Shown: positions 1 to 50,865 of the stretch, piece after piece
How the letters are laid out: each line of letters starts with the position of its first letter
How positions within the stretch are numbered: position 1 is the stretch's first letter
Sequence record: NC_048202.1
Source of the DNA: Escherichia phage vB_EcoS_swan01
DNA length: 50,865 nucleotides
Strand: one strand, 5' to 3'
Notes under the pieces: generated by a model
Databases searched by the model: none
What the model was told of the DNA's origin: nothing
What the model saw: the letters and a program-made list of their open reading frames with translations, nothing else
Program-made: the position numbers and the translations under genes

Positions 1-127
1 CAAAAAGCATCAACCTTGCCCACACTGCGGCGGTAAGGATCGTTTTAGATGGACTGATAAGCTAAATGAAGAGGGCGACGGCGGCGCGATCTGCAACGTG
101 TGCGGCAACGACACGGGGATCGGTTGG
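1..127. repeat. terminal direct repeat, identical to 50739..50865
   Basis: exact 127-bp duplication of window start and end. Confidence 0.9.
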
Positions 128-817
128 TTAATGAAATTAACTGGCGAACCTTACAGCGAGGCCATCAACATTTTGGGCCGCTTCCTCGGAAAAGTGCCAC
201 AAGATTACAGGATCAGAGCAAACAAACGCGCTTCGCGTTCTTCTGGTTACTCGTTCGGGAAACAGGCAAGTCATGAATGTTGCGAAAAAGTGATGGAAAA
301 AACATTAAAATTCGATCGCACACCTTTAAGCGTTTATGAGGGGATATATCCGCCGGAAGATTGTCATTATGATTGCGGCGTCAAGGATGGTCGATACATT
401 CACGCGCTACCTTGTCACCTGGTGCATGATGACGGGCTGGATGATGAAATGTGTAACGTGCTTTTCATTGATGAGGATGGAAAGGATTGGTTTTTAGCTC
501 GCGACTACACGCGCGGATCTGTTGTTAAAACAGGTAGTACAGATAAGACGATCTATTTGTGCCTTGATTGGGTTGATTCTCAGCATGTTCATTTATCAAC
601 TGGTCAAGAGGTGTGGGCCTGTTTTACTCCTTCAAATCTTGAAATGGTTGCGCATAGATATAAAGGAGAAAGAAGAATGCGCGTAGTCTGCCGGAAAGAT
701 GATCGTGATGTGATAATCGCGGCAGAGGAAAGAGGGCTTGACATAATGATGCCTGTTAACGATAATTTTAAACAGGGAGTAGAAAGAAAACTCTACAAGC
801 CCGAATCACTGCTATAA
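2..817 (+). CDS. primase-like protein, C-terminal part (continues from 50626..50865 across the terminal duplication)
   Basis: Frame is continuous with the ORF starting at ATG 50626 when 1-127 is superimposed on 50739-50865; N-terminus carries a CPHCGG...CNVCGN zinc-ribbon typical of primase Zn-binding domains; followed by hairpin plus T-run terminator. Confidence 0.6.
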   Translation, partial: KKHQPCPHCGGKDRFRWTDKLNEEGDGGAICNVCGNDTGIGWLMKLTGEPYSEAINILGRFLGKVPQDYRIRANKRASRSSGYSFGKQASHECCEKVMEKTLKFDRTPLSVYEGIYPPEDCHYDCGVKDGRYIHALPCHLVHDDGLDDEMCNVLFIDEDGKDWFLARDYTRGSVVKTGSTDKTIYLCLDWVDSQHVHLSTGQEVWACFTPSNLEMVAHRYKGERRMRVVCRKDDRDVIIAAEERGLDIMMPVNDNFKQGVERKLYKPESLL

Positions 818-833
818 AACTCCGCTAGTATTG

Positions 834-858
834 CCCCGCTTATGCGGGGTTTTTTTTT
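834..858 (+). terminator. rho-independent terminator
   Basis: ccccgc-ttat-gcgggg stem-loop followed by T9. Confidence 0.7.
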
Positions 859-889
859 GCACTTGGAAATGCTATTATCTGCATTGTCA

Positions 890-909
890 TTAGCAAAAAG
901 TGCTATTTA
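890..909 (-). promoter_or_regulatory. conserved phage motif copy, inverted relative to the downstream tail fiber gene
   Basis: TTAGCAAAAAGTGCTATTTA on + strand directly abutting the AGGAGG RBS of the tail fiber gene; no -10-like hexamer at the canonical spacing on either strand. Confidence 0.5.
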
Positions 910-923
910 GGAGGATTTTACAA

Positions 924-2903
924 ATGGCGATTTACAGACAAGGCCAAGCGTCTATGGACGCGCAAGGTTATGTAACTGGTTACGGTACAAAATGGCGTGA
1001 GCAATTAACATTGATTCGCCCAGGCGCAACTATTTTCTTTCTTGCTCAACCTTTGCAAGCTGCTGTGATTACAGAAGTGATTAGCGATACAAGCATTCGC
1101 GCAATTACTACTGGCGGCGCGGTAGTCCAGAAGACAAATTACCTGATCTTGCTTCATGACTCGTTAACGGTTGACGGTCTTGCGCAAGACGTAGCGGAAA
1201 CGCTGCGTTATTACCAGGGGAAGGAATCGGAGTTTGCTGGATTTATTGAGATCATCAAGGATTTTGATTGGGATAAGCTACAGAAGATCCAGGAAGACGT
1301 AAAGACAAATGCTGACGCAGCAGCAGCAAGCCAGCAGGCAGCTAAAACCAGCGAGAATAACGCGAAGACAAGCGCAACAAATGCAGCGAATAGCAAGAAA
1401 GGTGCTGATACTGCAAAGGCTGCCGCTGAATCCGCGCGCGACGCTGCAAACACTGCAAAGACTGGCGCTGAAGCAGCAAAGTCTGGCGCTGAATCCGCTC
1501 GTGACGCTGCGAACACTGCAAAGGCAGGAGCTGAAAGTGCGCGAGATCAAGCGGAGGAATACGCAAAGCAGGCGGCAGAACCTTACAAGGACTTATTGCA
1601 ACCGTTGCCGGACGTGTGGATACCATTTAATGACTCCCTGGATATGATTACCGGATTCTCGCCGTCATACAAAAAGATTGTTATAGGTGACGATGAGATC
1701 ACGATGCCAGGTGACAAGATAGTTAAGTTTAAACGAGCATCAACCGCTACTTACATTAATAAGTCTGGGGTGCTTACTAATGCTGCTATTGATGAACCTA
1801 GATTTGAAAAGGATGGTCTGCTCATTGAGGGGCAAAGAACAAACCTTCTTATAAATAGTACCAATCCTTCAAAATGGAACAAGTCATCAAATATGATCTT
1901 AGATAGATCAGGTGTAGATGATTTCGGATTCCAGTACGCAAAATTTACATTAAAACCAGAAATGGTAGGACAAACTTCAGCGATTAACATAGTAACCGTT
2001 TCCGGCAGTAGAGGTTTTGATGTAACAGGAAATGAAAAGTATGTAACCATATCATGCAGGGCGCAAAGTGGGACTCCAAATTTAAGATGCCGATTACGAT
2101 TTGAAAACTACGATGGATCTGCTTATGCATTTTTGGGTGATGCTTACGTAAATCTGACAGATTTATCAATTGAAAAAACTGGCGGCGCTGCAAATCGTAT
2201 TACTGCAAGGGCTGTTAAAGATGAAGCAAGCAAATGGATTTTCTTTGAGGCAACAATTAAAGCGCTTGATACAGAAAATATGATCGGTGCAATGGTGCAG
2301 TATGCACCAGCAAAAGATGGAGGGGGCACTGGTGCAGATGATTATATTTATATTGCTACCCCTCAAGTTGAAGGAGGTGTGTGCGCTTCATCGTTTATTA
2401 TTACAGAAGCGACTCCAGTAACACGGGCAAGCGATATGGTGACAATCCCAATCAAGAATAACCTTTATAATCTTCCTTTTACTGTTCTTTGTGAGGTACA
2501 TAAGAACTGGTATATAACGCCAAATGCTGCGCCTCGTGTTTTCGATACTGGAGGTCATCAATCTGGTGCGGCAATTATTCTTGCTTTCGGATCTGCTGAT
2601 GGCGATAATGATGGATTCCCTTATTGCGATATAGGTAAATCAAACAGAAGGGTTAACGAGAATGCGAAACTAAAAAAGATGATCATAGGAATGAGAGTAA
2701 AGAGTGATTACAATACTTGTTGTGTAAGTAATGCCAGAATATCAAGCGAAACAAAAACGGAATGGAGATATATAGTATCAACGGCTACTATAAGGATTGG
2801 CGGACAAACAAGTACAGGCGAACGCCATCTTTTCGGTCACGTTAGAAACTTCCGTATATGGCACAAGGCACTAACAGATCATCAATTGGGGGAAATTGTA
2901 TAA
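924..2903 (+). CDS. tail fiber protein
   Basis: 660-aa ORF with Ala-rich coiled-coil repeats (AESARDAANTAK x2) and a beta-rich C-terminal half; strong RBS; ATG at 924 inside track ORF 900..2903. Confidence 0.7.
   Translation: MAIYRQGQASMDAQGYVTGYGTKWREQLTLIRPGATIFFLAQPLQAAVITEVISDTSIRAITTGGAVVQKTNYLILLHDSLTVDGLAQDVAETLRYYQGKESEFAGFIEIIKDFDWDKLQKIQEDVKTNADAAAASQQAAKTSENNAKTSATNAANSKKGADTAKAAAESARDAANTAKTGAEAAKSGAESARDAANTAKAGAESARDQAEEYAKQAAEPYKDLLQPLPDVWIPFNDSLDMITGFSPSYKKIVIGDDEITMPGDKIVKFKRASTATYINKSGVLTNAAIDEPRFEKDGLLIEGQRTNLLINSTNPSKWNKSSNMILDRSGVDDFGFQYAKFTLKPEMVGQTSAINIVTVSGSRGFDVTGNEKYVTISCRAQSGTPNLRCRLRFENYDGSAYAFLGDAYVNLTDLSIEKTGGAANRITARAVKDEASKWIFFEATIKALDTENMIGAMVQYAPAKDGGGTGADDYIYIATPQVEGGVCASSFIITEATPVTRASDMVTIPIKNNLYNLPFTVLCEVHKNWYITPNAAPRVFDTGGHQSGAAIILAFGSADGDNDGFPYCDIGKSNRRVNENAKLKKMIIGMRVKSDYNTCCVSNARISSETKTEWRYIVSTATIRIGGQTSTGERHLFGHVRNFRIWHKALTDHQLGEIV
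1425..1523 (+). repeat. in-frame tandem coding repeat within tail fiber gene
   Basis: two near-identical ~36-bp units gctgaatccgc(g/t)cg(c/t)gacgctgc(a/g)aacactgcaaag separated by 27 bp. Confidence 0.6.
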
Positions 2904-3181
2904 TGCGTGATTTAACACTGAAATTTGTAGACAAGGCGGAGTTTTCCGCCTTTCTGGAAGAAATTGAATGGAACGAAAACGAATCCATTCAGGATGCAAT
3001 CCTGCTCGATGTAATCGGCAATACTTACACAGTAATTGCACGATCTGACGATGGCGATGAGATTGCGCGAAAGAACGACGGCTATTTCGTCAATGTGCGA
3101 ATCATTGATGATAAGTTTGATGCCGTAATTTTTAATGGATACGTGGCTGAGTTAGATCAGCCTATTAGAGAATGGGCTTAA
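2903..3181 (+). CDS. hypothetical protein
   Basis: ATG overlaps tail fiber stop (TAATG); 92 aa. Confidence 0.5.
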   Translation: MRDLTLKFVDKAEFSAFLEEIEWNENESIQDAILLDVIGNTYTVIARSDDGDEIARKNDGYFVNVRIIDDKFDAVIFNGYVAELDQPIREWA

Positions 3182-3193
3182 GGAGTTAGGAAA

Positions 3194-3868
3194 ATGGCTA
3201 CAGTCACTGTTATACCTAGTGATATAACGAAGCTGAAAAGTGATGTTTCGACACTAAAACAGGATGTCGCAGGAAAAGCATCAACTACTGATGTTGACAA
3301 TAAGTTGAAGCTGTATCTAAAACAAACTGATCTATCATCCGAGTTGGGTAGCGGAAGGTATAGTGGGAGTTTTTACCCCCTAACTGGTAACGATGCATTT
3401 TATTTATTTAATCTTAACACAACCGCTCAATCAGCAAACTTATGGCTTGATCCAAATGCTGGAGTTTCGCAAGTTTTACGCTCCACTTCCTCTTCTCGTT
3501 ATAAGCGCAGCGTAGAATCGGTTATTGATGAATATGCGGATCTGATGCTTGAAATTCGTCCTGTTTGGTATCGGTCAACTTGTGAAAGCGACCGTAAAGA
3601 TTGGGGATGGTACGGGCTAATCGCGGAAGAGGTTGGAGAAATTGCGCCGGAGTACGTTCACTGGCGACCGCTGCAAGAAGGAGAAGATCCTGCCATTGCT
3701 TCAAGTAATGGCATGGTGGCGGAAGGCGTTATGTATGACCGCCTCACTGTTCCACTGATTCACCACGTTAAGAAACTGAAAGCGGAAAACGATGAGATGA
3801 GAAAAGAAATTGACGAGCTAAAAGCGGTTGTAGAGGCACTGGTAAACAAACCAACCACGTTAGACTAA
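3194..3868 (+). CDS. tail fiber-like protein with C-terminal intramolecular chaperone (peptidase S74-like) domain
   Basis: SSSRYKRSVESV...WGWYGLIAEEV motif resembles the autoproteolytic chaperone domain of endosialidase/L-shaped tail fibers, plus a C-terminal coiled coil; RBS AGGAG. Confidence 0.55.
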   Translation: MATVTVIPSDITKLKSDVSTLKQDVAGKASTTDVDNKLKLYLKQTDLSSELGSGRYSGSFYPLTGNDAFYLFNLNTTAQSANLWLDPNAGVSQVLRSTSSSRYKRSVESVIDEYADLMLEIRPVWYRSTCESDRKDWGWYGLIAEEVGEIAPEYVHWRPLQEGEDPAIASSNGMVAEGVMYDRLTVPLIHHVKKLKAENDEMRKEIDELKAVVEALVNKPTTLD

Positions 3869-3896
3869 AAAAGCCCCGCATATGCGGGGCTTTTTG
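3866..3896. terminator. bidirectional rho-independent terminator between convergent genes
   Basis: gccccgca-tat-tgcggggc hairpin flanked by A-run and T-run. Confidence 0.7.
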
Positions 3897-3899
3897 TTA

Positions 3900-4352
3900 T
3901 TAGAATGGTATATCATCGTCAAAGTCAATCGGCGGCTGATTGCTTTGCTGCGGCTGCTGTTGAGTATTTTGTTGCTGTTGCTGTTGTGGTTGCCCCCATC
4001 CTCCTTGCGTTCGCTGCTGATATTGTTGCTGGCTTTCACCTCTCTGGCTAAATAGCAAGTTTGCAAATCCGCCAGGTTGCACGGTACTGTAAATCTTTCC
4101 GTTGTATTCTCGCGTTTCAACTCGCAAGGTATCGCAGGAAACAGAAATAACCTTGCCCACCTGGAACGCCTCAGCATACCAACCATTCAGGCCGTCTGTT
4201 TTCGCGTTAAAGAAAAACACATAGTTTGTATACTGCCAATTTCCTTCTCGGTCTTTGTATCGTTCGGAAAGCTCAATAACATATAGCGTGCTGCCGTTAG
4301 GCATTTGCTTTACTTTTGGCTCTTTTCGAATCTCACCTGTAATAACGTGCAT
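3900..4352 (-). CDS. ssb: single-stranded DNA-binding protein
   Basis: OB-fold-like core, Gln/Gly-rich linker and acidic C-terminal tail ending DFDDDIPF; start at MHVITGE with AGGAG RBS. Confidence 0.85.
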   Translation of the reverse strand: MHVITGEIRKEPKVKQMPNGSTLYVIELSERYKDREGNWQYTNYVFFFNAKTDGLNGWYAEAFQVGKVISVSCDTLRVETREYNGKIYSTVQPGGFANLLFSQRGESQQQYQQRTQGGWGQPQQQQQQNTQQQPQQSNQPPIDFDDDIPF

Positions 4353-4395
4353 TTTGTTTTCTCCTATGACAAAAGGGGCGCAAGCGCCCCGTTTA

Positions 4396-5052
<657 letters not shown>

Positions 5053-5310
5053 TTATTCCTTCTCGCTTTCAAGCATTTTAATAAATTCTTCTGTTGATTC
5101 AGCAACCAACCTCTCGCGCTCTTTGTTTCCCTTGCTCATCGTTGCAACAAGGATAACGTTGTCAATGGATGCAACCACGTCCTTGATGTAAGTCTTCATT
5201 TCTTCCGACTCTTTAATGTTCATCGGCTTAATAAATTCTTTCATTGCAATGGTTACTCGATCAATGAATCGTTCTAAATGCAATAATGTGGCATTGTCTT
5301 TGTCTGTCAT
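5053..5310 (-). CDS. hypothetical protein
   Basis: 85-aa ORF tightly packed between exonuclease and Erf. Confidence 0.5.
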   Translation of the reverse strand: MTDKDNATLLHLERFIDRVTIAMKEFIKPMNIKESEEMKTYIKDVVASIDNVILVATMSKGNKERERLVAESTEEFIKMLESEKE

Positions 5311-5385
5311 TTCTCATTCTCCCGTTATCTGGCTGTCGAATTATATCACCAACCATTATAAAAGTTTAGCTATTTGTTTAGTTTG

Positions 5386-6441
5386 TTATAGATACTGCCT
5401 GAATTGAGCGCGTACCCAATCAGGAGTATCAAGATCAATTTCCGGTTGCCCGTTTGCATACGAAGGCCATTCGTCTAACTGCTGGCAAACGTTGAACTTG
5501 TTGATCACGCTCATGTACTGGATTCGCCCGATCTTCAATTGCTCAATATTCATTCGGAAAGCAAGCGGCAAGTAAGGCTCTTTCTTCTCCTGCGCAAGCA
5601 ATCTTACAATTACTGGCCTTTCCTCGTCTGGATACGCCTTTTTGAATAAGTCATGTTGCAAAGCCATTTTAAGATAATAGCCGTGATTGTAAGCCAGGCG
5701 CTGGAAGTCAACCGGATTTGCGCTAACCGTTGTTTTGTAGTCAGTGATAATCACCGCTTCTGGATAGGTTACTTCTTCATAAATCGGCCTGCCTTTTTCG
5801 TCGTAACCGTTAATGATTGTTGCCTTTACATCCTTGTTTACGTCAACGTGATCAAGACGCACTTTTACTTTTACGCCGTTGATGATCCCAAATATTGACA
5901 TTTCACGCTGCGCGGTTGGGCTGTTCATGCAAGCGTTATGCTCCGGTATGGCCTCAAGTACGCGCCGCATCGCTACACAGGCATCATAATCTTTAGCGTC
6001 TATTAACTGCACTCCGTCCGCTGCGGCCTGGCATTCTGCCATCATTTCGATAAGCCACCACACATTGAGATCCTCGCCGCACTTGTACAGCATTTCCAGT
6101 AATTCAGGGTATTGTTTACCCGTTGTACCTTTCAGGCCAAAAGATTTCAGCTTTGATGCTAACGCCGTTTGACTAGTGATCAGGTCTTTAAAATCATCCT
6201 GCGACGGTGCGCGGCGATATGTTTTTTCGAATAGCTCCTTGCTTTCAAAGTTGGTATGCGACTGCGTACCGAAAACAAGTGCTTTAGTTTCCTGGCGCGG
6301 CTTGTACTTCCAGTACGCCGGGCAAGTGCTGTAAATCTCAGCTAGGCTGGAACCGCTGACATATTCAGCCGTCCACGCGTTAGGATCATGATAAAGCTCG
6401 TTGCTCATTTCTTCGCTAGTGTAGGCGTTAAAATCACTCAT
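5386..6441 (-). CDS. recombination exonuclease (PD-(D/E)XK-type)
   Basis: 351-aa ORF with D...DYK nuclease-like motif (VIITDYKTT); first gene of the leftward recombination operon. Confidence 0.55.
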   Translation of the reverse strand: MSDFNAYTSEEMSNELYHDPNAWTAEYVSGSSLAEIYSTCPAYWKYKPRQETKALVFGTQSHTNFESKELFEKTYRRAPSQDDFKDLITSQTALASKLKSFGLKGTTGKQYPELLEMLYKCGEDLNVWWLIEMMAECQAAADGVQLIDAKDYDACVAMRRVLEAIPEHNACMNSPTAQREMSIFGIINGVKVKVRLDHVDVNKDVKATIINGYDEKGRPIYEEVTYPEAVIITDYKTTVSANPVDFQRLAYNHGYYLKMALQHDLFKKAYPDEERPVIVRLLAQEKKEPYLPLAFRMNIEQLKIGRIQYMSVINKFNVCQQLDEWPSYANGQPEIDLDTPDWVRAQFRQYL

Positions 6442-6471
6442 CTTTAATGCTCCTTGTTGCTTTATGCGTGC

Positions 6472-6499
6472 ATTGTAGCCATTTGGTTGATTTAGTCAA
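6472..6499 (-). promoter_or_regulatory. sigma70-like promoter (TTGACT-N16-TACAAT) for the exonuclease/Erf/SSB operon
   Basis: near-consensus -35 and -10 hexamers read on the minus strand about 30 nt upstream of the exonuclease start. Confidence 0.5.
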
Positions 6500-6639
6500 T
6501 AGCTGTTTTGTTTTTTCTGTTTTCTAAACGTTCTCATATGGCAAGAAAACAGATTTGACTCATAAGTTAATGATTAATGTGTGTTATTTTTCTTGTTCCC
6601 ATGTTCTCTCAGATACGCCGGATTATATACATACACATG

Positions 6640-6800
6640 AATGATGGCACATACAGATACTCAGAAAGAAAAATCACCACAAACAACCAAAACCACAAGA
6701 AACGCAGATAACAAGAAAAAACAAATATACATACATAAATAAATAAACTATTGATTTTATATGTATATATCTATTTTATTGATTGTTTATTGATCTTATG
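6640..6800. repeat. AT/CA-rich intergenic element, related to the one at ~36790-36960
   Basis: shared strings such as cacaaacaacc...aacaa(a)aag and ataaataaataa; TTATTGAT repeats; sits in a ~500-bp non-coding strand-switch region. Confidence 0.5.
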
Positions 6801-6866
6801 TTGTCTAAATTTTGCGCTAAATTTACGCCGTCTTAAATTCGATAACACCGGAAAACAAAAAATAAC

Positions 6867-6911
6867 AAATAGCACTTTTTGCTAAACGCGATGCCCAAGA
6901 TCGTGTATAGT
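6867..6911 (+). promoter_or_regulatory. motif promoter-like element (AAATAGCACTTTTTGCTAAA, ~21 nt spacer, TATAGT)
   Basis: conserved motif plus -10-like hexamer about 30 nt upstream of the lipoprotein gene ATG. Confidence 0.55.
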
Positions 6912-6942
6912 TGCATCCAACAACAACTAAGGAGTATTGAAG

Positions 6943-7212
6943 ATGAAAAAGTTAATCGCAGTTATCGCCACTGTAGCCGCTCTGACAGGATGCGCAGCGT
7001 CGCCTACTGGCAACTTCAAGGAGATCGATTGCACGGCAAAATTTAACGTTAAAACATTCCCTGTTAACGGATTCCATGAAGTCAAAATTAATGCAGTCCG
7101 CGAAAACAGATTCAGCCAAAAGCAATACAGGTTGAGCGTTGACAATAAAGAAGTTAAATTTATCAACCGTTGGCAAAATGAAAGTAAATTTATTGATTTG
7201 AGGTGTAATTAA
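6943..7212 (+). CDS. lipoprotein, candidate superinfection-exclusion protein (Cor/Llp-like)
   Basis: signal peptide with lipobox LTGC, about 89 aa, AAGGAG RBS. Confidence 0.55.
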   Translation: MKKLIAVIATVAALTGCAASPTGNFKEIDCTAKFNVKTFPVNGFHEVKINAVRENRFSQKQYRLSVDNKEVKFINRWQNESKFIDLRCN

Positions 7213-7490
7213 TGGCGCAATATGGTTATGCAATATATGACGATCGAGGAAGGGAAGTTACAGGACTTTTAACGCCTGTTTTCTTCCTTGATAAATTCAC
7301 TCAGCCATCAGGTAGCAAGACTTACCAAAACAGGCCGCCAGGTAAATCATTGAAAGCAATATATGTTGGCATGAATTCCTGGCGTGGTGGCGACCCTGGC
7401 GCACCAAACTTAGGGGTGAGTGGCGACACCGTTACATGGAGTGGGCTTTCTGGATCTGATTCAAGATATATATATACTTTTTGGGGGTGA
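7212..7490 (+). CDS. hypothetical protein
   Basis: ATG overlaps upstream stop (TAATG). Confidence 0.45.
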   Translation: MAQYGYAIYDDRGREVTGLLTPVFFLDKFTQPSGSKTYQNRPPGKSLKAIYVGMNSWRGGDPGAPNLGVSGDTVTWSGLSGSDSRYIYTFWG

Positions 7491-7492
7491 TA

Positions 7493-8107
7493 ATGTACGG
7501 GATGAGTATAAAAAAATCAGACGGATCGTTATGGTTAAGTCCAGATTTCACTCCAGTTAATCTAATTGATCGGGCTGTAATATCTGCTAATACCGGAACC
7601 GTTTTTACTTCGTCAATTCCTGTTGATAGGGTATGTTTTTTCTTTGTTAGATTGACCGCTAAATCATACATATCATTCACGCAATTTAACAATGGTGGAA
7701 GGCACGCAATAAGACTTGATAGATCTGATAATCAGGGTGAGGTTATTGTTTATGCTTTTAGTAATATGGTTACTCCACCAGGTAGTCACGGCATAGCGTT
7801 TTATAATGCTCATGGTGAAATGGTTTATCATGGAAAAATGAGGCCGCTAGATGCAAAGCAAGTAGGCGTAAGCGGGATCGCATTTGATGTTAACATGGGC
7901 TATCCTTGCGCCATAATGCCATCACTGACAGCATTAAACTCTGTTCCTAATCCGGCTTTAGGTGGATTCATGATTTTTGAGTCTCAAGCTGCCGCGTATG
8001 GTAACGGGATCTACTCTTTTTCTAGGCAGGTTGCACAAACTCCTGGACCTGTTGGTATTTACACCGCTTCATCTGTTTTGGTTATAAATGCATCACACTA
8101 TGATTAA
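7493..8107 (+). CDS. hypothetical protein
   Basis: 204-aa ORF, GGGGTGA RBS, ends at a bidirectional terminator. Confidence 0.5.
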   Translation: MYGMSIKKSDGSLWLSPDFTPVNLIDRAVISANTGTVFTSSIPVDRVCFFFVRLTAKSYISFTQFNNGGRHAIRLDRSDNQGEVIVYAFSNMVTPPGSHGIAFYNAHGEMVYHGKMRPLDAKQVGVSGIAFDVNMGYPCAIMPSLTALNSVPNPALGGFMIFESQAAAYGNGIYSFSRQVAQTPGPVGIYTASSVLVINASHYD

Positions 8108-8111
8108 AATT

Positions 8112-8138
8112 AAAGGGGGCTATGCCCCCTTTTTTTTT
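8112..8138. terminator. bidirectional rho-independent terminator
   Basis: gggggc-tat-gccccc hairpin flanked by A- and T-runs between convergent genes. Confidence 0.7.
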
Positions 8139-11100
8139 ACCAGCTTCCGGTAATCCTTCCGACTTCAACCCTCAATACTCCGTTTGCATCTTTTACCTTC
8201 AATCCCTCATTGGTGAATTTAGTAGCTCCTTCTCCTGGCGTTGATCCGTAATTCTCAAAGATTCCGTTTTTATCAAGCCTCCATCCTTGCTGGTTTTGAA
8301 CAAAGTTGTTTGACTGAATCACATTACCAATCATCGCATTAGTGATTGAACCGTTCTTCACCAAAAGACTATTAATGAAAACCTGATTATTCTCAACCAC
8401 GAAAGGCAAAGTAAAAGTCCCTCCAGTAGAGCTAGTCATAATGGCGAACCTGTTAGCATCAAACAAAATTTGCGAGATAAGGCCGGATGAACCCTGCGAA
8501 AGCTGCATCACCATTCCTGCGCTGTATTGCTGGCCTTTGTAAGTAAGGCCAAGTTTCATAGCGTATTTAGCGCCAACTGAATCAACGCTCGCCCAAGAAT
8601 CCAACTTTTCAACCAATGCAGATTCAACGTCGCCAAATCGTGCTGTTAATGCCTGGTCAGCCTGAACCCTTGCCTCTGTCTCATTGGCGATCGCCTGTTT
8701 CACTTCTGAGATGTTAGCCTCGACTTCTGTTTTGATAACTCCGTCAAGGTCGTTTATCTCTTTCGTGAACTTAGCGTCAAGCTGCTGAACGGCCTGAGCG
8801 CGCGCTTCTGACTCGTTAGTGATTGTCTGCCTTACATCGCTAATGCTTGCAGAAGTATCCTTGCGCACGCCGTCGATTTCTTTTGTGAATTTAGAATCAA
8901 GCTGCTGAATTTGAGTCGCTCGCGTCTCTGATTCAGTGGCAATTGCCTCCTGCACTGTCTTGATGCTTGATGTTATCTCGCCATCAATTGAAGCCCTTAA
9001 CTCTTCGATTTGAGTTACGCGCGCTTCTGTTTCATTGGCGATAAGCTCAAGAGCATGACCATATTCAGCCTTACGCTTTCCGTTTTGTACTCGCGTCCAC
9101 TTCACATCAGCATCGTTTGCCAATGCGTTCTGGATGATTGATTGCGCCTGGTCTTTGATTTTGTTGGCACTGTCTATGGCGTTCTCTTTGATTTCTTGAC
9201 CAGCTTCTGTATCAAAAATCTTGTCCAGAATGTCGCCCAAAACAGATTCAACGTCATCTGACGCCATGCCACGAACAAAGTCAGTCCAGCTTGAAACGTT
9301 GCCTATTCTGTCAACGCTGCGGATTCTATACCATACAACTTGCCCCGCTGGTAACGTGCTATGCCAATACTCATATTGAGGATATGGAATCAGCGTAAGC
9401 AAACTTGAGTTTTCCACCGTTCCGTCTGGCGATTGGTGAAGCTCAATGTAAGCCGTATCGCCTGATCCTTCCGGCATACCCCATTTGACACGAATGCCAA
9501 AAACTTCATTATCAGAAGCAGTAAGGTTTATCGGTGCTCCTGGCTCGCCAACTTTACCTGTCAGAGTAGCAGTAACAATCTTTGACCACGGGGAAGTGTT
9601 ACCGCTTGCAGAAACAGATCTCACCCTTACTTGGTAGTTGCCAGAATAAATTCCTTCTACCTCTATCTCTTTGTTAGCGGTCTGCGGCGTATTCAGCCAG
9701 TTACCATCACCTTTTCGCCACTGCATTTCATAAAGCGATGCGTAAGGAACCTTATCCCATGAAACAACCATAGTCTCAACGCTAACACCCTGCACGACGC
9801 GAGAATAAGATGAGATCTTAACGTTCTCAGGCGCTGCCATCACGTCAGGCTGAACAATTGAAGTAGGTCTGTCATCAATGTTTACTCCATAATCAATCTC
9901 GTCGTATTTGTTCGGATCGTACTCTACAGCCGTGATTGAATAGGTAAACTCGTTTTCGTCATCACCCTTGCTGATGGTTGTCACAACGTATTGCTGCAAC
10001 GCAAGATCAGTACGGTCAATCGCAAAAACAGTATCAGGCTTAACATCAAAACCAAATCCAATATTTAACTCAATGGTTTTTCCGTCTGCGCTAACCTTTG
10101 AGATCGTGCGCTTAACTGGCTTGCCGTCCGGCTTGTTGATGATAATAAAATCACCAGGGCGAGCATCAACCTTAAACGGAACGAAAACCTGCAGCCCTGA
10201 AACTTCCATTACTCGGCCCGATAGGTTTAACGTTAGGTTGCTACTCTGAAAATTATCAGCGATAGCAATAACATCACCTATTGATGGAATCATCCCCTCT
10301 AGTCCGGTAGCAAAGTTTACAGTAGTGCTTCTAAGGTTTGTTTTCAAAACCCAACGACCGCGACGATTCGCTTCGCTCCTGCGCGTGCACCCGATCGCTG
10401 TAATGCTTGTTGGGTTGTATCCAAATCGTAATGCCGCCTCAGTATCAAAAACCCCCTCTACGTCCTGCTGATACATGTTTTGTTCGTCGTCAAACGTCAC
10501 GTTACACTGCGTGTACATGCTTTTTTCGCTTGCGTTTGTGTACTGAAAATCACCGTTGATGACGTTTTCATTAGTAAACACGTATGATGGATCGCGCGGC
10601 TTATCAATCACGATTGATAAGCTCTCACCATTCCAAAAACTCATTCCGCGAAAGATTGAGCAAATGTCACGGATTAGCTGATAAGCCTCAACTTGATTCT
10701 GAATCACCACATCGCATAGGTAGCGAGGCTCAGTGCCGCCTTTACCGTCTGGAACTTTCTGATCGCAGTAAACGCCAGCCTCGTATAAGCTCCACTTGTC
10801 GATCTGTATTCCTAACTCTCGCTGATCAAGTCCATAACGCTGATTTGTCACCAGATCATAAAGAACCCAAGCAGGATTATTTGACCACGCTTTTTTAAAA
10901 GTCCCATCCCATGACCCGTGATATTCTCTTGATATTGGATCATAGTTGCTTGGCACATTAATAATCTTCCATTTCTTTTTTATAGAAATGTTAGGGATTT
11001 GCGTAGGAAACAATTCGCTGTCAAATTCTACGAATACAAGTCCAGTCAGAGGATAGCGGAATTTTGCATCAACAACCTCAGCGTAACTTTGCAGCTTGAT

Positions 11101-11715
11101 TTTATCAGTCACCTTTGAAGATGTGCTGTCTGGAGTCAGTCGCTTTACTCGGATTAAAACGCGCTCATCAAACTTAGGAAGATCAATCCTTCTGCTGCGG
11201 TCGTATCCTGATCTTGTCTTGCCGTCAATTACATCTCTCATAACCTCGCTATAAGAACCGCCATCAACAGCCATATCTACGGCATACTCAACCCTTACGC
11301 CAACAAGATCGCCGTTATCCTCTGTTTTAATGCCTACTGGCATCAGGATCTTTATTCTTACCGCAGATAGATTTTTATTTGTAACAGAAATAACATAAGG
11401 ATTGTCTCCGGTAATATCTCTGGCAACTGTAACCTCACTTGATGTGTCAGTAAAACCCTGGATGTAATCTTGCGTCTGCGTGCCTGGTCGATATTCAGCC
11501 GTAACTCCCTCGTAGTTAACAGTGCCATCGCTGGCAATAACCGGAACATCATCAAGATAAAGATCACGCAACGTAAAATCTGGATCGCACTCGCCATCAG
11601 ATACAGCCAGCAAAACTTTAATCTTGTTTATCGAGATCAGGTTATCTTCCATCTCTTTTGGCACGTAGGGCTTTTGACCGCCTCCCTTACTGCCGCTTAT
11701 CATATATTTAGCCAT
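8137..11715 (-). CDS. tail tip / host specificity protein (lambda J-like)
   Basis: about 1190 aa; N-terminus GSKGGGQKPYVPKEMEDNL resembles the lambda J N-terminus; last gene of the tail module. Confidence 0.75.
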   Translation of the reverse strand: MAKYMISGSKGGGQKPYVPKEMEDNLISINKIKVLLAVSDGECDPDFTLRDLYLDDVPVIASDGTVNYEGVTAEYRPGTQTQDYIQGFTDTSSEVTVARDITGDNPYVISVTNKNLSAVRIKILMPVGIKTEDNGDLVGVRVEYAVDMAVDGGSYSEVMRDVIDGKTRSGYDRSRRIDLPKFDERVLIRVKRLTPDSTSSKVTDKIKLQSYAEVVDAKFRYPLTGLVFVEFDSELFPTQIPNISIKKKWKIINVPSNYDPISREYHGSWDGTFKKAWSNNPAWVLYDLVTNQRYGLDQRELGIQIDKWSLYEAGVYCDQKVPDGKGGTEPRYLCDVVIQNQVEAYQLIRDICSIFRGMSFWNGESLSIVIDKPRDPSYVFTNENVINGDFQYTNASEKSMYTQCNVTFDDEQNMYQQDVEGVFDTEAALRFGYNPTSITAIGCTRRSEANRRGRWVLKTNLRSTTVNFATGLEGMIPSIGDVIAIADNFQSSNLTLNLSGRVMEVSGLQVFVPFKVDARPGDFIIINKPDGKPVKRTISKVSADGKTIELNIGFGFDVKPDTVFAIDRTDLALQQYVVTTISKGDDENEFTYSITAVEYDPNKYDEIDYGVNIDDRPTSIVQPDVMAAPENVKISSYSRVVQGVSVETMVVSWDKVPYASLYEMQWRKGDGNWLNTPQTANKEIEVEGIYSGNYQVRVRSVSASGNTSPWSKIVTATLTGKVGEPGAPINLTASDNEVFGIRVKWGMPEGSGDTAYIELHQSPDGTVENSSLLTLIPYPQYEYWHSTLPAGQVVWYRIRSVDRIGNVSSWTDFVRGMASDDVESVLGDILDKIFDTEAGQEIKENAIDSANKIKDQAQSIIQNALANDADVKWTRVQNGKRKAEYGHALELIANETEARVTQIEELRASIDGEITSSIKTVQEAIATESETRATQIQQLDSKFTKEIDGVRKDTSASISDVRQTITNESEARAQAVQQLDAKFTKEINDLDGVIKTEVEANISEVKQAIANETEARVQADQALTARFGDVESALVEKLDSWASVDSVGAKYAMKLGLTYKGQQYSAGMVMQLSQGSSGLISQILFDANRFAIMTSSTGGTFTLPFVVENNQVFINSLLVKNGSITNAMIGNVIQSNNFVQNQQGWRLDKNGIFENYGSTPGEGATKFTNEGLKVKDANGVLRVEVGRITGSW

Positions 11716-11762
11716 GACTTTTAACCTTTTGTGCTGTTTCTTGGTTTGCACATTATAAAGGC

Positions 11763-11797
11763 ACAAAAAAACCCGCGCAAGGCGGGTATTTTTTTAT
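11763..11797. terminator. hairpin with flanking A/T runs
   Basis: cccgc-gcaag-gcggg stem-loop between the I-like and J-like genes. Confidence 0.5.
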
Positions 11798-12390
11798 GCT
11801 TTGTCTTCTGCGTAGCTGCCAGCCGACCAGATTGCTCCGCCTACTGTCCTATATCCATATGGCAAAGGAACCGGATAACCTGCCGCCGTGGTATTTACAG
11901 CACCGCCGAAAGCGTAAGAAGGCTTGTTTTCTGCTGATTGGCTTTGCAGTTTCATTCCTCCCTGCTGCGGTGAGATCATTTGCATTACACCGCCCAACGC
12001 GATAGCCCCACCCATCATAAATGCGGAAGATGCAAAAGCGCCCATAGCCGCCAGGCTTGCACCACCAGTAAAGAACGCAGTAGCCATAATTACAGCACCA
12101 AAAACAACATTGAACAGGCCGCCGGACTTAGAACCAGTTGGAACGGGAACTATTCGAACCTCTCGCGCGCACTTCCATGATTTTTCATCATGCTGACTAA
12201 CGTTTTTTCCATCAACAAATACAGCATACTTCATTCGCGATCCTACTTCGCTTTGCATGTAGTCTTTGAACCCATCAACCTGGGAAGATAACGCTCGTAT
12301 TGCTTCGGGGTATGAGTCAACCGCCATTTTGTGAAAGACGCCAAATCTACGCCCCAGGGAACCAGATAGTTTAATTACTTTCAATGTCAT
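11794..12390 (-). CDS. tail assembly protein (lambda I-like)
   Basis: about 198 aa with Gly/Ala-rich hydrophobic C-terminal half; position between K-like and J-like genes. Confidence 0.6.
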   Translation of the reverse strand: MTLKVIKLSGSLGRRFGVFHKMAVDSYPEAIRALSSQVDGFKDYMQSEVGSRMKYAVFVDGKNVSQHDEKSWKCAREVRIVPVPTGSKSGGLFNVVFGAVIMATAFFTGGASLAAMGAFASSAFMMGGAIALGGVMQMISPQQGGMKLQSQSAENKPSYAFGGAVNTTAAGYPVPLPYGYRTVGGAIWSAGSYAEDKA

Positions 12391-13102
12391 ATTTCAGATC
12401 CTTATGTCGGCAAATTTTTACAGTGTGCTCCTGATACCATCCAGAATACAAGTCAATGCGAGATAGCTTTCCAAACGCATGATGTAATAGCTGATTGTTA
12501 CCCAAATAAATCCCCGCATGATTCCAGACTGGCGATGATAGCTGCATAATCACCATATCACCAGGTTTTGGAGGCTCGTTAGTTTCAATAAATCCCTCTT
12601 TCAAATAATTATCCTGGTAAAGATTTTCACCATATTCTGACTTCCACCACTCGTAAGGTTTTCGGAAGTCATTCAATACTACTCCGTGCTGTTTATGCCA
12701 TGCCATGATAAGACCCCAGCAATCGAACGACCCCAGCGACCACGGGCGACCGATAAGCGGCCTCTCCTGCGGCTCGACAATTCTCATATCACCTTCGGGC
12801 CATGAAACTATAATCCACGATACACCCATTTCATCGCACATACATGAGTCGTGCGCGCTCGGTATCGTGCTAGCACCATCCCCGCAATGGGAATGCACCA
12901 CCGCGATTAATTCGCCTTTGTCGAGCGATTCAGCGTATTCTACGGCGTCCATTTCAAAATGATTTTCTGGATCGTCATGCACGTTGGTTATGCGGTGATA
13001 TTTCTGTACCCGTGACTTTTGAGTTATGACGCCGCAAGCCTCTTTAGGGTATTCCTCTTTAACGTGCTGCATTATTTCAAGTTTAATTTTTGCACTAATC
13101 AT
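12371..13102 (-). CDS. tail assembly protein (lambda K-like, JAMM/MPN plus NlpC/P60-like)
   Basis: HSHxxxxxSxxD JAMM-like motif (VVHSHCGDGASTIPSAHD) and a Cys/His C-terminal domain; ATGA overlap with the L-like gene. Confidence 0.7.
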   Translation of the reverse strand: MISAKIKLEIMQHVKEEYPKEACGVITQKSRVQKYHRITNVHDDPENHFEMDAVEYAESLDKGELIAVVHSHCGDGASTIPSAHDSCMCDEMGVSWIIVSWPEGDMRIVEPQERPLIGRPWSLGSFDCWGLIMAWHKQHGVVLNDFRKPYEWWKSEYGENLYQDNYLKEGFIETNEPPKPGDMVIMQLSSPVWNHAGIYLGNNQLLHHAFGKLSRIDLYSGWYQEHTVKICRHKDLKYDIESN

Positions 13103-13863
13103 TATTGATTCCTCCGTAGCAGTGAAGCAACCGCGCAACCGCCGAAATCCAATTCGTTTTGCTGACCGAACCTCAATTTGCAAGCCGTTACAGTTCCGGC
13201 GCAATAGTCTTGTGATGGATCTGTTACTGGCTTATTGTCTTTATCGAACATTGCCGATCCGTTATAAGAGCAACCCTTTCCGCTCCTGTACCACCCCCTT
13301 TGCGCCCAATAGCAAACGCTTTGAGTGATGCGCGGCGGGATCATTAATCCATCCATATCGTAAGGCGATGTTAGATCAAATTTCGCTATCTCTCTATTGT
13401 ACTGGCTTGGGCGCTCAATGTAATAAACCAATTTTCTGTAAGCGCCATCTTTGATTGCTCCGCCTTCTCCGATAAATTCCTTTGCCGTTATCCAGAAAGT
13501 CACCTTTGCTTGCATCATGCCATTGTAATTTCTGATCATGGCGCTCACCCTGCTGTCAAGGTTTGACACTATAAGCTGAGGCTTATCTGCCCTGCCGTTA
13601 CTTGTGAAGTTAATCCCGCTCACACCGAAAGGCCGCGCTCCGTAAACATCACCCTGAAAAATAATATCTTTCGGCGGCAAGATTCCGGTTTGCTGCGCTT
13701 GCATTAATTCTTCGGCAGTATAAGAGATGTTCTCATTGTGAAATCGGTAAATATTTGCTCCGAACTTCGTCCCGTCAATCTCTACAAGCGTTATAATTTC
13801 GCCTGGGTACAAACTTTGTAGGCAGTTCTCAAATTCAACTCTACCTGATTCTTTATTAGCCAT
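13102..13863 (-). CDS. minor tail protein (lambda L-like)
   Basis: 253 aa with C-terminal cysteine cluster; conserved position. Confidence 0.65.
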   Translation of the reverse strand: MANKESGRVEFENCLQSLYPGEIITLVEIDGTKFGANIYRFHNENISYTAEELMQAQQTGILPPKDIIFQGDVYGARPFGVSGINFTSNGRADKPQLIVSNLDSRVSAMIRNYNGMMQAKVTFWITAKEFIGEGGAIKDGAYRKLVYYIERPSQYNREIAKFDLTSPYDMDGLMIPPRITQSVCYWAQRGWYRSGKGCSYNGSAMFDKDNKPVTDPSQDYCAGTVTACKLRFGQQNELDFGGCAVASLLRRNQ

Positions 13864-13896
13864 TTTCTACCTCCTTTTTGCTCATTGTAACATCAA

Positions 13897-13926
13897 GAAA
13901 AAAGCCGCACAAAGGCGGCTTTAAAT
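13897..13926 (-). terminator. hairpin plus T-run (possible attenuator between M-like and L-like genes)
   Basis: agccgc-acaaag-gcggct followed by T-run on the minus strand. Confidence 0.4.
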
Positions 13927-14282
13927 TACTGCATTGATGTAAATTGTTCCGTAAAAGTGGCTTTTACTTCCTGAACGGTTGGCGACAATGGAGTAAGGCC
14001 GACGCTACCGCTTTTCACCCTAAACAATCCAGGGCTTCCATCTGGCATGATCCACAAGAAAGGTTTTAGCCTGTGCTCATTCAGGAACTTGACAACATCT
14101 CTGTAATCAAGCCCAGCGTAAACAATGCTGAACTCTCGCCGGATTGTGTTAAAACCTCCAGATGCTACCTGTGTGTATCCGTTACCGAATGCAATCTCTC
14201 GATCGTTATTCGATGACGTCATGGCCCCGCCACCATTCTGAACCTGCGTACACCACTTAAACTGATCCAGCTTCATTATCAA
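13926..14282 (-). CDS. minor tail protein (lambda M-like)
   Basis: 118 aa, ATGA overlap with the tape measure stop. Confidence 0.55.
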   Translation of the reverse strand: MIMKLDQFKWCTQVQNGGGAMTSSNNDREIAFGNGYTQVASGGFNTIRREFSIVYAGLDYRDVVKFLNEHRLKPFLWIMPDGSPGLFRVKSGSVGLTPLSPTVQEVKATFTEQFTSMQ

Positions 14283-16960
14283 CCTCGCTTGCTCATAACA
14301 AATTCGTAAACCTCGCCGCCCTGCATACAGGAACGTTTAATCATATCAGTAAAGATCATCTTAACACCAGTTTCGATGCCCTTCGGATCGTTTCCGTTAG
14401 TGATGCTAACATCAATCCCGCCGATGTTAAATTGAGGTGCTCCACCAGTTACAGCGCCACCGCCAGTATAGCCGGAACTACCAACAACGCCGCCGTTAGC
14501 ATAGCCTCGCATCATGCGGTACAAGTTTCCTACCCCAATACGCTGCGTCGCCTCCTTCGTCATGACAAATTCACCTTTATGGACAATTCCGGCTGGCTCA
14601 TACTTCCCGCCGTCGCCAGTGTATCCACCGCCAGCAAATCCGCCAATATTCTTAAGCAAGCTCCCCATCGTCCAGGTTTGACCACCCATCAGGCCAGATA
14701 ACGCATTAAAGACGACCATTTTCGTGATCATCTGAATAATCATTTTGATGATAGCCGTCGAGAAGTCTTTAAAGTTTGCCTTGCCAGTAGCTATAAAATT
14801 CGCTAATTGGTTTGTAAGGCCGTTTAACGCCTCGCTTGCGATCTGCTGAACATTGCCATAGGCATTGTTTGCATCTTCCGCGAATAGCTCCCATGCGTTC
14901 TTTGCTCCGGCTAACCAGTTGCCTTGCGCCTCGTCTTGTGCCTGGTAATACAGCTTAAGTTTCGTCTCCATTTGCTGAAAAACTTCGTCGCTAACGCTTC
15001 CGCCTTGCGCCTCGTAGTCGGTGCGCAGCTTGCGTAACTCTAGCTCACGCTCGATCTGCTTTTCAGTGTAGCCAAGTTGCTTAAGGCCAATCGCATCAAT
15101 AGCAGCCTCAGTTTCACGGATAAACTTAAGACTATCTTGCTCCAGCTTGTTTTTGCGCTCCTGCAAAACAATCTGATCCCCTAGCTCAGCTTTTTGTCTT
15201 GCCATTTCAAGAACGGCCTTTTGCTCGTTTAGTAGCGCCTGTTCCGCTCCGGTCAATTTACGCTTGCTCTGCGCATTCTCCAGGATCTCGATCTGCTTTT
15301 CGATGCTCCATAAAGATTTACGCTGGCGAGAAATAACATCGTTAACAGTGCGATGCTCTTTAAGAGTTTCCAGTTGCGCCTTTAAAACGTACAACTCTTT
15401 ATCAAGCTGCTCAGTAGGGCCGCGAACTATTCCCCCTTTAGCCTCTTTCTTTTTCTGCTCCTGCTTCTTGATTTCCTCAAGCTCTTTGCGCCTAAACTCC
15501 ACGTTTTCAGCCGCGCGCTTTTTCAGTTCTTCATCAGCCGAACGCGCCACATTTTTCTGATCCTCAATGGCTTTGTTTAAAGCCTCCTGTGCTGCGCGCA
15601 CTCTGTTTAAGGCCAGGTTTTCTTTGTCGATTCGCTCCGCTCGTTCCGCCATGTCCTTATTCGCATCTTTTACGACCTTTCCAATGTCTTCATAAGTGTT
15701 AAGTGCAAACTTAAGCATAGGGTTAACATAGCCAAGCTCCTTACCTAACAGGCCGCCGGACGGGGAAGCGTAATCACGCTTCGCTTTCAAAACCTCATAC
15801 CACGAATCGCCCAACTCAAGGACTTTGTTTTTGTGGTTTGCAATTTCGTTATTCAAGCTGACAAAGCTAGACGCGCCCTTGTACTCGTTGACTTTCTTTT
15901 TTGCGTCATCATAAGTCATGCCAACGTCAACCAGTTTTTTAATCGCCTCGCTCGCGCCGTCTTTCGTGGTGATGTAAGCCTTTGCCAGATCTTCGGCGCT
16001 TTCGCCTGTCTTGTCGGAAAGCTCCTGGATTCCGGTAGCAATCTTTTCGGCAAAATCACCAGTCAAGCCTGTTGTTTCCTGAACGGTTTTTTTAATTGCC
16101 TCAAACTCTGTCTGTGCTTTGTAGGCATTATATGCAGCAATTGCCAGCGTGCCGGAAAGCAAGCCAAACGCCACGTTTACCGGATTCAGGAAAGATAGCA
16201 ACGCTTTTAAAGCATTGGATGCACCACCAAAAGAATCCTTGATCTGTCCACCCTGCTGGACTGCGACCAACCAAACTGGCATACCAGAAGCAAGTGAAGT
16301 CACCACGTCTGTGATCTGCATTGGCAATTGCGCCATTGCTTGTTTGTATTGGCCTGTAGAAATCCCAAGTTTCTGGATCTGCTTTTCCTGCTCTTTCAGC
16401 CTTGCGATGTAAGGTGCTGCCTCCTGGCTAACTCCAAGCTGTGCCGCTTTCATTTCCAGCAATTCAGACTTGCTTTTTCCTGCTGCTTCTTCCTGCTCAC
16501 GCAAAGCCTGGACGAATTTTTTAGCCTCTTCCGCTGCACGCGCCTTGTTCTTTGATTCCTCAAGCGCCGCGCGGCCTTCCTCTGTCATCGCTTTTTTGGT
16601 TGCGATCAGCTTGTTTTGCTGCGTCTCAAGAATTGCCCCAAGCTCAAAAAAAGTCTGATCAGGAACAACGCCCTTTTTCCATAGCGCATCAAGCTGTGTC
16701 GCTGCCTTTCGCAGCTTATCCATCTTTGATGCAGTGGGATCAATTGACTCCTGGATTTTCTTAAATTCTGCTTTCTGGCGCGCCAGTTCTTCGGCAAGCT
16801 GTTTTGCTTGCTGTCGGGCCACAACCTCAGAATCAACAAATTCATTAACGCTTTTTTTTGCGTCGTCGTTTGCCTTCTTGAATTGCTGCAATGATTTAAC
16901 AGCATTGTTGACCTGCGACACGTCAACGCCTAGCGTTAGGCCAGCGTATTTTTCAGCCAT
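14279..16960 (-). CDS. tail tape measure protein
   Basis: 893 aa, long coiled-coil-rich N-terminus, Gly-rich C-terminus; located after the G/G-T chaperones. Confidence 0.85.
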   Translation of the reverse strand: MAEKYAGLTLGVDVSQVNNAVKSLQQFKKANDDAKKSVNEFVDSEVVARQQAKQLAEELARQKAEFKKIQESIDPTASKMDKLRKAATQLDALWKKGVVPDQTFFELGAILETQQNKLIATKKAMTEEGRAALEESKNKARAAEEAKKFVQALREQEEAAGKSKSELLEMKAAQLGVSQEAAPYIARLKEQEKQIQKLGISTGQYKQAMAQLPMQITDVVTSLASGMPVWLVAVQQGGQIKDSFGGASNALKALLSFLNPVNVAFGLLSGTLAIAAYNAYKAQTEFEAIKKTVQETTGLTGDFAEKIATGIQELSDKTGESAEDLAKAYITTKDGASEAIKKLVDVGMTYDDAKKKVNEYKGASSFVSLNNEIANHKNKVLELGDSWYEVLKAKRDYASPSGGLLGKELGYVNPMLKFALNTYEDIGKVVKDANKDMAERAERIDKENLALNRVRAAQEALNKAIEDQKNVARSADEELKKRAAENVEFRRKELEEIKKQEQKKKEAKGGIVRGPTEQLDKELYVLKAQLETLKEHRTVNDVISRQRKSLWSIEKQIEILENAQSKRKLTGAEQALLNEQKAVLEMARQKAELGDQIVLQERKNKLEQDSLKFIRETEAAIDAIGLKQLGYTEKQIERELELRKLRTDYEAQGGSVSDEVFQQMETKLKLYYQAQDEAQGNWLAGAKNAWELFAEDANNAYGNVQQIASEALNGLTNQLANFIATGKANFKDFSTAIIKMIIQMITKMVVFNALSGLMGGQTWTMGSLLKNIGGFAGGGYTGDGGKYEPAGIVHKGEFVMTKEATQRIGVGNLYRMMRGYANGGVVGSSGYTGGGAVTGGAPQFNIGGIDVSITNGNDPKGIETGVKMIFTDMIKRSCMQGGEVYEFVMSKRG

Positions 16961-16984
16961 TTTAAAACCTCCAGATATTAAAAA

Positions 16985-17000
16985 AGCGCCTCGCGGCGCT
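16985..17000 (-). other. GC hairpin between G-T stop and tape measure RBS
   Basis: agcgcc-tcgc-ggcgct inverted repeat followed by T5 on the minus strand. Confidence 0.4.
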
Positions 17001-17634
17001 TATGTTTTGTTTGAATGAATCATTTCTAGCGCCTTTTGTTCCATGATGCGCAAATCATTTAGCGCCATCTCCCGATCCTCAATCTTGTAAATGTCAAAAA
17101 GCATAGGCAAAACGTTATAGTCGAACCCATACACACTGCCGCTAGTCGATCTCCATTGCGTCTGCATAGCGCAAAACAGATCCCAAGATTGAAACATTGA
17201 TTCATCAAAAATTACCTCCGGCGGCTCCTCCCCTTCGTAGTCTGAACGGGATAGGCCGACGGCCTCTAATTGTGCGTCAGTTGGCGGCTTGAGGTAAAAC
17301 AGGTAAACCGCCCGCTTTAGTTTTTTACCCGCTGCCCCGCAAGCGCTTTCATATAATGACCAGTCAGCGATAATGACGCAGACGGGTAATAATCCAGCAA
17401 TTTAGCAACGTTTTCCTCGTTAAATTCATCTTCCAGATCCCAACCGGAAGCAAGGAAGGTGATCATTTCTACGTCGCTCATCGGCTTTTCTGCCGTGTAT
17501 CGTTCGTGAATTTCGCTTGCCTTCTTGTGGCGCACGGTAAAAACAATAACTTGCTCATCACCATTTGGAAGCACGAAAGAAACAGGCAGCTTAAAATCAG
17601 GCAGTGGGCCTAACGTTAGTTTCATCTTTGCCAT
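17000..17634 (-). CDS. tail assembly chaperone G-T fusion, made by -1 programmed frameshift
   Basis: slippery heptamer A_AAA_AAC at the 3' end of the G ORF (+ strand 17320-17326 reads gtttttt); the -1 frame runs open to the stop at 17000 and joins the track ORF 17000..17197. Confidence 0.6.
17317..17634 (-). CDS. tail assembly chaperone (lambda G-like)
   Basis: 105 aa, between major tail protein and tape measure, acidic C-terminus. Confidence 0.65.
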   Translation of the reverse strand: MAKMKLTLGPLPDFKLPVSFVLPNGDEQVIVFTVRHKKASEIHERYTAEKPMSDVEMITFLASGWDLEDEFNEENVAKLLDYYPSASLSLTGHYMKALAGQRVKN

Positions 17635-17646
17635 CTTAAGATCTCC

Positions 17647-17692
17647 TTATAGCACTTTTTGTTAAAAGTGGAATTAATTTATTTGATAGATT
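17647..17692 (+). promoter_or_regulatory. motif copy inverted relative to the late genes (TATAGCACTTTTTGTTAAAA, 22 nt, TAGATT)
   Basis: conserved motif with a -10-like hexamer at canonical spacing, but pointing antisense to the tail genes; in gene sense the motif directly abuts the AAGGAG RBS of the G gene. Confidence 0.45.
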
Positions 17693-17705
17693 GATTTTAC
17701 AGGAA

Positions 17706-17735
17706 TGAAAAAAGGGGCGCAACGCCCCTTGTTTT
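17706..17735. terminator. bidirectional rho-independent terminator after the major tail gene
   Basis: ggggcg-caa-cgcccc stem flanked by A6 and T-rich runs. Confidence 0.7.
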
Positions 17736-18396
17736 ACTTAACGTCGGAAGGTAAGAACGTGAATCGGCCTTTCAGAGATACAGAAAGGGAAACAGTTTCC
17801 ATTTCGTTCATAGTTGTTTGCGGAATGTCATTAAAAGACAATACGCCAGCCCAGCAACGCATCTCTTTAGCTTTCGGCACGTACATACGCAAAGCGGTTA
17901 CGTCGCCGGATTCCTCAGCCTCGCGCAAGATCGGATAAATCGGATTATCATATTCATGCGCGAAAGTATAGGTAAGAGAAACGGCGCTCTTGTAGGTCGG
18001 CAACTGCTGTTCCTGGTCATCAGCCAAACACTGATAAGTGTAATACTGTTGCTCGCCGCCGTCCTGAGCAAGATCCTGTACGCAAGGAACCTCTACCCAA
18101 GATTTCACCTCTCGGAAAGTTGCTGTATTAGAACCAGCCGGAAATACGTTTTGATCGGTTGTGTCTACACCTTCAAGAGTTACGCTTGCGTTATCAGATA
18201 CTTCTTTTACCCGCAACACACGACTAACCAGTTTACCCCAGGAAGACGTTTCAATCAGAACATAAGCACCTTTTTTGATCTGCTGTGAATTACTAACAGT
18301 AAAAACCGGATCTTTAGCGTTTGAAATATCAGTAGCGCTAATTGGCTCACCCATATTAACGCCGATGAAAATTTGAGAACCATTAGGCAAGTGCAT
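17734..18396 (-). CDS. major tail protein
   Basis: 220 aa; position upstream of G/G-T; followed by a strong terminator. Confidence 0.65.
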   Translation of the reverse strand: MHLPNGSQIFIGVNMGEPISATDISNAKDPVFTVSNSQQIKKGAYVLIETSSWGKLVSRVLRVKEVSDNASVTLEGVDTTDQNVFPAGSNTATFREVKSWVEVPCVQDLAQDGGEQQYYTYQCLADDQEQQLPTYKSAVSLTYTFAHEYDNPIYPILREAEESGDVTALRMYVPKAKEMRCWAGVLSFNDIPQTTMNEMETVSLSVSLKGRFTFLPSDVK

Positions 18397-18398
18397 GA

Positions 18399-18800
18399 TT
18401 ATTCCTCCTTTGTGTCAAGCCTAACACTGAAACGGATCGGTAAGAACCAACCTGTTTCACTTTTTAGTAATGTGTGGACCTTTGCCCCATCGCTAATATA
18501 GCCAGTTTCAAACATTCTACCATCATAGAAAAATCTCGCAATCTCTTTAGCCAGCAAACGCGCTTTATCAGTGCCGCCGCCAGGAGGCATAACAATTCCA
18601 ACCTGAACCAATCCGATATAAGAAACGCATTTTCTATCAAGAGATATGCGATCTGTGTCGGCTTCCATGTAGTCAAATTTTAACCACATCGAACCATCAC
18701 CAGGCGGAACAAAATCAACGTTTTCATAGGCGATCTTGAATCGTGATTCATATTCCGCCGCCAGCGCCTTTCTTGCCGCTAACATTAAATCATAGTGCAT
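18399..18800 (-). CDS. tail terminator protein (lambda U-like)
   Basis: 133 aa, immediately upstream of the major tail gene. Confidence 0.45.
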   Translation of the reverse strand: MHYDLMLAARKALAAEYESRFKIAYENVDFVPPGDGSMWLKFDYMEADTDRISLDRKCVSYIGLVQVGIVMPPGGGTDKARLLAKEIARFFYDGRMFETGYISDGAKVHTLLKSETGWFLPIRFSVRLDTKEE

Positions 18801-19233
18801 TTTTTGCCCTCGAATCCTTTATTGCCTTAGTCATATAGGATCGCAGCTTTACCGCCACGATTCCCAGCACGCCGGACGGCGCTTGTTTTGAATGCCCGTA
18901 TTCAAGCGCATTGGCGTAAATAAGCATGTTTGAAAAATAGATTGACCGCACCGCGCCACCGCCCCGCATGATTGCATATATTGCTCGCTTGCCTTCTGCA
19001 ATGGTTTTACTACCATCGCGATCGTATTGATTGAGAGCATATAGCGGCGGCTTGTTTGCTGTTACCTGCCAGTTAGCTTTATATCGGCCCGTATCAACTG
19101 GCGAACGCTTTACAAGATCCTCGTGGACGTTTGTCGCGAACATTTCAACGCAATCAACAAGGCCGCTGCTTACTGAATCAATCCACCTGCTTATATCACC
19201 GTGAAATTCCCTGATCTTATAATTATCCGCCAT
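18790..19233 (-). CDS. tail completion / neck protein (HK97 gp10-like)
   Basis: about 147 aa; position in the head-tail joining module. Confidence 0.45.
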   Translation of the reverse strand: MADNYKIREFHGDISRWIDSVSSGLVDCVEMFATNVHEDLVKRSPVDTGRYKANWQVTANKPPLYALNQYDRDGSKTIAEGKRAIYAIMRGGGAVRSIYFSNMLIYANALEYGHSKQAPSGVLGIVAVKLRSYMTKAIKDSRAKNAL

Positions 19234-19606
19234 GCACTGCAATCCTCCTTAATATCGGACGATAAGCTGCCGTGATGTTAGTCTGTCTGACTGGTCTTGC
19301 TTCAACGACAACATAACGATCGCCATCAATTTCAATCTGATAACCATTTTTGATCTCAGTTTCATTGGTGAATACCCCCAACTTGTCGGTTACTCGGATC
19401 GTTTCACCGTCAACCTCTCTAGTCCTCGGAGATCTAACAAGCCCCTTTATCATCACTGAAATCTCAGGCTTGGTAACTTCCTCTCCGCCGATAATATCAA
19501 CCCCTCCCTGCTGCGTGATGCACTTAAACATACCGTTAGCGTCGCTGAAAAAGTTAATCCCAGCCGTAGCCATTCTTGCAATCTCATTGTAGTTCATCGG
19601 CAACAT
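19223..19606 (-). CDS. head-tail joining protein
   Basis: 127 aa, position only. Confidence 0.4.
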
Positions 19607-20013
19607 CTCCGGCGCAATCCAGTTACAAGTCCAAAGCCGCCACCGTGCTTACGGTTTAACACTTCGTACATTTTGCCCCACGGCGTTTGTCGGATCTGCT
19701 TTCCGCTTGTATCGGAAGAAATTCGATCAAACGTCTGACTAAACTCACCAGTCAGAGTGAACGATGCAACGCGGCGGGAATAGCTTTCTACGCTTTCACC
19801 TTCCTGTTTCATTGCCCCGTCTAAGGTCATAAGGTGAAGAGTGTAAAGCGCAACCGCTTTCTGGTATGAGTTTTTAAACCGTTTTTTGCAAACAAATTCT
19901 TTAGCAAGCTCAATCCATGCCACAATTAAATCGGGATCAACCTGCTGCATTGGTGGGGCCAACTTTACGATTTGCTGAACGATTTCAGCGTCTGTGTAAA
20001 ATTCATCTACCAT
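19594..20013 (-). CDS. head-tail connector/adaptor protein
   Basis: about 139 aa starting at MVDEFYTD with GGAG RBS; position only. Confidence 0.4.
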
Positions 20014-20059
20014 TTTGTTTTCTCCAGATATGACAAGGGGCGCATAAGCGCCCCAATTA

Positions 20060-20326
20060 TTAATATTCTCCGCCATCCTCTAGCTCTTTGCGGCTCTTGC
20101 CCTCTGTAGGATCTTTTTTGCGCTTCTTCTCCGCTTTCTCCTTGATTTGCTCGTTAATTTCGGAATTGTCTTTAACTTCCACATCGCAGCGAGCGATCAG
20201 GTATTCAATTGCGGAATCATTAATACGATCAGATTCAATTTCAATCTCATCACCAGGGTGATAACGCTTACCGTCCATAATAATCATGCAAACGCCAGTT
20301 ACTTTAAGTTTTAAAGTTTTGCTCAT
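20060..20326 (-). CDS. hypothetical protein
   Basis: 88 aa, Lys/Glu-rich C-terminus. Confidence 0.45.
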
Positions 20327-20341
20327 TTTGTGTACTCCGTA

Positions 20342-20374
20342 AATAAAAAAAAAGGGGAACCCTTAAGGCTCCCC
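20342..20374 (-). terminator. strong rho-independent terminator after the capsid gene
   Basis: ggggagcc-ttaa-gggttcccc hairpin followed by T9+ on the minus strand. Confidence 0.75.
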
Positions 20375-20385
20375 ATGTTATCTAA

Positions 20386-21357
20386 TTAAACTGACTTTTT
20401 CAAGCCAGTAATAAGCACCATCGTAAACGGACGGTAAATCGTAAGGCCAGTACACTTGGAAGTGCAAGGAACCTTGAAATGAAGGTCTTTTGGCTGCGCC
20501 GGAAGCATGTTAAACGCTTCTGGAATCTCAATGCTCATGTTCATTGGATCTTTTTCGTAAACCAAGCAACCTTTCGTACCTTTGCCGTCAATATCCTCAA
20601 GCTCTGCGATAGAGTCGATAGTGATTCCGCCGTTTTGCTTCTGGAAGTATTCAAGATAACTTTCAGTGGTATTTTCCATTCGAACCGTCAAGACTTTACG
20701 CATGGACGGCGGGATCAGGATGTTAGTCGCGCGGTGCTGACCTTTTGTTACTTCCTCGATAGTCTCGATTGCAGCCTCCAGTTCATCGCTTGCCACATCA
20801 GGGAACTTGGTGTTTCCATCCTTGCTCATCCATCCTTTAGAAACAATTTTCGTAAGGTTAGGGTGATCGAAAACGGAAACGATCTTATGAGGCTTGGAAC
20901 CTTTGAACACCAGGAAGTTAATCAACTGATCATGCGCATTTTGCGCAGCGTTAGCCTTGCGAGTTGACAGGCTCTTGCCAGTTCGCTGACCTGCTTTAAT
21001 CTCATCAATGGAGATCAGAAAAGCGTTACCCAGGCGGAACACCTTGCCAAATTCAGAAGTCATCAGCGCGTCCACGGTCGGCAGATCGTCGGTGTAGTCG
21101 GCGATAATTTTCGCGTAGCCAACCTTATCAAAAGTCTGATACTCAAAAGTCTTATCAGTATCAGAAAGCTCGTTTGTTACAGGGAATACGCGAAGTGCGG
21201 AACCTGCCGGATACTCTTTCTCGTATGCGGTAGAGCGGATCTTGTGTAGCTCTTGAGCGGTCCAAATACCCATATCAGAAGCATCACCCTTAACGCCCTG
21301 AATCTGCAAATGATTTGCTACAATAGTAGCATCTAATTCATCGTATTTTTTAGCCAT
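20386..21357 (-). CDS. major capsid protein (putative)
   Basis: about 323 aa starting at MAKKYDELD with GGAGG RBS; bracketed by a hairpin upstream and a strong terminator downstream; position between decoration-like and neck genes. Confidence 0.6.
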   Translation of the reverse strand: MAKKYDELDATIVANHLQIQGVKGDASDMGIWTAQELHKIRSTAYEKEYPAGSALRVFPVTNELSDTDKTFEYQTFDKVGYAKIIADYTDDLPTVDALMTSEFGKVFRLGNAFLISIDEIKAGQRTGKSLSTRKANAAQNAHDQLINFLVFKGSKPHKIVSVFDHPNLTKIVSKGWMSKDGNTKFPDVASDELEAAIETIEEVTKGQHRATNILIPPSMRKVLTVRMENTTESYLEYFQKQNGGITIDSIAELEDIDGKGTKGCLVYEKDPMNMSIEIPEAFNMLPAQPKDLHFKVPCTSKCTGLTIYRPFTMVLITGLKKSV

Positions 21358-21400
21358 TTTGTTTCCTCCATAAAAGGCCGTTAAATGTAACGGCCTAGAT

Positions 21401-21445
21401 GATAGCACTTTTTGTTAAAGCGTCAAAGCGTTTTTATGTTATTCA
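21401..21445 (+). promoter_or_regulatory. motif copy inverted relative to the late genes (GATAGCACTTTTTGTTAAAG)
   Basis: conserved motif; a weak sigma70-like arrangement TTGTTA-N17-TATGTT points antisense into 21439..22452; in gene sense the motif precedes a hairpin and the capsid gene RBS. Confidence 0.4.
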
Positions 21446-22452
21446 GGATCGGTAATGGTTAGTCTTTGCTGACCTTTAACGCCAGAACCATCCGCAGCGG
21501 TCCAGATAACATCAACTTCGCCAGCGGCACTGGTAGTTACCAGTCCAGTGCTAGGATCTACGGATGCAAAATCACCATTTGACAACGACCAAGATCCGGA
21601 TTTATTGGTAGCATCTTCTGGAGCAACGACAACGCTCGCCTGAACGGTTTCACCAACAATTGCAGAATTTTTCTCAAGGCTTACGGTTGCACTAGCGACG
21701 CTAACAACAGCTTTTTCGAATTGATAAACAATCGCGGCCTTAGTCTTGCTTGCATCGTTAGCCGTCCAATTTACGTTTACACTACCGAATGCATCACCAC
21801 CAACAGGAGTTAGAATACCGGTATCGGCATCAATAGTCGCAATGTTTACAGCATCAACAGACCAAACACCAGTTTTATCGGTGGCGTTGCCAGGCTCTAC
21901 TGTGATACTGCATTTTACAGGAGCATTGTTTGGCTGCGGACTATCCTTGTCAGTGTTAATTGTTGCAGACTCTACCAGCACCACATGAGGCGGAGGGGGT
22001 GGAACGATTAGAGCATTTTGCTTCACCTGAACCTCAATAATGTGACCGTCTTCGTGCTTAACAAAGCCACCAGCAAAGGTCCAGCCAACATAATCATCTA
22101 CGCCAGTTACTACTCCTCCAACACCGATTTTTAGTTTTGAGAATGATTTCGGGGCTTCACTAAGAGAAGTAAGCGCCCACACCCGACCGTGAGAAACGAC
22201 GTTACACACCTCTCCGTCGAGAATTTTACCGCTCAGGTGCTCATATTGGGAACGAAAAGCGATGCCGTAAGGAGTTTCACCATCAGAAAGCGCCGTCACA
22301 ACCCTCATTCCATCCACTATTCCGACAACCCGAACCGCTGATCCAAACTCAATATCACCTTGAGCAACACAAGCGCCATCAATGTTATAGGTTGAAGTAT
22401 CAGAGAGATTGCCAGGACATGCATAGTGCATCATTAAATTTTCATAAGCCAT
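21439..22452 (-). CDS. structural protein with Ig-like C-terminal domains (capsid decoration candidate)
   Basis: N-terminal ~150 aa paralogous to 22512..22991; C-terminal half has tandem Ig-like (Big_2-type) repeats. Confidence 0.5.
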   Translation of the reverse strand: MAYENLMMHYACPGNLSDTSTYNIDGACVAQGDIEFGSAVRVVGIVDGMRVVTALSDGETPYGIAFRSQYEHLSGKILDGEVCNVVSHGRVWALTSLSEAPKSFSKLKIGVGGVVTGVDDYVGWTFAGGFVKHEDGHIIEVQVKQNALIVPPPPPHVVLVESATINTDKDSPQPNNAPVKCSITVEPGNATDKTGVWSVDAVNIATIDADTGILTPVGGDAFGSVNVNWTANDASKTKAAIVYQFEKAVVSVASATVSLEKNSAIVGETVQASVVVAPEDATNKSGSWSLSNGDFASVDPSTGLVTTSAAGEVDVIWTAADGSGVKGQQRLTITDPE

Positions 22453-22464
22453 AATAATTTCTCC

Positions 22465-22496
22465 ATAAAAAAAGGACCATCCTTTTGGATGGTCCC
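22465..22496 (-). terminator. rho-independent terminator
   Basis: ggaccatcc-tttt-ggatggtcc hairpin followed by T-run on the minus strand. Confidence 0.65.
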
Positions 22497-22511
22497 AATA
22501 TTAAACTCTAA

Positions 22512-22991
22512 TTACAGTTGCTGCAACTGAACTTCTACAAGATTAATATCTTTATATTTGACAAATCCGCCAGCGTAGGTCCAGTTAGTAGTGATTGTGC
22601 CGTCTGATTTTTCATGACCATCAACATCAAGTTTAACGGCAGTGCCGAAGACTGGTGCTGTGCTGGACTTTGAACGAATCCAAACTCTGCCAGATGTCAT
22701 TACGTTGATTGCGCTTCCTTCTTCATAAACCATCTGTCCTTGAGAGTTAACAGTTTGCCAGTGAGAACGAATTGCCACACCGTAAGGATATTTTTCTGTT
22801 TCCATGCTCTTAATAAGTTTATGACCTTCAACCGCTTGCACTGCGACAACCTGCACGGCAGTACCAACAAGAATTTCCCCACCTTCACTAACGACGCAAG
22901 CGCCGTCAATGTTGTATTTAGAAGTGTCGGCAACCATGCCAGGTAGTGCGATCGCCATAGTGTCAAAATAACTTGCTCCAATTTTAGCCAT
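22512..22991 (-). CDS. structural protein, paralog of the N-terminal domain of 21439..22452
   Basis: shared motifs DTS(K/T)YNIDGACV, YG(V/I)A(I/F)RS, GRVW and AGGFVK. Confidence 0.5.
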   Translation of the reverse strand: MAKIGASYFDTMAIALPGMVADTSKYNIDGACVVSEGGEILVGTAVQVVAVQAVEGHKLIKSMETEKYPYGVAIRSHWQTVNSQGQMVYEEGSAINVMTSGRVWIRSKSSTAPVFGTAVKLDVDGHEKSDGTITTNWTYAGGFVKYKDINLVEVQLQQL

Positions 22992-23003
22992 TTTAATTAC
23001 TCC

Positions 23004-24119
23004 TTATTTCAGTTTCTCAAAACGAGCGTTAGGATTCAGCTTAGAACCTGCGTCATCCTGTTTTTCATTAGCGAAAGAGTCACCTTTAATGCTCTTACGC
23101 TGTGCCGCCATTTTATCAGAGTTTTTGGCGATGTCGAAAGCTGTTTCGATATAGGCATCAGTTTTATCGGAAACGTCATTGCCCATAACTTCTTTGATGT
23201 ATGCAACCTTGATTGCTTTCGCATCCAGGCCGTCGCACTTGATGCCTAACTCTTTAGCGTCTGCTACTAATTGAGCATGTTGCGCGGCATCTTCTTTGGC
23301 TTTCTTGACTGCGGCATCAATCTGATCCTGAATGCCATCTACTTTGGTTTGCAGTGCATCTCGCTCAGCTTCCAGGCCGTCCGCCTTTTCTTTCTGTGCT
23401 TTGGCATCAGCTTTCAGTGATTCAATGTGATCCGCAACTGCTTTTGGCACGTCAAACTCTACAGCGCCATCCAGTTTAATTTTTACAGTCATGATTTGAT
23501 CCTCTTTGTTGTTAATAACATCGTCACTATACGGAAAATCTTGCTGGCTATCAAGGTTTAATTTTGCAATGCCAGCTCGACCTCGGAAAACTAACGCGAT
23601 GTGGTTTACCTTGATTTCAGTCTGGATTGCATCAAACTTAACCCAATCAGGAGAATCAGGTTTCCAGTCTTCGCTAACATCCTCATCGAAAACGTACTCA
23701 CCAGTTTTATTATTGCCCCAACCTGGTTTATCAATATCAACCGATGTATAACCAACTGAAATCTCCGCCGTGTCTCGCTTCTTCGCGCTTTCGATTGCTC
23801 GTTTTGAGTAAATGCTTAACGGAACCTCTACGCCGATCCCGTTCGGCACACCAGCGCCAGCACAAGAACCAACTACAACCTTTTCGGCGTTTTCTGGCGT
23901 TACCGTGACGTGACCAACCGTGACCGGCTTCCCTGCAAAGGTGGCGAGCGAGTCGGCCTTGAATACTTCTGACGCAGGGCGAAATTCTCGGCGCTCACCG
24001 AAAGGAGTCTGATAGACTTGTAAACCAATTCGCGCCACGATAGGGCGATCAACTAAAAACCCGTTATCATCAAAGTGCGCCTTTACTTTGGCGCTATCAA
24101 ATCTTTGTTTTGCCTTCAT
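23004..24119 (-). CDS. scaffolding-like protein
   Basis: 371 aa with a long C-terminal coiled-coil (KADAKAQKEKADGLEAERDALQTKVDG); position between MuF-like and capsid-region genes. Confidence 0.45.
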   Translation of the reverse strand: MKAKQRFDSAKVKAHFDDNGFLVDRPIVARIGLQVYQTPFGERREFRPASEVFKADSLATFAGKPVTVGHVTVTPENAEKVVVGSCAGAGVPNGIGVEVPLSIYSKRAIESAKKRDTAEISVGYTSVDIDKPGWGNNKTGEYVFDEDVSEDWKPDSPDWVKFDAIQTEIKVNHIALVFRGRAGIAKLNLDSQQDFPYSDDVINNKEDQIMTVKIKLDGAVEFDVPKAVADHIESLKADAKAQKEKADGLEAERDALQTKVDGIQDQIDAAVKKAKEDAAQHAQLVADAKELGIKCDGLDAKAIKVAYIKEVMGNDVSDKTDAYIETAFDIAKNSDKMAAQRKSIKGDSFANEKQDDAGSKLNPNARFEKLK

Positions 24120-24129
24120 TTAATACCTC

Positions 24130-24885
24130 TTAACTGTTCCAATCTGGTATGGCCCAACAACGACAACCGAAAGGCTCACCAGGAAAATCATGTTCAGAAT
24201 CTAGCGCAATGCGCTTACCTTCCCATTGTACATGCTGCAATCGCTCTCTGTCATCAAGCATACCATGCCAAAAATAATGAGTTACTTTTGAATCATAAAG
24301 ACGCTGGCGCATGAGTCTACTATTCCAAGCGCCTATGATGTTTTCCGCCCTTGTCTTACCCCAAGAGCTATACACTGCGAACCTCTTACCAGCCAATTCA
24401 TTAACCTGGCTATCTCTCATTCCGCGAAAGTTTGCCAATCTAATATTGGTTGACCAGTCAGACACGATGTTTCCAAATAGCTTTTGAAGAGATGCGATCG
24501 TCATGTCATGCCATTGACCGTATAGCGTCCTATACCAACTCTCATTCGCATTGGCCCCAATAGCCATAAGGATGATAACGGCTGAATTTGACTTGCCTCC
24601 CGTTGATTTGGCTACGTTAATAAATTGCTTCGCGTTGAATTTATAAACAGCAAGACCGATAGCCGGAAGTGATGCGGCGATGCCAGCTATTAGCTTTAAC
24701 GCGAAGCTACTAATCTCATCCTCTGCGGCGTTGATTTCTTCGGTGTCCGCGTCAAATTTCATTTCCTTTGTTTTGCTGCGCATCAGCACAACAAGATCCC
24801 TTATCGCCTCCTGAATTGAGCGGCGCAATTGCCGCTCGCTTGCTTCAGGAAAGCGCCATTGTTTAACGACGCCTTTCACTATCAT
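24130..24885 (-). CDS. head morphogenesis protein (Mu F / SPP1 gp7-like)
   Basis: C-terminal W/H-rich motif ending PFGCRCW; immediately downstream of the portal gene. Confidence 0.65.
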   Translation of the reverse strand: MIVKGVVKQWRFPEASERQLRRSIQEAIRDLVVLMRSKTKEMKFDADTEEINAAEDEISSFALKLIAGIAASLPAIGLAVYKFNAKQFINVAKSTGGKSNSAVIILMAIGANANESWYRTLYGQWHDMTIASLQKLFGNIVSDWSTNIRLANFRGMRDSQVNELAGKRFAVYSSWGKTRAENIIGAWNSRLMRQRLYDSKVTHYFWHGMLDDRERLQHVQWEGKRIALDSEHDFPGEPFGCRCWAIPDWNS

Positions 24886-26174
24886 TGATTGCTACCCTCT
24901 GTTGTTCCTGGCTCCGGCTCTACGTCTTGCTCAGGTAATTTAATGTCATTGCCGTCTTTTAGTTTAACGTTAGGCGCAATGGCTCGCAATGTGTCGCGCG
25001 CCTCTTCTGCATCCATGAATTGACCGTCAATAGCCTTACTCAAAGAATCAATGTTCTTGTTCAAGATTTCGGCCTGGTCCTTTTCGCTTGGAACGCTTAA
25101 CGGCGCAAACTGAATGCTCCATTCTTCCTCTTGAATAAGGAACGGGATCAGAAATTCAAGGATTGGTTTGTATTCTTCCTTTCGCTTTCGGTCGATCAGC
25201 TTGTAGAAGGTTTCAAGCGCCGTGTTTTGGCTAGCGCTAACACCGCCAACGTTCTTGTTTTTGAGGATGATTTCATGGATGCCGGAAAGAGATACAATGC
25301 GATCCATCTTCTTTTCCAAGAACGAATCGACGGCAGAAATATCAGAATTTAAAACATCATATTCCTCATCTTCCGCATCAATGCCGATCGCACGGCCTAC
25401 GCCACCCTCATCATCAACTTGAGCAAGTCGCAAACGTGCGGCACTAACACCATCATCATCATCACAAAGATCAGCAAGACCTTTAACTTTCCATACCGCC
25501 TGTTGCTTACGTCGCAACAATTGAGTTGCTAAGTTTTCGCAGTAGTTATAATCACAAATAGCCTCAACAAGTCTCTTATTCAGGATCGACTCACCCCACC
25601 CATCATTTGATTGACGCCGCTGATTTGGTAGCCGCTCACCGTCGATAATACAGACTCGCGAATAGTGAACCTGGTATTCTGGCAAGTCGACACCAGGTGA
25701 AATGGTGTAAATTAATGGCTCACCATATCTTACCTTGCGTGGATTAGTTTCGCGCTTTTCTACCCTAACCTGAAAGCGATCGTAAACGCGAACATCTTCA
25801 AGGATTGCACCAGGCGCTACAGGTGACTTTAACGACCTGCCATCCTGGACGATTGCCACGATTGCAGCGCCACCAAAAAGACGCGACCAGCAAAGCGCAT
25901 CAATGATTTTATCGTTTAGTCGCTTCTCATCCCACAAAGATCTAAAACTTTCCTCATCTTCCACGCCATCAATATTAAATCCAGGCGTCACCATTTCTTC
26001 TGGAACAACGTCGATGATTCGTTTTGCTAGGCCGTCACGAATGTAAAAATCAGCGTGCGTGGTGTATTCGAACCCCTGCATAAAGAAAGGCAACTCTACA
26101 CGCCCATTGCCCTTACTACCCTTGAAAATCTCGTTGTATCCATCGGCCTTAACTAGCCTTGTTTTTTCGCTCAT
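24882..26174 (-). CDS. portal protein
   Basis: about 430 aa, acidic C-terminus, located directly after the large terminase gene. Confidence 0.65.
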   Translation of the reverse strand: MSEKTRLVKADGYNEIFKGSKGNGRVELPFFMQGFEYTTHADFYIRDGLAKRIIDVVPEEMVTPGFNIDGVEDEESFRSLWDEKRLNDKIIDALCWSRLFGGAAIVAIVQDGRSLKSPVAPGAILEDVRVYDRFQVRVEKRETNPRKVRYGEPLIYTISPGVDLPEYQVHYSRVCIIDGERLPNQRRQSNDGWGESILNKRLVEAICDYNYCENLATQLLRRKQQAVWKVKGLADLCDDDDGVSAARLRLAQVDDEGGVGRAIGIDAEDEEYDVLNSDISAVDSFLEKKMDRIVSLSGIHEIILKNKNVGGVSASQNTALETFYKLIDRKRKEEYKPILEFLIPFLIQEEEWSIQFAPLSVPSEKDQAEILNKNIDSLSKAIDGQFMDAEEARDTLRAIAPNVKLKDGNDIKLPEQDVEPEPGTTEGSNQ

Positions 26175-26189
26175 CGTCAAATCTCCATA

Positions 26190-26218
26190 ATAAAAAAGGC
26201 TGGAAAAATCCAGCCTTG
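26190..26218 (-). terminator. hairpin plus T-run between TerL and portal genes
   Basis: aggctgga-aaaat-tccagcct followed by T6 on the minus strand. Confidence 0.5.
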
Positions 26219-26229
26219 ATTATATAACT

Positions 26230-26250
26230 TTTTAGCAATTAGTGCTATTT
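26230..26250 (-). promoter_or_regulatory. motif copy with atypical downstream context
   Basis: AAATAGCACTAATTGCTAAAA on the minus strand overlapping the TerL stop (TAG); TATAAT lies only 8 nt after TTGCTA and a terminator hairpin follows. Confidence 0.4.
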
Positions 26251-27813
26251 ATTGCGTAGACCAGCCAGCTTTTTCATCCTTGCTACCGGATCATCAGCCA
26301 AGTTCATTTCGACGTTAACAGCATCAACTATATTATCGACAATATCATCATGGGGATGAGAATCGTCAAAAGTGAACGCTGCAACCTCTGCCAGTATCTC
26401 AGGTAACATGGGATGACTTTCTGGCAGTGCCACACGTCCGGCCCTCATTACTGGCGCGGCGTCCATTGCTCGCGTTACCTTGTCATTGCTTCGCTGAACG
26501 GGATTTATATCAATCGGGATCTTCTTTTTGGCCCCCTGAATCAAACCCGTGCCGCTGGCCTTATCCTCAATGTGGATACGTCGCAAGCTGCCACACTCCT
26601 TATTGCGCTTCCAGCACTGATTAACGAAGGCAATAAAATTTAATTCAAGATCCGGCGCTTCCCACTTTCCGCGAATGCCATCAATGAAGTAAACGCGATT
26701 CTTATACATCCCCCAATAACAAAAAACTGAATAGTCGTTAAGCTCTCCGGCCTTCTGCGCGGTATCACCAGTAATAAATGTGTATTCAAAGCGATCCGGT
26801 TTAGGAAGTGCGCATTTTTCGCCGCTGCCGTAATACTGGAACCACTCTGTTTTAAACACGTTGCCGCCAAGCGCGATGGGTTGCTGTTGGTACTGACTGG
26901 CGAACGTATAAGGATCTGCATTGCGCAATGCAAGCAATTCCTCCGCGCTTTCCTTTGCAGGCCAAAATGAATAATGAGCAACGCCATCTATCATCACTGG
27001 CTTACTTGACAACACATCACGATCAAATTCAGGCTTCAACCAATCAGGAAGCGTTTCGCGGTATTCTTTCGTAACCAGCGCCGGAATACTCACAACTTTA
27101 AACTCAATACCACCCATCCCGCCATTAAGCATAAACCAGGTGGAATCATTAACGTGTAGTCGCTGTTGCACCATAACAATCGGCGTAGTGTCTTTCATTC
27201 GACGCGATCGCACTGTGTTTTTTAACCGCATGTGGATCGCCTCACGCTTGACCTTAGAAAGCATATCATCCGGCTTGTCTGGATCGTCCAGAACCAGCAT
27301 ACCAGTAAAACCATCGTCCATATAGCCGCCACGCAAACCTGTTACCTGTCCGCCAATAGAACGTGAGTTAACTTGCAATTTAACCTTGCCGCCATCCGTA
27401 ACTATGAGATCTTTTGCGCTCGCCTTTGCCAGTTTTCCTGGCCATAGCTCTTGCCACTCAGGAGAACCGATAATCTCCTTTATCCTGTTGCTGTTTTGCT
27501 GGACAAGTCCATCACTAAACGAAAGGTTAAGGTTTCTCACCTTCCGACTTTTCAATGACGCGTAGGGTGACATGTGGATCGAGAAAATCTCAGTCTTACC
27601 GCTACCTGGCGTAATGTTGAAAATCACATTCTGCGACTCTCCATTGATGATCTTCTCTACCTCACTGCACAATAAGCTAAAATGCCAGTTGCTCTGGAAT
27701 TTTTGCCCCTGCAATAACTGAAACCAGATTCTGATCATCTTTTCGAATGAATGCTCACTGATTTCTTTAATGGCTCGCTTTTGCGCCGCCGTCAAATCTT
27801 CCCATATGATCAT
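26245..27813 (-). CDS. terminase large subunit
   Basis: 522 aa; Walker A-like ITPGSGKTE and Walker B-like LVLDDPD; C-terminal nuclease-like region; follows TerS. Confidence 0.8.
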   Translation of the reverse strand: MIIWEDLTAAQKRAIKEISEHSFEKMIRIWFQLLQGQKFQSNWHFSLLCSEVEKIINGESQNVIFNITPGSGKTEIFSIHMSPYASLKSRKVRNLNLSFSDGLVQQNSNRIKEIIGSPEWQELWPGKLAKASAKDLIVTDGGKVKLQVNSRSIGGQVTGLRGGYMDDGFTGMLVLDDPDKPDDMLSKVKREAIHMRLKNTVRSRRMKDTTPIVMVQQRLHVNDSTWFMLNGGMGGIEFKVVSIPALVTKEYRETLPDWLKPEFDRDVLSSKPVMIDGVAHYSFWPAKESAEELLALRNADPYTFASQYQQQPIALGGNVFKTEWFQYYGSGEKCALPKPDRFEYTFITGDTAQKAGELNDYSVFCYWGMYKNRVYFIDGIRGKWEAPDLELNFIAFVNQCWKRNKECGSLRRIHIEDKASGTGLIQGAKKKIPIDINPVQRSNDKVTRAMDAAPVMRAGRVALPESHPMLPEILAEVAAFTFDDSHPHDDIVDNIVDAVNVEMNLADDPVARMKKLAGLRNK

Positions 27814-28340
27814 TAAAGTTGCTCCAGAATATCAATAACAGCCTCTTTCACCTCATCGGCAGTTACTGCGTCAATGCTTGCATTAGCTGCCGCGCTAGCT
27901 TCAACGCTCACTGTTGCTGGCTTCTCTACGCCGATCTCTTTACCGATAAATCCAGCATTAATCATGTTATTTGCCGCAAGCTGGAATTTTTGCTCGTAAA
28001 TTACTTTATCAACAAACTCCATCACATCGCAGAATCCAGGCTCTTTACGCCATTTGCTTACGGCAGCCTCAGTCACGCCGAGATACAAGCTGAATCCGTT
28101 AACCGTGAAAACGCGAGGCTTGTAAACTCTGCTCTCGTACACGTCACCCTGAAAGGAAGCAGTTTCAGCCGCCTGGATGTGATTCTCTTCGGCCCAAGTG
28201 AAATAGCGGATCGCCATATCAAAAACCTGTTCCGGCGTGTACTTGTGGCGGTTGTTTAGCGTGACAATATCGCCATAAGTTTTATTATATAACTCTTTGA
28301 AATTTAATGCCTTTACAGCAGGCTCAACATTTTTAGCCAT
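27813..28340 (-). CDS. terminase small subunit (putative)
   Basis: about 176 aa directly upstream of TerL with ATGA-type overlap; AAAGGAGG RBS. Confidence 0.55.
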   Translation of the reverse strand: MAKNVEPAVKALNFKELYNKTYGDIVTLNNRHKYTPEQVFDMAIRYFTWAEENHIQAAETASFQGDVYESRVYKPRVFTVNGFSLYLGVTEAAVSKWRKEPGFCDVMEFVDKVIYEQKFQLAANNMINAGFIGKEIGVEKPATVSVEASAAANASIDAVTADEVKEAVIDILEQL

Positions 28341-28390
28341 TATTAATCCTCCTTTGGTTAGATGCCTGATTATACCAGACAACGGGCAAT

Positions 28391-28420
28391 AAAAAACCCG
28401 CCGTGCGGCGGGTAATTTTT
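28391..28420. terminator. bidirectional rho-independent terminator
   Basis: cccgccg-tg-cggcggg hairpin flanked by A6 and T5. Confidence 0.65.
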
Positions 28421-28643
28421 AAGCTGTATATTTTACTTTTCCATCTTTGGCTCGAATGGAATTTAGGATCTTGCTGCCGATCATCAGGTATTGACCACGT
28501 ACAAGCCATTTCTTTTGTTTTTCGCTCCAGATTGCAGAAGCGTACCAACCTTTATTAATCACGAACTTATAAGCAAAGCGCATGACAACGGAAAAGATAA
28601 TGATAGCCATGATAAAACCAATGCAGAAAGATAATGCGATCAT
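28419..28643 (-). CDS. small membrane protein
   Basis: 74 aa with a strongly hydrophobic N-terminal segment. Confidence 0.45.
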   Translation of the reverse strand: MIALSFCIGFIMAIIIFSVVMRFAYKFVINKGWYASAIWSEKQKKWLVRGQYLMIGSKILNSIRAKDGKVKYTA

Positions 28644-28825
28644 TGTAAAGCCCTCACAAGATTAATTGAAAATTGATGTGTTTCAGGATTAGCGCCCGAT
28701 TGCTCTTTTGCTTTTGCTACTGCTTCCAGTTCATCAAGAGCATCAACTACGCATTCATATTCCTGTTTGCATGATTGGCAGTTACGCCCCATTCGCCGGA
28801 TCGTCATCTTCACTTTGTAATTCAT
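28640..28825 (-). CDS. hypothetical protein (Cys-rich)
   Basis: start chosen at MNYKVKM within track ORF 28640..28921; CxxC...C motif. Confidence 0.35.
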   Translation of the reverse strand: MNYKVKMTIRRMGRNCQSCKQEYECVVDALDELEAVAKAKEQSGANPETHQFSINLVRALQ

Positions 28826-29015
28826 CAGCGACAACCTCACGCTTAATGCTGGTAATGTTGTGAATCGGATAAGCAACATTGCCGATAGAAATGCAAGTTT
28901 CGTCACCGCCAAGCTGATCACTTGTCGCTTCTACTGTAAAGCTGTTAACAAAGCTATTGTAGAAAGGATGAATAACGGTATCACGGAAAGAAACGGTTAA
29001 TTTGTATTTAATCAT
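28782..29015 (-). CDS. hypothetical protein
   Basis: 77-aa ORF with acidic C-terminus. Confidence 0.4.
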   Translation of the reverse strand: MIKYKLTVSFRDTVIHPFYNSFVNSFTVEATSDQLGGDETCISIGNVAYPIHNITSIKREVVADELQSEDDDPANGA

Positions 29016-29149
29016 TTTGGATCTCCATTAAAAAAGGCGATACGTCTTACGGATTATTTTGCATTGCAAAAACCTCCTGCATATCGCCGTTGTTGTGTGA
29101 CTATCGCGTCACGCGTTCGGACAAAGCCGCTCTTATGTAAACGACGCCA

Positions 29150-29177
29150 TGCTAACCAATCAGGAAAGAGTTGTCAA
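29150..29177 (-). promoter_or_regulatory. sigma70-like promoter candidate (TTGACA-N17-TAGCAT)
   Basis: consensus -35 with acceptable -10, read on the minus strand in a 160-bp intergenic gap. Confidence 0.35.
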
Positions 29178-29408
29178 TCATTCCCTGTCGAAAGCGTTCC
29201 CCCAACGTCCGCGCAAGTAACCACATAGCCAAATGAATTGAGTGATCGTCAACATTGGCGCGATTGGCTGGTAGTGTTCTGCAATGATGCCCTTCATTAC
29301 TTCATCAACATACTTCCCGCGCTTTTCCACATCCGCTTTCATTGCCTCGCCGCACTTTTTAGCCTGGCGTTTAGCTGCGTTGAATTGCGCCTCGTTCATG
29401 CCGAACAT
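29178..29408 (-). CDS. hypothetical protein
   Basis: start at MFGMNEAQ with GGGGAGAGGA RBS inside track ORF 29178..29429. Confidence 0.5.
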   Translation of the reverse strand: MFGMNEAQFNAAKRQAKKCGEAMKADVEKRGKYVDEVMKGIIAEHYQPIAPMLTITQFIWLCGYLRGRWGNAFDRE

Positions 29409-29536
29409 CAGTATCCTCTCCCCTTCCATTCTTCCGCAAGTTTGAAATAGTTCATAGCTTCTTCTACATCTCCGCGCTCAAGTGCTTCCTCCTGCTTCTC
29501 TTTGCACCATTGCGAGGGTTGTTTGTACTCATCCAT
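29408..29536 (-). CDS. small hypothetical protein (42 aa, below the ORF-track cutoff)
   Basis: ATG with AAGGTGA RBS; stop overlaps the next start (TGATG coupling). Confidence 0.35.
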   Translation of the reverse strand: MDEYKQPSQWCKEKQEEALERGDVEEAMNYFKLAEEWKGRGY

Positions 29537-29606
29537 TAAATCACCTTACCAGAAAAATAGCTCGTTAGAATGCGATTTAGGCGCTCTAACGGCTATGCGT
29601 TTTTAA

Positions 29607-29921
29607 TTAAAAACCGTCGAGAATCTCTCGAAAGTTGTTTAGCGTCTTAACTTTGGCCTTATCCCACGTTACAGATCCTGCATCTTCCCACGGGGAACCA
29701 GGGCCGTGATTTGTCATATCATCAATCAAGCAAGAGATCTCATCAATAACAACATCTTTTAAATGCTCGCGGTACTCAATATCTTCTACAGGCTCAAAAG
29801 CCTGAATGACACCGCCTAAAACCTGTTGCTGTGCCTTTGCCTTGTCCAAATCATCATGGATGAAACGATGCTCTTTCTTGTTCTCGTTAGTTCCGATTTG
29901 GTAGTAGTGAATATAAATCAT
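29607..29921 (-). CDS. hypothetical protein
   Basis: 104-aa ORF in a tightly packed leftward operon. Confidence 0.5.
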   Translation of the reverse strand: MIYIHYYQIGTNENKKEHRFIHDDLDKAKAQQQVLGGVIQAFEPVEDIEYREHLKDVVIDEISCLIDDMTNHGPGSPWEDAGSVTWDKAKVKTLNNFREILDGF

Positions 29922-30151
29922 AAACCTGATTCCTCCATAGTCTCGTTTATGCGCTTCCAGTCTTCAATAGCTTTCTGGATGTATCCAGCCTCGTTGCGCC
30001 ATGCGGCAGTTTCTGCCGCTCGCGTTGGTGCTGGTGTAAGTTGACGGCAAATCTGATCCGCAACTTCACCCATAGCGCCTTCCATACCAAAGCCAGAAAT
30101 GTAGCGCATCACTTGATATGCTTGCTTCTCTGAAAGGTTAATCGTGATCAT
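29918..30151 (-). CDS. hypothetical protein
   Basis: start at MITINLSEKQ; overlapping stop/start with neighbours. Confidence 0.45.
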   Translation of the reverse strand: MITINLSEKQAYQVMRYISGFGMEGAMGEVADQICRQLTPAPTRAAETAAWRNEAGYIQKAIEDWKRINETMEESGL

Positions 30152-30360
30152 TCTTCTACTACCTCGCATTCGTCATGGTTAACACTAATATTGTCGCCAG
30201 CCTTGATAAACTCGCTGTTGCGCGGCGCAATAACACAATAAGATCCGTCACTGAAATGTCCGTCAACTTCCAGCACATCACCAACAACCAAGCCACATTG
30301 CTCAAGAGTGATTGATCCGTCGCCGTTGATAGTGTCGATTTTGGTGATTTTGATTTTCAT
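30148..30360 (-). CDS. hypothetical protein
   Basis: 70 aa; first gene downstream of the motif promoter at 30393..30438. Confidence 0.5.
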   Translation of the reverse strand: MKIKITKIDTINGDGSITLEQCGLVVGDVLEVDGHFSDGSYCVIAPRNSEFIKAGDNISVNHDECEVVEE

Positions 30361-30392
30361 TGCGCTTTCCTCTGTTTCGCTTCAATAAGGGC

Positions 30393-30438
30393 ACTTTACC
30401 AAATGCCCTTGCGGAAGTTTTAACAAAAAGTGCTATTA
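30393..30438 (-). promoter_or_regulatory. motif promoter-like element (AATAGCACTTTTTGTTAAAA, 22 nt, TAAAGT)
   Basis: conserved motif immediately after the stop of 30436..30726, with -10-like hexamer at canonical spacing inside an inverted repeat. Confidence 0.55.
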
Positions 30439-30726
30439 ACTCAGATAGTAAAGCTCATCGCGCGCGAAGCCGTCAAAATCTCGCTGTGTCAGCGGTCGAT
30501 CCTCTCGCGCCGCTTCCTCTATCATGTTGATCAAAAAATCGTTCATCACCCCTAGTCCGCCATCCGGCATATAGCAAGCTGCGAAAGCTCGCGCCCATGA
30601 ACGAGTATTTTTGAATCCGGCGCGCTTCATTGTGATTGGCGAGTGTTTAGAGTCGTTCCACTTGTTACACTGCGCGATGTTTTCAAAAGCGTTAACCAGT
30701 AGTTTGCGGTAAGTTTTGTTTGCCAT
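30436..30726 (-). CDS. hypothetical protein
   Basis: 96-aa ORF. Confidence 0.5.
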   Translation of the reverse strand: MANKTYRKLLVNAFENIAQCNKWNDSKHSPITMKRAGFKNTRSWARAFAACYMPDGGLGVMNDFLINMIEEAAREDRPLTQRDFDGFARDELYYLS

Positions 30727-30737
30727 TTCATATCCCC

Positions 30738-30920
30738 TTATTTTTGTTTAAGCCCCATCAGCATCTTGCGCACACCATCCTTTTTCCCGTCAGAGTAGCC
30801 AGCAATTGAACCAGCAGCAAACATCATCAAGTTGCCCCAAAAGGCCATAATGCCCTCATAGTTAATGGTTAAATGGCTGCCTAAAAGGATCAGAAAAAGA
30901 ATAATAACACCAGTTTTCAT
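30738..30920 (-). CDS. small membrane protein
   Basis: start at MKTGVIILFLILL with GAGGTGA RBS; two hydrophobic segments. Confidence 0.5.
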   Translation of the reverse strand: MKTGVIILFLILLGSHLTINYEGIMAFWGNLMMFAAGSIAGYSDGKKDGVRKMLMGLKQK

Positions 30921-30927
30921 TTTCACC

Positions 30928-31176
30928 TCAGTAACAATCATTAACGTGAATCAGCACGGAAAAACGACACTTGCGTAAGCGGTGGCGCTTCTTGACGTAC
31001 ATATAAGCATCGCTGTAATACTTAAATTCAGTGGCAATGATGCCGAAAAAGTCGTCTGTAACATAGTGCCAATTGCCGCCTAAGCTGCGTCGCTGCACAT
31101 GATAAGTAGAACAGTCGCGGCAAAATACGATCCGGTATTCCGGCTTAAACAGTCGTTTCAATGCGTTAAAAACCAT
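30928..31176 (-). CDS. hypothetical protein (Cys-containing)
   Basis: 82-aa ORF. Confidence 0.45.
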   Translation of the reverse strand: MVFNALKRLFKPEYRIVFCRDCSTYHVQRRSLGGNWHYVTDDFFGIIATEFKYYSDAYMYVKKRHRLRKCRFSVLIHVNDCY

Positions 31177-31275
31177 AGTAGCGCCCTCATGCTATAAAGA
31201 AAAAGTAGCATTGATAATACCGCAATCATTGCGGAATGAAAATCAAAAGGTGGCTTAGGATTCGTTGCGTTATTG

Positions 31276-31677
31276 TTATTTCCCAGCATTGCGCGCAATC
31301 CCCTTATACATGCCGTAAAAATCATCGCCAGGCTTTTTGAACTTGATCGCATTTCGCGCAAGTCGGCGCATACGTCGCGCATCGTATCTCGCTCTCTGAA
31401 ATGGTGTTTTCATTGCCTTAACATGACGACCGAGATGATCGCTGATTCTCTTAAGCTCAATCAAAACTCCTTGAGTCGCCACTACGCAATAATTATCAAA
31501 GCCAATACGGCGAGTAATGATATAGCCATTATTGATGCGCGGACGGCAAAAGTCACCACTAACACCACGATAAATACTATCCACCGCAACAACCTGGCCC
31601 TTGCTAACGCCACAATATTTATCTGCCCAGGTTACGCGAAATTTTGTTCCAACGCGAATGTCGTTTAACTCCACCAT
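31276..31677 (-). CDS. hypothetical protein
   Basis: start at MVELNDIRVG with GAGAGGAAAC RBS, about 30 nt downstream of the motif promoter. Confidence 0.55.
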   Translation of the reverse strand: MVELNDIRVGTKFRVTWADKYCGVSKGQVVAVDSIYRGVSGDFCRPRINNGYIITRRIGFDNYCVVATQGVLIELKRISDHLGRHVKAMKTPFQRARYDARRMRRLARNAIKFKKPGDDFYGMYKGIARNAGK

Positions 31678-31707
31678 GATTGTTTCCTCTCGTTGATTGG
31701 TGTTTGC

Positions 31708-31753
31708 ATTATAGCGAGGCATTGCGCCCCGCGTTTAGCAATTCGTGCTATTT
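31708..31753 (-). promoter_or_regulatory. motif promoter-like element (AAATAGCACGAATTGCTAA, 22 nt, TATAAT)
   Basis: motif overlaps the TAG stop of the kinase gene; perfect TATAAT at canonical spacing. Confidence 0.6.
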
Positions 31754-32338
31754 AATCTGTGTGTGCTTCCATTTGACAGCATTGACGATCTCGTTTACAG
31801 CCAGTTCCGGCTTTCCGTCCTGCAAGTGGAAGTCATAGTGATGGATTCGATAGTGATAACCGCTCAGGTCAATGTAGTCTCTCGAATCGCCAGCAAACGT
31901 GAAGCCGTCGCGATGCAATCGGCAAATATGCACCTCATGCCCTGCCTTAACAAGCGGCTTGACTTCTTCGGGGAATCCTCCATCGCTGATCACAACCGCT
32001 AAATCTCGGTACATCTCGTGAATCTCTTCAACCATTCGACGCCCGAAATAGTGATCCCCAAAGACTGGCTTCATTACATCCTCGCTAATCCAGATCATGA
32101 ATTGTCGAGGTGACTTGCCGCCTAAGATAACTTGAGGCTTTTCTTTTTGCTCTCGGTCGTTGTACAGGTCAATAAACTCATCATATCGAGTCGGGCCAAG
32201 CATGGAAAACGCAATATCGAACATCGGCTGTTTGAATGACGCCTTAACCGCTGGGTAACGATGGCCCGTTAGGTAAGCTGCAATAGTGTCCTTCCCGCAA
32301 CCTGGCGGCCCATTAAGGATGATAATGTCTCGTTTCAT
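31748..32338 (-). CDS. P-loop kinase (dNMP kinase-like)
   Basis: N-terminal Walker A GPPGCGKDT; about 196 aa. Confidence 0.55.
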   Translation of the reverse strand: MKRDIIILNGPPGCGKDTIAAYLTGHRYPAVKASFKQPMFDIAFSMLGPTRYDEFIDLYNDREQKEKPQVILGGKSPRQFMIWISEDVMKPVFGDHYFGRRMVEEIHEMYRDLAVVISDGGFPEEVKPLVKAGHEVHICRLHRDGFTFAGDSRDYIDLSGYHYRIHHYDFHLQDGKPELAVNEIVNAVKWKHTQIK

Positions 32339-32340
32339 GA

Positions 32341-32490
32341 TTAATGATCTCCATAGCGAAAAATCGCATTAAATTTTTTCCCGCGCTTCTTGTCTTCGTT
32401 GCGCTTCTTGCGTTGCTTTTTCACAAGCTCCACATGCTCATCGTACCCGCGACGCTTCTTTTTGGTAATGATTTTTTCAAAGTTACGCAT
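32341..32490 (-). CDS. small basic protein (49 aa, below the ORF-track cutoff)
   Basis: ATG with AGGGGGAGA RBS; Lys/Arg-rich; stop 2 nt before the kinase ATG. Confidence 0.5.
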   Translation of the reverse strand: MRNFEKIITKKKRRGYDEHVELVKKQRKKRNEDKKRGKKFNAIFRYGDH

Positions 32491-32549
32491 CGTCTCCCCC
32501 TTTAGGTTTTCTCAACATGGCGCACTGCATGAATGCGCCATAGCAAGAA

Positions 32550-32735
32550 TCACCACTCAAATTTCTGTTTGTCTCTGATGATCTCGTAAATTGCTAACCA
32601 CACCCAAACAAACCAGAAAGCGAGAACGATTTTATCGTCCTTGTCTGTCGCGCCAGAATATTTCACAAACGCGCGGAACGTGAATAAGCCTGAAATGTAA
32701 AGAAAAACAACCAAAAAAGCAAGTAACAAAATCAT
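32550..32735 (-). CDS. small membrane protein
   Basis: 61 aa with two hydrophobic helices. Confidence 0.5.
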   Translation of the reverse strand: MILLLAFLVVFLYISGLFTFRAFVKYSGATDKDDKIVLAFWFVWVWLAIYEIIRDKQKFEW

Positions 32736-32995
32736 TTATTTTCTCCCTCTACTACCAGAGTGTAAAGCAGAACAGGCTCTACCATGTCGCGGCGGCGCGG
32801 CTCTCGTGGCGAATCGGGCCATGCGCATTTCCCGTTTGACACAATATGGCCTACCAGGTCACTAATTTTTGATATTCCATCTCGACGGATAACGTTGTAC
32901 CCAATATCCTTGCCGTCAATAGAATGGATAGCAAAGAAGCTAGGCGCGCCGTCGATAATGTCTACAGCTTTAAAAAACTCGATCTTGTTAGCCAT
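32732..32995 (-). CDS. hypothetical protein
   Basis: 87-aa ORF downstream of the motif promoter at 33027..33073. Confidence 0.5.
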   Translation of the reverse strand: MANKIEFFKAVDIIDGAPSFFAIHSIDGKDIGYNVIRRDGISKISDLVGHIVSNGKCAWPDSPREPRRRDMVEPVLLYTLVVEGENK

Positions 32996-33026
32996 GATTT
33001 AATCCTCGTTTGTTGTTGATGGGCTT

Positions 33027-33073
33027 ACTATACAGCAAGCCCGATGATCTGTTTTTTGCAAAAAGTGCTATTT
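33027..33073 (-). promoter_or_regulatory. motif promoter-like element (AAATAGCACTTTTTGCAAAAAA, then TATAGT)
   Basis: motif overlaps the TAG stop of the small ORF 33068..33229; -10-like hexamer inside an inverted repeat; leader CATCAACAACAAACGAGGA. Confidence 0.55.
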
Positions 33074-33229
33074 ACGAACGCATAACGCTGTTACATCCTT
33101 CCCACTATCTGACATGTGGAGAATAACTTGCTTTCGCGCTTCCTGGCATCTTGATTCGCCGTGGAACTCCTGCGACTCAATAGCTGCGGAGTTGTAACTT
33201 GTGACAAAGATTAAAAGCAACCAAGTCAT
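33068..33229 (-). CDS. small hypothetical protein (53 aa, below the ORF-track cutoff)
   Basis: ATG overlaps the stop of the HAD-like gene (ATGA); GGAG RBS; hydrophobic N-terminus; stop TAG lies inside the conserved motif. Confidence 0.45.
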   Translation of the reverse strand: MTWLLLIFVTSYNSAAIESQEFHGESRCQEARKQVILHMSDSGKDVTALCVRK

Positions 33230-33765
33230 TTTAAACACTCCACGCCGTGAGATTTCAGGTGAGCGTGTGGCTTGTCGTATTCCGTGACCTGATAGGTTGT
33301 GATTCCCAGGCTGCGGAAGTGCTTAACAACGTTCGGCGAATCGTCAAAGGCGCAAACAATATTGTCCAGGCCAATAGCGCGCAATGCTTCTTCTTTAATA
33401 ACCGTATCCTTTCGGTTGTCCTCCTGGCGGCGCATGATGATTTCGTCAAACTTCACGCCGTTCTCATTCAACCATTTGCATGTTTCATAGCGCACTTCGT
33501 CGCTGCGTCCGGTCAAGATGACGATGGCAAATCCCGACACCCACAAACCGTTAATAACCGCGATCGTGCTTTTAATCGGTGAATCTCCGGCGGCGGCCCT
33601 GTTAAATTCGCTCCACGATTCCGTAAGGTGTAAGTTTTCAGTTGGCAGCAAATGCAAACGATGCGATCCGTCCGATAGTGTGCCGTCCAGGTCAACGATA
33701 ACAATCGGCTTGCTGGTGATTAATTCGTACTTCTTGCCCCATAGTTCGAAAGTGTATTTTTTCAT
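33226..33765 (-). CDS. HAD-superfamily phosphatase-like protein
   Basis: VIVDLDGTLSDGSHR contains the DxDGT motif of HAD hydrolases (as in PNK 3'-phosphatase or nucleotidase domains). Confidence 0.55.
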   Translation of the reverse strand: MKKYTFELWGKKYELITSKPIVIVDLDGTLSDGSHRLHLLPTENLHLTESWSEFNRAAAGDSPIKSTIAVINGLWVSGFAIVILTGRSDEVRYETCKWLNENGVKFDEIIMRRQEDNRKDTVIKEEALRAIGLDNIVCAFDDSPNVVKHFRSLGITTYQVTEYDKPHAHLKSHGVECLK

Positions 33766-33776
33766 TATAAAACCTA

Positions 33777-33998
33777 TCAATTAAAATGGATTTGCTTGTA
33801 TTCTATTTCATCTGCCAGATCATTTAACTTATCTGCCAGCTTGCGCACTTGGTCAACGGTAAGTATCGACCTAAAATCCGGCCTACGCCCACCCTCAAAC
33901 GTGCCATCAATAAAAACTCGATCGCCAAACTTGTATACATCAATCGCGTCGCCGTGGTTATCAGTAAACCTGTGCTTGACGCGCTTATTTGTTTTCAT
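33777..33998 (-). CDS. hypothetical protein
   Basis: 73-aa ORF. Confidence 0.45.
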   Translation of the reverse strand: MKTNKRVKHRFTDNHGDAIDVYKFGDRVFIDGTFEGGRRPDFRSILTVDQVRKLADKLNDLADEIEYKQIHFN

Positions 33999-34230
33999 CT
34001 TTCACTTCCTCAAATTCCGCGTCTGTAATCTGCTCAAACTCGGCAACTACGTTTTCAAACGCAACGATCTCAGTTCCATTCTCGCCGTTAAGGTAAAACT
34101 TGTATCCGTTGTTGCAGTGAACATGATAAGAGTGACCATCTCTTGTGTCCTTCTTGCCCTGGTACACCTTGCCAGGCGTGAAGAATGGTCTATTGCTCTT
34201 AACGCAAAGAAAATTGTTTTCAATGATCAT
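33985..34230 (-). CDS. small protein, member of a paralogous family
   Basis: aligns by eye with 34227..34448 (LCVxxN...F.PG.xY...FYLNGExGT...AEFE). Confidence 0.5.
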   Translation of the reverse strand: MIIENNFLCVKSNRPFFTPGKVYQGKKDTRDGHSYHVHCNNGYKFYLNGENGTEIVAFENVVAEFEQITDAEFEEVKDENK

Positions 34231-34448
34231 TGTTTCACTTCCTCAAATTCAGCCATTACCATAGCGTGTGCCATAACCTTAGTGCCTTCGCCGCCGTTCA
34301 GGAACATGCGATGCCCCTTACTATTGCTCACGTAAAAAGATCCGGTTGATGTTTTCAGTTTTTGCGCCGTATAGATTTCGCCAGGCTTGAACATACCAGA
34401 GCAAGCATAGTTAACGGAAACGCATTTCATCTTCTTTTTAATGTACAT
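34227..34448 (-). CDS. small protein, member of a paralogous family
   Basis: start at MYIKKKMKCV with AAGGAG RBS; paralog of 33985..34230. Confidence 0.5.
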   Translation of the reverse strand: MYIKKKMKCVSVNYACSGMFKPGEIYTAQKLKTSTGSFYVSNSKGHRMFLNGGEGTKVMAHAMVMAEFEEVKQ

Positions 34449-34477
34449 CGTTTTATCTCCTTCGTTGAAAGTAGGGC

Positions 34478-34524
34478 CATTATACCTGGCCCCACATTTG
34501 AGTTTTAACAATTCGTGCTATTTA
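34478..34524 (-). promoter_or_regulatory. motif promoter-like element (AAATAGCACGAATTGTTAAAA, ~21 nt, TATAAT)
   Basis: motif directly follows the TAA stop of 34522..35415; perfect TATAAT within an inverted repeat; about 30-nt leader to the next ATG. Confidence 0.6.
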
Positions 34525-35415
34525 CACTTTGACCTTCCACTTAACCATCGTTCCGCGCTTAATGCTGATCTCACCTGCAATCGTCCGGTTTTTATAGCCG
34601 CCGTAGTGAAGCAGAAGGATAACAACGTCATCATGAATCTCGATCGTCTTTGGCGTAGCCGTTACTTCATACCAGGTGCCGTCATCAAGCCGGACTCCTT
34701 TTAGAGTGGCTGCAACTGGCATATCTTCAATTGCGCCCTGCGTTACGATTTCTTGATTTGCAAATGCGCTCTTGTCAATGCGCCAGCCTCCAGGCGCTTT
34801 CATTTCGGCAGCCGCTTTGTGGATCTCATCGCCAATGATTTTTTGAATTGACGTCTTACCGCCGCCGAATGGAGTTTCTCCAAACAAGTGTTTTGTAATG
34901 TCTTCCACGTAGTACACTTTATCCTCTTCGTTGTGCGGATTGTATCTATTGTGACCGTTGACAAAGAAATCAACTTTCAACCCTGATTTCGTACCATCGC
35001 TATAAACGCCATTTTCGCGCGATGTGTAGCGAATCGTTGACTTACCAGTCGTGCGGAACGTGATCGGATACTTGATATTGTCCAGACTTAAGCACCACAG
35101 CTTTTTATAGTCGCATGTTTTCATCTCGACCATCGGAATCTCTGCGCGTTCCGGTGAGCGCACTGGCAACACCTGGCCTTTATATGGCTTGTAGTGGAAG
35201 CTGGTATATCCTGGCATTGCATAGCCATAGTCTTTAAGTGCGTTGTACTGCGTATTGTGCGCATCAATAAAGTGTTCAATCTCCATTGTTGATGGGCTTA
35301 GTTTGTCGCTATTCATATCAACCTTATGGCATGTTTTTTCATCGGTAAAAATGTAATGACCAATGCCGCGAGATTCGAAGGTGATCGGGAATTTAATGTC
35401 AGCAAGTTTTAACAT
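34522..35415 (-). CDS. hypothetical protein with internal repeat
   Basis: 297 aa; two similar segments (IKFPITFESRG... and IKYPITFRTTG...). Confidence 0.5.
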   Translation of the reverse strand: MLKLADIKFPITFESRGIGHYIFTDEKTCHKVDMNSDKLSPSTMEIEHFIDAHNTQYNALKDYGYAMPGYTSFHYKPYKGQVLPVRSPERAEIPMVEMKTCDYKKLWCLSLDNIKYPITFRTTGKSTIRYTSRENGVYSDGTKSGLKVDFFVNGHNRYNPHNEEDKVYYVEDITKHLFGETPFGGGKTSIQKIIGDEIHKAAAEMKAPGGWRIDKSAFANQEIVTQGAIEDMPVAATLKGVRLDDGTWYEVTATPKTIEIHDDVVILLLHYGGYKNRTIAGEISIKRGTMVKWKVKV

Positions 35416-35430
35416 GGTGATTTCTCCTAA

Positions 35431-35613
35431 TTACTTAATTCTAACTTCAACGTCAATATCTGCGTTAGGGGCGAATAGCTGCGCCTTGCCATTTACACGA
35501 ATTGTAAGAATGTTCTCTTTGCGGCAGTTATCCAGCACTAGGCGATATTTGCCAGCAAACTTAACCATCATTCCCGGCTTGACTTCTCTCATTTTGATGA
35601 TCTTATCCATCAT
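35431..35613 (-). CDS. hypothetical protein
   Basis: 60 aa, AAAGGGG RBS; preceded by a ~200-nt untranslated GC-rich leader. Confidence 0.45.
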   Translation of the reverse strand: MMDKIIKMREVKPGMMVKFAGKYRLVLDNCRKENILTIRVNGKAQLFAPNADIDVEVRIK

Positions 35614-35815
35614 TAACCCCTTTCACATAAATAACCGTTTAATCTTTGGTGACGGGCTTCACTTCGTCGGTAGCCTCAGTTCAGTGACCTATCTAGCGTT
35701 CTGCCTGGTGGCGAGTGTGATAGTTCTGGCCTCACGGTTGGGAATCCTGACACTTCGATCAAGCCCCTGCGTCGCTCCTCTCCCGCAGCAATCCTTGCCG
35801 CCCGTCTATGTGTGT
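35614..35815 (-). ncRNA. candidate structured 5' leader / noncoding RNA
   Basis: about 200 nt between a motif promoter and the next RBS with no credible ORF; GC-rich with long-range complementarity (GACGGGC...GCCCGUC). Confidence 0.3.
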
Positions 35816-35861
35816 ATTATGCCTGGTTATCGTTTTTGAGTTTTAACAAAAAGTGCTATTT
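35816..35861 (-). promoter_or_regulatory. motif promoter-like element (AAAATAGCACTTTTTGTTAAAA, 22 nt, CATAAT)
   Basis: motif overlaps the TAG stop of the lipoprotein gene; -10-like hexamer at canonical spacing. Confidence 0.6.
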
Positions 35862-36128
35862 TGTCTCGACGGTCATATGTTCTGTCTTCGTGCCTTTGCC
35901 ATTGCTTTTCGACACTTCCCAGCTAGTCGTGCCCTTACAGTTGGTGAAGTAAACAGTGCGATCGTCATAGAATCGGTAAACGGTGCAACCGTCAGCGGTG
36001 AATAGCTCCCTTACGCTGTAGTCATCGCCAGGGTTAGCCATCTGCACATTGCCAACATGCGCGCCATCTTCTTTGCATCCGGTCAGGAATGCCATTGCCG
36101 CCAAAACGCTGATTAATGCCTTTTTCAT
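35856..36128 (-). CDS. lipoprotein
   Basis: start at MKKALISVLAAMAFLTGC (signal peptide plus lipobox); ATGA overlap with the upstream gene. Confidence 0.55.
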   Translation of the reverse strand: MKKALISVLAAMAFLTGCKEDGAHVGNVQMANPGDDYSVRELFTADGCTVYRFYDDRTVYFTNCKGTTSWEVSKSNGKGTKTEHMTVETK

Positions 36129-36589
36129 TGCTCTTCCTCTTTGATGATTTCGCGGATCATATCCTGGTAGCGGCTTACGCCCTCGCAAGCCCCAGCCAGT
36201 TTATCCCCTTCCAGGTCCACGATGTTCGGGATTGCTGCCAGTATGCGATCGGCAAACTTTTTGATCGCCCTTGCCTTGATGGCTGGCAATTCTTCTGGTG
36301 TGATGATTTTCCTTTTCGATTCGCGGACCATGCGGAAAACGTAAAATTTATCATCTTCCGTTTCCTCTACCTTGATACTTACCCGACCTGCGGCCCTTAC
36401 TTCTGGAACGCGGTTGATAATGGTCCGGCTGTAGGATGAACTGCGCGTGATCTTGTAGCAGTCGTCACCGCTTAACATTCCGGCCAGGTCAATTAGTGAC
36501 ATTTTATACTCTTCAATATCGCCACTAGCCAGGCGGCGACCAAGCTCGCGAAGCCAATCGCAATAGTCCTTAGTGGTCTTCTGTTCCAT
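36125..36589 (-). CDS. hypothetical protein (first gene of a leftward operon)
   Basis: start at MEQKTTKDY with GGAGGAAAGGA RBS, about 30 nt downstream of a consensus sigma70 promoter. Confidence 0.55.
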   Translation of the reverse strand: MEQKTTKDYCDWLRELGRRLASGDIEEYKMSLIDLAGMLSGDDCYKITRSSSYSRTIINRVPEVRAAGRVSIKVEETEDDKFYVFRMVRESKRKIITPEELPAIKARAIKKFADRILAAIPNIVDLEGDKLAGACEGVSRYQDMIREIIKEEEQ

Positions 36590-36620
36590 TTCCTTTCCTC
36601 CAGTTGTTGACTGTTGGCGC

Positions 36621-36649
36621 ATTATAAAAGCTATTTGGTGCGTGTCAAT
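36621..36649 (-). promoter_or_regulatory. consensus sigma70 promoter (TTGACA-N17-TATAAT)
   Basis: perfect -35 and -10 hexamers with 17-bp spacer read on the minus strand, upstream of gene 36125..36589. Confidence 0.65.
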
Positions 36650-36789
36650 GTTTTTGTTGTATTCAAAACGTTACCAATATCGAAAAACTACAAAATCATG
36701 CGCAAGTTATTGATTTCAGGGCTGTTATTTTTCTGTTCACGCTGTTAACGCAATCCGCCGGAAAAAGTATATATACATATGCAATCCGC

Positions 36790-36960
36790 CGCGCGCGCAA
36801 CTATCCATATATACCCACACACAACCACACCATAACCAACAAAAAGCACTGTAACAGTGAGAACAAAAAGAAAACATTATAGATATATATAAATAAATAA
36901 TCTTTATTTTCAATGTATTATAGAGGGATTTTTTTGTTTTTTTCGTTTTCGCTACACCGG
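36790..36960. repeat. AT/CA-rich intergenic element, related to the one at ~6640-6800
   Basis: shared strings ccacacacaaccacacc...aacaaaaag and ataaataaataa; direct repeat gcaatccgccg x2; inside a 660-bp non-coding region. Confidence 0.5.
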
Positions 36961-37083
36961 AAAACCGCGCGGAAACACGCCGCCTGAAATCGGTAACAGG
37001 GGTGAACAAAAGACAACAACCGCTGACAGCCAGGCGGAAAAGTGAGGCAAGAGGGGAAGGTTTCACTATCTCCCCTGCAACCA

Positions 37084-37180
37084 ATGATTAAACGTGATTA
37101 CTTTTCTCATCAAATTTGCAAAGGCAATCATCATTTTGACGTGATTTGATTACGAATGATTACTTTTGATTATTTCGATC
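37084..37180. repeat. iteron-like direct and inverted repeats of ATGATT/TGATTAC
   Basis: at least 5 copies of (A)TGATTAC(TTTT) within ~100 bp just upstream of the first rightward motif promoter. Confidence 0.5.
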
Positions 37181-37201
37181 ACAATCCTGGTGCTAACCGT
37201 C

Positions 37202-37247
37202 AAATAGCACTTTTTGTTAAAAATCAGGCCGCCTGATCGGGTACATT
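37202..37247 (+). promoter_or_regulatory. motif promoter-like element (AAATAGCACTTTTTGTTAAAA, 22 nt, TACATT)
   Basis: first promoter of the rightward small-gene block; leader CATCGAAACGAACC precedes the RBS. Confidence 0.6.
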
Positions 37248-37282
37248 ACACACATCGAAACGAACCGCTCAGGAGATAGTAA

Positions 37283-37555
37283 ATGAACATCAGCAAAACC
37301 ACTTTCAATTTCGCTAAGCGTCACGGTCTGGAACTGACTGTTGAAGATTTTGGCGATGTTCTGCAACTCTGCATTTGGGAAGCAGATAACGATTGCGAGT
37401 GGCTTTGCTCTTATCGTATCAACTACGATTGCTTGACCTGGCACGGCAATATCTATCTGCCGCAAGAAGTGAAAGAAGAATTGCCAGCGACTATCAACAA
37501 CGAAGTTTTCTTGCGCCAGGTGCTGAAATTTATCAGTAAGGAGATCAAAAAATAA
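37283..37555 (+). CDS. hypothetical protein
   Basis: 90 aa, AGGAGA RBS. Confidence 0.55.
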   Translation: MNISKTTFNFAKRHGLELTVEDFGDVLQLCIWEADNDCEWLCSYRINYDCLTWHGNIYLPQEVKEELPATINNEVFLRQVLKFISKEIKK

Positions 37556-37821
37556 TGGCGGTGATTACCGAAAATGATTTGGATCTGGCGGAGGCGTTTT
37601 GCAGGGCCGCCAGGGCTAACCTGGATGTGACCACTAAATTTCTTCCGGCGCGACCACTCTTTTCGTGTGCGCCCGTGAATAAACCGACTCGCGTAATGAT
37701 CGTGATTGAAGGTGATGGCCTGTACGCTGAAAAGACGTTCCACATCAGCAACATTAAGGGCCGTGCTGATTTTATCAATGATGTTTGCTTATTGCAGGAG
37801 AAGAAAAAATGTTGGATGTGA
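37555..37821 (+). CDS. hypothetical protein
   Basis: TAATG overlap with upstream gene. Confidence 0.5.
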   Translation: MAVITENDLDLAEAFCRAARANLDVTTKFLPARPLFSCAPVNKPTRVMIVIEGDGLYAEKTFHISNIKGRADFINDVCLLQEKKKCWM

Positions 37822-38018
37822 TCAAGAAAGCACATGAGATGGGTATGGATGTTTTAATCACTGACGCGCGACGCTATAACCGCTCAATGCCTGAAAATAT
37901 GGTTGTAGTCATCGTGCATAATCTTAAGTTTGAATGCCGCGCAATTTTTGAGAAGCAGGATAAAGAGTCTCAACGCTGTTTTATCAACGAAGTTTGCGAT
38001 CTGTATGGGAGGATCTGA
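37809..38018 (+). CDS. hypothetical protein
   Basis: start at MLDVIKK with AGGAGA RBS. Confidence 0.45.
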   Translation: MLDVIKKAHEMGMDVLITDARRYNRSMPENMVVVIVHNLKFECRAIFEKQDKESQRCFINEVCDLYGRI

Positions 38019-38019
38019 A

Positions 38020-38232
38020 ATGTTCAAGAAATTGTTATGGCTGTACCGCTCCAGGCGCAACAAGGGATATTGCAGGGGCACGGAAAGGAATCTTGACCGC
38101 GCTTATAAATACTGCCTGTTGTTGCTCGCCAGTCTGCCGGAAAACAGGAAGGAATATATTGCGCTGCGAGAAATAACAATGCGGATATATAGTTACCGCA
38201 ATAAACTATACGTCTTTAAATCTTTACGATAA
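38020..38232 (+). CDS. hypothetical protein
   Basis: start at MFKKLLW with GGGAGGA RBS. Confidence 0.45.
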   Translation: MFKKLLWLYRSRRNKGYCRGTERNLDRAYKYCLLLLASLPENRKEYIALREITMRIYSYRNKLYVFKSLR

Positions 38233-38244
38233 GGAGTAATAACC

Positions 38245-38508
38245 ATGAAAATTAATGCACCTATTCCAGTTAAGCGCAAAGCACGTTTGCTAAATAACGG
38301 ATGTTACGCCCTGCGGCCCGCATTTAAGGATCGCACATTTCCGGTTATCGTTAACGTGTCTCACGTAAGCCGTAGCGGAAACCTGGTATTCGTTAAAGGT
38401 GAAGATCTGACGGCACTTGGATTCTATGGCGGTGTTCACGGCGAACCGCTCGGATTCTGGCTTGTAAATCCGTTAACTGGAGAGCGTGAAATCGAATTTC
38501 TGGACTAA
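38245..38508 (+). CDS. hypothetical protein
   Basis: 87 aa, AAGGAG RBS. Confidence 0.55.
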   Translation: MKINAPIPVKRKARLLNNGCYALRPAFKDRTFPVIVNVSHVSRSGNLVFVKGEDLTALGFYGGVHGEPLGFWLVNPLTGEREIEFLD

Positions 38509-38552
38509 ATAGCACTTTTTGTTAAAAACGATGCGCTGCTGATTGGTATAGT
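38507..38552 (+). promoter_or_regulatory. motif promoter-like element (AAATAGCACTTTTTGTTAAAA, 22 nt, TATAGT)
   Basis: motif starts inside the TAA stop of 38245..38508; -10-like hexamer inside an inverted repeat. Confidence 0.6.
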
Positions 38553-38583
38553 AAGCGCATCGACAACAAACGAGGATTTAAAG

Positions 38584-38781
38584 ATGGAAAATCAGGTTGA
38601 TGTTAAAGTTGTTAAGCGCGACAAGTCTCACGAAAAAGGTTTGTTTAAGAAAGGTGCTGAAATCACCATTGACCTTGATGATATGGAGGCGTACCACTCA
38701 GGGCTAACTTGGAATGTTCGCAAATGTGAAAACGGCCTGTTCAAGTTAAATGGCTTTGAAACATACATGGAGATCATCTAA
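38584..38781 (+). CDS. small protein (possible member of the small paralog family)
   Basis: 65 aa. Confidence 0.5.
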   Translation: MENQVDVKVVKRDKSHEKGLFKKGAEITIDLDDMEAYHSGLTWNVRKCENGLFKLNGFETYMEII

Positions 38782-38993
38782 TGGCAAAGCAATTAAAACT
38801 TAAATGCGTAGAAACTTATAACTCAACTTGGAGATTTACGCGCGGAAAAGAATACCCGCTAATGGGAAATCTCAAAGAAGATCCTCATGTAATTTCAGAT
38901 AATGGCCTTCACCTTTATTTAATGGAATACAACGATGGCTATATTGGTGCTGGTGTTCCAGGCCATAAATTTAAGATGAAAAATAAGAAATGA
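38781..38993 (+). CDS. small protein, member of a paralogous family
   Basis: LKCVETYNSTWRFTRGKEY...LHLYLMEYNDG resembles 34227..34448 and 33985..34230. Confidence 0.5.
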   Translation: MAKQLKLKCVETYNSTWRFTRGKEYPLMGNLKEDPHVISDNGLHLYLMEYNDGYIGAGVPGHKFKMKNKK

Positions 38994-39101
38994 GGCTATT
39001 TATTTTCAAAAATGCCTGGATGGTAGCGGTTGCAAATGACCATTACGGCGGCGACGGAAAAAGAGCACGACGCCATTCATATTTCAATTGAGGATATTTA
39101 A

Positions 39102-39329
39102 ATGAAAGCAAAAGTTTTAAACATTATGTCAACTATTGACGCTCATCACCGCGTGGCTGTAAAACTTGATAAGTCTTGTGGAATTAGCCAAATCACTATC
39201 ACCGAGGGCAAAGGCGGCTATCTTATCGGTATCCATCCAGGCGGTAAGGTGCGCAAATACAATAAAGATCAGTTAAAAGAATTACTGGAAGAAAACGCTT
39301 TCTATATTCAAAGTTGGCGTGCTCTTTAA
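39102..39329 (+). CDS. hypothetical protein
   Basis: 75 aa, followed by a terminator. Confidence 0.5.
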   Translation: MKAKVLNIMSTIDAHHRVAVKLDKSCGISQITITEGKGGYLIGIHPGGKVRKYNKDQLKELLEENAFYIQSWRAL

Positions 39330-39334
39330 TTAAT

Positions 39335-39358
39335 ATGGCGGCGTTTTGCCGCCTTTTA
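39335..39358 (+). terminator. rho-independent terminator
   Basis: ggcggcg-tttt-gccgcc hairpin plus T-run. Confidence 0.65.
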
Positions 39359-39370
39359 AATGAGGTGGAA

Positions 39371-39487
39371 ATGATAGATAAGGCTATTGATTTCTTTTTT
39401 TATTCGATTATTGGCGCGGTTGGCTTTTTGGTTACTGCTGCTGGCCTGGCTATTATATTGGCTGTTATTAAGGGGATTATGCGATGA
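39371..39487 (+). CDS. small hydrophobic protein (38 aa, below the ORF-track cutoff)
   Basis: ATG with GAGGTGG RBS; predicted single transmembrane helix; stop overlaps the next ATG (ATGA). Confidence 0.45.
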   Translation: MIDKAIDFFFYSIIGAVGFLVTAAGLAIILAVIKGIMR

Positions 39488-39708
39488 GTCAAGACGGATT
39501 TTTTGAGCGCCTTCAAATGGCAGAAGATGCCGGACTAAATAAAGAGGCGGCGCTTGAAGTGGCATATAAAATTAAGAGTCTTGATGAGGCTTTAGGTGAT
39601 ATGGATATGGATCTTGAATCAAGCGCAATATTTGCAGATCCCACTATGATTGTTAATGATTGTGGATGCGATTTCGATCCTGGTTGTCCGCGCTGTTTTC
39701 CGTTTTGA
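39484..39708 (+). CDS. hypothetical protein
   Basis: 74 aa, acidic, C-terminal CGCDFDPGCPRC. Confidence 0.5.
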   Translation: MSQDGFFERLQMAEDAGLNKEAALEVAYKIKSLDEALGDMDMDLESSAIFADPTMIVNDCGCDFDPGCPRCFPF

Positions 39709-39718
39709 GGTAATGACG

Positions 39719-40429
39719 ATGTATAAAGGTTTAATATTCTCCCTATTTGATGGATCTGGTAAAGCAGTTAAAGATTGGGCTGATAATGGCTATAAGTGCA
39801 TTTGCTTTAATGCTGACGGCGGCGATCACGGTGATTACCAGTCAGTGCGCATACAGCATGAGAATATCGAATACGTTAACGTCTGGATTGATGATGCTTT
39901 TTATGTTAAGGCAATCAATAATGAGTGGGGCAATCCTGATTTTATTATGGCGTTCCCTCCTTGCACCGACCTTGCAAATAGCGGATCTCGCCATTGGGCC
40001 AAAAAACGCCTTGAGAATCCATCGTTCCAGGATGAGGCCGCCGACACTTGCAGAATCGCGGCTGATATAGCTGATTATTTCGGTGTTCCTTACATGATCG
40101 AAAATCCGGTTGGCAAGTTGTCAACGTTATGGCGTAAGCCTGATTATACGTTCCATCCGTGCGATTACGCTGGCTATCTGCCGGAAGATGATAAACATCC
40201 CGACTTCCCTGATATTATTCCGGCGCGTGATCGCTATTTTAAGAAAACGTGCCTCTGGACTGGCAACGGCTTTGTTATTCCTCCGCGCGCTTTAATCCTG
40301 CCGAAAGAGGAAGACAAAGATAATCCAGGCTGGGCCAAAACTGGCGGCAAGTCATCGCGCACAAAGATGATCCGCTCCCTCACTCCGCGCGGATTTGCTC
40401 GCGCCGTCTTTGAGTCAAACTCAAAATAG
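39719..40429 (+). CDS. DNA (cytosine-5) methyltransferase-like protein (putative)
   Basis: motif I-like LFDGSG, motif IV-like FPPCTD...SG and motif VI-like ENPVG in the canonical order; start could also be ATG 39713. Confidence 0.45.
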   Translation: MYKGLIFSLFDGSGKAVKDWADNGYKCICFNADGGDHGDYQSVRIQHENIEYVNVWIDDAFYVKAINNEWGNPDFIMAFPPCTDLANSGSRHWAKKRLENPSFQDEAADTCRIAADIADYFGVPYMIENPVGKLSTLWRKPDYTFHPCDYAGYLPEDDKHPDFPDIIPARDRYFKKTCLWTGNGFVIPPRALILPKEEDKDNPGWAKTGGKSSRTKMIRSLTPRGFARAVFESNSK

Positions 40430-40469
40430 CACTTTTTGTTAAAAGCCAGGTGTAAAAACCTGGCATAAT
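40424..40469 (+). promoter_or_regulatory. motif promoter-like element (AAATAGCACTTTTTGTTAAAA, 22 nt, CATAAT)
   Basis: TAG stop of the upstream gene lies at motif positions 4-6; inverted repeat in the spacer; leader CATCGAACAAACAAAGGAG. Confidence 0.6.
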
Positions 40470-40498
40470 CACATCGAACAAACAAAGGAGATCTGATC

Positions 40499-40885
40499 AT
40501 GAATGTTATCTGTAATGAAACCAACGTATTGATGAAAGGCCGTTTTAAAACGGTTTATCAGAAGATTGCAGGAAGTGATGATGTGATCGAGGTGGAAGAG
40601 TTCCAGGTTAAGACGCTTGTTAAGGGTAGCCGCTGGCTTCCAGCAAACCGAGATGATTACCGCGCCATTAACACAAAAACCGTTCTTTGCACGTTTGTAG
40701 ATCATAACATGCCGTGCAAAAAGCACTTTAAGCAGGGCAAGCGATACCAGATCGAGAAAGGGCGACCGCTTGGAAGCGTTGCGGGTTATGTTTTTGATGA
40801 GTGCGGCGACCGCTGGAACCTGTACCGTGAAGAGGTCGGATTCTCTGCTGGCGGCTGTTATCTGTTTGAGGGCAAATATCTGTGA
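40499..40885 (+). CDS. hypothetical protein
   Basis: 128 aa. Confidence 0.5.
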   Translation: MNVICNETNVLMKGRFKTVYQKIAGSDDVIEVEEFQVKTLVKGSRWLPANRDDYRAINTKTVLCTFVDHNMPCKKHFKQGKRYQIEKGRPLGSVAGYVFDECGDRWNLYREEVGFSAGGCYLFEGKYL

Positions 40886-41103
40886 TAAACAGTGAAAACC
40901 GTTACAAAGTAACGCATTCTACCACAAAGACTTTCAAGCCTGGCGATATAGTCAGGCCCATCAAAAAAACTGCGGTAGGTTGGCTGATTGGTTTTTCATA
41001 TCATAAGGCGCTTTACTTTACGTTTAAGGATGGGATTACAGGAGAATGCTACAGCGACCGCCAGCCTGATCGACTTCTGGTTGCAATAGAGCGGATCAAA
41101 TAG
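40882..41103 (+). CDS. small protein (possible member of the small paralog family)
   Basis: 73 aa; TFKPGDIV motif resembles MFKPGEIY of 34227..34448. Confidence 0.5.
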   Translation: MINSENRYKVTHSTTKTFKPGDIVRPIKKTAVGWLIGFSYHKALYFTFKDGITGECYSDRQPDRLLVAIERIK

Positions 41104-41143
41104 CACTTTTTGACAAAACGGGGTAGTATTGGGACGTTAAAAT
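41098..41143 (+). promoter_or_regulatory. motif promoter-like element (AAATAGCACTTTTTGACAAAA, 22 nt, TAAAAT)
   Basis: variant with TTGACA in place of TTGTTA; TAG stop embedded; precedes the 526-aa P-loop protein gene. Confidence 0.55.
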
Positions 41144-41171
41144 TTACGGCCCACAAAGGAGAAGCTAACGA

Positions 41172-42752
41172 ATGTTTTCATTAGAAACGAACAAATTAAC
41201 TCCACAACAAATAATCGCTATGGCTGAAAGCCAGAACCTCTCACCAGTTCGCGTATCAATTCAGGCTAACGGCTATCGCCAGTCGTCCAGCTTTTGGGGC
41301 GACGTAAAGGATGTGAATAGCGGTCACGATCGCTACCCCGTTATTTCTCTTGGTAATGATATTGATGTTGTCGGCAAGTTATCACGCAGCATTGCGCGAT
41401 CCGTTCAATTCCCTGAATCATCGGCTTACATGCACTTTATCGGCTGCATTTCTGCCGCTATGCTTGGACGCTTTACGGTTGACTATCACGGAACCGATCA
41501 GCCGACTGCGCTTTACGTCGTTACAAGCCAGCCGCCGTCAACTGGTAAATCTGCGATCAACAGCATGGCTATTGCTCCGATGATTGCGGAAGTTGAGAAG
41601 ATCAACGAGCAACGCCGCAAGGAAAGAAAGAAAATACAGGCAAAGCTGGCAGGTCTTGCAAAGGAGATGAAAAGCGAAAGATCCGGCGCTGATATGGAAT
41701 CTCTATACCAGGAAAAAGAGGATCTGGAGGAAAAGCTGGAAAAAATGTGTGATATAACTTTTCCTGTTTCAGATACAACTCCAGAAGGCTTGGCGAAAAT
41801 CAACAACAAGCAAGGTAACTTTGCCGTAATATCTGATGAAGCAACAAGTATTAACAGTCTGTTAGGCTTGACCTATGCAAATAGCGAAAGGAAGACTAAC
41901 AGTGAGTTAGTGCTTAAGGCGTGGGATAATGGTCACGTATCAATTGCCCGTGCTAATGCTGACAATAATATGAGTTTTCGCGCGCTTGGATGTATGAGCG
42001 TCATAGCCCAGGATGAAACGATAAGCGGAATCATGGACGCTGGATCGCGAGGCATCGGTGTTAGTGAGCGTTTTTTGTTGGTCCGCGAGGAATCATTCTT
42101 AGGCCGTCGCTCATTCATTGATGAAAATGGTGATTCTACCTATGAGGCGGTGGATTCTGAATTGAAAGCCCAATATTATCAATTGGTGCATAACATCATG
42201 AGCGAATCAAATATATCGCTGAAAATAAGCCGTTCAGCTATGCGAGTGCTCAACATTGCTCGCCAGGATATGGAACCGCATCTTGCAGACGGAGGAAAGT
42301 ATTCTCATACAATGTTACGCGGTGCGCTGGGTAAAATGGATAAACAGGTGATCAGGCTTGCTTCCGTCCTGCATGTTATCCGTAACTGGTTTAATCCTGC
42401 CGGATACCCGCAGAAGTCGAAAGAGATCGACGTGGAAACAATGCAAGAGGCGTTGATCATGTTTCAGGAATTGAGCAAAACATACATTAGCGCCGCCAAT
42501 GCTTCTGGTTATGCTGGTGATGATGCTGAAATGGGTAAATTGATTGAATTGATCACGAGGCACGGCAAGGCTAATAAAGGGATTCTGAATATCCGCGCCC
42601 TGTACGAATCAGCGAGAAAGGTAAAACCTTTCGTTGGTCAGGCTGGCGTAATGAAAAGGATAGAAGGGCACTTACTGCCAATGCTGGAAGAAAGAAATTA
42701 TGTTTGTGTGATTAATGGTGTTATTTTTGTCAATCCAATACTGCTGGGATGA
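41172..42752 (+). CDS. P-loop NTPase, replication-associated (putative)
   Basis: 526 aa; Walker A-like SQPPSTGKSA; no further family assignment possible by eye. Confidence 0.5.
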   Translation: MFSLETNKLTPQQIIAMAESQNLSPVRVSIQANGYRQSSSFWGDVKDVNSGHDRYPVISLGNDIDVVGKLSRSIARSVQFPESSAYMHFIGCISAAMLGRFTVDYHGTDQPTALYVVTSQPPSTGKSAINSMAIAPMIAEVEKINEQRRKERKKIQAKLAGLAKEMKSERSGADMESLYQEKEDLEEKLEKMCDITFPVSDTTPEGLAKINNKQGNFAVISDEATSINSLLGLTYANSERKTNSELVLKAWDNGHVSIARANADNNMSFRALGCMSVIAQDETISGIMDAGSRGIGVSERFLLVREESFLGRRSFIDENGDSTYEAVDSELKAQYYQLVHNIMSESNISLKISRSAMRVLNIARQDMEPHLADGGKYSHTMLRGALGKMDKQVIRLASVLHVIRNWFNPAGYPQKSKEIDVETMQEALIMFQELSKTYISAANASGYAGDDAEMGKLIELITRHGKANKGILNIRALYESARKVKPFVGQAGVMKRIEGHLLPMLEERNYVCVINGVIFVNPILLG

Positions 42753-43144
42753 TTATGTTTTTGCTTGATCTGTATAAATGGTGTGAGTCATACGACTGGT
42801 TTAACAGGCAGCACATAGCCAAATTTATCTATCAGCATAGAGAATGTGAGCGGCTCGCACGGGCCGCCGGACTTACTCCGCGAATGTTCGCCAGCCTTGC
42901 ATCTAAGGAATTTTGCGCAAGAATGATGACGGCTGGCTATATAGATGGGGTATGCGGTAAATACTGGTCCAAAGGATCGTCAAAGCGGCCTTTCGGATTC
43001 GAATTTTATAGCCTGGATGGTATGCGCAACGACTGGATCAGGGATATGGCTAGAATAGTGGAGATGGGCGATGATGAATTGTTCCAGGCAAAAGCTAATA
43101 GACAAGATCTTGAAGCACTGCGCCGTAAATTCAATATCACATGA
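42749..43144 (+). CDS. hypothetical protein
   Basis: 131 aa, ATGA overlap with upstream gene. Confidence 0.5.
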   Translation: MIMFLLDLYKWCESYDWFNRQHIAKFIYQHRECERLARAAGLTPRMFASLASKEFCARMMTAGYIDGVCGKYWSKGSSKRPFGFEFYSLDGMRNDWIRDMARIVEMGDDELFQAKANRQDLEALRRKFNIT

Positions 43145-43265
43145 TGATTTTATTCATGCTTTACTTACGCTACTTTATTCAGATATGCGAGCTTTTAGCA
43201 CCACTGAACATGTTTTATGCAATGATGATGGTGTGTTATTGGTTACAGTAAAGCGTATGGAATAG
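43071..43265 (+). CDS. hypothetical protein (uncertain start, overlaps upstream gene)
   Basis: its TAG stop is embedded in the conserved motif as for other genes, but the ORF overlaps 42749..43144 by 74 nt. Confidence 0.3.
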   Translation: MMNCSRQKLIDKILKHCAVNSISHDDFIHALLTLLYSDMRAFSTTEHVLCNDDGVLLVTVKRME

Positions 43266-43305
43266 CATTTTTTGTTAAAACTCCCGACCTTGTGTCGGGT
43301 ATATT
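43260..43305 (+). promoter_or_regulatory. motif promoter-like element (GAATAGCATTTTTTGTTAAAA, 22 nt, TATATT)
   Basis: hairpin cccgac-cttgtg-tcggg in the spacer; leader CATCGAAACGAACC. Confidence 0.55.
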
Positions 43306-43342
43306 TGTTTCATCGAAACGAACCAACCAAAAAGGAAAAATT

Positions 43343-43567
43343 ATGTACAGCAAGTTTTTAGTAGTTCGCGTATACAATCATGCAAATGGATCTTCTTCTG
43401 AAATCCCGACAGTTTACGATAAGGATTCAGGCTGGAGTGAGCAATCGGCGGTTGAAAATGAGCGCAAGATTGCAGAAATGTACGGCGACACTTGCAGCAT
43501 TGAAGTAAGGCAGTACGACGAATCGAACAAGCCAACAAACGAAACTCATATGTGGCCCGACGCATAA
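43343..43567 (+). CDS. hypothetical protein
   Basis: start at MYSKFLV with AAAAAGGAAA RBS. Confidence 0.5.
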   Translation: MYSKFLVVRVYNHANGSSSEIPTVYDKDSGWSEQSAVENERKIAEMYGDTCSIEVRQYDESNKPTNETHMWPDA

Positions 43568-43570
43568 AAA

Positions 43571-43598
43571 TAAAGGAGGCATTAAGCCTCCTTTTTCT
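43571..43598. terminator. bidirectional rho-independent terminator
   Basis: aggaggc-attaa-gcctcct hairpin plus T-run; overlaps the 3' end of the spanin gene. Confidence 0.6.
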
Positions 43599-43974
43599 TT
43601 TCTCTCCAGTAAAGACAAATCAGCACAATTAACACAACCACGCATATGATTACCGGATCGTACCATCTGCCGTTATTACCCTGCACGACATGAATTTTGT
43701 CTGCCTTGATGGTATTGGCCTGAATGGTTGATGTTGTGAAATCCTTCTTGCTGGACGTGTCCACCTTGTCAACCGCAGATTCCTTTATTGTGGTTTCCTG
43801 TTTTGTGCTGGCGTCCTGCTTTGCTGTAATGCCAACTGTCTGCTTCACGTTCTCCGCTCCAGCCTGTGCTGTGATTTCCGGCTTACTGCCGATTAATCCG
43901 GTCAGTGGCGTAACGCTTGAACATCCAGACAAGATCACCGCCATTGCGATTGGTGTAAGTAAAAAATTCTTCAT
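43582..43974 (-). CDS. unimolecular spanin (lipoprotein with C-terminal transmembrane anchor)
   Basis: N-terminal lipoprotein signal [18 protein letters not shown] and C-terminal TM helix VIICVVVLIVLICLYW, the architecture of T1 gp11-type u-spanins; immediately after the endolysin gene. Confidence 0.6.
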   Translation of the reverse strand: MKNFLLTPIAMAVILSGCSSVTPLTGLIGSKPEITAQAGAENVKQTVGITAKQDASTKQETTIKESAVDKVDTSSKKDFTTSTIQANTIKADKIHVVQGNNGRWYDPVIICVVVLIVLICLYWREKKKEA

Positions 43975-44465
43975 CATTTCAGATCCATTGTGCAATATTT
44001 GTATTCGACCTTGCGCCTGTTAAGTAATCCTTTAGACTTCTCGCGCTTTCCTGTTTTTGGGTTATGGTAATAAGTCCAACGATAAAGCTGATCGCAAGCC
44101 TCGTTTAATTTCCCCTGGTTGATGAGTTTCAGCATTGTTGAATTTCTGAAAGCCCCCACACCTGCATTGTAAGTGAATGAGTACATTGCTGCACGCATAC
44201 TATCAGGAATATCAACCTTAACTTTCTTGTCAACTTCCTTTTTAGCAACCTGGATATGCTTAGCCAACAAAGCATCACACTCTTTTTTAGTGTACGTTTT
44301 CCCCAGGATAACATCTGGTCCGGTGATTCCTGCGCAAACCGTCCATACTCCAGCAATATCTTTGTATGGCTTGTATCTTACCCCTTCGATCTCTTCAAGA
44401 AGTGGAGAAGTCAAGGCAACCGCAACGCCAAAGGCCGCAGCCGCTACCCTGTTCTTTATGCTCAT
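43974..44465 (-). CDS. SAR endolysin (GH24 lysozyme)
   Basis: N-terminal signal-anchor-release segment [17 protein letters not shown] followed by T4-lysozyme-like catalytic region ([22 protein letters not shown]). Confidence 0.8.
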
Positions 44466-44680
44466 TACTTGCCCCTGATTTCAATAGCTTTTTGAATATC
44501 ACCTTTTTCGATCGCTTCGTGGAATTTTTTACTATCACGCCAGCGAAGGTAAGCGCCCCATGCACCGAATGCAGCCATTAAAACAAAGCTGGCAATAGCA
44601 ATGGTTAACTGCCCTGTAGCGGCGCTTGCGATAGATGAACCGCCAGATCCAGCGGTAGCTGCGTTAATAAAATCTTTCAT
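44465..44680 (-). CDS. holin (pinholin-like)
   Basis: 71 aa, two hydrophobic helices and charged C-terminus; precedes a SAR endolysin. Confidence 0.6.
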
Positions 44681-44703
44681 TTTTATTCTCCATATTAATT
44701 AAA

Positions 44704-44717
44704 GTCAATATATTGAC
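44704..44717. promoter_or_regulatory. perfect 14-bp palindrome GTCAATATATTGAC upstream of the holin gene (operator-like)
   Basis: exact inverted repeat about 25-40 nt upstream of the holin start. Confidence 0.4.
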
Positions 44718-44825
44718 CGAATGATAAACGTACATGGTAAAAAATTAAACAAAAAAAAGAGGCGACAAACGCCGCCCCTTTGCAAGTTTTTGATTTAATT
44801 TGTCATTGATTTAAATAAAAATTCA

Positions 44826-45941
44826 TCAATTCATCATTTCTGGATAGTGAACAAATCGCCCAACCTCTCCATGCTCTTTGTCGTAAATGATAACCGCCGC
44901 ACGGCGTCGAGATCTCCAGCCACCTCGCGCGGCGTATGCGTCTTTTGCCGCCAGGGTGCTATGCACCTCAACGATGCCAAGCGACGTTTCTGTCACGGTC
45001 TGGTGATGCCAGTGCCCTACGTGCGCATACATCGTTTTTGAGTTTCCGAAGTCCTCCCGCCAATCTGACGCGCACATCATTAGCAAAGTCTCCGGTTTAC
45101 GCACTGTGTGCCCGTGATGGTACGCAAGGAAAGTTTTTCCGTATTGCGTGTGGTGCACAACGCGAGGTGAAACATCAACGTAAACGCGCGGCTCGTTTTC
45201 ATATGCTGCCGCCATTGCTGCGCGCAGCCAAATCATTCCTGATTGGTCATGATTGCCCTCTACGATCTGGACTTCAACATGTTTATGCTTTAACAACATT
45301 TTATTGATTGCGCGTCGCATTGCACGGATGGCAACGTAAACCAATTTTGCATATCGACTATCTTGATCCAGTACGTGACCGCTTGCAGGTGTAACCGCCT
45401 CCAGGCCGTCGCTATGCAGCATATCGCCACCAATCAGGATGACAGCCTTTTCGCTATCCGGTGCGCACATTAAAGCATAGTCGATAAAGTTATTCATAAC
45501 GCGCTCTGCCGTGGCAGTATCCCAATTTTCGCCGCATTCGTGCTTATGGGCCATAGCTCCTAAGTGCATGTCAAAGATCGGATACAAGGAAAGCGTTTCG
45601 TTATAGTCGCGCTCCTGTAATGGAACCGGATCTAATCGCGGCACTTCCTCGCTAAATGCCTCCATTGCTGCGAGCATTAATGCTTCTAATTGCTCTTTAT
45701 CCTTGCTGGTTTTAGTCCACTTTAGGATTATGTTGCCTTCTTTGTCAGTCATTACTGACTCACCATGAACTCCAAAACCAGGCGCTCCAATGGTGGATAC
45801 CTGGCCTTGCTTTGCAAGTCGCGCCGCGCGACGCTCGACGCTTCTCACATTCATTCCGTACTCTTGAGCGATCTGTTTATATGTCTTACCCGCCGCCCGT
45901 TCGATCTTGAATTGCTCATCTGTAATTTTTACATTTTTCAT
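44826..45941 (-). CDS. calcineurin-like metallophosphatase with N-terminal HTH-like domain
   Basis: GDMLHSD and GNHD metallophosphoesterase motifs; N-terminal TYKQIAQEYGMNVRSVERR helix-turn-helix-like segment; start at MKNVKIT with AGGTGG RBS. Confidence 0.6.
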   Translation of the reverse strand: MKNVKITDEQFKIERAAGKTYKQIAQEYGMNVRSVERRAARLAKQGQVSTIGAPGFGVHGESVMTDKEGNIILKWTKTSKDKEQLEALMLAAMEAFSEEVPRLDPVPLQERDYNETLSLYPIFDMHLGAMAHKHECGENWDTATAERVMNNFIDYALMCAPDSEKAVILIGGDMLHSDGLEAVTPASGHVLDQDSRYAKLVYVAIRAMRRAINKMLLKHKHVEVQIVEGNHDQSGMIWLRAAMAAAYENEPRVYVDVSPRVVHHTQYGKTFLAYHHGHTVRKPETLLMMCASDWREDFGNSKTMYAHVGHWHHQTVTETSLGIVEVHSTLAAKDAYAARGGWRSRRRAAVIIYDKEHGEVGRFVHYPEMMN

Positions 45942-46035
45942 TCTGCCACCTATCTCATCACTATATGGTACATAACTGTAACAGCGATGATAACGGGTAA
46001 CGGTAGAACAAACAAGCGCCACATGATAACTATCC

Positions 46036-46278
46036 TCATTTATAATATTTGCGAGGCTCTCGGATTTTAGCCATTGCCTCTTTGAAATCAATTTTTGTTG
46101 GAACTGCTGGAACTCTTACCATTTTTCGCGGCCTTTCCTTGAGGAAAGTCATCTTATCGCCGCTAATTATGCTCACATCTGCAATATCAAAGTATTGCGC
46201 GATCTTCTTTATATCGTCGGCTATTCCGCATTCTTTAGCGTGATTCCATACCGCCTCTCTACCTTGCTCAACCTTCAT
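46036..46278 (-). CDS. hypothetical protein
   Basis: start at MKVEQGREAV inside track ORF 46036..46299. Confidence 0.45.
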   Translation of the reverse strand: MKVEQGREAVWNHAKECGIADDIKKIAQYFDIADVSIISGDKMTFLKERPRKMVRVPAVPTKIDFKEAMAKIREPRKYYK

Positions 46279-46453
46279 GCTTATAATATGCCTCAGCAAA
46301 TTCTAATGGGTAGTGACCATATGCAACGCGAAGTAGAATCATTGCAGCGCCCCAATCAAGCTGCATATTGTTTTTCGTTCCACCTTTTACCGCATCGCGT
46401 GCTGTTTGTTGCGCCTGGTCAAATGCTTTCTTGCTGTATACTACCATTTTCAT
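46268..46453 (-). CDS. hypothetical protein
   Basis: 61 aa; leader CATCGAAACGAACGTGAGGAAATGAAA from the motif promoter. Confidence 0.5.
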   Translation of the reverse strand: MKMVVYSKKAFDQAQQTARDAVKGGTKNNMQLDWGAAMILLRVAYGHYPLEFAEAYYKHEG

Positions 46454-46479
46454 TTCCTCACGTTCGTTTCGATGAAATA

Positions 46480-46525
46480 ATTATGCCCGACAAAATGCCG
46501 GGCGTTTTAACAAAAAGTGCTATTA
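46480..46525 (-). promoter_or_regulatory. motif promoter-like element (AATAGCACTTTTTGTTAAAA, 22 nt, CATAAT)
   Basis: follows the stop of 46523..46780; inverted repeat in the spacer; conserved leader. Confidence 0.6.
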
Positions 46526-46780
46526 GTGGATCATTCCGTTCTGAAAATTCCACGAATCGACAAACTCTTGCATGTCATTTCTTATTTGTTCGTGCCATTT
46601 TTCAAGAGGTAGTTTTCTTGTATCCTCAAAGCTCATATCTAATGCGCTTGAAAATTCCCACGGATCGCAATCAATCATCTTTTTCACGTTAGGGTTTTTA
46701 TCAAGTGCATCGCACACCATAGCGCGAAATAACAACCACTCGCCAGTTTCATTTAAATAAACGCTTCTCTCTTTTTTCAT
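46523..46780 (-). CDS. hypothetical protein
   Basis: 85 aa. Confidence 0.5.
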   Translation of the reverse strand: MKKERSVYLNETGEWLLFRAMVCDALDKNPNVKKMIDCDPWEFSSALDMSFEDTRKLPLEKWHEQIRNDMQEFVDSWNFQNGMIH

Positions 46781-46784
46781 CGTG

Positions 46785-47510
46785 TTAGCTCCGTTTGCGC
46801 GCGCGGCGTTCGGTTACAGAAGGGCAAATATCGCTGATCTTAACGTATCGCGTTTTCTGCTCTTCGCCTTCTTTAAGTTTACGCATGACAAAAATCACGC
46901 TCCCCTTATTGTTGCCCTGTACAGGCTCGCCAGTCAATCCAGACACAAAGGCGATTCTTCCGGTGCGGGAATATTCCACTCCCCCCTCTTCGTAAACCTC
47001 GCCAGTGATCCAGATGATTTCAGCCGCGTTTTTCTGCGCCTCATAAAACCATGCTGTAGAGTTGTCGGATGGCAACAAAACATCAATTTGGTTGTTGTGC
47101 TCCATTTGCTCAATTGCTTTCTTGATAAATGGAGTTGGGTTGCTGTACGGCGGGTTAAGCCATACGTGCTTGTTGCTACCCCACCAACGCTTTAAGCAGT
47201 TTGTTTCCTTGCTATAGAACTTCTCGCAAACTGCGTTTTCATGGCTTGCTGCCGCGTCGAGATCGTATTCACCAAATTCTGATTCCATCCACTCCACGAT
47301 CTCTTGAGGCGTGCTCCACATATCGCGCACAACGTCCGGCGTAGTGCTTCCAGCGTATCGGTTGCCGCTTACCTTATAATATTGATTTGGCTTTACTGCC
47401 TGGTAATGGCCTCCAGTTGCAAGGGCATTCCCTATAAATGTTTCTCTCTCCAACTGCTCAAAGCTAACGAATGCGTCATGGGTGTCTTTATCTAAAATAT
47501 CTTTAGCCAT
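46785..47510 (-). CDS. DNA N6-adenine methyltransferase (phage Dam-type)
   Basis: DLDAAAS and NPPY motifs in the order typical of phage Dam-family MTases; 241 aa. Confidence 0.7.
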   Translation of the reverse strand: MAKDILDKDTHDAFVSFEQLERETFIGNALATGGHYQAVKPNQYYKVSGNRYAGSTTPDVVRDMWSTPQEIVEWMESEFGEYDLDAAASHENAVCEKFYSKETNCLKRWWGSNKHVWLNPPYSNPTPFIKKAIEQMEHNNQIDVLLPSDNSTAWFYEAQKNAAEIIWITGEVYEEGGVEYSRTGRIAFVSGLTGEPVQGNNKGSVIFVMRKLKEGEEQKTRYVKISDICPSVTERRARKRS

Positions 47511-47549
47511 TTCATTTCTCCGCTATTAAAAGCTATCTCGTGTTATTGA

Positions 47550-47595
47550 ATTATGGCGCAATCCATCGCGCCAGTTTTAACAAAAAGTGCTATTT
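47550..47595 (-). promoter_or_regulatory. motif promoter-like element (AAATAGCACTTTTTGTTAAAA, 22 nt, CATAAT)
   Basis: TAG stop of the VRR-NUC gene embedded in the motif; drives the Dam gene. Confidence 0.6.
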
Positions 47596-48009
47596 AAGCA
47601 TGTATTCAATAGCTAACTTAAACTGATTAAATCCGTAGGCGACCGCAGCGAATCCTCCTAAACTGCGAACGCGACGCAAAAAAGCCTTTTGTTCATCGCT
47701 GACTGGTGATGCTTTCCCCTTGCCTGATTTATTAACTCGTTTGATCTCAATCGCTGCAAAGGGGTATTTTCCGTTTGAACCAATCAGGATGATGAAATCG
47801 CTTACCCCCTTAACCAAGCCGGACTGCTGATCAATCATCGCCGTTACTTTCGACTTCTCATTCTCGTTTACCGTATGCCACGCTAGCAAATAAGGATGAG
47901 CATAAGTCAACCACTGAAAGCTATCTATCTGGTGATTAACTTCCTTTCTCGTGTCGGTTGGATCTCTTTCGTAAAACTCAAGATAATCTCCTTTATCAGT
48001 TATAGCCAT
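47590..48009 (-). CDS. VRR-NUC domain nuclease (putative)
   Basis: 139 aa; D...E.K motif (DFIIL...AIEIK) characteristic of PD-(D/E)XK VRR-NUC domains; follows the helicase gene. Confidence 0.55.
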   Translation of the reverse strand: MAITDKGDYLEFYERDPTDTRKEVNHQIDSFQWLTYAHPYLLAWHTVNENEKSKVTAMIDQQSGLVKGVSDFIILIGSNGKYPFAAIEIKRVNKSGKGKASPVSDEQKAFLRRVRSLGGFAAVAYGFNQFKLAIEYMLK

Positions 48010-50006
48010 TAAACAAACTCCCGTTTTGCAATGTTATCCTCACCTTTGCCGTTTTTGCGATGCGTTACGCGTACAGGCGGCATGATGTGATGAGCGTATG
48101 ACATTATTTTACGAGCATTTCTATAGCTCGCCACCATACCAGCAATCTTGCGATCCGGTATGTGCTGCAATGCTATTTTTCTCCATATCGTCCGGCAAAT
48201 GTTGCTTTCTGACTCAGGGAAAAATCTTTCGTATGCCTTGAACGTGTCGCCGTTGGCCTCAAGCTCATAGCAAAAAATAATTCCTTTCTGGTTTTTCGTC
48301 ATATCAACGCGGAAAGATTTAACGTTGCACCAATCGTTTTTGGTGTAGTGCTTACCGCTTAACTTCTCGTTAGGATCGACAAGAGAAATATCGCAACAAC
48401 GGCATACTCTCGCCACTACGTCGTTTTTTGTTCCGCAACCGCGCTTGATTATCTTTTTCGTTCTCTGATCTACCTGGTCCTCGCAAATTCTGTAAGTCCA
48501 AAAATGCTCACATCGCTTCCCGTTATCGTCTACGTGCATACATCGGCGAGCGTAAAAGCTGTTTAGCGTTCCACATATCGGACAAGTCTTAGGCTCTTTC
48601 CCGTTTGTAAATCTCTTTTGGAATTGCGCTTGCTCAAGGATTGGATCGAAATACAAATCACCTAACTCATCCATAGTACCTGCAAAATCCAATACAAGAT
48701 GATCTTTTTTCTTGAATCCCTGCTCAATGTGCCATTGCTTAAGCAGTCGCATGCCGCGCCCCAAAAGCTGGATAAGCAATGTTAGAGATCCTATCTTTCT
48801 CAGTATTACAGAAGTATCCCAAAACGGAACGTTAACGCCAGTGGTAAGCGCCTGTACCTGGAAGATGTATTTTACTTTTCCCTCGTATGCCTCCCTCAGC
48901 CACTCTTTACGCTGATTATCTCCAGTCTTGCCAGTTATGATCCTGTATTCAACGCCTGGCGGCAGTGCGGCGGCAGCCTCCTTGCAGTGCCTTTCCCCTG
49001 CGCATGTAACTAAAACTCCGTTCCTGTCTTTGCATATCTCATGGACTTTAGCCATGATTTTCTGTGTCATTGTTGCGTCTTGATGGATCTTTTCTTCCAT
49101 CTTGCGCAATGTTTTAGCGTCAAAGTCTGAAACGCCATCCTCGCTACTGGCTTCGAACTCTGAAAGGTCATAACCCAGGTCGCCTACGTCGCCGAAGTTT
49201 GTTGGCACTACCGAACCGAATTTGATTAAGTAGTTTGTGTCTATGTTAGTCACCTGCTCACGCCAGAATCCATTTTTGTTCTTATCTTCAACCAGTATTG
49301 GAACCACGCCGCGAAACTCAGATCCAGTCATGCCGAATATTCGCAATTCGTGCCCGTATGCCTCGCGACACCTACGCATCATTTCCATGATTATTACGGT
49401 GTACTGTGTGCGCCCTGTTCCGAACATTGGATCGCCATTGGAATCAAATTGCTGTTCTTCTCCAATCAGTACAGGCAAATCCTTCTTAGTGGTCATCTGC
49501 TGGTAAGATTCATTATTTTCTATCGCGTCCGCGAGATCCTCCCAATCCACCTGGTGACATTCATCAATACCGATAACGTGCGGAACATAATCACCTAACG
49601 ACTTAAACAATCCGTTTACTACAGTGCCCTCAGAACCGACTACGATCGGAAAGTATGCGCTTTTTGTTTTCAGTCCGGCGCAATAGATTGAGTTTGGCAC
49701 GCCAAGATTGCTGATCTCTTCCGAATCCTGATCAACAATTTCAGCCTGGCGAGCAAGGACCATCATTTTCAATCCCATTTTGCGGCATTGCGCCGCAACC
49801 ATCGCAAACATCAATGTTTTGCCAGCCGATACAGAAGCCTTAACAAAGAAAGGATGCTCATAGTTTTTCATGCGCTTTGCGATCTCTGCATACGCAACGC
49901 ACTGATAAGGATAAGGCACTATATTGCCAACCGTGAATCGCTCTTGGATGCTTTTTATTACTGCCTCGCCTAATGCTGATATTTGTTTTTCGATATTTGG
50001 AATCAT
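48009..50006 (-). CDS. SF2 DNA helicase (DEAD/DEAH-like) with C-terminal Cys-rich domain
   Basis: Walker A VSAGKT, DECH box, and multiple CxxC pairs in the C-terminus. Confidence 0.8.
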   Translation of the reverse strand: MIPNIEKQISALGEAVIKSIQERFTVGNIVPYPYQCVAYAEIAKRMKNYEHPFFVKASVSAGKTLMFAMVAAQCRKMGLKMMVLARQAEIVDQDSEEISNLGVPNSIYCAGLKTKSAYFPIVVGSEGTVVNGLFKSLGDYVPHVIGIDECHQVDWEDLADAIENNESYQQMTTKKDLPVLIGEEQQFDSNGDPMFGTGRTQYTVIIMEMMRRCREAYGHELRIFGMTGSEFRGVVPILVEDKNKNGFWREQVTNIDTNYLIKFGSVVPTNFGDVGDLGYDLSEFEASSEDGVSDFDAKTLRKMEEKIHQDATMTQKIMAKVHEICKDRNGVLVTCAGERHCKEAAAALPPGVEYRIITGKTGDNQRKEWLREAYEGKVKYIFQVQALTTGVNVPFWDTSVILRKIGSLTLLIQLLGRGMRLLKQWHIEQGFKKKDHLVLDFAGTMDELGDLYFDPILEQAQFQKRFTNGKEPKTCPICGTLNSFYARRCMHVDDNGKRCEHFWTYRICEDQVDQRTKKIIKRGCGTKNDVVARVCRCCDISLVDPNEKLSGKHYTKNDWCNVKSFRVDMTKNQKGIIFCYELEANGDTFKAYERFFPESESNICRTIWRKIALQHIPDRKIAGMVASYRNARKIMSYAHHIMPPVRVTHRKNGKGEDNIAKREFV

Positions 50007-50038
50007 CTTAAACCTTTAAAAAATGCCATTTGGAGTAT

Positions 50039-50082
50039 ATAATAGACTCATTACAATAAACTGTTTTAACAAAAAATGCTAT
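50039..50082 (-). promoter_or_regulatory. motif promoter-like element (ATAGCATTTTTTGTTAAAA, 22 nt, TATTAT) in a divergent region
   Basis: drives the helicase gene; on the opposite strand the motif abuts the GAGGTGA RBS of the HTH gene. Confidence 0.55.
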
Positions 50083-50093
50083 GAGGTGACTAG

Positions 50094-50570
50094 ATGAAAG
50101 ATGCACGAATTGCAGTATCTACGGGTGAGATCGACAAGCGCACTATTAACGGTAACAACGGAACGCGACGAGGTAAAGACAAAAAACCACGAAAACACCG
50201 AACCGGATTTCTTATCCTGCGAGATGAGGTAAAAGCAAGCCTGAAATCTCGCCTTGACATTCTGATCGAGTATTACGGCGGCGTTCCTGCTATGGCTCGA
50301 CGTCTGCGCGTATCTCAGCAAGTCGTTAACCAGTGGCGAAAGCGTGGTATGATTTCAGCCGCTGGAGCACAAAAGGTGCATAACGACTACAAATATAATG
50401 GATGCAAAGGATACCGCGCATCATTTTGTCGTCCAGATCTGCGGTTTGATTCTAACGGTAAGCCTCTTACTACCCGTTGCGACAAATACGATATGTTGCG
50501 CGTAGTCAAAAATTCAGACTACGAACCAGGCGGACGATTCTACAAAGGTGATAACAGCACGAATAGCTAA
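50094..50570 (+). CDS. HTH DNA-binding protein (Cro/YdaS-like, putative transcriptional regulator)
   Basis: GGVPAMARRLRVSQQVVNQWRKRG helix-turn-helix segment; basic N-terminus; followed by a terminator. Confidence 0.55.
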   Translation: MKDARIAVSTGEIDKRTINGNNGTRRGKDKKPRKHRTGFLILRDEVKASLKSRLDILIEYYGGVPAMARRLRVSQQVVNQWRKRGMISAAGAQKVHNDYKYNGCKGYRASFCRPDLRFDSNGKPLTTRCDKYDMLRVVKNSDYEPGGRFYKGDNSTNS

Positions 50571-50577
50571 TGATAAG

Positions 50578-50613
50578 GCCCAGCGAAATGATAATATTTG
50601 CTGGGCTTTTTTA
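50578..50613 (+). terminator. rho-independent terminator (large loop)
   Basis: gcccagc...gctgggc inverted repeat followed by T6. Confidence 0.5.
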
Positions 50614-50625
50614 TTGAGGTTTGCC

Positions 50626-50865
50626 ATGAATACTGAAAACTTTATGACCTATCAGAAAGAAGATGTTTTGCCATATATGAAGGGGTTATGGCGTGAAGCA
50701 CTACAAAGCATTTGCGGACTGCATAGCGATGTTTTCAACAAAAAGCATCAACCTTGCCCACACTGCGGCGGTAAGGATCGTTTTAGATGGACTGATAAGC
50801 TAAATGAAGAGGGCGACGGCGGCGCGATCTGCAACGTGTGCGGCAACGACACGGGGATCGGTTGG
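50626..50865 (+). CDS. primase-like protein, N-terminal part (continues at 2..817 across the terminal duplication)
   Basis: ATG at 50626; zinc-ribbon CPHCGGKDRFRW...CNVCGNDTGIGW; ORF runs off the window end into the 127-bp duplicated segment. Confidence 0.6.
   Translation, partial: MNTENFMTYQKEDVLPYMKGLWREALQSICGLHSDVFNKKHQPCPHCGGKDRFRWTDKLNEEGDGGAICNVCGNDTGIGW
50739..50865. repeat. terminal direct repeat, identical to 1..127
   Basis: exact 127-bp duplication of window start and end. Confidence 0.9.

What the first reader, a model, noticed from the sequence alone, without database searches (positions are those of the whole stretch)
36623..37282. Second copy of the strand-switch element with extra direct repeats
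This is the partner of the 6.6-kb element. It additionally carries a duplicated gcaatccgccg unit and a CA-rich tract (ccacacacaaccacaccataaccaac), and is flanked by the perfect TTGACA-N17-TATAAT promoter at 36621-36649. The small ORF predicted here (36737..37084) is low-complexity and probably not coding.
Basis: seen in the sequence. Interest (0 to 1): 0.5.

Follow-up and report, generated by a model that had tools for sequence, protein, structure and literature searches.

The report
Paired origin-like elements, T1-like phage
This 690-base gene-free stretch of a T1-like coliphage is a compound control region whose larger part, repeated once more 30 kb away, looks like a DNA replication origin (easily melted AT-rich core flanked by facing pairs of short repeats); that matters because no origin is reported in the T1-family papers I could search.

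Summary
Window 36590-37282 is non-coding, lies between divergent genes, and is colinear with the 6.6-kb gap (alignment score 92 vs 23±2.6 for shuffles). The GCAATCCGCCG duplication and the CA-rich tract are there. The consensus promoter is on the minus strand with a 16-nt spacer and fires away from the element. ORF 36737..37084 is not conserved. The region has two modules joined at ~37010. Module 1 (36621-37010, paralogous to 6472-6860) holds a σ70 promoter, an A+C-only tract and an 86% AT core. The two cores are the two least stable duplex segments of the genome, also in T1 and TLS. All five tandem TGTTNNC pairs in the 50.7-kb genome lie in these two elements, facing each other across the core. 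Module 2 (37010-37282) is specific to this copy: a TGATT-repeat cluster where the TLS (restriction-mapped) and T1 (record start) pac ends align, then an ordinary copy of the known 21-nt T1-family box. Best reading: module 1 is one of two replication-origin-like sites, served by the phage's MCM-like helicase and P4-α-type primase; it is exchanged between phages together with the adjacent winged-helix-like DUF7174 gene. Origin function is inferred, not shown (confidence ~0.5).

The parts
36621..36648 (-). Consensus σ70 promoter PL(A), TTGACA-N16-TATAAT. It fires leftward into the DUF7174 gene (36125-36589) and the long leftward operon.
   Evidence: 12/12 match. It is the only perfect match in the genome. 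The equivalent TTGACT-16-TACAAT sits at 6499-6472 in B and, by eye, in the A and B copies of relatives shown.
36649..36672 (.). T-rich block directly upstream of the -35. It is UP-element-like and conserved with B 6509-6536.
   Evidence: Alignment and repeats D5/I1. The UP-element reading is an inference.
36703..36715 (-). IHF core consensus AATCAATAACTTG, within the conserved TAAGTnnnTGAT block, about 85 nt upstream of PL.
   Evidence: Conservation of the block in relatives was judged by eye. IHF binding was not tested.
36734..36749 (+). Class-1 repeat pair TGTTCACGCTGTTAAC, two half-sites 9 bp apart, left of the core.
   Evidence: TRF: CTGTTAACG x2.1; one of only 5 such pairs in the whole genome, all in A or B. 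It resembles the P4 crr sequence CTGTTCACACTGTTCACC.
36750..36791 (+). It includes the near-palindrome AATCCGCCGGAAA.
   Evidence: family D8. This stretch lies in the part swapped together with the DUF7174 gene in JK16.
36798..36847 (+).
   Evidence: second most A+C-rich 50-nt window of the genome, after B at 6676. The asymmetry keeps its side and strand in relatives (A+C 0.64-0.70 left of the core, 0.46-0.47 right).
36859..36876 (-). Class-1 repeat pair (TGTTTTCTTTTTGTTCTC on the minus strand) abutting the core. It is part of a 26-nt direct repeat, 36851-36876 ~ 36993-37018.
   Evidence: (family D1).
36876..36951 (.). AT core (86% A+T over 36877-36926) plus T-run. This is the candidate DNA-unwinding element and the most conserved block across all A and B copies.
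   Evidence: -107.8 kcal/mol per 100 bp against a genome mean of -136.5 ± 6.9. A and B are the two least stable windows of the genome, and the same holds in T1 and TLS; 75-85% identity across genera. Composition.
36992..37008 (-). Class-1 repeat pair TGTTCACCCCTGTTACC (minus strand) right of the core, facing the pair at 36734.
   Evidence: It contains one exact P4-type octamer, TGTTCACC.
37010..37015 (.). Junction between module 1 (shared with B, exchangeable) and module 2 (specific to this copy).
   Evidence: JK16 is ~99% identical to the right of ~37013 and heavily diverged to the left; the cassette 36140 to ~37012 is swapped.
37085..37195 (.). TGATT/AATCA repeat cluster, including TTTGATTACG x2.8 at 37145-37172. 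This is the probable packaging-initiation (pac) region.
   Evidence: 7 copies in 120 nt against a genome mean of 0.62, next best 4. (TRF). The TLS pac end mapped by restriction analysis (PMC11447400; HindIII site at 5876) and the T1 record start align to about 37117 and 37147 (poor alignment). Element B lacks this segment.
37202..37247 (+). Known T1-family 21-nt box (AAATAGCACTTTTTGTTAAAA, 37202-37222), a spacer hairpin, and a -10-like TACATT (37242-37247). This is the promoter region of gene 37283-37555.
   Evidence: 18 copies against 0.67 expected, each with a -10-like box about 21-22 nt downstream (15 co-oriented with the local genes). TLS paper. Coordinates.
6472..6887 (.). Partner element B. 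Its parts:
- promoter, 6499-6472 (-)
- (+) repeat pair, 6594-6608
- A+C tract, about 6676-6725
- AT core, about 6713-6812, holding an IHF consensus at 6744-6756 (-)
- (-) repeat pair, 6841-6857
- 21-nt box, 6867-6887

Best explanation
The interval is a compound cis-acting region made of two modules.

Module 1 (36621-37010) has a paralogue at 6472-6860. It is most likely one of two replication-origin-like sites of the phage.

Proposed mechanism (inferred):
1. A phage DNA-binding protein binds the facing pairs of TGTTNNC half-sites on either side of the 86% A+T core.
2. The candidates for that protein are the C-terminal winged helix of the MCM-like DUF3987 helicase (41172-42752) and the winged-helix-like DUF7174 protein encoded next door, possibly acting together.
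3. IHF-type bending helps open the core. So does the negative supercoiling generated behind the outward-firing promoters (σ70 PL to the left, the 21-nt-box promoter to the right).
4. The adjacent A+C-only tract yields single strands that cannot self-pair. That offers a structure-free landing pad for the helicase and the P4-α-type zinc-ribbon primase.
5. Host Pol III then extends.

Module 2 (37010-37282) is specific to this copy. It is a TGATT-repeat cluster that is probably where packaging starts (pac), followed by an ordinary 21-nt-box promoter.

What is shown: the anatomy, the paralogy, the extreme meltability, the genome-wide exclusivity of the repeat pairs, conservation across the family, the modular exchange, and the folds of the two proteins.

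What is inferred: who binds, that melting and priming occur here, and that either copy fires as an origin.
For: Paralogy and conservation
- The paralogy is real. It is conserved as two copies per genome in T1, TLS and this phage, and across 28 distinct A-type and 42 distinct B-type loci.

Meltability
- The A and B cores are the #1 and #2 least stable 100-bp duplex windows genome-wide in the window, in T1 and in TLS, 4-5 SD below the mean.

Repeat pairs
- Tandem pairs TGTT[ACT][ACT]C-N1-4-TGTT[ACT][ACT]C: 5 in the 50.7-kb genome, all in A or B. Each element has a (+) pair left of the core and a (-) pair right of it.
- Single half-sites: 14 observed vs 1.84 expected, P = 1e-8.
- In relatives, 14 of 14 pairs in 250 kb of B loci lie within 300 nt of the core. 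In A loci 9 of 16 do (0.6 expected), and the other 7 are one coding motif.
- L081 carries TGTCCCA x10 in pairs 9-11 bp apart on both sides of its core.
- T1 uses TGTTACAC: 4 copies in A+B, 0 elsewhere.

Other cis features
- An IHF core consensus lies within ±66 nt of the core centre in 26 of 70 copies, vs 1.9 ± 1.4 in dinucleotide shuffles.
- The A+C strand asymmetry is the most extreme in the genome and keeps its orientation in relatives.

Replication proteins
- PMC4889955 classes DUF3987 proteins as SF6 replicative helicases with a C-terminal wHTH, usually paired with primases.
- The primase is homologous to the P4 α primase domain, E = 6e-14.

Architectural precedents
- P4 ori/crr: TGTTCACC pairs, from the annotated record.
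- SPP1 oriL/oriR: two similar origins 13 kb apart.

Modular exchange
- JK16 is 98-100% identical in all replication and packaging proteins, and 99.4% in B (H95). It carries a different allele of exactly [DUF7174 gene + module 1].

Open question in the field
- The T1-family papers read here report no origin or origin-binding protein.

Module 2 as pac
- The TLS pac end was mapped by restriction analysis to its record base 1. The T1 record opens at the homologous place.
- The segment is the top TGATT cluster of the genome and is absent from B.
Against: - No replication data of any kind exist; everything rests on architecture.
- The repeats are short and degenerate (TGTTNNC). A second repeat class (CGGAAAA-type) is only 1.8-fold enriched in A copies and not enriched in B copies.
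- With identical replication proteins, JK16 tolerates a very different left half of module 1. Either recognition is loose or those proteins are not the readers.
- A strong σ70 promoter, a UP-like block and an IHF site are integral to the module. So a purely transcriptional role for much of it is plausible.
- AT-rich promoter regions are expected to be among the least stable DNA anyway.
- There are no DnaA boxes, and GATC is depleted rather than enriched, unlike oriC-type origins.
- A and B show no clear within-genome co-evolution.
- The mapping of pac to 37117-37147 rests on a poor alignment and on restriction-level mapping in another phage.
Confidence: 0.5

Rival explanations
1. Early-transcription control hub. 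Module 1 is the extended upstream regulatory region of the strong σ70 early promoter: a UP element, IHF sites, and operator arrays for a phage regulator such as the adjacent DUF7174 protein or the Cro/YdaS-like HTH at 50094-50570. It is used to boost and later shut off early transcription. The AT core is curved or H-NS/IHF-bound DNA, not an unwinding element.
For: - A σ70 promoter adjoins the module in the copies examined, and the A copy has the only perfect consensus in the genome.
- There is a T-rich UP-like block and an IHF consensus about 85 nt upstream.
- The module is swapped together with the first gene of the operon, the pattern of a regulator-operator cassette, and that gene's product looks like a winged helix.
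- The TLS authors found only three σ70-like promoters in that genome.
Against: - The conserved core lies 230-300 nt upstream of the promoter, with repeat pairs out to -390. That is far beyond usual bacterial upstream regions.
- The most conserved block is the AT core, not the promoter-proximal part.
- Facing repeat pairs around the single most meltable DNA of the genome, plus a strand-asymmetric A+C tract, have no obvious role in promoter control.
- The third divergent promoter region (50006-50094) has no such module.
Confidence: 0.25
2. The whole interval, shared module included, serves DNA packaging. It would be a recognition region for small terminase, with the 6.6-kb copy acting as a secondary or ancestral pac site.
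For: - The T1 and TLS records, and many isolate records, are opened inside this intergenic region.
- The TLS pac end was mapped here by restriction analysis.
- The SU57 authors place the terminal repeat start in the same untranslated region.
- IHF sites and bent AT-rich DNA occur in some pac and cos sites (general knowledge).
Against: - The mapped ends align to the copy-specific TGATT segment (37085-37195), not to the shared module.
- B lacks that segment.
- JK16 has 98.9% identical TerS and a 99% identical module 2, but a very different module 1.
- Most records are probably opened here by convention after T1, so they are not independent evidence.
Confidence: 0.07
3. The element encodes a non-coding RNA, for example an unstructured CA-rich RNA that sponges a host RNA-binding protein, or a primer or regulatory RNA.
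For: - The CA/A-rich tract is conserved in strand and position.
- A weak possible rightward promoter, TTAACG-17-TATATA, is visible by eye at about 36745-36773.
- A terminator-like hairpin lies on the minus strand at 36859-36847.
Against: - No Rfam family matches at gathering threshold. Only chance-level eukaryotic snoRNA hits appear at E ≤ 1.
- The candidate -10 lacks the conserved final T and was not called by the scan.
- The hairpin is not conserved in B.
- The cores fold no better than shuffles in A (z = -1.3) and only modestly better in B (z = -2.5).
- The micro-ORF/ATG position is not conserved: TLS B reads ATG TGA.
Confidence: 0.05
4. The element has no specific function. It would be AT-rich spacer DNA between operons that serves as a homology patch for recombination between mosaic phages.
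For: - The JK16 breakpoint coincides with the conserved core and junction.
- A copies evolve fast.
Against: - The two-copy architecture is retained across subfamilies, with the same order of parts.
- All repeat pairs of the genome are confined to these elements.
- The core is 75-85% identical across genera while its flanks diverge.
Confidence: 0.05

Closest known systems
Iteron-flanked origins of phage satellites (Gram-negative PICIs; SaPI-type)
   Same: Two sets of short repeats flank an AT-rich putative melting site (PMC6092414). The element is served by a primase plus a self-loading initiator-helicase that carries a winged helix.
   Different: - The helicase here is MCM-like (DUF3987), not the α/Rep SF3 type.
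- It is encoded 4 kb away, not next to the site.
- The repeats are degenerate 7-mers in pairs.
- There are two copies per genome.
- Function has not been tested.
Satellite phage P4 ori + crr
   Same: - Two cis elements lie kilobases apart and carry the same short repeat in tandem pairs ~9 bp apart, in both orientations around AT-rich DNA.
- The repeat sequence is strikingly similar: P4 TGTTCACC, with crr CTGTTCACACTGTTCACC against window CTGTTCACGCTGTTAACG.
- The phage primase is homologous to the α primase domain.
   Different: - Only one exact TGTTCACC occurs here.
- B uses TGTTCCC, TGTTCTC and TGTTATC.
- No homologue of the α helicase or of its C-terminal origin-binding domain was found.
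- The sequence similarity of the repeats may be chance or convergence.
Bacillus phage SPP1 oriL / oriR
   Same: A virulent pac-type siphovirus with two similar origins about 13 kb apart, each made of direct repeats plus an AT-rich unwinding element. One of them lies in a long intergenic region (PMC6316719).
   Different: - SPP1 uses gp38 (origin binder), gp39 (loader) and a DnaB-type helicase. The helicase here is MCM-like.
- There is no sequence similarity.
- SPP1 oriL lies inside gene 38, whereas both copies here are intergenic.
T1-family 21-nt intergenic repeat (aaATAGCACnnnTTGnTAAAA)
   Same: The right edge of both elements (37202-37222 and 6867-6887) is an exact member of this family. It is intergenic, points the same way as the downstream gene, and lies about 80 nt before the start codon.
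   Different: It accounts for only about 20 nt of the A/B similarity and is not specific to these elements, with 18 copies genome-wide. Its function is still unknown according to the TLS paper.

Membership tests
T1-family 21-nt intergenic box | Match to aaATAGCACnnnTTGnTAAAA | tested here: met
   37204-37220 and 6869-6885 match ATAGCACTTTTTGYTAA with 0 mismatches. There are 18 sites in the genome against 0.67 expected. The consensus comes from PMC11447400.
T1-family 21-nt intergenic box | Intergenic, in the direction of transcription, about 76 nt upstream of a start codon | tested here: met
   The box starts at 37202 and the ATG is at 37283 (81 nt). A -10-like TACATT lies about 20 nt after the box.
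Iteron-flanked DUE replication origin (PICI/SaPI/plasmid type) | AT-rich, easily melted unwinding element | tested here: met
   The A and B cores are the two least stable 100-bp windows of the genome in the window, T1 and TLS. The core is 86% A+T.
Iteron-flanked DUE replication origin (PICI/SaPI/plasmid type) | Sets of short repeats on both sides of the AT-rich region | tested here: met
   All 5 TGTTNNC tandem pairs of the genome lie in A or B, with a (+) pair left and a (-) pair right of the core. The same holds in relatives. The repeats are degenerate.
Iteron-flanked DUE replication origin (PICI/SaPI/plasmid type) | A cognate initiator binds the repeats | not testable with these tools
   Candidates only: the MCM-like DUF3987 helicase with a C-terminal winged helix, and DUF7174, which is winged-helix-like and co-swapped with the module.
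Iteron-flanked DUE replication origin (PICI/SaPI/plasmid type) | The fragment supports replication in cis | not testable with these tools
   This needs a plasmid or marker-frequency experiment.
P4 ori/crr | Multiple TGTTCACC (type 1) octamers | tested here: not met
   The P4 record has 16 annotated copies. The window's A has TGTTCAC twice (one of them TGTTCACC) and TGTTAAC once, and B has none. Only the looser TGTTNNC is enriched.
P4 ori/crr | α-type protein with primase, SF3 helicase and a C-terminal origin-binding winged helix | tested here: not met
   tblastn with P4 α matches only residues 20-263 (primase) to the phage primase, E = 6e-14. Nothing matches the helicase or the origin-binding domain.
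SPP1-type paired origins | Two similar sites, each with direct repeats plus an AT-rich DUE | tested here: met
.
SPP1-type paired origins | DnaB-family helicase with a dedicated loader and a gp38-type binder | tested here: not met
   The helicases here are DUF3987/MCM-like and SF2. A direct search for gp38 or gp39 homologues was not run.
DnaA/oriC-type origin | DnaA boxes and GATC clusters | tested here: not met
   DnaA boxes occur at background frequency. GATC is depleted to 0.2-0.3x around the cores, and none lies in 36623-37176.
pac region of T1-like headful phages | The first packaging cut / virion end maps here | tested here: inconclusive
   TLS record base 1 is the restriction-mapped pac end. 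TLS and T1 base 1 align to about 37117 and 37147, but the alignment is poor. No virion-end data exist for this phage.
pac region of T1-like headful phages | Single-copy segment with clustered short repeats | tested here: met
   There are 7 TGATT/AATCA copies in 120 nt at 37085, the top window of the genome. The segment is absent from B.
Known RNA families (Rfam 15) | Covariance-model match at gathering score | tested here: not met
   0 matches in the whole window. Only chance-level hits appear at E ≤ 1 in 36500-37400.

The most novel reading that the evidence does not exclude
T1-like phages carry an exchangeable replicon cassette: a new winged-helix initiator (DUF7174) together with its cognate origin. 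At this origin, facing repeat pairs load an MCM-like helicase head-to-head onto an AT core. That would be a bacterial-virus counterpart of archaeal and eukaryotic MCM origin loading.

The second copy lies just upstream of the exonuclease VIII-Erf-SSB operon. It would act like SPP1 oriR, as a fork-stalling or secondary site that switches replication to the recombination-driven concatemer mode.
Probability: 0.2. Interest if true: 0.8.

Novelty: new variant of a known kind. Interest (0 to 1): 0.6.

Why it matters
T1 is one of the seven classical T phages, and Drexlerviridae are among the commonest coliphages and fermentation contaminants. Yet the family's genome papers read here state that no origin, iterons or origin-binding protein could be found (TLS 2024, SU57 2020, AAS23 2021).

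This analysis gives two precise, testable candidate origins, at about 36.73-37.01 kb and 6.59-6.86 kb. It names candidate trans-acting proteins: an MCM-like helicase with a winged helix, a P4-α-type primase, and DUF7174. It also separates the origin-like module from the probable pac segment.

If confirmed, it would provide:
- a tractable E. coli system for origin loading of an MCM-family helicase;
- cis elements for engineering T1-like phages or phage-dependent plasmids.

Tried and rejected
- Protein-coding readings:
  - ORF 36737..37084 has no family match and is broken in JK16.
  - A micro-ORF starting at the shared CATATG is not conserved; TLS B reads ATG TGA.
- Known RNA families: none.
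- Stable hairpin or cruciform of the core: z = -1.3 for A and -2.5 for B, so weak.
- Third copy in the genome: none.
- Class-2 repeat (CGGAAAA / GCGGARR): it looked family-wide by eye, but is only 1.8x enriched in A copies and not enriched in B copies, so I dropped it as a defining feature.
- AACAARAA repeats: about 14x enriched, but low-complexity and overlapping the 21-nt box motif, so not relied on.
- Co-variation of lineage-specific repeats with the helicase winged helix: not informative. An apparent conflict between L080 and L082 dissolved on inspection into a shared degenerate motif.
- Within-genome concerted evolution of A and B: not seen.
- DnaA boxes and GATC clustering: absent or depleted.
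- Full-text search for TGTTCACC: only primer noise. I verified the P4 iteron from the annotated P4 record instead.
- Sequence search of the helicase against PDB: nothing. Fold search was needed.
- The 'repeat_region' annotations in Jahat and haarsle are trivial short repeats.
- The daunorubicin/BASEL preprint held no Drexlerviridae transcript or replication maps.
Full report
**What the window is.** The window is a complete, circularly closed genome of a T1-like coliphage (Drexlerviridae, Tempevirinae).
- Window 36000-38000 is 98.9% identical to Escherichia phage tunzivis.
- The two ends of the window overlap by 127 bp.
- Genes diverge at three places: ~6.5-6.9 kb, ~36.6-37.3 kb, and ~50.0-50.1 kb.

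**Checking the observation.** The interval 36590-37282 has no credible gene. It lies between a leftward gene (36125-36589, Pfam DUF7174) and a rightward gene (37283-37555).
- Local alignment with the 6.6-kb gap (6440-6950) scores 92, against 23.0 ± 2.6 for shuffles and 48 for the opposite strand. The shared blocks are colinear.
- GCAATCCGCCG occurs twice exactly, at 36750 and 36781.
- The CA-rich tract is at 36815-36840. The two most A+C-rich 50-nt windows of the whole genome are the partner element (45/50) and this one (43/50).
- The perfect σ70 promoter is real and is the only 12/12 match in the genome. But it is on the minus strand (36648-36621), its spacer is 16 nt, and it fires leftward out of the element.
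- The 115-aa ORF has no Pfam or PHROG match and is not maintained in phage JK16.

**The right edge is a known, dispersed motif.** The best-matching 20 nt shared by the two elements (37202-37222 and 6867-6887) are one of 18 genome-wide copies of ATAGCACTTTTTGYTAA, against 0.67 expected.
- Fifteen of the 18 copies are co-oriented with the local genes.
- Each copy is followed about 21-22 nt later by a -10-like box, then an RBS and a start codon.
- This is the '21-base intergenic repeat' aaATAGCACnnnTTGnTAAAA described for TLS, T1 and Rtp. Its function is still listed as an open question (PMC11447400).

It is an ordinary promoter-associated box, not a defining part of the paired element.

**Two modules.** Phage JK16 is 98-100% identical to this genome almost everywhere:

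| Feature | Identity to window |
|---|---|
| Primase | 99.7% |
| Cro/YdaS-like HTH | 100% |
| SF2 helicase | 99.7% |
| DUF3987 helicase | 100% |
| TerS | 98.9% |
| TerL | 100% |
| Partner element B | 99.4% |

In this interval it is ~99% identical only from ~37013 rightward. From 36140 to ~37012 it carries a different allele: DUF7174 at 30% amino-acid identity, and non-coding DNA alignable mainly in the AT core.

The interval therefore consists of an exchangeable module 1 (shared with the 6.6-kb element) and a module 2 that is specific to this copy.

**Anatomy of module 1 (36621-37010).** From left to right:
1. Promoter PL.
2. A T-rich UP-like block.
3. An IHF core consensus (36703-36715, minus strand).
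4. A tandem pair of half-sites, TGTTCACGCTGTTAAC (36734-36749, +).
5. The GCAATCCGCCG duplication.
6. The A+C-only tract (36798-36847).
7. A second half-site pair on the minus strand (36859-36876).
8. An 86% A+T core with a T-run (36876-36951).
9. A third pair on the minus strand (36992-37008).

The partner element has the same order of parts: promoter 6499-6472; (+) pair 6594-6608; A+C tract; AT core ~6713-6812 with an IHF consensus at 6744; (-) pair 6841-6857.

Three quantitative results stand out.
- The two cores are the two least stable 100-bp duplex windows of the genome: -102.0 and -107.8 kcal/mol against a mean of -136.5 ± 6.9. The same is true in T1 and in TLS.
- Tandem pairs of the form TGTT[ACT][ACT]C-N1-4-TGTT[ACT][ACT]C occur five times in 50.7 kb, and all five are in these two elements. 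Each element has a plus-strand pair left of its core and a minus-strand pair right of it, so the pairs face each other.
- The pattern generalises to relatives:
  - In 250 kb of loci anchored on exonuclease VIII, all 14 such pairs lie within 300 nt of the AT core.
  - In 429 kb anchored on the helicase, 9 of 16 do (0.6 expected). The rest are a single conserved coding motif.
  - Other lineages use variants of the half-site: TGTCCCA x10 in pairs 9-11 bp apart on both sides of the core in L081; TGTTACAC in T1, 4 copies in its two elements and none elsewhere.
  - The AT core with its immediate flanks is the most conserved block across genera, at 75-85% identity.
  - An IHF core consensus lies in or beside the core in 26 of 70 copies, against 1.9 ± 1.4 in dinucleotide-preserving shuffles.
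  - DnaA boxes are absent, and GATC is depleted 3-5-fold around the cores.

**Proteins that could act here.**
- The primase has the zinc ribbon of primase-helicases and is homologous to the primase part of P4 α (E = 6e-14). There is no homologue of α's helicase or origin-binding domain.

**Module 2 (37010-37282).**
- It contains the densest TGATT/AATCA cluster in the genome: 7 in 120 nt at 37085, against a mean of 0.62 and a next-best of 4. This includes a TTTGATTACG x2.8 array.
- In TLS, the pac end was located by restriction analysis about 5,882 bp from a HindIII site. The TLS record has HindIII at 5876, so record base 1 is that end. It lies in the homologous copy-specific segment, in a run of AATCA repeats.
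- The T1 reference record is opened at the corresponding place, with its 2.8-kb terminal repeat starting there.
- A rough alignment puts these ends at about 37117 and 37147 in the window.
- The SU57 paper also places the terminal repeat start in this untranslated region.

I therefore regard 37085-37195 as the probable pac region (about 0.5-0.6), with packaging proceeding leftward. It is followed by the 21-nt-box promoter of gene 37283.

**Interpretation.** Taken together, the features of module 1 form the architecture of an initiator-dependent replication origin:
- facing repeat pairs around the most meltable DNA of the genome;
- frequent IHF sites;
- a strand-asymmetric tract whose separated strands cannot self-pair;
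- a position between outward-firing promoters.

Verified precedents:
- P4 ori and crr: annotated type 1 repeats TGTTCACC in tandem pairs, for example CTGTTCACACTGTTCACC.
- SPP1 oriL/oriR: two similar origins 13 kb apart.

Strict membership in the P4 family fails on two counts: there are few exact octamers, and there is no α-type origin binder. So the claim is 'works like', not 'is a'.

The T1-family papers available to me report that no origin, iterons or origin-binding protein were found.

**Caveats.**
- Nothing here measures replication.
- Part of module 1 is certainly a promoter region. A purely transcriptional role (regulator-operator cassette with DUF7174) is the main rival at ~0.25.
- The half-sites are degenerate.
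- JK16 shows that very different left halves work with identical replication proteins.
- A and B show no within-genome co-evolution.
- The DUF7174 fold assignment is weak.
- RNA and coding readings were tested and found unsupported.

**Verdict.** It is a compound region made of:
- an origin-like module, one of two in the genome;
- a probable pac segment;
- a standard 21-nt-box promoter.

Confidence in the origin function is ~0.5. I class it as a new variant of a known kind (iteron-flanked DUE origins, paired as in SPP1 and P4). It is of moderate to good interest, because it makes the unmapped origin of a classical phage family directly testable.

Noticed in passing
window, 18 sites listed (e.g. 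40426-40442, 46507-46523, 47577-47593): The 21-22 nt between the 21-nt box and the -10-like element often forms a G+C-rich hairpin. The hairpin sequence varies from site to site while its pairing is kept (mean DNA MFE -2.69 vs -1.01 ± 0.25 for shuffles). Several sites also share a leader, CATCGAAACGAAC, after the -10. The box is centred near -42, so a class-II-activator-type site is possible. Its function is unknown.
   Followed up: partly
window 1-127 and 50739-50865: The first and last 127 bases are identical. The window is therefore a circularly closed assembly of the whole genome, and the primase gene runs across the junction (about 50626 to 817).
   Followed up: yes
window 36125-36589 (-) and L097 15854-16318: DUF7174 is the first gene of the main leftward early operon. 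It is conserved in position across Drexlerviridae but evolves fast (23-41% identity to T1 and TLS). The model suggests a winged-helix domain plus a helical hairpin. At least two alleles circulate on a backbone that is otherwise 98-99% identical.
   Followed up: partly
window ~1000-3000, ~21400-22900, ~40500: These are the other segments replaced between this phage and JK16 on the near-identical backbone. They cover the tail-fibre region, a block in the head-gene region, and a small early-gene block.
   Followed up: no
phage collection records MG0656xx ('Campylobacter phage') and OR786094 ('Streptococcus phage MBBL140'): These records match this E. coli T1-like element and its flanks at 72-84% identity, like genuine Drexlerviridae. 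The host labels look doubtful; they may reflect contaminants or mislabelling.
   Followed up: no
whole window; 36623-37176 and 6442-6791: GATC is over-represented genome-wide: 307 sites, about 1 per 165 bp, in a phage that encodes Dam-like methylases. Yet it is absent from ~550 bp of element A and ~350 bp of element B, and it is depleted 3-5-fold around the cores in relatives.
   Followed up: partly
window 37051-37076: The inverted repeat GAGGGGA...TCCCCT sits at the start of the copy-specific segment. A C-rich TCCCC(T)C motif recurs at the same place in relatives, e.g. CTCCCCC x4 in L057. Its role is unknown.
   Followed up: no
L094 (TLS) 28707-29117: In TLS, the B-type element lies between two co-directional genes (tail protein tspJ and recE) and has no 21-nt box on its far side. 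So the module is tied to the recE-side promoter, not to a strand switch.
   Followed up: partly
relatives' loci, e.g. L049 about 1.7 kb right of the core; L094 49674: A conserved coding motif, TGTTTTCRTGTTCCC, occurs at the N-terminus of a small early gene (peptide ...WEHEN...). It mimics the repeat-pair pattern and accounts for all off-element hits in relatives.
   Followed up: partly
window 50006-50094: The third divergent junction, between the SF2 helicase operon and the HTH-primase operon, is only 88 bp. It carries a 21-nt box on the minus strand and σ70-like hexamers, but no origin-like module.
   Followed up: partly

What the first reader, a model, noticed from the sequence alone, without database searches (positions are those of the whole stretch)
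37084..37180. Iteron-like ATGATT/TGATTAC repeats just upstream of the first rightward motif promoter
At least five direct and inverted copies of (A)TGATTAC(TTTT) cluster within about 100 bp, for example gtgattacttttc, gtgatttgattacgaatgattacttttgattatttcg and the inverted aatcatca. Clustered short repeats of this kind are typical of binding arrays for replication initiators or repressors; the HTH protein at 50094..50570 is a candidate binder.
Basis: seen in the sequence. Interest (0 to 1): 0.55.

Follow-up and report, generated by a model that had tools for sequence, protein, structure and literature searches.

The report
Likely packaging (pac) site repeats
A real, helically phased cluster of TGATTA repeats in the main non-coding control region of a T1-like coliphage most likely marks the site where the phage terminase starts DNA packaging, rather than a replication-initiator or repressor array; the pac sequence of this phage family has never been defined.

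Summary
TGATTA occurs five times on the + strand at 37085, 37095, 37147, 37157 and 37167, plus TGATT at 37142 and one inverted copy at 37126-37134. This is the strongest hexamer cluster in the 50.9-kb window (0 of 200 null genomes match it), and the five copies lie on one helical face.

The window is a T1-like phage (Drexlerviridae, Warwickvirus). The array fills a ~125-bp module between a conserved G/C box (37050-37078) and the first rightward ATAGCAC..TAAAA promoter element (37204). This module belongs to a ~184-bp segment that is absent from a paralogous non-coding region at 6442-6945.

The same module is TGATT-enriched, though not alignable, in T1, TLS, Rtp, MSK, Hanrivervirus and a second Warwickvirus type. 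Every available datum on physical genome ends in the family falls in or beside it:
- the T1 and TLS record origins
- the MSK PhageTerm terminus
- the SU57 coverage-step end
- three independent record breakpoints

The small terminase is P22 gp3-like.

Best reading (about 0.5): a multi-repeat pac recognition array. Rivals are an operator or upstream site for the adjacent promoter, origin iterons, and a host-factor site or DNA bend. Nothing ties the proposed HTH protein to the array. No binding or cleavage data exist for this phage.

The parts
37084..37101 (+). Left pair of repeats: ATGATTA (37084-37090) and GTGATTAC (37094-37101), 10 bp apart
37122..37134 (-). Central inverted copy. It reads ATGATGATTGcct on the minus strand; the first 10 nt equal the start of the TLS array element ATGATGATTGATG
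37141..37182 (+). Right block of repeats: GTGATT(T) at 37141, TGATTAC at 37147, TGATTAC at 37157, TGATTAT at 37167, and a degenerate CGATCAC at 37176 that holds the only GATC. Period is 10 bp
37079..37203 (.). Whole TGAT-rich module between the C-box and the promoter repeat. It is about 125 bp, matching 124 nt in T1, 126 in vojen and about 136 in Jahat
37050..37078 (.). Conserved G/C box (AGAGGGGAAGG...TCCCCTGC). Genome-record breakpoints of haarsle, G29-2 and XY3 fall here, and the MSK and SU57 termini fall just past its analogue. The predicted hairpin is not thermodynamically significant
37020..37203 (.). Region-A-specific segment of about 184 bp that is absent from the paralogous region at 6442-6945. 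Its left edge is also a mosaic boundary against phage AV105: 49-81% identity to the left, 98-99% to the right
37204..37247 (+). First rightward promoter unit: 21-nt family repeat ATAGCACTTTTTGTTAAAA (37204-37222), inverted repeat ATCAGG/CCTGAT (37223-37237) and the -10-like TACATT (37242-37247). It lies upstream of the first rightward gene (37283-37555)
36851..36950 (.). AT-rich core (ATATA / AAATAAATAA / T-runs), the most widely conserved non-coding block in the family. It also has a copy in region B
36992..37029 (+). NAACA array: AACAG 36995, AACAA 37005, AACAA 37015, GACAG 37025, with an exact 10-bp period. It is mirrored by TGTTAT/TGTTCA/TGTTAA at 36723-36748 and is part of the duplicated module
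36621..36648 (-). Leftward promoter with perfect sigma-70 consensus (TTGACA-16-TATAAT). It drives the early block that leads to the terminase genes
27813..28340 (-). Small terminase subunit, the candidate binder. It belongs to the GP3_package family and is homologous to P22 gp3

Best explanation
The TGATTA array is the recognition part of the phage's packaging-initiation (pac) site.

Proposed mechanism (inferred, not shown). Copies of the ring-forming, P22 gp3-type small terminase bind the short TGATT-core repeats. The repeats sit on one face of the helix in two blocks (37084-37101 and 37141-37182) around a central inverted copy. The large terminase then makes the first cut next to or inside the array. 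Two positions are predicted from relatives: about 37067-37085 at the G/C-box edge, or about 37140 by analogy with T1 coordinate 1. Headful packaging then runs away from the adjacent promoter, towards the AT-rich core and the terminase-side genes (the window's minus direction).

What is shown. The array is non-random and phased. The module is TGATT-enriched across the family. Known or inferred genome ends of relatives map to this module. The small terminase is P22 gp3-like.

What is inferred. That the small terminase is the binder, where the cut lies in this phage, and the packaging direction.
For: 1. Reality of the array. It is the top hexamer cluster of the genome. No null genome (0 of 200) and no local simulation (0 of 2000) matches it, and the copies are phased at 10.3-10.5 bp.

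2. Uniqueness. None of the other 18 ATAGCAC-type promoter repeats has a TGATT cluster upstream. The array lies in a segment missing from the paralogous region B. A pac site is expected to be unique.

3. Family-wide conservation of motif content without alignable sequence. TGATT/AATCA is enriched in the same C-box-to-promoter module of the window, vojen, Jahat, T1, TLS, Rtp and MSK, with P between <0.0002 and 0.016 each against shuffles (sequences).

4. Physical ends.
- T1's record starts inside its array and annotates 1-2800 as the terminal repeat.
- TLS position 1 is the authors' pac assignment after restriction mapping, and it lies mid-array.
- The PhageTerm forward terminus of MSK at 36,862 (P 1.6e-9) falls in the module.
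- SU57's end, chosen from PhageTerm plus an abrupt coverage change, is 17 nt from the MSK position in the homologous sequence.
- The record breakpoints of haarsle, G29-2 and XY3, submitted from three countries, fall within about 12 nt at the C-box/array junction. By contrast, 60 of 64 Hanrivervirus-type records run across that junction.

5. Binder. The small terminase is in Pfam GP3_package (E 3.8e-11) and matches the P22 gp3 structure 3P9A (E 1.7e-15).

6. Architecture. Two blocks of hexamers around a spacer resemble the P1 pac site, which has seven TGATCA/G hexamers as HEX4 and HEX3 flanking the cleavage site (PMC10028697).
Against: - There are no binding, cleavage or read-terminus data for this phage or any close Warwickvirus relative.
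- The T1 and TLS coordinate origins are approximate. The TLS authors chose AGATTT by resemblance to P22 pac.
- The MSK record is flagged UNVERIFIED, and I assumed that the paper's coordinate refers to that record.
- Record breakpoints may be assembly artefacts. XY3 is deposited as circular.
- Repeat polarity relative to the promoter and the genome is flipped between the window (6 forward, 1 reverse) and T1/TLS/Rtp (0-1 forward, 3-5 reverse).
- In Hanrivervirus and Jahat the first two copies form palindromes (TTAATCAnnTGATTAA, TGATTAATCA), which is the geometry expected of a dimeric HTH regulator.
- The lambda test was weak. No TGATT pairs occur between P and Q; there is only a single 13-mer shared with TLS.
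- Unlike P22 and P1, the site is about 9 kb from the terminase genes.
- An earlier proposal placed T1 pac at ATATA repeats (cited in PMC8421802).
Confidence: 0.5

Rival explanations
1. Upstream regulatory array for the adjacent ATAGCAC-type promoter. A phage DNA-binding protein, such as the Cro-like HTH protein at 50094-50570 or an early small protein, binds the TGATT cores and activates or shuts off rightward early transcription.
For: In every genus examined the array lies directly upstream of an ATAGCAC promoter repeat, on the helicase-side arm of the divergent region. In Hanrivervirus and Jahat the first copies form palindromes typical of dimeric HTH operators. An HTH protein is conserved across the family. 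Phased sites upstream of a promoter are typical of activators.
Against: The array does not overlap the promoter element or its -10. It spans about 30-120 bp upstream of the repeat. None of the other 18 promoters of this type carries it, so it is not part of that promoter class. Repeat polarity relative to the promoter flips between genera. This reading does not explain why the genome ends of relatives map here. No link to the HTH protein could be found.
Confidence: 0.2
2. Replication-origin binding sites. An unidentified phage or host initiator binds the repeats and opens the neighbouring AT-rich core.
For: The array lies about 140 bp from a strongly AT-rich, family-conserved core (36851-36950). 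It sits at a strand-switch and GC-skew turning point between divergent transcription units. It is phased on one helical face. The origin of T1-like phages is unknown.
Against: The origin-like module (AT core plus inverted TGTTNA/NAACA arrays plus divergent promoters) is duplicated at 6442-6945 without the TGATTA array. If that module is an origin, it does not need the array. The repeat unit is 6-7 bp at 10-bp spacing, not iteron-sized. No DnaA box lies in the region. No initiator gene is annotated. GC skew here simply follows gene orientation.
Confidence: 0.12
3. A host-factor site or an intrinsic DNA bend. The phased TGATTAC-TTTT units curve the DNA, or bind a host protein that recognises tandem 10-bp repeats (for example an OmpR/PhoB-type regulator, or IHF-like cores), and so act as an architectural element for transcription.
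For: T-runs follow three of the copies at helical spacing. GATTACTTTTG resembles my recollection of the ompF F1 OmpR site; this is from memory and was not checked. TTGATT is the reverse complement of the IHF core AATCAA. Strict IHF consensus sites do occur in both paralogous regions, at 36703-36715 and 6744-6756.
Against: No strict IHF consensus lies inside the array. The ACTTTT extension is specific to this genus, whereas the family-wide conserved part is only TGATT. A purely architectural role does not explain the location of genome ends.
Confidence: 0.08
4. There is no function. The cluster is a by-product of local slippage or duplication in fast-evolving non-coding DNA.
For: Units such as GATTACTTTTGATTA look like short local duplications. 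The segment is not alignable between genera.
Against: Genome-wide and local nulls are exceeded. Enrichment recurs independently in seven phages of three subfamilies. The segment is 98-99% conserved among about 59 records, even where the adjacent DNA is only 49-81% identical.
Confidence: 0.04

Closest known systems
Bacteriophage P1 pac site (161 bp; seven TGATCA/G hexamers arranged as HEX4 and HEX3 around an IHF site and the cleavage site; PMC10028697)
   Same: Short hexamers beginning TGAT, clustered in two blocks around a spacer within about 100-160 bp, in a headful-packaging phage that encodes its own Dam methylase. In TLS and Hanrivervirus some copies are literally TGATCA or TGATC.
   Different: - The window's hexamers are TGATTA, with no GATC, so regulation by methylation is not expected here.
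- No IHF consensus lies in the spacer.
- The site is intergenic and about 9 kb from the terminase genes, not inside pacA.
- The small terminase is P22 gp3-like, not PacA.
P22 pac site and the gp3 small terminase (22-bp asymmetric site inside gene 3; as cited in PMC11447400)
   Same: The small terminase is homologous (PF16677; 3P9A, E 1.7e-15). Both use headful packaging with limited permutation.
   Different: P22 uses a single asymmetric site inside its own terminase gene. Here the candidate is a multi-copy phased array in a non-coding region far from the gene. Sequence similarity to P22 pac was not tested.
pac region of T1, TLS and Rtp-like phages, as so far described (the T1 and TLS record origins; AGATTT proposed for TLS; ATATA repeats proposed for T1)
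   Same: The module occupies the same genomic position (between the G/C box and the helicase-side ATAGCAC promoter), has the same length of about 125 bp in T1, and shows the same TGATT enrichment.
   Different: The published proposals name other short sequences. In the papers I could read, the TGATT repeats were not described. Repeat polarity is opposite to that in the window.
Iteron-type origins (lambda ori, iteron plasmids)
   Same: Direct repeats next to an AT-rich segment.
   Different: Unit length and spacing do not fit, no initiator gene lies nearby, and the AT-rich module exists elsewhere in the genome without the array. The lambda iterons are 18-bp units.

Membership tests
Repeat-type pac site (P1-like architecture) | Clustered short repeats in two groups within about 100-160 bp | tested here: met
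   2 copies (37084-37101), a central inverted copy (37122-37134), then 4-5 copies (37141-37182).
Repeat-type pac site (P1-like architecture) | The first packaging cut maps within or beside the repeats | tested here: inconclusive
   No data exist for this phage. In relatives the ends map to the homologous module: T1 and TLS origins, MSK PhageTerm, the SU57 end, and the haarsle, G29-2 and XY3 breakpoints.
Repeat-type pac site (P1-like architecture) | Repeats carry GATC, so cleavage is controlled by Dam methylation | tested here: not met
   TGATTA has no GATC. The only GATC is at 37177-37180. Some copies in TLS, T1 and Hanrivervirus do contain GATC.
Repeat-type pac site (P1-like architecture) | IHF site between the repeat blocks | tested here: not met
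   No WATCAANNNNTTR match lies in 37084-37182. The nearest is at 36703-36715.
Repeat-type pac site (P1-like architecture) | The small terminase binds the repeats | not testable with these tools
   This needs EMSA or footprinting. Only the family of the small terminase was established.
P22-type pac | gp3-family small terminase | tested here: met
   PF16677, 43.5 bits against a cutoff of 29.4; 3P9A, E 1.7e-15.
P22-type pac | Single recognition site inside the small terminase gene | tested here: not met
   The array is intergenic and about 8.7 kb from the gene at 27813-28340.
Iteron replication origin | Three or more direct repeats of about 17-22 bp at roughly two-turn spacing | tested here: not met
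   The core is 6-7 bp with a 10-bp period.
Iteron replication origin | Adjacent AT-rich unwinding element | tested here: met
   The AT-rich core at 36851-36950 lies about 140 bp to the left. The same core exists at 6700-6800 without the array.
Iteron replication origin | DnaA boxes or a cognate initiator gene nearby | tested here: not met
   There are 3 TTWTNCACA matches in the genome and none in 36590-37283. No initiator is annotated in the close relative FritzSarasin.
Repressor operator array (lambda OR/OL type) | Palindromic 14-17 bp operators that overlap the promoter hexamers | tested here: not met
   The copies are direct repeats and end 22 bp or more upstream of the promoter repeat. Palindromic pairs occur only in Hanrivervirus and Jahat.
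T1-family 21-nt intergenic repeat (ATAGCACnnnTTGnTAAAA; PMC11447400). This concerns the neighbouring 'motif promoter', not the array | Match to the consensus, intergenic position, orientation with transcription, about 76 nt upstream of a start codon | tested here: met
   Exact match at 37204-37222, 79 nt before the ATG at 37283. There are 19 copies in the window against 2.7 expected.

The most novel reading that the evidence does not exclude
T1-like phages combine a P22-type small terminase with a P1-like multi-hexamer pac site, and the repeat polarity has flipped between genera. The window has 6 forward and 1 reverse copies; T1, TLS and Rtp have 0-1 forward and 3-5 reverse. If repeat polarity sets the direction of packaging, Warwickvirus would package its genome in the opposite direction to T1, although gene order is the same. 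That would also change which genes enter the host first.

A second unexcluded reading is that the array is bifunctional: it serves as pac and also controls the adjacent early promoter, or serves as the licensing element of one of two paralogous origins.
Probability: 0.12. Interest if true: 0.65.

Novelty: new member of a known kind. Interest (0 to 1): 0.45.

Why it matters
T1 was one of the first phages in which headful packaging from a unique pac site was demonstrated, yet the pac sequence of the family has never been defined. Published guesses are AGATTT for TLS and ATATA repeats for T1, and the TLS authors state that no repeats of the iteron kind exist anywhere in the genome.

A concrete ~125-bp candidate with discrete repeat elements makes the question directly testable by read-terminus mapping, terminase binding and plasmid transduction.

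It also matters in practice. Drexlerviridae are notorious laboratory and fermentation contaminants, they are generalized transducers, and they are common in therapeutic phage collections. A defined pac site is what is needed to build or avoid transducing particles, to orient genome records consistently, and to engineer these phages.

Tried and rejected
1. Rfam scan of 36400-37500 gave only sub-threshold snoRNA noise. There is no known RNA here.

2. Sigma-70 scan. No acceptable rightward promoter lies inside the array. There is one weak leftward match (37196..37169, 9/12), no better than shuffles.

3. G/C-box 'hairpin'. The DNA folding energy is no better than shuffles in the window, vojen or Jahat (z -0.05 to -0.8). 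I treat it as a conserved box, not a structure.

4. Lambda test. From memory (Drexler 1984, not found in the library), T1 initiates packaging at a site between lambda genes P and Q. There are no TGATT pairs within 16 nt in lambda 39000-45000. The densest TGATT/GATTR spot of that interval (about 43412-43560) carries ATGATGATTGATG, which is identical to a 13-mer of the TLS array and has no other match with up to 2 mismatches in lambda 1-45000. This is suggestive but post hoc, so I did not rely on it.

5. Covariation of array type with the small terminase or the HTH protein. Both proteins are >=95% identical in the same number of records (59), apparently the same clade, and drop to 65-80% outside it, so the test cannot discriminate.

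6. An argument that repeat orientation is conserved relative to genome polarity. I first made it, then withdrew it. T1, TLS and Rtp records are in the opposite orientation to the window, and polarity is in fact flipped.

7. Literature. The Rtp genome paper could not be retrieved, and the T1 genome paper was not expected to be in the library, so it was not requested. No paper gave terminus coordinates for a Warwickvirus or Hanrivervirus.

8. Several fetched loci were not available to the Python sandbox, so some sequences were pasted by hand.

Full report
**What the window is.** The 50,865-bp window is essentially a complete genome of a T1-like coliphage. The region around the finding is 98-99% identical to Escherichia phages orkinos, tinuso, tonn and FritzSarasin (Drexlerviridae, Tempevirinae, Warwickvirus). 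The finding lies in the largest non-coding stretch of the genome, about 36590-37283, between two divergent blocks of small early genes. The left block leads to polynucleotide kinase, terminase and the structural genes. The right block leads to a cytosine methylase and a helicase.

**Checking the observation.**
- TGATTA occurs five times on the + strand at 37085, 37095, 37147, 37157 and 37167. There is an extra TGATT at 37142, one inverted copy (AATCATCAT, 37126-37134) and a degenerate CGATCA at 37176.
- In a scan of every hexamer in every 90-bp window, this is the top cluster of the genome, with nominal P 6e-9.
- None of 200 third-order Markov genomes reaches that score.
- None of 2000 simulations of the intergenic region alone gives five copies of any hexamer within 90 bp.
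- The five copies lie on one face of the helix (R 0.91-0.99 at 10.3-10.5 bp, P <= 0.004).
- TGATTAC is not spread evenly. Three of its 12 genomic copies lie within 69 bp here.

**Surroundings.**
- A perfect sigma-70 consensus promoter (TTGACA-16-TATAAT) fires leftward from 36648..36621.
- The 'motif promoter' to the right is the 21-nt repeat ATAGCACnnnTTGnTAAAA, described for phage TLS and said there to occur also in T1 and Rtp, with function unknown (PMC11447400).
- The window has 19 copies of that repeat against 2.7 expected. Most are followed by a short GC-rich inverted repeat and a good -10 hexamer 22-24 nt after TTGnTA.
- Only the copy at 37204 has a TGATT cluster upstream.
- Between the two promoters lie an AT-rich core (36851-36950), which is the most widely conserved non-coding block in the family, and 10-bp-phased TGTTNA and NAACA arrays on either side of it.

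**A paralogous region.** The whole region has a paralogue at 6442-6945, between the exonuclease VIII gene and three small genes.
- The two align over the leftward promoter, the T-rich and CA-rich stretches, the ATATA/AAATAAATAA core, the NAACA array and the ATAGCAC repeat (about 70% column identity).
- Region A carries a ~184-bp segment (37020-37203) that region B lacks. That segment consists of a G/C box (37050-37078) and the TGATTA array.
- The origin-like or promoter-like features are therefore duplicated, while the array is unique.
- 37020 is also a sharp mosaic boundary against phage AV105: 49-81% identity to its left and 98-99% to its right.

**Other genera.**
- The array is not alignable outside the 59-record clade that shares this exact segment.
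- The flanks are alignable, and the module between the G/C box and the ATAGCAC repeat keeps its length: 126 nt here, 126 in vojen, 124 in T1 and about 136 in Jahat.
- The module also keeps its TGATT content. Examples are TTAATCAccTGATTAAaatTGATCAa in Hanrivervirus, TGATTAATCA..AATCAATCG in Jahat, four ATGATTG/TGTGATTG copies in T1, ATGATGATTGATG..GTGATTG..TTGATTTGATTTGATTAG in TLS, and AATGATTcacATGATT..TTGATTG in Rtp, MSK and SU57.
- Against composition-preserving shuffles the enrichment is significant in each of seven phages (P <0.0002 to 0.016).
- T1, TLS and Rtp records are in the opposite orientation to the window. Once this is allowed for, the architecture is collinear. The polarity of the repeats, however, is reversed between those phages and the window.

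**Where genome ends fall.**
- T1's record begins inside its array and annotates 1-2800 as the terminal repeat.
- TLS position 1 is the authors' pac assignment after restriction mapping, and it lies in the middle of the TLS array.
- For the Rtp-like phage MSK, PhageTerm gave a unique forward terminus at 36,862 (P 1.6e-9; PMC8421802). That position is inside the module, just past the G-box analogue.
- For SU57, the authors chose the end supported by PhageTerm and an abrupt coverage change (PMC7718038). It is 17 nt from the MSK position in the homologous sequence.
- Three Tempevirinae records submitted from three countries break within about 12 nt of one another at the G/C-box/array junction: haarsle, G29-2 and XY3. 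The XY3 break corresponds to window position 37067. By contrast, 60 of 64 Hanrivervirus-type records run straight across that junction.
- None of these data is for this phage, and several are soft. Together they place packaging initiation in this module.

**Candidate binders.**
- The small terminase (27813-28340, minus strand) belongs to the GP3_package family and matches the P22 gp3 structure.
It lies between the primase and helicase genes, and T1 has a homologue, ST23.
- Both proteins are >=95% identical in the same number of records (59) and diverge elsewhere, so covariation with array type cannot choose between them.

**Interpretation.**
- I rank a pac recognition array first, at about 0.5. 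Short repeats on one DNA face in two blocks around a spacer would be bound by the small terminase, with the first cut at the G/C-box edge or within the array. The closest described architecture is the P1 pac site, with seven TGATCA/G hexamers in two blocks around the cleavage site (PMC10028697). Here there is no GATC in the repeats, no IHF consensus in the spacer, and the location is intergenic, far from the terminase genes.
- The main rival, at about 0.2, is an upstream regulatory array for the adjacent promoter. It is favoured by the constant position upstream of an ATAGCAC element and by the palindromic pairs in Hanrivervirus and Jahat.
- Origin iterons, at about 0.12, are disfavoured by the repeat geometry, by the absence of DnaA boxes, and by the duplicated origin-like module that lacks the array.
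- A host-factor site or bend (0.08) and no function (0.04) remain possible.

**Novelty.** Pac sites built from repeated short elements are known, so the kind is not new. In the papers I could read, this array has not been described for Drexlerviridae, and the family's pac sequence is still undefined. I class it as a new member of a known kind, of moderate interest, and directly testable by read-terminus mapping, terminase footprinting and plasmid transduction.

Noticed in passing
window 6442-6945 (compare 36590-37290): A second divergent non-coding region is a paralogue of the first, with about 70% column identity. It shares the strong leftward sigma-70 promoter (TTGACT-16-TACAAT on the minus strand near 6466-6493), T-rich and CA-rich tracts, the ATATA/AAATAAATAA core, the NAACA array and a rightward ATAGCAC repeat at 6869. 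It lacks the 184-bp segment with the TGATTA array. These could be twin origins or twin early control regions.
   Followed up: partly
window, 19 sites (e.g. 34503-, 35841-, 38509+, 40426+, 46505-, 47575-): Most ATAGCACnnnTTGnTAAAA repeats are followed by a short GC-rich inverted repeat and then a good -10 hexamer (TATAAT, CATAAT, TATAGT) 22-24 nt after TTGnTA. That is too far for TTGnTA to act as a normal -35. This looks like a phage-specific, probably activator-dependent promoter class. The TLS authors list its function as an open question.
   Followed up: partly
window 36723-36748 and 36992-37029 (also 36851-36876): TGTTAT/TGTTCA/TGTTAA on the left and AACAG/AACAA/AACAA/GACAG (exact 10-bp period) on the right flank the AT-rich core in inverted orientation. 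Counterparts exist in T1 (CGATTAACA x3), TLS (GTGAACAC GTGAACAG), vojen (ATAACAC/ATAACAG x3) and region B. This is a second, family-wide binding-site-like array, distinct from the finding.
   Followed up: partly
window 36703-36715 (-) and 6744-6756 (-): Two of the five strict IHF consensus matches (WATCAANNNNTTR) in the genome lie in the two paralogous non-coding regions, one in each.
   Followed up: no
window 36750-36760 and 36781-36791: An exact 11-bp direct repeat, GCAATCCGCCG, occurs 31 bp apart and brackets an ATATATACATAT stretch.
   Followed up: no
window 37020: A sharp mosaic (recombination) boundary against phage AV105. Non-coding DNA to the left is 49-81% identical, while DNA to the right (array, promoter, first gene) is 98-99% identical.
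   Followed up: partly
L017 (lambda 39000-45000) 4459-4471 = lambda 43458-43470, inside ninI: Lambda carries ATGATGATTGATG, identical to a 13-mer in the TLS array (L014 587-599). It has no other match with up to 2 mismatches in lambda 1-45000. From memory, T1 can start packaging lambda DNA at a site between P and Q. The link is suggestive but unverified.
   Followed up: partly
L020 (phage XY3, MN781674) 130-600: In XY3 an extra 101-codon gene with its own second ATAGCAC repeat is inserted between the first ATAGCAC promoter and the conserved first gene. This suggests that these promoter repeats serve as junctions for gene-cassette exchange.
   Followed up: no
L014 (TLS 49300-49902) 487-520: TLS has two tandem copies of the palindromic 14-mer AGACCGATTGGTCT between its ATAGCAC repeat and the TGAT-rich array. 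This is an operator-like element that the window does not have.
   Followed up: no
phages collection, e.g. MG065685, MG065657, MG065640: About 17-22 records named 'Campylobacter phage' (host C. jejuni), and one named 'Streptococcus phage MBBL140', are T1-like coliphage genomes by sequence. They are probably contaminants or mislabelled.
   Followed up: no

Follow-up and report, generated by a model that had tools for sequence, protein, structure and literature searches.

The window, the whole 50,865-nt stretch of DNA analysed here, covers nearly the entire genome of a T1-like coliphage (Warwickvirus, Drexlerviridae). It holds 18 TAGCACTTTTTGTTAAAA-type motifs, 15 of which are accompanied by a -10-like hexamer. 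The motif is the published 21-nt "direct repeat" (DR, consensus aaATAGCACnnnTTGnTAAAA) of phage TLS, found also in T1, Rtp and Rogue1, which may act as a stoperator, an enhancer site or an UP element (PMC11447400). In TLS the same element is co-oriented with transcription, lies ~76 nt before start codons and falls into TTT and GAA subtypes; that study describes the 21-mer only and includes none of three features set out below: its constant 19-nt spacing from a -10, the hairpin, and the conservation of start and leader (PMC11447400).

The DR is a quasi-palindrome (TAGCA-N5-TGYTA) centred near -42, and it opens a compact cassette. Behind the stop codon of the preceding gene come the DR, a GC-rich hairpin, G-14, a TAnnnT -10 hexamer, a C-rich discriminator that is also the 3' arm of the hairpin, the leader A+1 TCGA(A/C)AAC(G/A)AAC, a GAGGA Shine-Dalgarno (SD) sequence and, ~7 nt on, an ATG. 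The hairpin sits either within the spacer between DR and -10 or around the -10 itself. The cassettes have no -35 at canonical spacing, and G-14 forms a partial extended -10. The features are collected in the table below. One downstream ORF (that of p38510) has a Pfam match to 'Phage antiviral trigger protein Gp54'. On the opposite strand, the DR of p50081 adjoins the SD of a divergent Cro/YdaS-like regulator gene (50094-50570, +).

Table. DR promoter cassettes and their parts (window coordinates; the number in each name is that of the promoter).
Feature	Coordinates	Strand	Details
p37205 DR aaATAGCACTTTTTGTTAAAA	37202..37222	+	exact motif match; same consensus as the TLS 21-nt repeats (PMC11447400)
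p37205 -10-like hexamer TACATT	37242..37247	+	19 nt past DR
p37205 leader 13-mer CATCGAAACGAAC	37253..37265	+	predicted +1 = A37254
p37205 5' UTR	37254..37282	+	SD AGGAG 37271-37275; ATG 37283 (90-aa ORF)
p43263 DR gaATAGCATTTTTTGTTAAAA	43260..43280	+	
p43263 spacer GC hairpin CCCGACCTTGTGTCGGG	43283..43299	+	flagged terminator-like; folded
p43263 -10 TATATT	43300..43305	+	discriminator TGTTTC; both within 43300..43323
p43263 leader 13-mer CATCGAAACGAAC	43311..43323	+	predicted +1 = A43312; ATG 43343 (74 aa)
p46522 whole cassette	46462..46525	-	DR 46525-46505; hairpin 46503-46485; -10 CATAAT 46485-46480
p46522 leader 13-mer	46474..46462	-	predicted +1 = A46473; ATG 46447 (59 aa)
p38510 cassette	38507..38586	+	DR 38507-38527; hairpin 38532-38559 around -10 TATAGT (38547-38552)
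p38510 leader CATCGACAACAAACGAGGA	38558..38576	+	predicted +1 = A38559; ATG 38584
p33070 cassette	32993..33073	-	DR 33073-33053; hairpin 33042-33021 around -10 TATAGT (33032-33027)
p33070 leader CATCAACAACAAACGAGGA	33021..33003	-	predicted +1 = A33020; ATG 32995 (87 aa)
p40427 cassette	40424..40501	+	DR 40424-40444; spacer hairpin 40445-40464; -10 CATAAT 40464-40469
p40427 leader part CATCGAAC	40472..40479	+	3 nt nearer -10; ATG 40499 (128 aa)
p6870 DR promoter	6867..6945	+	related leader (TATAGT tgCATCCAACAACAACTAAGGAG); ATG 6943
p30435 DR promoter	30358..30438	-	variant leader ATTGAAGCGAAACAGAGGA; hairpin AAGGGCA/TGCCCTT around -10 TAAAGT
p31750 GAA-type DR promoter (TAGCACGAATTGCTAAAC)	31672..31753	-	-10 TATAAT; leader ACCAATCAACGAGAGGA
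p34520 DR promoter	34446..34523	-	hairpin GGGCC/GGCCC around -10 TATAAT; leader ACTTTCAACGAAGGAG
p41101 DR promoter	41098..41174	+	ahead of 526-aa helicase ORF
p47592 DR promoter, spacer hairpin	47508..47595	-	ahead of 241-aa ORF
p50081 DR promoter	50004..50084	-	ahead of 665-aa helicase ORF
p35858 DR promoter	35770..35861	-	discriminator ACACAC as in p37205, then ATAGAC...; leader ~196 nt

An earlier note had proposed a leader shared by several of these promoters, and the repeat is real. The 13-mer CATCGAAACGAAC occurs in three exact copies in the window and in none of 100 dinucleotide shuffles, and variants stand at the other three places named: CATCGACAACAAACGAGGA, the one-mismatch variant CATCAACAACAAACGAGGA (also absent from shuffles) and CACATCGAACAAACAAAGGAG. 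The positions that had been listed for these copies (37202, 43260, 46505, 33053, 38507, 40424) mark the upstream motif, at its low-coordinate end, and not the leader. A DR precedes all six. In five of them the A of CATCG is the seventh base past the -10 hexamer, which is the predicted +1 (C-1/A+1), and the leader stands directly behind the hexamer; the sixth (p40427), with its motif 3 nt nearer the -10, is a counterpoint to a fixed start spacing. From DR to +13 the conserved unit extends over ~62-65 nt, as had been suggested. Weaker relatives occur at p6870 (CATCCAACAACAAC) and p35858 (ACACACATAGAC). When aligned, the remaining DR promoters of the window show other A/C-rich leaders, and the 13-mer is therefore the mark of a subfamily, about one third of promoter clusters, rather than a general part of the motif.

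Beyond the window, we assembled 558 DR promoters from Drexlerviridae-type viral contigs. Of 229 promoters, 204 have 19 nt between DR and -10-like hexamer, G-14 is found in 75-83% of DR promoters, C-1 in 68-71% and A+1 in 71-83%. Exact ATCGAAACGAA begins at +1 in 86 of the 558, before at least 55 distinct ORF starts; phage T1, of a different subfamily, has CATCGACAACGAACGAGGA at the corresponding position, and many viral contigs carry the same leader. The similarity thus extends far beyond the two or three copies that the earlier note would have ascribed to recent local duplication. Local or gene duplication was rejected on two grounds, the occurrence of the leader in T1 and viral contigs and the dissimilarity of the downstream ORFs in the three pairs compared. 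Across the 558 promoters the leader keeps a fixed position relative to the -10 but not to the start codon: in 15.4 of 22.5 cluster-weighted occurrences ATCGA has an offset of 6 from the -10, whereas the interval between it and the start codon varies, mostly within 24-33 nt. Of the three functions that had been offered (translation enhancer, binding site for an RNA-binding protein, start-site context), the last is the best supported by this anchoring.

The leader is under purifying selection and changes almost as slowly as the core promoter element. As a measure of constraint we used the fraction of variable cells in 59 ortholog-like clusters, which is 0.028 for the -10 hexamer, 0.088 for +1..+5, 0.076 for +6..+13 and 0.231 for the spacer, compared with 0.107 and 0.293 for second and third codon positions (leader vs third codon positions, p=3e-21; leader vs spacer, p=9e-19). 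A+1, A+5, A+6 and A+7 vary in 2-5% of clusters. Among orthologs the leader is also less variable than the SD region (0.08 vs 0.15), and this tighter base-by-base conservation hints at a more sequence-specific constraint, because a leader that merely had to be unstructured and T-poor should tolerate exchanges between A and C. Taken over all promoter clusters, the position-specific signal in the leader is modest, with pairwise identities of 0.41 for +1..+5 and 0.40 for +6..+13 against 0.32 and 0.35 expected from composition; composition thus accounts for much of the signal in the family as a whole.

The hairpin, the mobile character of the cassette and the published status of the upstream repeat were absent from the earlier note. 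Cassette hairpins have a minimum free energy of -8.4 kcal/mol, compared with -3.8 in shuffles (p=1e-11), fold better on the sense than on the antisense strand (p=2.6e-11) and contain 14% G-U pairs. At p43263 the -10 hexamer and discriminator (TATATTTGTT) form a terminator-like tail behind the hairpin. Homology between phages ends exactly at the cassette, and the same gene can be preceded by alternative leader types in different phages; orthologs of the gene behind p30435, for instance, have a ATCGAAACGAAACGGAG cassette in its place.

By analogy, the cassette is best read as a mobile promoter/stem-loop unit like the promoter-early stem-loop cassettes (PeSLs) of the T4-type phages RB49/phi1, PST and nt-1 (Arbiol et al. 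2010, PMC2839356; Comeau et al. 2014, PMC4122927), and its architecture matches the published description of these already known T4-like-phage cassettes (PMC2839356). Both are intergenic, ~70-95 nt long, and combine an upstream A/T-containing element and a host-RNAP promoter with a GGGG...CCCC stem-loop, which either separates the upstream element from the -10 or overlaps the -10 itself. G-U pairs occur in the stems, an SD and start codon form the end, and the cassettes stand before small ORFans at mosaic gene-exchange junctions. For PeSLs, promoter, terminator and mini-circle activities were demonstrated by experiment (PMC2839356, PMC4122927); the T1-like cassettes are predicted from sequence and belong to a different phage family (siphovirus, Drexlerviridae). 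The upstream part of a PeSL is an AT-rich tract with a consensus -35, whereas the T1-like cassette has no canonically spaced -35 and carries a sequence-specific 21-nt quasi-palindrome (ATAGCAC...TAAAA) near -42. The PeSL descriptions considered here make no mention of a positionally conserved start and initially transcribed sequence (ITS) under purifying selection, as found in the T1-like cassettes.

We favour, with some reserve, the reading of CATCGAAACGAAC as a start-site context (C-1, A+1, T+2) joined to an ITS in one subfamily of modular T1-like promoter cassettes, which would make it the first half of a 5' UTR of about 25 nt. The literature searched yielded no published start-site mapping for any T1-like phage, and we infer the +1 from spacing: host RNA polymerase would initiate at the A 7 nt past the -10. 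Promoter escape is controlled by ITS sequence (PMC5961368, PMC12464699); the first ~10 nt can alter it over about three orders of magnitude, and slow ITSs have 2-3 T among positions +1 to +7 and TG at +5/+6 (PMC5961368). The T1-like ITS, A-rich with almost no T beyond +2 and no TG, may favour fast escape. As a counterpoint, CG at +3/+4 and +8/+9 formally fits the Y-G pause dinucleotide.

Known promoters offer partial parallels. The T7 A1 and A3 starts (CC|ATCGAGAGGG and CAC|ATGAAACGACAG) resemble the T1-like consensus CC|ATCGAAACGAAC, a likeness of 5-9 nt that could be coincidental or convergent; T7 and T5 promoters, T5 N25 included, differ in having a consensus -35 and an ITS that is not a repeated family motif. 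Class II activator sites (CRP, FNR) are centred at -41.5, and DR promoters are like class II activator/extended -10 promoters and T4 middle promoters in that a dyad-like site near -42 replaces the -35 and is combined with a good -10 and G-14. To our knowledge the DR matches neither the CRP nor the FNR consensus and has no known binding protein. In T4 middle promoters the MotA box is at -30, ~6-7 bp nearer the -10 than the DR.

Translation may also benefit. DR-promoter genes at -26..-13 have 44% A, 27% C, 12% G and 17% T, compared with 34% A, 17% C, 17% G and 33% T in other genes, and their translation-initiation regions are less folded by a small difference (-1.9 vs -3.2 kcal/mol, p=0.011, n=16 vs 68). 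A leader so poor in G and U would pair neither with the SD nor with the neighbouring GC hairpin, and efficient translation of the first ORF is therefore proposed. The suggestion of a translation enhancer thus finds modest support as a generic effect of an unstructured A/C-rich leader, but not as pairing with 16S rRNA, considered below.

Could +1..+13 be a specific recognition site? This is unlikely but deserves to be weighed. It might act as DNA, a third promoter part beside DR and -10, or at the mRNA 5' end, bound by a factor of phage or host origin, for instance a translational repressor of the T4 RegA kind or a stabilising, anti-termination or processing factor. The motif keeps its place relative to the 5' end, and A+1, A+5-A+7, C+8, A+10 and A+11 are nearly as conserved among orthologs as the -10 and more so than the SD, which exceeds what composition or lack of structure needs. 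Discrete leader families (ATCGAAACGAAAC, ATTGAAGCAAAGCAACCAATCAG, ACACCAACAA), each before many genes, would fit distinct regulons. However, these other families are constrained equally, so the constraint looks general to ITSs rather than peculiar to one motif, and leader type is independent of DR subtype. GAAAC-type A-rich tracts are also expected of a generic ITS or S1-friendly leader. No candidate RNA-binding protein emerged, Rfam gave no match, and the window holds no sequence complementary to the leader elsewhere.

Somewhat less probable is a functionless leader, alike only through recombinational copying of whole cassettes (common descent and concerted evolution) and serving at most as short homologies at recombination junctions, as proposed for PeSLs. 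The coincidence of cassettes with mosaic boundaries and their alternation before the same gene are as expected, one cassette type is nearly identical, even in its spacer, before many unrelated ORFs, RecE-like and Erf-like recombination proteins are encoded (by a relative's annotation), and PeSL recombination is documented (PMC2839356). Neutral hitchhiking, however, predicts equal rates, and among orthologs the spacer next to the leader is ~3 times as variable as the leader itself and third codon positions ~3.6 times. L1-type cassettes keep the leader where spacer and hairpin arms have wholly diverged, often by compensatory changes, and a gene-conversion tract of only 13 nt is implausible.

It is improbable that the sites are no promoters, with DR, hairpin and 'leader' forming an intercistronic RNA element in read-through transcripts (a processing site, 3'-end stabiliser or attenuator) and TAnnnT a loop sequence. 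The preference of the hairpin for the sense strand, with its G-U pairs, does imply transcription from upstream, two hairpins are terminator-like, the T1 record annotates several as terminators, and a simple sigma-70 scan does not call the DR sites. Yet several promoter-like features played no part in site selection: G-14, Y-1/A+1 exactly 7 nt past the hexamer, the near-invariance of the hexamer among orthologs (0.028), and its place, in some cassettes within the hairpin and in others outside it. Without DR sites the 50-kb genome would have only about three sigma-70 promoters, and for TLS no more than three sigma-70-like promoters were counted (PMC11447400). Nor are the roles exclusive, as PeSLs are both promoters and attenuators.

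An epsilon- or downstream-box-like enhancer pairing with 16S rRNA outside the anti-SD would fit the conservation and the position upstream of the SD, but was rejected as highly improbable, because RNAduplex pairing with E. coli 16S rRNA was weaker than 79-100% of shuffles for four 12-13-nt variants; with the 23-nt L2 leader the figure was 58%.

On the favoured reading the cassette also serves, together with its leader, as a common junction at which unrelated genes are swapped between phages, and this exchange places the same leader before many different ORFs, as described for the PeSLs of T4-type phages. Should a specific factor recognise the leader, the genes that carry it would be co-regulated.

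Between 36000 and 44000 (8 kb), the window shares 99.2% identity with Escherichia phage tunzivis and 98.7% with phage tonn, a T1-like siphovirus of ~50 kb (Warwickvirus, Tempevirinae, Drexlerviridae). Given this kinship, the 50.9-kb window is close to a whole genome. The 21-nt direct repeat (DR) upstream of the leaders belongs to a published family. The window motif, TAGCACTTTTTGTTAAAA, occurs in 17 copies at ≤3 mismatches (0.06 expected), and a GAA-type copy brings the total to 18; the repeat matches the Drexlerviridae consensus described for phage TLS, aaATAGCACnnnTTGnTAAAA. The 18 copies of TLS are intergenic, point the way of transcription and precede start codons by ~76 nt, and similar repeats were noted in T1, Rtp and Rogue1 (PMC11447400). 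Re-annotating TLS in 2024, the authors counted only three sigma-70-like promoters and described the function of the repeat as an unanswered question, with a stoperator, enhancer site or UP element as options (PMC11447400). In tonn, DRs lie 71-83 nt upstream of 15 annotated starts, with one more at 97 nt. The window layout is the same (intergenic, co-oriented, upstream of starts) with four exceptions, marked in the table of features. A -10-like hexamer follows 15 of the 18 window DRs, 18-20 nt past the motif end and usually at 19 nt. The DR forms a quasi-palindrome (TAGCA-N5-TGYTA) whose centre is near -42.

The earlier note had claimed a conserved, initially transcribed leader after several -10-like hexamers, and this leader is real. 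Its core 13-mer, CATCGAAACGAAC, occurs exactly three times in the window and never in 100 dinucleotide-preserving shuffles of it, which rules out a chance origin, and there are three variants. The positions that the note listed as leader copies are actually the starts of the upstream DR motif. Counted from the end of the hexamer, the A of CATCG is base 7 in five of the six copies, where the +1 is expected; at the leader-bearing promoter p40427 the distance is 3 nt shorter. E. coli promoters classically prefer to start within CAT. When 14 of the window promoters were aligned with MAFFT, the consensus was ...GGTATAATnnnCnCATCGACAAnAAAnGAG. The exact 13-mer is limited to a subset of window DR promoters; in the remaining ones other A/C-rich leaders take its place, among them ATTGAAGCGAAAC, ACCAATCAACGAG and ACTTTCAACGAAGG.

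Features of the window discussed in the text (promoters are named by p and a position)
Position	Strand	Feature	Detail
888-905	-	DR	layout exception, reverse/antisense
6438	-	ATG of RecE-like gene	canonical promoter TTGACT-17-TACAAT upstream
17650-17667	+	DR	layout exception, reverse/antisense
17650-17735	+	DR with -10 TAGATT	antisense to late (tail) genes
21403-21420	+	DR without usable -10	layout exception, antisense in head-gene region
26180-26247	-	DR without usable -10	layout exception, co-oriented
31750		DR	GAA type
33021-33003	-	leader copy	one mismatch to CATCGACAACAAACGAGGA
35431-35858	-	p35858, leader and ORF	a further DR promoter
35613-35431	-	60-aa ORF	behind p35858
35560-35880		p35858 leader region	searched with Rfam
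36621-36648	-	sigma-70 promoter	TTGACA-16-TATAAT, 12/12; leader ACAGTCAACAACTGGAGG
37233-37236		GATC	Dam site in spacer
37253-37265	+	leader copy	exact CATCGAAACGAAC
38558-38576	+	leader copy	longer variant CATCGACAACAAACGAGGA
38584-38781	+	65-aa ORF	behind p38510
near 40470		leader copy	CACATCGAACAAACAAAGGAG
43311-43323	+	leader copy	exact CATCGAAACGAAC
46474-46462	-	leader copy	exact CATCGAAACGAAC
50064-50081		DR	opposite to adjacent gene
50094-50570		Cro/YdaS-like regulator gene	

DR loci were gathered from IMG/VR, and those of T1 and tonn were added. Of the 293 copies in the first set, 229 are followed at 18-20 nt by a TAnnnT hexamer, and for 204 of these the distance is 19 nt exactly. G occupies -14 in 75-83% of DR promoters, a partial extended -10, and T occupies -15 in only 38-46%. 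At the predicted start, C-1 occurs in 68-71%, a pyrimidine at -1 in ~90% and A+1, the seventh nucleotide past the -10, in 71-83%; neither G-14 nor these start bases were used in selecting sites. Beyond A+1 the order is T-C-G-A-A-A-C-G-A-A at 0.1-0.8 bits per column, and spacer columns hold ~0-0.15 bits except those adjoining the DR or the -10, all cluster-weighted values that, like the column frequencies, are diluted by the many single chance matches in unrelated contigs from the first IMG/VR scan, which used a degenerate DR pattern. No -35-like hexamer lies at 16-18 nt; the sole candidates, TTGYTA and TTAAAA, stand at 22 and 19 nt, respectively. A canonical sigma-70 promoter is rejected for the DR sites, as a consensus scan of 20 kb called only one DR promoter and promoter-like matches overall were not above chance. 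Superficially the DR resembles both the T4 MotA box (TGCTT) and the sigma-54 motif (TGGCAC-N5-TTGC), with the wrong spacing. A sigma-54 promoter is rejected: that consensus, TGGCAC-N5-TTGCW, has GG at -24 and GC at -12 at fixed spacing, and the TAGCAC-N3-TTGC of the DR has AG for GG and is 2 nt too short. Within the 20 kb scanned, one promoter alone fits the sigma-70 consensus perfectly; it stands where the leftward and rightward early gene blocks diverge, has an A/C-rich leader and is probably of the immediate-early kind. The RecE-like gene is preceded by a second one of canonical form.

A GC-rich hairpin lies between the DR and +1 (mean MFE -8.4 versus -3.8 kcal/mol for shuffled sequences, p=1e-11). 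By cluster, it overlaps or encloses the -10 in 45, sits in the spacer in 20 and is weak or absent in 26. In the enclosing or overlapping class the C-rich discriminator forms the 3' arm, as in GGGGTT...TATAGT AACCCC/ATCG (slash before the predicted start); in the spacer class the hairpin lies wholly in the spacer and is followed by a T-rich -10 and discriminator. Two spacer-class promoters, p43263 and p46522, hold the only two window hairpins that fit the terminator pattern, and several such hairpins are annotated as terminators in the T1 record. The arms vary among cassettes in a compensatory fashion. The sense strand folds more stably than the antisense (-8.2 versus -6.3 kcal/mol, p=2.6e-11) and G-U pairs make up 14%, which argues that the hairpin is selected in RNA reading through from the upstream gene. 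The promoter's own predicted transcript begins just past it. Inspection ruled out a lambda nut-like boxA/boxB arrangement of DR and hairpin, as hairpin sequences differ within one genome. In spacers, GATC often stands just 5' of the 5' arm (ccGATCaggggta, caccaGATCggggtt), and the phage encodes DNA methyltransferases.

A recent duplication, local or of a gene, is rejected as the source of the leader similarity. The ORFs downstream of window leader copies showed no similarity in the three pairs compared, and several promoters of T1, which belongs to another subfamily, carry CATCGACAACGAACGAGGA, CATCAAAACGAG and CATCGACAACGAAGAG at the corresponding position. Far from being confined to two or three copies, exact ATCGAAACGAA stands at +1 in 86 of 558 unique DR promoters, followed by 55 distinct ORF starts. 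Leaders of this family (L1-type) account for ~36% of promoter clusters, and no tie between leader type and DR subtype was found among DR promoters. ATCGA occurs at offset 6 from the -10 in 15.4 of 22.5 cluster-weighted occurrences, and its distance to the start codon is mostly 24-33 nt. The fixed offset on one side and variable distance on the other indicate that it is anchored to the promoter; together with the position of the CATCG A, this supports the start-site context proposed in the earlier note.

The strongest evidence that the leader reflects more than shared ancestry comes from the variability seen inside 59 ortholog-like clusters (3 or more sequences each, ≥78% identity). Across these clusters the leader is set apart both from third codon positions (p=3e-21) and from the spacer (p=9e-19). 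A+1, A+5, A+6, A+7 and G-14 vary in 2-5% of clusters, +4 and +9 are looser, and the constraint is equal in promoters with other leader types. This low variability shows that the first ~13 transcribed bases, counted from the predicted +1, are under purifying selection. Across unrelated promoter clusters, identity is modest (0.41 versus 0.32 expected at +1 to +5, and 0.40 versus 0.35 at +6 to +13), a comparison also diluted by the chance matches. The composition at +6 to +13 is A ~50% and T ~7%, and much of the family-wide leader signal is compositional.

Variable cells within ortholog-like clusters, by element
Element	Variable cells
-10 hexamer	0.028
+6 to +13	0.076
+1 to +5	0.088
Codon position 2	0.107
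+14 to SD	0.115
SD region	0.148
Codon position 1	0.161
Discriminator	0.181
Spacer	0.231
Codon position 3	0.293

So, what does the leader do? The best explanation, to which we give slightly better than even chances, is that the motif would serve as a start context joined to an escape-friendly, unstructured initially transcribed sequence (ITS) and 5' UTR of the promoter cassette. The first ~10 nt of the ITS can alter promoter escape over about three orders of magnitude, and slow ITSs have 2-3 T in the first 7 nt and TG near +5/+6 (PMC5961368). The leader has almost no T past +2 and no TG. Its CC/ATCGAAACGAAC is near the strong T7 early promoters A1 (CC/ATCGAGAGGG) and A3 (CAC/ATGAAACGACAG). In tonn, translation-initiation regions fold less strongly in DR-driven genes than in the others (-1.9 versus -3.2 kcal/mol, p=0.011), with slightly higher SD-to-AUG accessibility (0.66 versus 0.59, p=0.04) and a composition of A 44%, C 27%, G 12% and T 17%. 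The canonical sigma-70 promoters of the window, among them the perfect one, also have A/C-rich leaders.

A factor reading the leader by sequence would fit a base-by-base constraint tighter than that on the SD, and we consider it unlikely. That the similarity is pure hitchhiking on cassette recombination is slightly less likely still, being disfavoured by the contrast between the rate in the leader and that in the adjoining spacer. We give similarly little credence to DR promoters being a distinct factor-dependent class, defined by a DR dyad at -42, a hairpin-embedded -10 and a sequence-specifically read box at +1 to +13. Such a box would be read either as DNA or at the 5' end of the nascent RNA, and its reader could be the Cro/YdaS-like regulator of the phage, a host protein such as Lrp, whose consensus the DR resembles, or another phage factor. 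If true, leader families would define temporal or physiological regulons, the role of the 21-nt repeats would be answered, and the ITS would be regulatory rather than kinetic alone. The earlier suggestion of a shared 5' UTR function finds partial support; it stands for the start-site and ITS context and falls for a translation enhancer of the 16S-pairing (epsilon or downstream-box) type: 16S rRNA pairing of four 12-13-nt variants is weaker than 79-100% of shuffles, and that of the 23-nt leader L2 weaker than 58%, so complementarity is not beyond chance. A known RNA family finds no support, with 0 matches to Rfam covariance models at the gathering score over the whole window, and the reverse complement of the 13-mer, a possible antisense partner, occurs nowhere else in it.

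One candidate DR binder is a 158-aa phage protein with weak Cro/YdaS helix-turn-helix matches; a reverse-oriented DR adjoins the SD of the Cro/YdaS-like gene. Lrp is kept as a low-probability lead for a putative binder. Compared by eye with the E. coli Lrp consensus yAGhAwATTwTdCTr (PMC5554404), TTT-type DRs match at 12-13 of 15 positions and GAA-type at 11 of 15, and the TTGCTA form matches both arms. A Keio screen of the TLS-like phage LL5 listed 8 required genes, with lrp absent (PMC7229145), which argues against strict lrp dependence only. Three DRs (888-905, 17650-17667 and 50064-50081) run opposite to the adjacent gene and abut its SD (TTTTAACAAAAAGTGCTA-TA-AGGAG...ATG), the genes being tail-fibre, tape-measure chaperone and the Cro/YdaS-like regulator. 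From such a site, a factor that binds the DR would repress transcription or block its path rather than activate it.

The DR at 17650, with its -10, would also give rise to an RNA of ~37 nt (ACAGGAATGAAAAAAGGGGCGCAACGCCCC + TTGTTTT) ending at a bidirectional terminator, possibly a small antisense RNA; the arrangement is kept in T1 (18849, minus strand) and in five sequences of one cluster (cluster 5). Close to the DR at 26247 is TATATAAT, then a strong terminator hairpin (GGCTGGATTTTTCCAGCC + TTTTTTATTAT) just upstream of the portal gene. The antisense copy in the head-gene region is similarly placed in T1 (15085, minus strand). At p35858, a GC-rich leader of ~196 nt precedes the 60-aa ORF. In tonn the corresponding DR has the 297-aa gene only 97 nt downstream, which suggests an insertion in the window. 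A structured RNA in the long leader finds no support, with a fold z-score of +0.84 and thus no excess structure, and Rfam gave 0 matches there at E≤1.

Cassette boundaries coincide with mosaic junctions. A gene beginning MKIKITKIDT shares its coding sequence with five other loci behind three unrelated upstream genes, and homology begins exactly at the DR; the window and a close relative have the ATTGAAGCGAAAC cassette, and the other four loci have ATCGAAACGAAAC. One cassette type (cluster 1) is nearly unchanged upstream of many unrelated ORFs. Most ORFs downstream of DR promoters have no Pfam match. The 65-aa ORF behind p38510 matches PF25180, 'Phage antiviral trigger protein Gp54', at full length (E=1.7e-38). 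The promoter-early stem-loop (PeSL) cassettes of T4-type phages combine a promoter with an AT-rich region upstream and a GGGG...CCCC stem-loop, which sits between the promoter boxes or covers the -10; the stems include G-T pairs, an SD and a start codon close the cassette at its 3' end, and ORFans are shuffled when cassettes recombine (PMC2839356, PMC4122927). The DR cassette likewise carries a stable GC stem-loop, placed either in the spacer from the DR to the -10 or across the -10, ends in SD and start codon, precedes small ORFans and marks mosaic junctions. PeSLs have a sigma-70-like promoter with both -35 and -10 elements, whereas the DR cassette has a TAnnnT -10 and no -35-like hexamer at 16-18 nt; promoter and terminator/attenuator activity and mini-circles have been demonstrated for PeSLs, and the promoter role of the DR cassette is predicted from its sequence. 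For these two reasons we would file it as a variant of the PeSL kind rather than a strict member.

T1-like phages are classic and very common coliphages with an essentially unmapped transcription programme; our literature search found no paper mapping their transcription starts and no RNA-seq. According to the analysis, each genome has ~15 promoter-like cassettes in which the repeat precedes a -10-like hexamer by 19 nt, and the predicted first 13 transcribed bases are among the most constrained non-coding positions of the cassettes. The finding usefully extends what was known of a repeat that had no explanation, and adds a variant to a known cassette type. The results give testable start sites and a natural set of ITS and leader variants for the study of promoter escape and leader function. 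The PeSL idea, that mobile promoter/stem-loop cassettes drive gene shuffling, is extended from T4-type myoviruses to an unrelated siphovirus family, and the cassette boundaries are natural junctions for engineering T1-like phages.

Follow-up and report, generated by a model that had tools for sequence, protein, structure and literature searches.

A T1-like coliphage probably methylates its own DNA through two independent orphan methyltransferases, beside a separate, helicase-coupled VRR-NUC nuclease

In annotations of the BASEL phages, the family of the short cytosine methyltransferase considered here already bears the name 'Dcm-like C5 cytosine methyltransferase'; the BASEL study itself saw no simple relationship between carrying methyltransferase genes and resisting the restriction systems that it tested. 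For phage K42, which shares 95.4% genome identity with KarlJaspers (Bas06), the 711-bp dcm gene was reported to increase 5mC in msDNA, as measured by LC-MS against a 5mC standard, while a C82A/E128A/K175A/K176A mutant gave no such increase (Wang et al., bioRxiv 10.1101/2023.08.16.553469; cited in PMC12640716 as Cell Rep 2024;43:114857). In the same study, escaper phages had lost dcm, K42 Dcm was found to trigger the retron Ec86/Eco1, Ec86 defence was abolished by mutating CCTGG in the msDNA, and CCWGG as the target was taken from the name 'Dcm' (10.1101/2023.08.16.553469). A more divergent relative from a phage of another host, gp52 of Pantoea phage vB_PagS_AAS23, is 61% identical to the protein studied here and likewise lies in a Drexlerviridae genome with a Dam gene; AAS23 DNA resists both EcoRII and MboI, although its host may itself supply Dam or Dcm methylation (PMC8004638).

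The source phage of our sequence is a T1-like coliphage (Drexlerviridae, Warwickvirus); over 9.1 kb, it matches phages tonn and KMB46 with 99.2-99.3% identity. A preliminary description of this DNA had proposed a Dam-type N6-adenine methyltransferase and a second DNA methyltransferase of another class, a C5-cytosine enzyme; both were confirmed. Within the window (the whole stretch of 50,865 nucleotides that was analyzed), the relevant features are as follows:

39707..39710, plus strand: GAGG Shine-Dalgarno-like sequence, read from the sequence, 8 nt upstream of the ATG at 39719
39719..40429, plus strand: Dcm-like C5-cytosine methyltransferase gene (711 bp, 236 aa)
43572..43594, both strands: bidirectional terminator-like hairpin with a 9-bp stem (terminator scan, consensus match only)
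46785..47510, minus strand: Dam-type N6-adenine methyltransferase gene (241 aa; PF05869, TIGR01712)
47590..48009, minus strand: VRR-NUC (PD-(D/E)xK) nuclease gene (139 aa; PF08774)
48009..50006, minus strand: superfamily-2 (ResIII/Helicase_C) ATP-dependent helicase gene (PF04851, PF00271, PHROG 16)

The GAGG shares bases with the stop codon (39706-39708) that ends the upstream ORF. The hairpin separates two convergent units, a plus-strand unit that holds the Dcm-like gene and a minus-strand unit that holds the genes for the helicase, VRR-NUC and Dam, a phosphoesterase and the lysis genes; the distance between the two methyltransferase genes, one in each unit, is 6.4 kb. We consider it probable that this phage methylates its own DNA by means of two independent orphan methyltransferases, and that the VRR-NUC protein is separate and coupled to the helicase. 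The identities, folds, conserved catalytic residues and synteny given below, as well as the covariation of site frequencies with the presence of the genes, were established directly in this analysis.

The Dcm-like protein is identical to that of KarlJaspers (bas06_0055) at 212 of 236 residues (90%) in a gap-free alignment, with C82, E128, K175 and K176 all kept; the 24 substitutions fall mostly in residues 23-72 and give no sign of a functional difference. The gene has the same length of 711 bp in K42 and Bas06 and occupies the same syntenic position, upstream of a DUF3987 helicase, even though the genera differ (Warwickvirus for the source phage, Hanrivervirus for KarlJaspers and K42). The copy of FritzSarasin (Bas04) shares 98.9% DNA identity with it. 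Judged by its sequence, the short gene is thus the Drexlerviridae Dcm-like C5 methyltransferase, the trigger protein of retron Ec86/Eco1, and is not new: the enzyme that had been singled out as the most novel-looking member of the proposed toolkit was already annotated in BASEL phages and characterised as the Ec86 trigger. Both methyltransferases are of previously described kinds, which makes the earlier observation correct but ordinary.

The motifs that had been noted for this protein are indeed present in the canonical order (LFDGSG at 9-14, FPPCTDLANSG at 79-89, ENPVG at 128-132), in a protein of 236 rather than about 237 aa. The catalytic Pro-Cys occupies positions 81-82 (within FPPCTD, 79-84) and the ENP positions 128-130. 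In an alignment of 60 diverse homologues, C82, E128 and P130 are invariant, and P80, T83 and N129 are at least 90% conserved; in motif I, only L9 reaches at least 90%, with SLFDxxG as the familywide consensus. Motif I and the Pro-Cys both align with their counterparts in DNMT3B and M.HaeIII, and in the hhalign alignment with E. coli Dcm (overall E 0.21) the ENP coincides with the ENV motif. These motifs are not a product of chance: homologues of the protein fall into more than 3000 clusters, clustering at 50% identity gives 1195 representatives, and PHROG 757 matches with an E-value of 4e-85. Members of the family are mostly 227-238 aa long. The protein adopts a class I SAM-methyltransferase fold with the architecture of a C5-methyltransferase, and the structures that it matches best belong to bona fide DNA methyltransferases. 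Profile and sequence searches showed little: scans against Pfam (PF00145 to E 0.1), NCBIfam and PADLOC gave no match, 11 of the 60 relatives matched PF00145 below threshold (best E 0.0039), and a sequence search of the PDB returned only marginal hits over motifs I-IV, to DNMT3B (E 0.6) and M.HaeIII (E 0.04). The Pfam search that had been proposed for both methyltransferases therefore succeeded for Dam (PF05869, E 2e-61) and found nothing for the short enzyme, which falls outside the standard profiles. By fold and motifs, the protein is nonetheless a member of the C5-methyltransferase superfamily, if one outside the current PF00145 profile. The family occurs in about 1500 sequenced phages, yet is missed by Pfam, NCBIfam and PADLOC; its genes are often labelled "hypothetical" or assigned too early a start codon.

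The preliminary description had questioned the chemistry of the enzyme, as the residue after the catalytic Pro-Cys is Thr instead of Gln. This replacement, together with the weak PF00145 signal, would fit a C5-methyltransferase fold put to some other use, such as the transfer of a carboxymethyl or other group, DNMT2-like methylation of tRNA, or DNA binding by an inactive protein. We regard such a use as extremely unlikely: Thr is the norm of the family, DNMT3A and DNMT3B have PCN at this place, the catalytic Cys82 and Glu128 never vary among the aligned homologues, the nearest folds are those of genuine DNA methyltransferases, the 90%-identical K42-type enzyme was reported to make 5mC in a manner that depends on its catalytic residues (10.1101/2023.08.16.553469), and AAS23 DNA is EcoRII-resistant (PMC8004638). 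A 5mC-forming enzyme is thus our preferred reading, and by analogy with the literature on close homologues the source phage would form 5mC and resist EcoRII and MboI. As we envisage it, the protein would be a minimal DNMT3-like enzyme in which Cys82 attacks C6 of a flipped-out cytosine and Glu128 protonates N3, after which the methyl group of SAM would move to C5. The label "novel-looking, chemistry uncertain" can be replaced by a firm assignment, and the Dam protein is a classical T1-type enzyme.

For Dam, every profile agreed: PF05869 scored 207 bits (cut-off 28.1), TIGR01712 scored 180 bits (cut-off 97.05; E 2.5e-53), and the PADLOC orphan methyltransferase model matched with an E-value of 1e-103; no useful match turned up among PDB sequences. 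The two signatures on which the Dam call had been based, DLDAAAS and NPPY, lie at residues 83-89 and 119-122 and are both kept in the Dam proteins of KarlJaspers (84% identical) and T1 (ST20; 66% identical), the latter encoded at the same place after the helicase and VRR-NUC genes and with no difference of note. Like T1 Dam, which we take to be GATC-specific, the protein most likely methylates the N6 of adenine in GATC, using SAM.

The target sequences of the two enzymes, and their anti-restriction role, are what we infer. Site frequencies were compared across 21 helicase-anchored T1-like loci of 20 kb, and this comparison supports the inferred targets: CCWGG kept to its expected frequency only together with the Dcm-like gene, and GATC only together with Dam. 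The ratio of observed to expected CCWGG sites ranged from 1.36 to 2.53 in loci with the Dcm-like gene (n=12) and from 0.00 to 1.28 in those without it (n=9), a correlation that draws on roughly five, phylogenetically non-independent lineages per class. For GATC, the ratio was 1.25-1.64 with Dam and 0.18-0.44 without, or 0.78-1.07 against 0.15-0.36 relative to a Markov expectation; the apparent absence of Dam from one locus (L025) is an artefact, since its sequence ends early. Of 101 palindromic motifs, scanned without bias, CCWGG ranked first for the Dcm-like gene (observed/expected 1.11 with the gene, 0.48 without) and GATC first for Dam. As a gene can seem to be missing when only 20 kb are viewed, whole genomes were checked, and the Dcm-like gene is indeed absent from those of T1, Rtp, IME347 and DS8; IME347 has 4 CCWGG sites against 72-96 expected, and depletion in T1 and Rtp is only mild (about 0.8). 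One further locus (L016) has 1 CCWGG and 0 CCSGG sites. The source phage has 133 CCWGG sites and only 3 CCSGG sites against 22-56 expected, compared with 65 CCSGG sites in T1. By analogy with its relatives, the most likely target of the Dcm-like enzyme is the inner C of CCWGG, and the contrast in site frequency turns this into a cheap, testable prediction. Literature searches found no direct methylome of a Drexlerviridae phage.

We also considered that the enzyme is an active C5-methyltransferase with a site other than CCWGG, either a broader one (CCNGG, or something short or degenerate) or one preferred in single-stranded or hairpin DNA. The protein resembles neither E. coli Dcm nor the target-recognition domain of that enzyme, and only about 85 residues separate its ENP from the C-terminal RSLTPRGF motif. 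MG1655, the host of the K42 study, is presumably dcm+ itself. Its msDNA nevertheless carried little 5mC without the phage enzyme and much with it (10.1101/2023.08.16.553469), so that the phage enzyme may differ from host Dcm in site, substrate or amount. Some more distant family members occur in CCWGG-poor contigs (L069, L097, L099), and the near lack of CCSGG in the source phage could, if CCNGG is methylated, reflect a purge of CmCGG sites, which are cut by McrA. Against a site other than CCWGG, this motif tells T1-like phages that carry the gene from those that lack it better than CCNGG or CCSGG do, EcoRII fails to cut AAS23 DNA (PMC8004638), and Ec86 defence ends when the CCTGG of the msDNA is mutated (10.1101/2023.08.16.553469). 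Moreover, CCSGG is present at normal frequency in many contigs that carry the gene (L009, L010, L029, L045-L064); we therefore rejected CCSGG depletion as a general effect of the gene, and the depletion in the source phage is lineage-specific. Altogether, a site other than CCWGG appears unlikely to us. The site frequencies do, however, point to a purge of CCSGG in the source phage.

With CCWGG and GATC as the targets, both marks would let the phage retain sites that relatives without these genes have purged. Methylated CCWGG would be safe from restriction of the EcoRII or SsoII type, and methylated GATC from MboI-type restriction or from MutH. This protection may come at a cost, as methylases can be sensed by retrons, and the homologous Dcm triggers Ec86/Eco1.

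The third gene that had been drawn into the picture encodes a VRR-NUC protein. The gene is real (PF08774, 41.1 bits with a cut-off of 23.8, E 2.2e-10), but it lies just outside the interval 39719-47510 in which it had been placed. Its catalytic motif, GVSD (D72) followed by E87-x-K89, does not vary among 26 homologues, which reach down to 35% identity, and the protein is 70% identical to ST21 of T1; a sequence search of the PDB detected no solved relative. With bacterial and viral VRR-NUC proteins it has in common the domain itself, the intact PD-(D/E)xK motif and a single-domain size of about 140 aa. The VRR-NUC family is typically associated with helicases, and single-domain members have been reported as Holliday-junction resolvases.

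Dam, the C5 enzyme and VRR-NUC had been read as a modification and anti-restriction toolkit. If the three were coordinated, the nuclease could, in one version, attack host DNA that lacks the marks and spare the protected DNA of the phage. The VRR-NUC and Dam genes are indeed neighbors in the same orientation, separated by 80 bp, they follow the helicase gene in the same order in T1, KarlJaspers, IME347 and JMPW1, and protection of phage DNA is plausible for both methylases. However, the tighter link of the nuclease is to the helicase: the ATG of the VRR-NUC gene and the stop codon of the helicase gene have one base, 48009, in common, the helicase/VRR-NUC pair is kept in Rtp and three further loci (L014, L015, L024), all of which lack both methylases, and in T1 a terminator is annotated between ST21 and dam. 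The Dcm-like gene, for its part, lies in the opposite, convergent unit and is missing from T1 and IME347, which retain Dam and VRR-NUC. A functional tie of VRR-NUC to the methylases was therefore rejected, and its coupling to the helicase means that there is no three-gene toolkit; we hold a coordinated system of this kind to be very improbable. Going by its sequence and neighbors, VRR-NUC is probably a replication-associated nuclease that is separate from modification. As to its substrate, we infer that it would act as a helicase-coupled, structure-specific nuclease of a replication/recombination module.

More speculatively, it is possible that T1-like phages switch between two modes of escape from CCWGG/CCNGG restriction, purging the sites or acquiring protection from the 236-aa methyltransferase, and that the source lineage combines both by keeping and self-methylating CCWGG while nearly eliminating CCSGG, which it could not protect. 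If so, the source phage would be immune to CCNGG enzymes of the SsoII/Ecl18kI type, which are common in enterobacteria, and no sequence-specific C5 methyltransferase smaller than the Dcm-like family would be known; about 85 residues, unrelated to the recognition region of Dcm, would suffice to read a 5-bp site.

Among solved structures, the closest to the phage enzyme are the catalytic domains of DNMT3A and DNMT3B, at 16-18% identity. Both have a residue other than Gln after the Pro-Cys (PCN in DNMT3, PCT in the phage protein) and a very small target-recognition region; the phage protein lacks regulatory domains and falls short of the catalytic domain of DNMT3 by about 50 residues. DNMT3 acts on CpG, and does so as an oligomer. 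With E. coli Dcm and M.EcoRII, the phage enzyme shares the order of motifs I, IV (PC) and VI (ENx) and probably the product, C(5mC)WGG, but E. coli Dcm is a protein of 472 aa against 236 aa, and the phage protein has no PF00145 match. Orthology to E. coli Dcm was rejected (BLASTP E 2.0; hhalign E 0.21), and as there is no detectable similarity, target specificity cannot be derived from homology. The phage enzyme is thus probably a functional analogue of E. coli Dcm, and a non-orthologous one.

Over 9.1 kb (39000-48100), the window shares 99.2-99.3% identity with Escherichia phages vB-Eco-KMB46 and tonn, the latter classified as Drexlerviridae, Tempevirinae, Warwickvirus; based on this near-identity and on the classification of tonn, we consider the window to be essentially the whole genome (50.9 kb) of a T1-like phage. 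The gene order in the region of interest is that of T1, KarlJaspers, IME347 and JMPW1. One strand encodes a helicase, a small nuclease, Dam, small ORFs and a metallophosphoesterase, followed by holin, endolysin and spanin, and this unit faces, on the opposite strand, a convergent block of small early genes with a DUF3987 helicase. The features considered are the following:

39719-40429, + strand: short cytosine enzyme (Dcm-like), 711 bp, 236 aa, with LFDGSG, FPPCTDLANSG and ENPVG in that order
43572-43594: terminator-like hairpin, bidirectional, between the two convergent units
46785-47510, - strand: Dam, 241 aa, with DLDAAAS at residues 83-89 and NPPY at residues 119-122
47590-48009, - strand: VRR-NUC nuclease (PF08774, E 2.2e-10)

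The ORF listed at 44826-46091 (-) begins at TTG, far upstream of the annotated start. It matches PHROG 704, 'DNA repair exonuclease' (E 2e-148), and a metallophosphatase Pfam family only weakly, and its product carries an HTH-like N-terminal segment with sub-threshold matches to Sigma70_r4_2 and HTH_28.

The preliminary description had combined two methyltransferases of different classes and the VRR-NUC protein into a modification and anti-restriction toolkit with a novel-looking short enzyme; the two methyltransferases stand, but neither the novelty nor the toolkit does. The Dam-type N6-adenine methyltransferase is confirmed by its DLDAAAS and NPPY signatures and by matches to Pfam PF05869 (E 2e-61) and TIGR01712 (E 2.5e-53) that far exceed the cut-offs, and it also matches the PADLOC orphan methyltransferase model (E 1e-103). 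With 66% identity to the Dam of T1 and 84% to that of KarlJaspers, it is a standard T1-like gene.

The VRR-NUC gene is likewise real, but lies slightly outside the interval 39719-47510 in which it had been placed. All 26 homologues compared, some with as little as 35% identity, keep its D...ExK signature (GVSD, then E-x-K) unchanged. The SF2 helicase stop codon and the VRR-NUC ATG have base 48009 in common, a one-base overlap that suggests translational coupling of the two. The pair of helicase and nuclease is kept in Rtp and in three related loci (L014, L015 and L024), all of which lack both methylases, and in T1 an annotated terminator separates the VRR-NUC gene from dam. We therefore place the nuclease in a replication/recombination module rather than in a three-part toolkit. 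Bacterial and viral VRR-NUC proteins of the single-domain type act as Holliday-junction resolvases, and a predicted resolvase is therefore our working assignment for what is, again, a standard T1-like gene.

For the short enzyme, the C5-methyltransferase-like motifs were found in canonical order, as had been described. A GAGG at 39707-39710 precedes the ATG at 39719 by 8 nt, with an upstream stop codon just before that ATG; another ATG in frame, at 39713, lies too near the GAGG. In RefSeq, the tonn gene (gp40) has its start at the ATG corresponding to 39656, so that it encodes 257 aa and overlaps the upstream ORF at 39484-39708. The 711-bp form fits both the gene studied experimentally and the family, whose members usually have 227-238 aa. 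No match was found in the Pfam, NCBIfam and PADLOC profile libraries, and the sole profile match is PHROG 757, 'DNA methyltransferase' (E 4e-85). The family is nevertheless large, with >3000 clusters at 90% identity and 1195 representatives at 50%, and occurs in 1524 phage records (Drexlerviridae, Dhillonvirus, Vequintavirus-like, T4-like and Klebsiella phages). Alignment of 60 diverse members shows that C82, E128, P130 and W180 are invariant, that FPPCT, ENP, WRKPD, RDAYxKKTxLW and IRSxTPRGF are strongly conserved, and that threonine after Pro-Cys is the norm; 11 of the 60 match PF00145 below threshold. Similarity to M.HaeIII (E 0.04) and DNMT3B (E 0.6) is marginal and confined to motifs I-IV. 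Since no significant sequence similarity to E. coli Dcm was found, the label 'Dcm-like' denotes function, not orthology.

We then compared site frequencies with gene content in 21 T1-like loci (19 from IMG/VR, anchored on the DUF3987 helicase, plus the window and T1), in which the Dcm-like and Dam genes were scored by tblastn. The observed/mononucleotide-expected ratio of CCWGG was 1.36-2.53 in the 12 loci with a Dcm-like gene (the window, L007-L013, L017, L019, L020 and L025) and 0.00-1.28 in the nine without, a complete split (Mann-Whitney p 7e-5; Markov-normalised p 1.3e-4) that spans about five phylogenetically non-independent lineages per class. The GATC ratio was 1.25-1.64 with Dam and 0.18-0.44 without, the sole exception being the truncated locus L025. 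In an unbiased scan of 101 palindromic 4- to 6-mers, CCWGG was the top motif for the Dcm-like gene (pooled observed/expected 1.11 with the gene and 0.48 without) and GATC the top motif for Dam (0.93 and 0.23). These frequencies are what one expects if the Dcm-like enzyme protects CCWGG and Dam protects GATC. Whole genomes of related phages show that absence of the Dcm-like gene does not force strong avoidance, as T1 and Rtp lack it without strongly avoiding CCWGG.

Whole-genome site frequencies. Ranges give Markov-normalised and mononucleotide-normalised observed/expected ratios.
Phage; Dam; Dcm-like; CCWGG; GATC
T1; yes; no; 0.83-1.17; 0.78-1.26
Rtp; no; no; 0.78-1.22; 0.35-0.41
IME347; yes; no; 0.04-0.06 (4 vs 72-96 expected); 0.87-1.46
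DS8; no; no; 0.21-0.30; 0.22-0.27
JMPW1; yes; yes; 0.98-1.38; 0.80-1.28

The NcoI site CCATGG came second in the unbiased scan: none of the 12 loci carrying the Dcm-like gene contains it (pooled observed/expected 0.00), against a ratio of 0.56 where the gene is missing. Separately, nine loci of about 50% GC that carry a Dcm-like gene (L047, L050, L051, L066, L067, L084, L086, L088 and L096) have 3-5 GATC sites per 12-21 kb versus 48-81 expected, and seem to pair self-methylation of cytosine with an extreme avoidance of GATC.

The window contains 133 CCWGG and 310 GATC sites, and its total of CCNGG is at expectation, but it has only three CCSGG (CCCGG/CCGGG) sites (6318, 35573 and 46498), versus 22 (Markov) or 56 (mononucleotide) expected and 65 in T1. 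The pattern recurs in several, though not all, lineages with a Dcm-like gene. It fits selection by CCNGG-cutting enzymes against CCSGG, the half-sites beyond the protection of CCWGG methylation. Alternatively, if the short enzyme actually methylates CCNGG, the sites purged would be McrA-sensitive CmCGG. The CCSGG at 46498 lies inside a terminator-like hairpin (46485-46503). IME347 (NC_047960; L107) is the mirror image of the window, with 168 CCSGG (1.3-1.8x expected) and 4 CCWGG; its isolation host, BL21(DE3), is dcm-. Ten 6-bp palindromes are also absent from the window versus 6-17 copies expected of each (AAGCTT, AGGCCT, GATATC, GGATCC, GGCGCC, CAGCTG, CCGCGG, GCCGGC, CGGCCG and CACGTG), and TCCGGA occurs once versus 23 expected; the absent palindromes look like broad restriction-site avoidance alongside self-methylation.

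The present analysis itself supplied the identities of the genes, their folds and catalytic residues, the synteny and the association of site frequencies with gene content. Cys82, aided by Glu128, would attack C6 of a flipped-out cytosine, and SAM would give its methyl group to C5, with CCWGG as the probable preferred site and GATC as the probable target of Dam. The two marks would shield the phage from enzymes cutting the unmethylated forms and spare it from purging those sites. In enterobacterial phages, both MutH and restriction have been named as causes of GATC counter-selection. For the restriction systems tested in the BASEL collection, its authors saw no simple relation between carrying methylase genes and being resistant.

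Members of the family may differ in specificity: three IMG/VR contigs (L069, L097 and L099) show strong CCWGG depletion (observed/expected 1/16.7, 3/13.8 and 0/16.2), and they encode distant members with 46-55% identity to the short enzyme over the best aligned segments. MG1655, the host of phage K42, is dcm+. Little 5mC was nevertheless found on msDNA of retron Ec86 in this host (10.1101/2023.08.16.553469), so the amount, the substrate form or the site may not be the same for the phage enzyme as for host Dcm.

Rather than being novel, the short enzyme belongs to an already known phage family that has been described and experimentally characterised; what is mildly new here is limited to the CCSGG purge and to the evidence, from comparing site frequencies, that CCWGG is protected. 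In the BASEL collection this gene already carries the name 'Dcm-like C5 cytosine methyltransferase'; the FritzSarasin copy is 98.9% identical in DNA, and KarlJaspers bas06_0055 is 90% identical in protein (212/236 residues, gapless). For the formation of 5mC, the triggering of the retron and the resistance to EcoRII and MboI, the evidence comes from papers on close homologues. In phage K42, which shares 95.4% genome identity with KarlJaspers, loss or silencing of the 711-bp dcm gene was seen in every escaper of retron Ec86, and expression of the gene was toxic only with Ec86 present (preprint 10.1101/2023.08.16.553469; later Cell Rep 2024;43:114857, per PMC12640716). By LC-MS, the wild-type enzyme raised 5mC on msDNA, while a C82A/E128A/K175A/K176A mutant did not, and mutating CCTGG in the msDNA stem abolished defence (10.1101/2023.08.16.553469). 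All four of these residues are conserved in the short enzyme. Pantoea phage AAS23 encodes a homologue with 61% identity, in which BLASTP showed no conserved domain and HHpred matched cytosine methyltransferases; AAS23 DNA resists EcoRII and MboI, which its authors read as Dcm and Dam methylation (PMC8004638).
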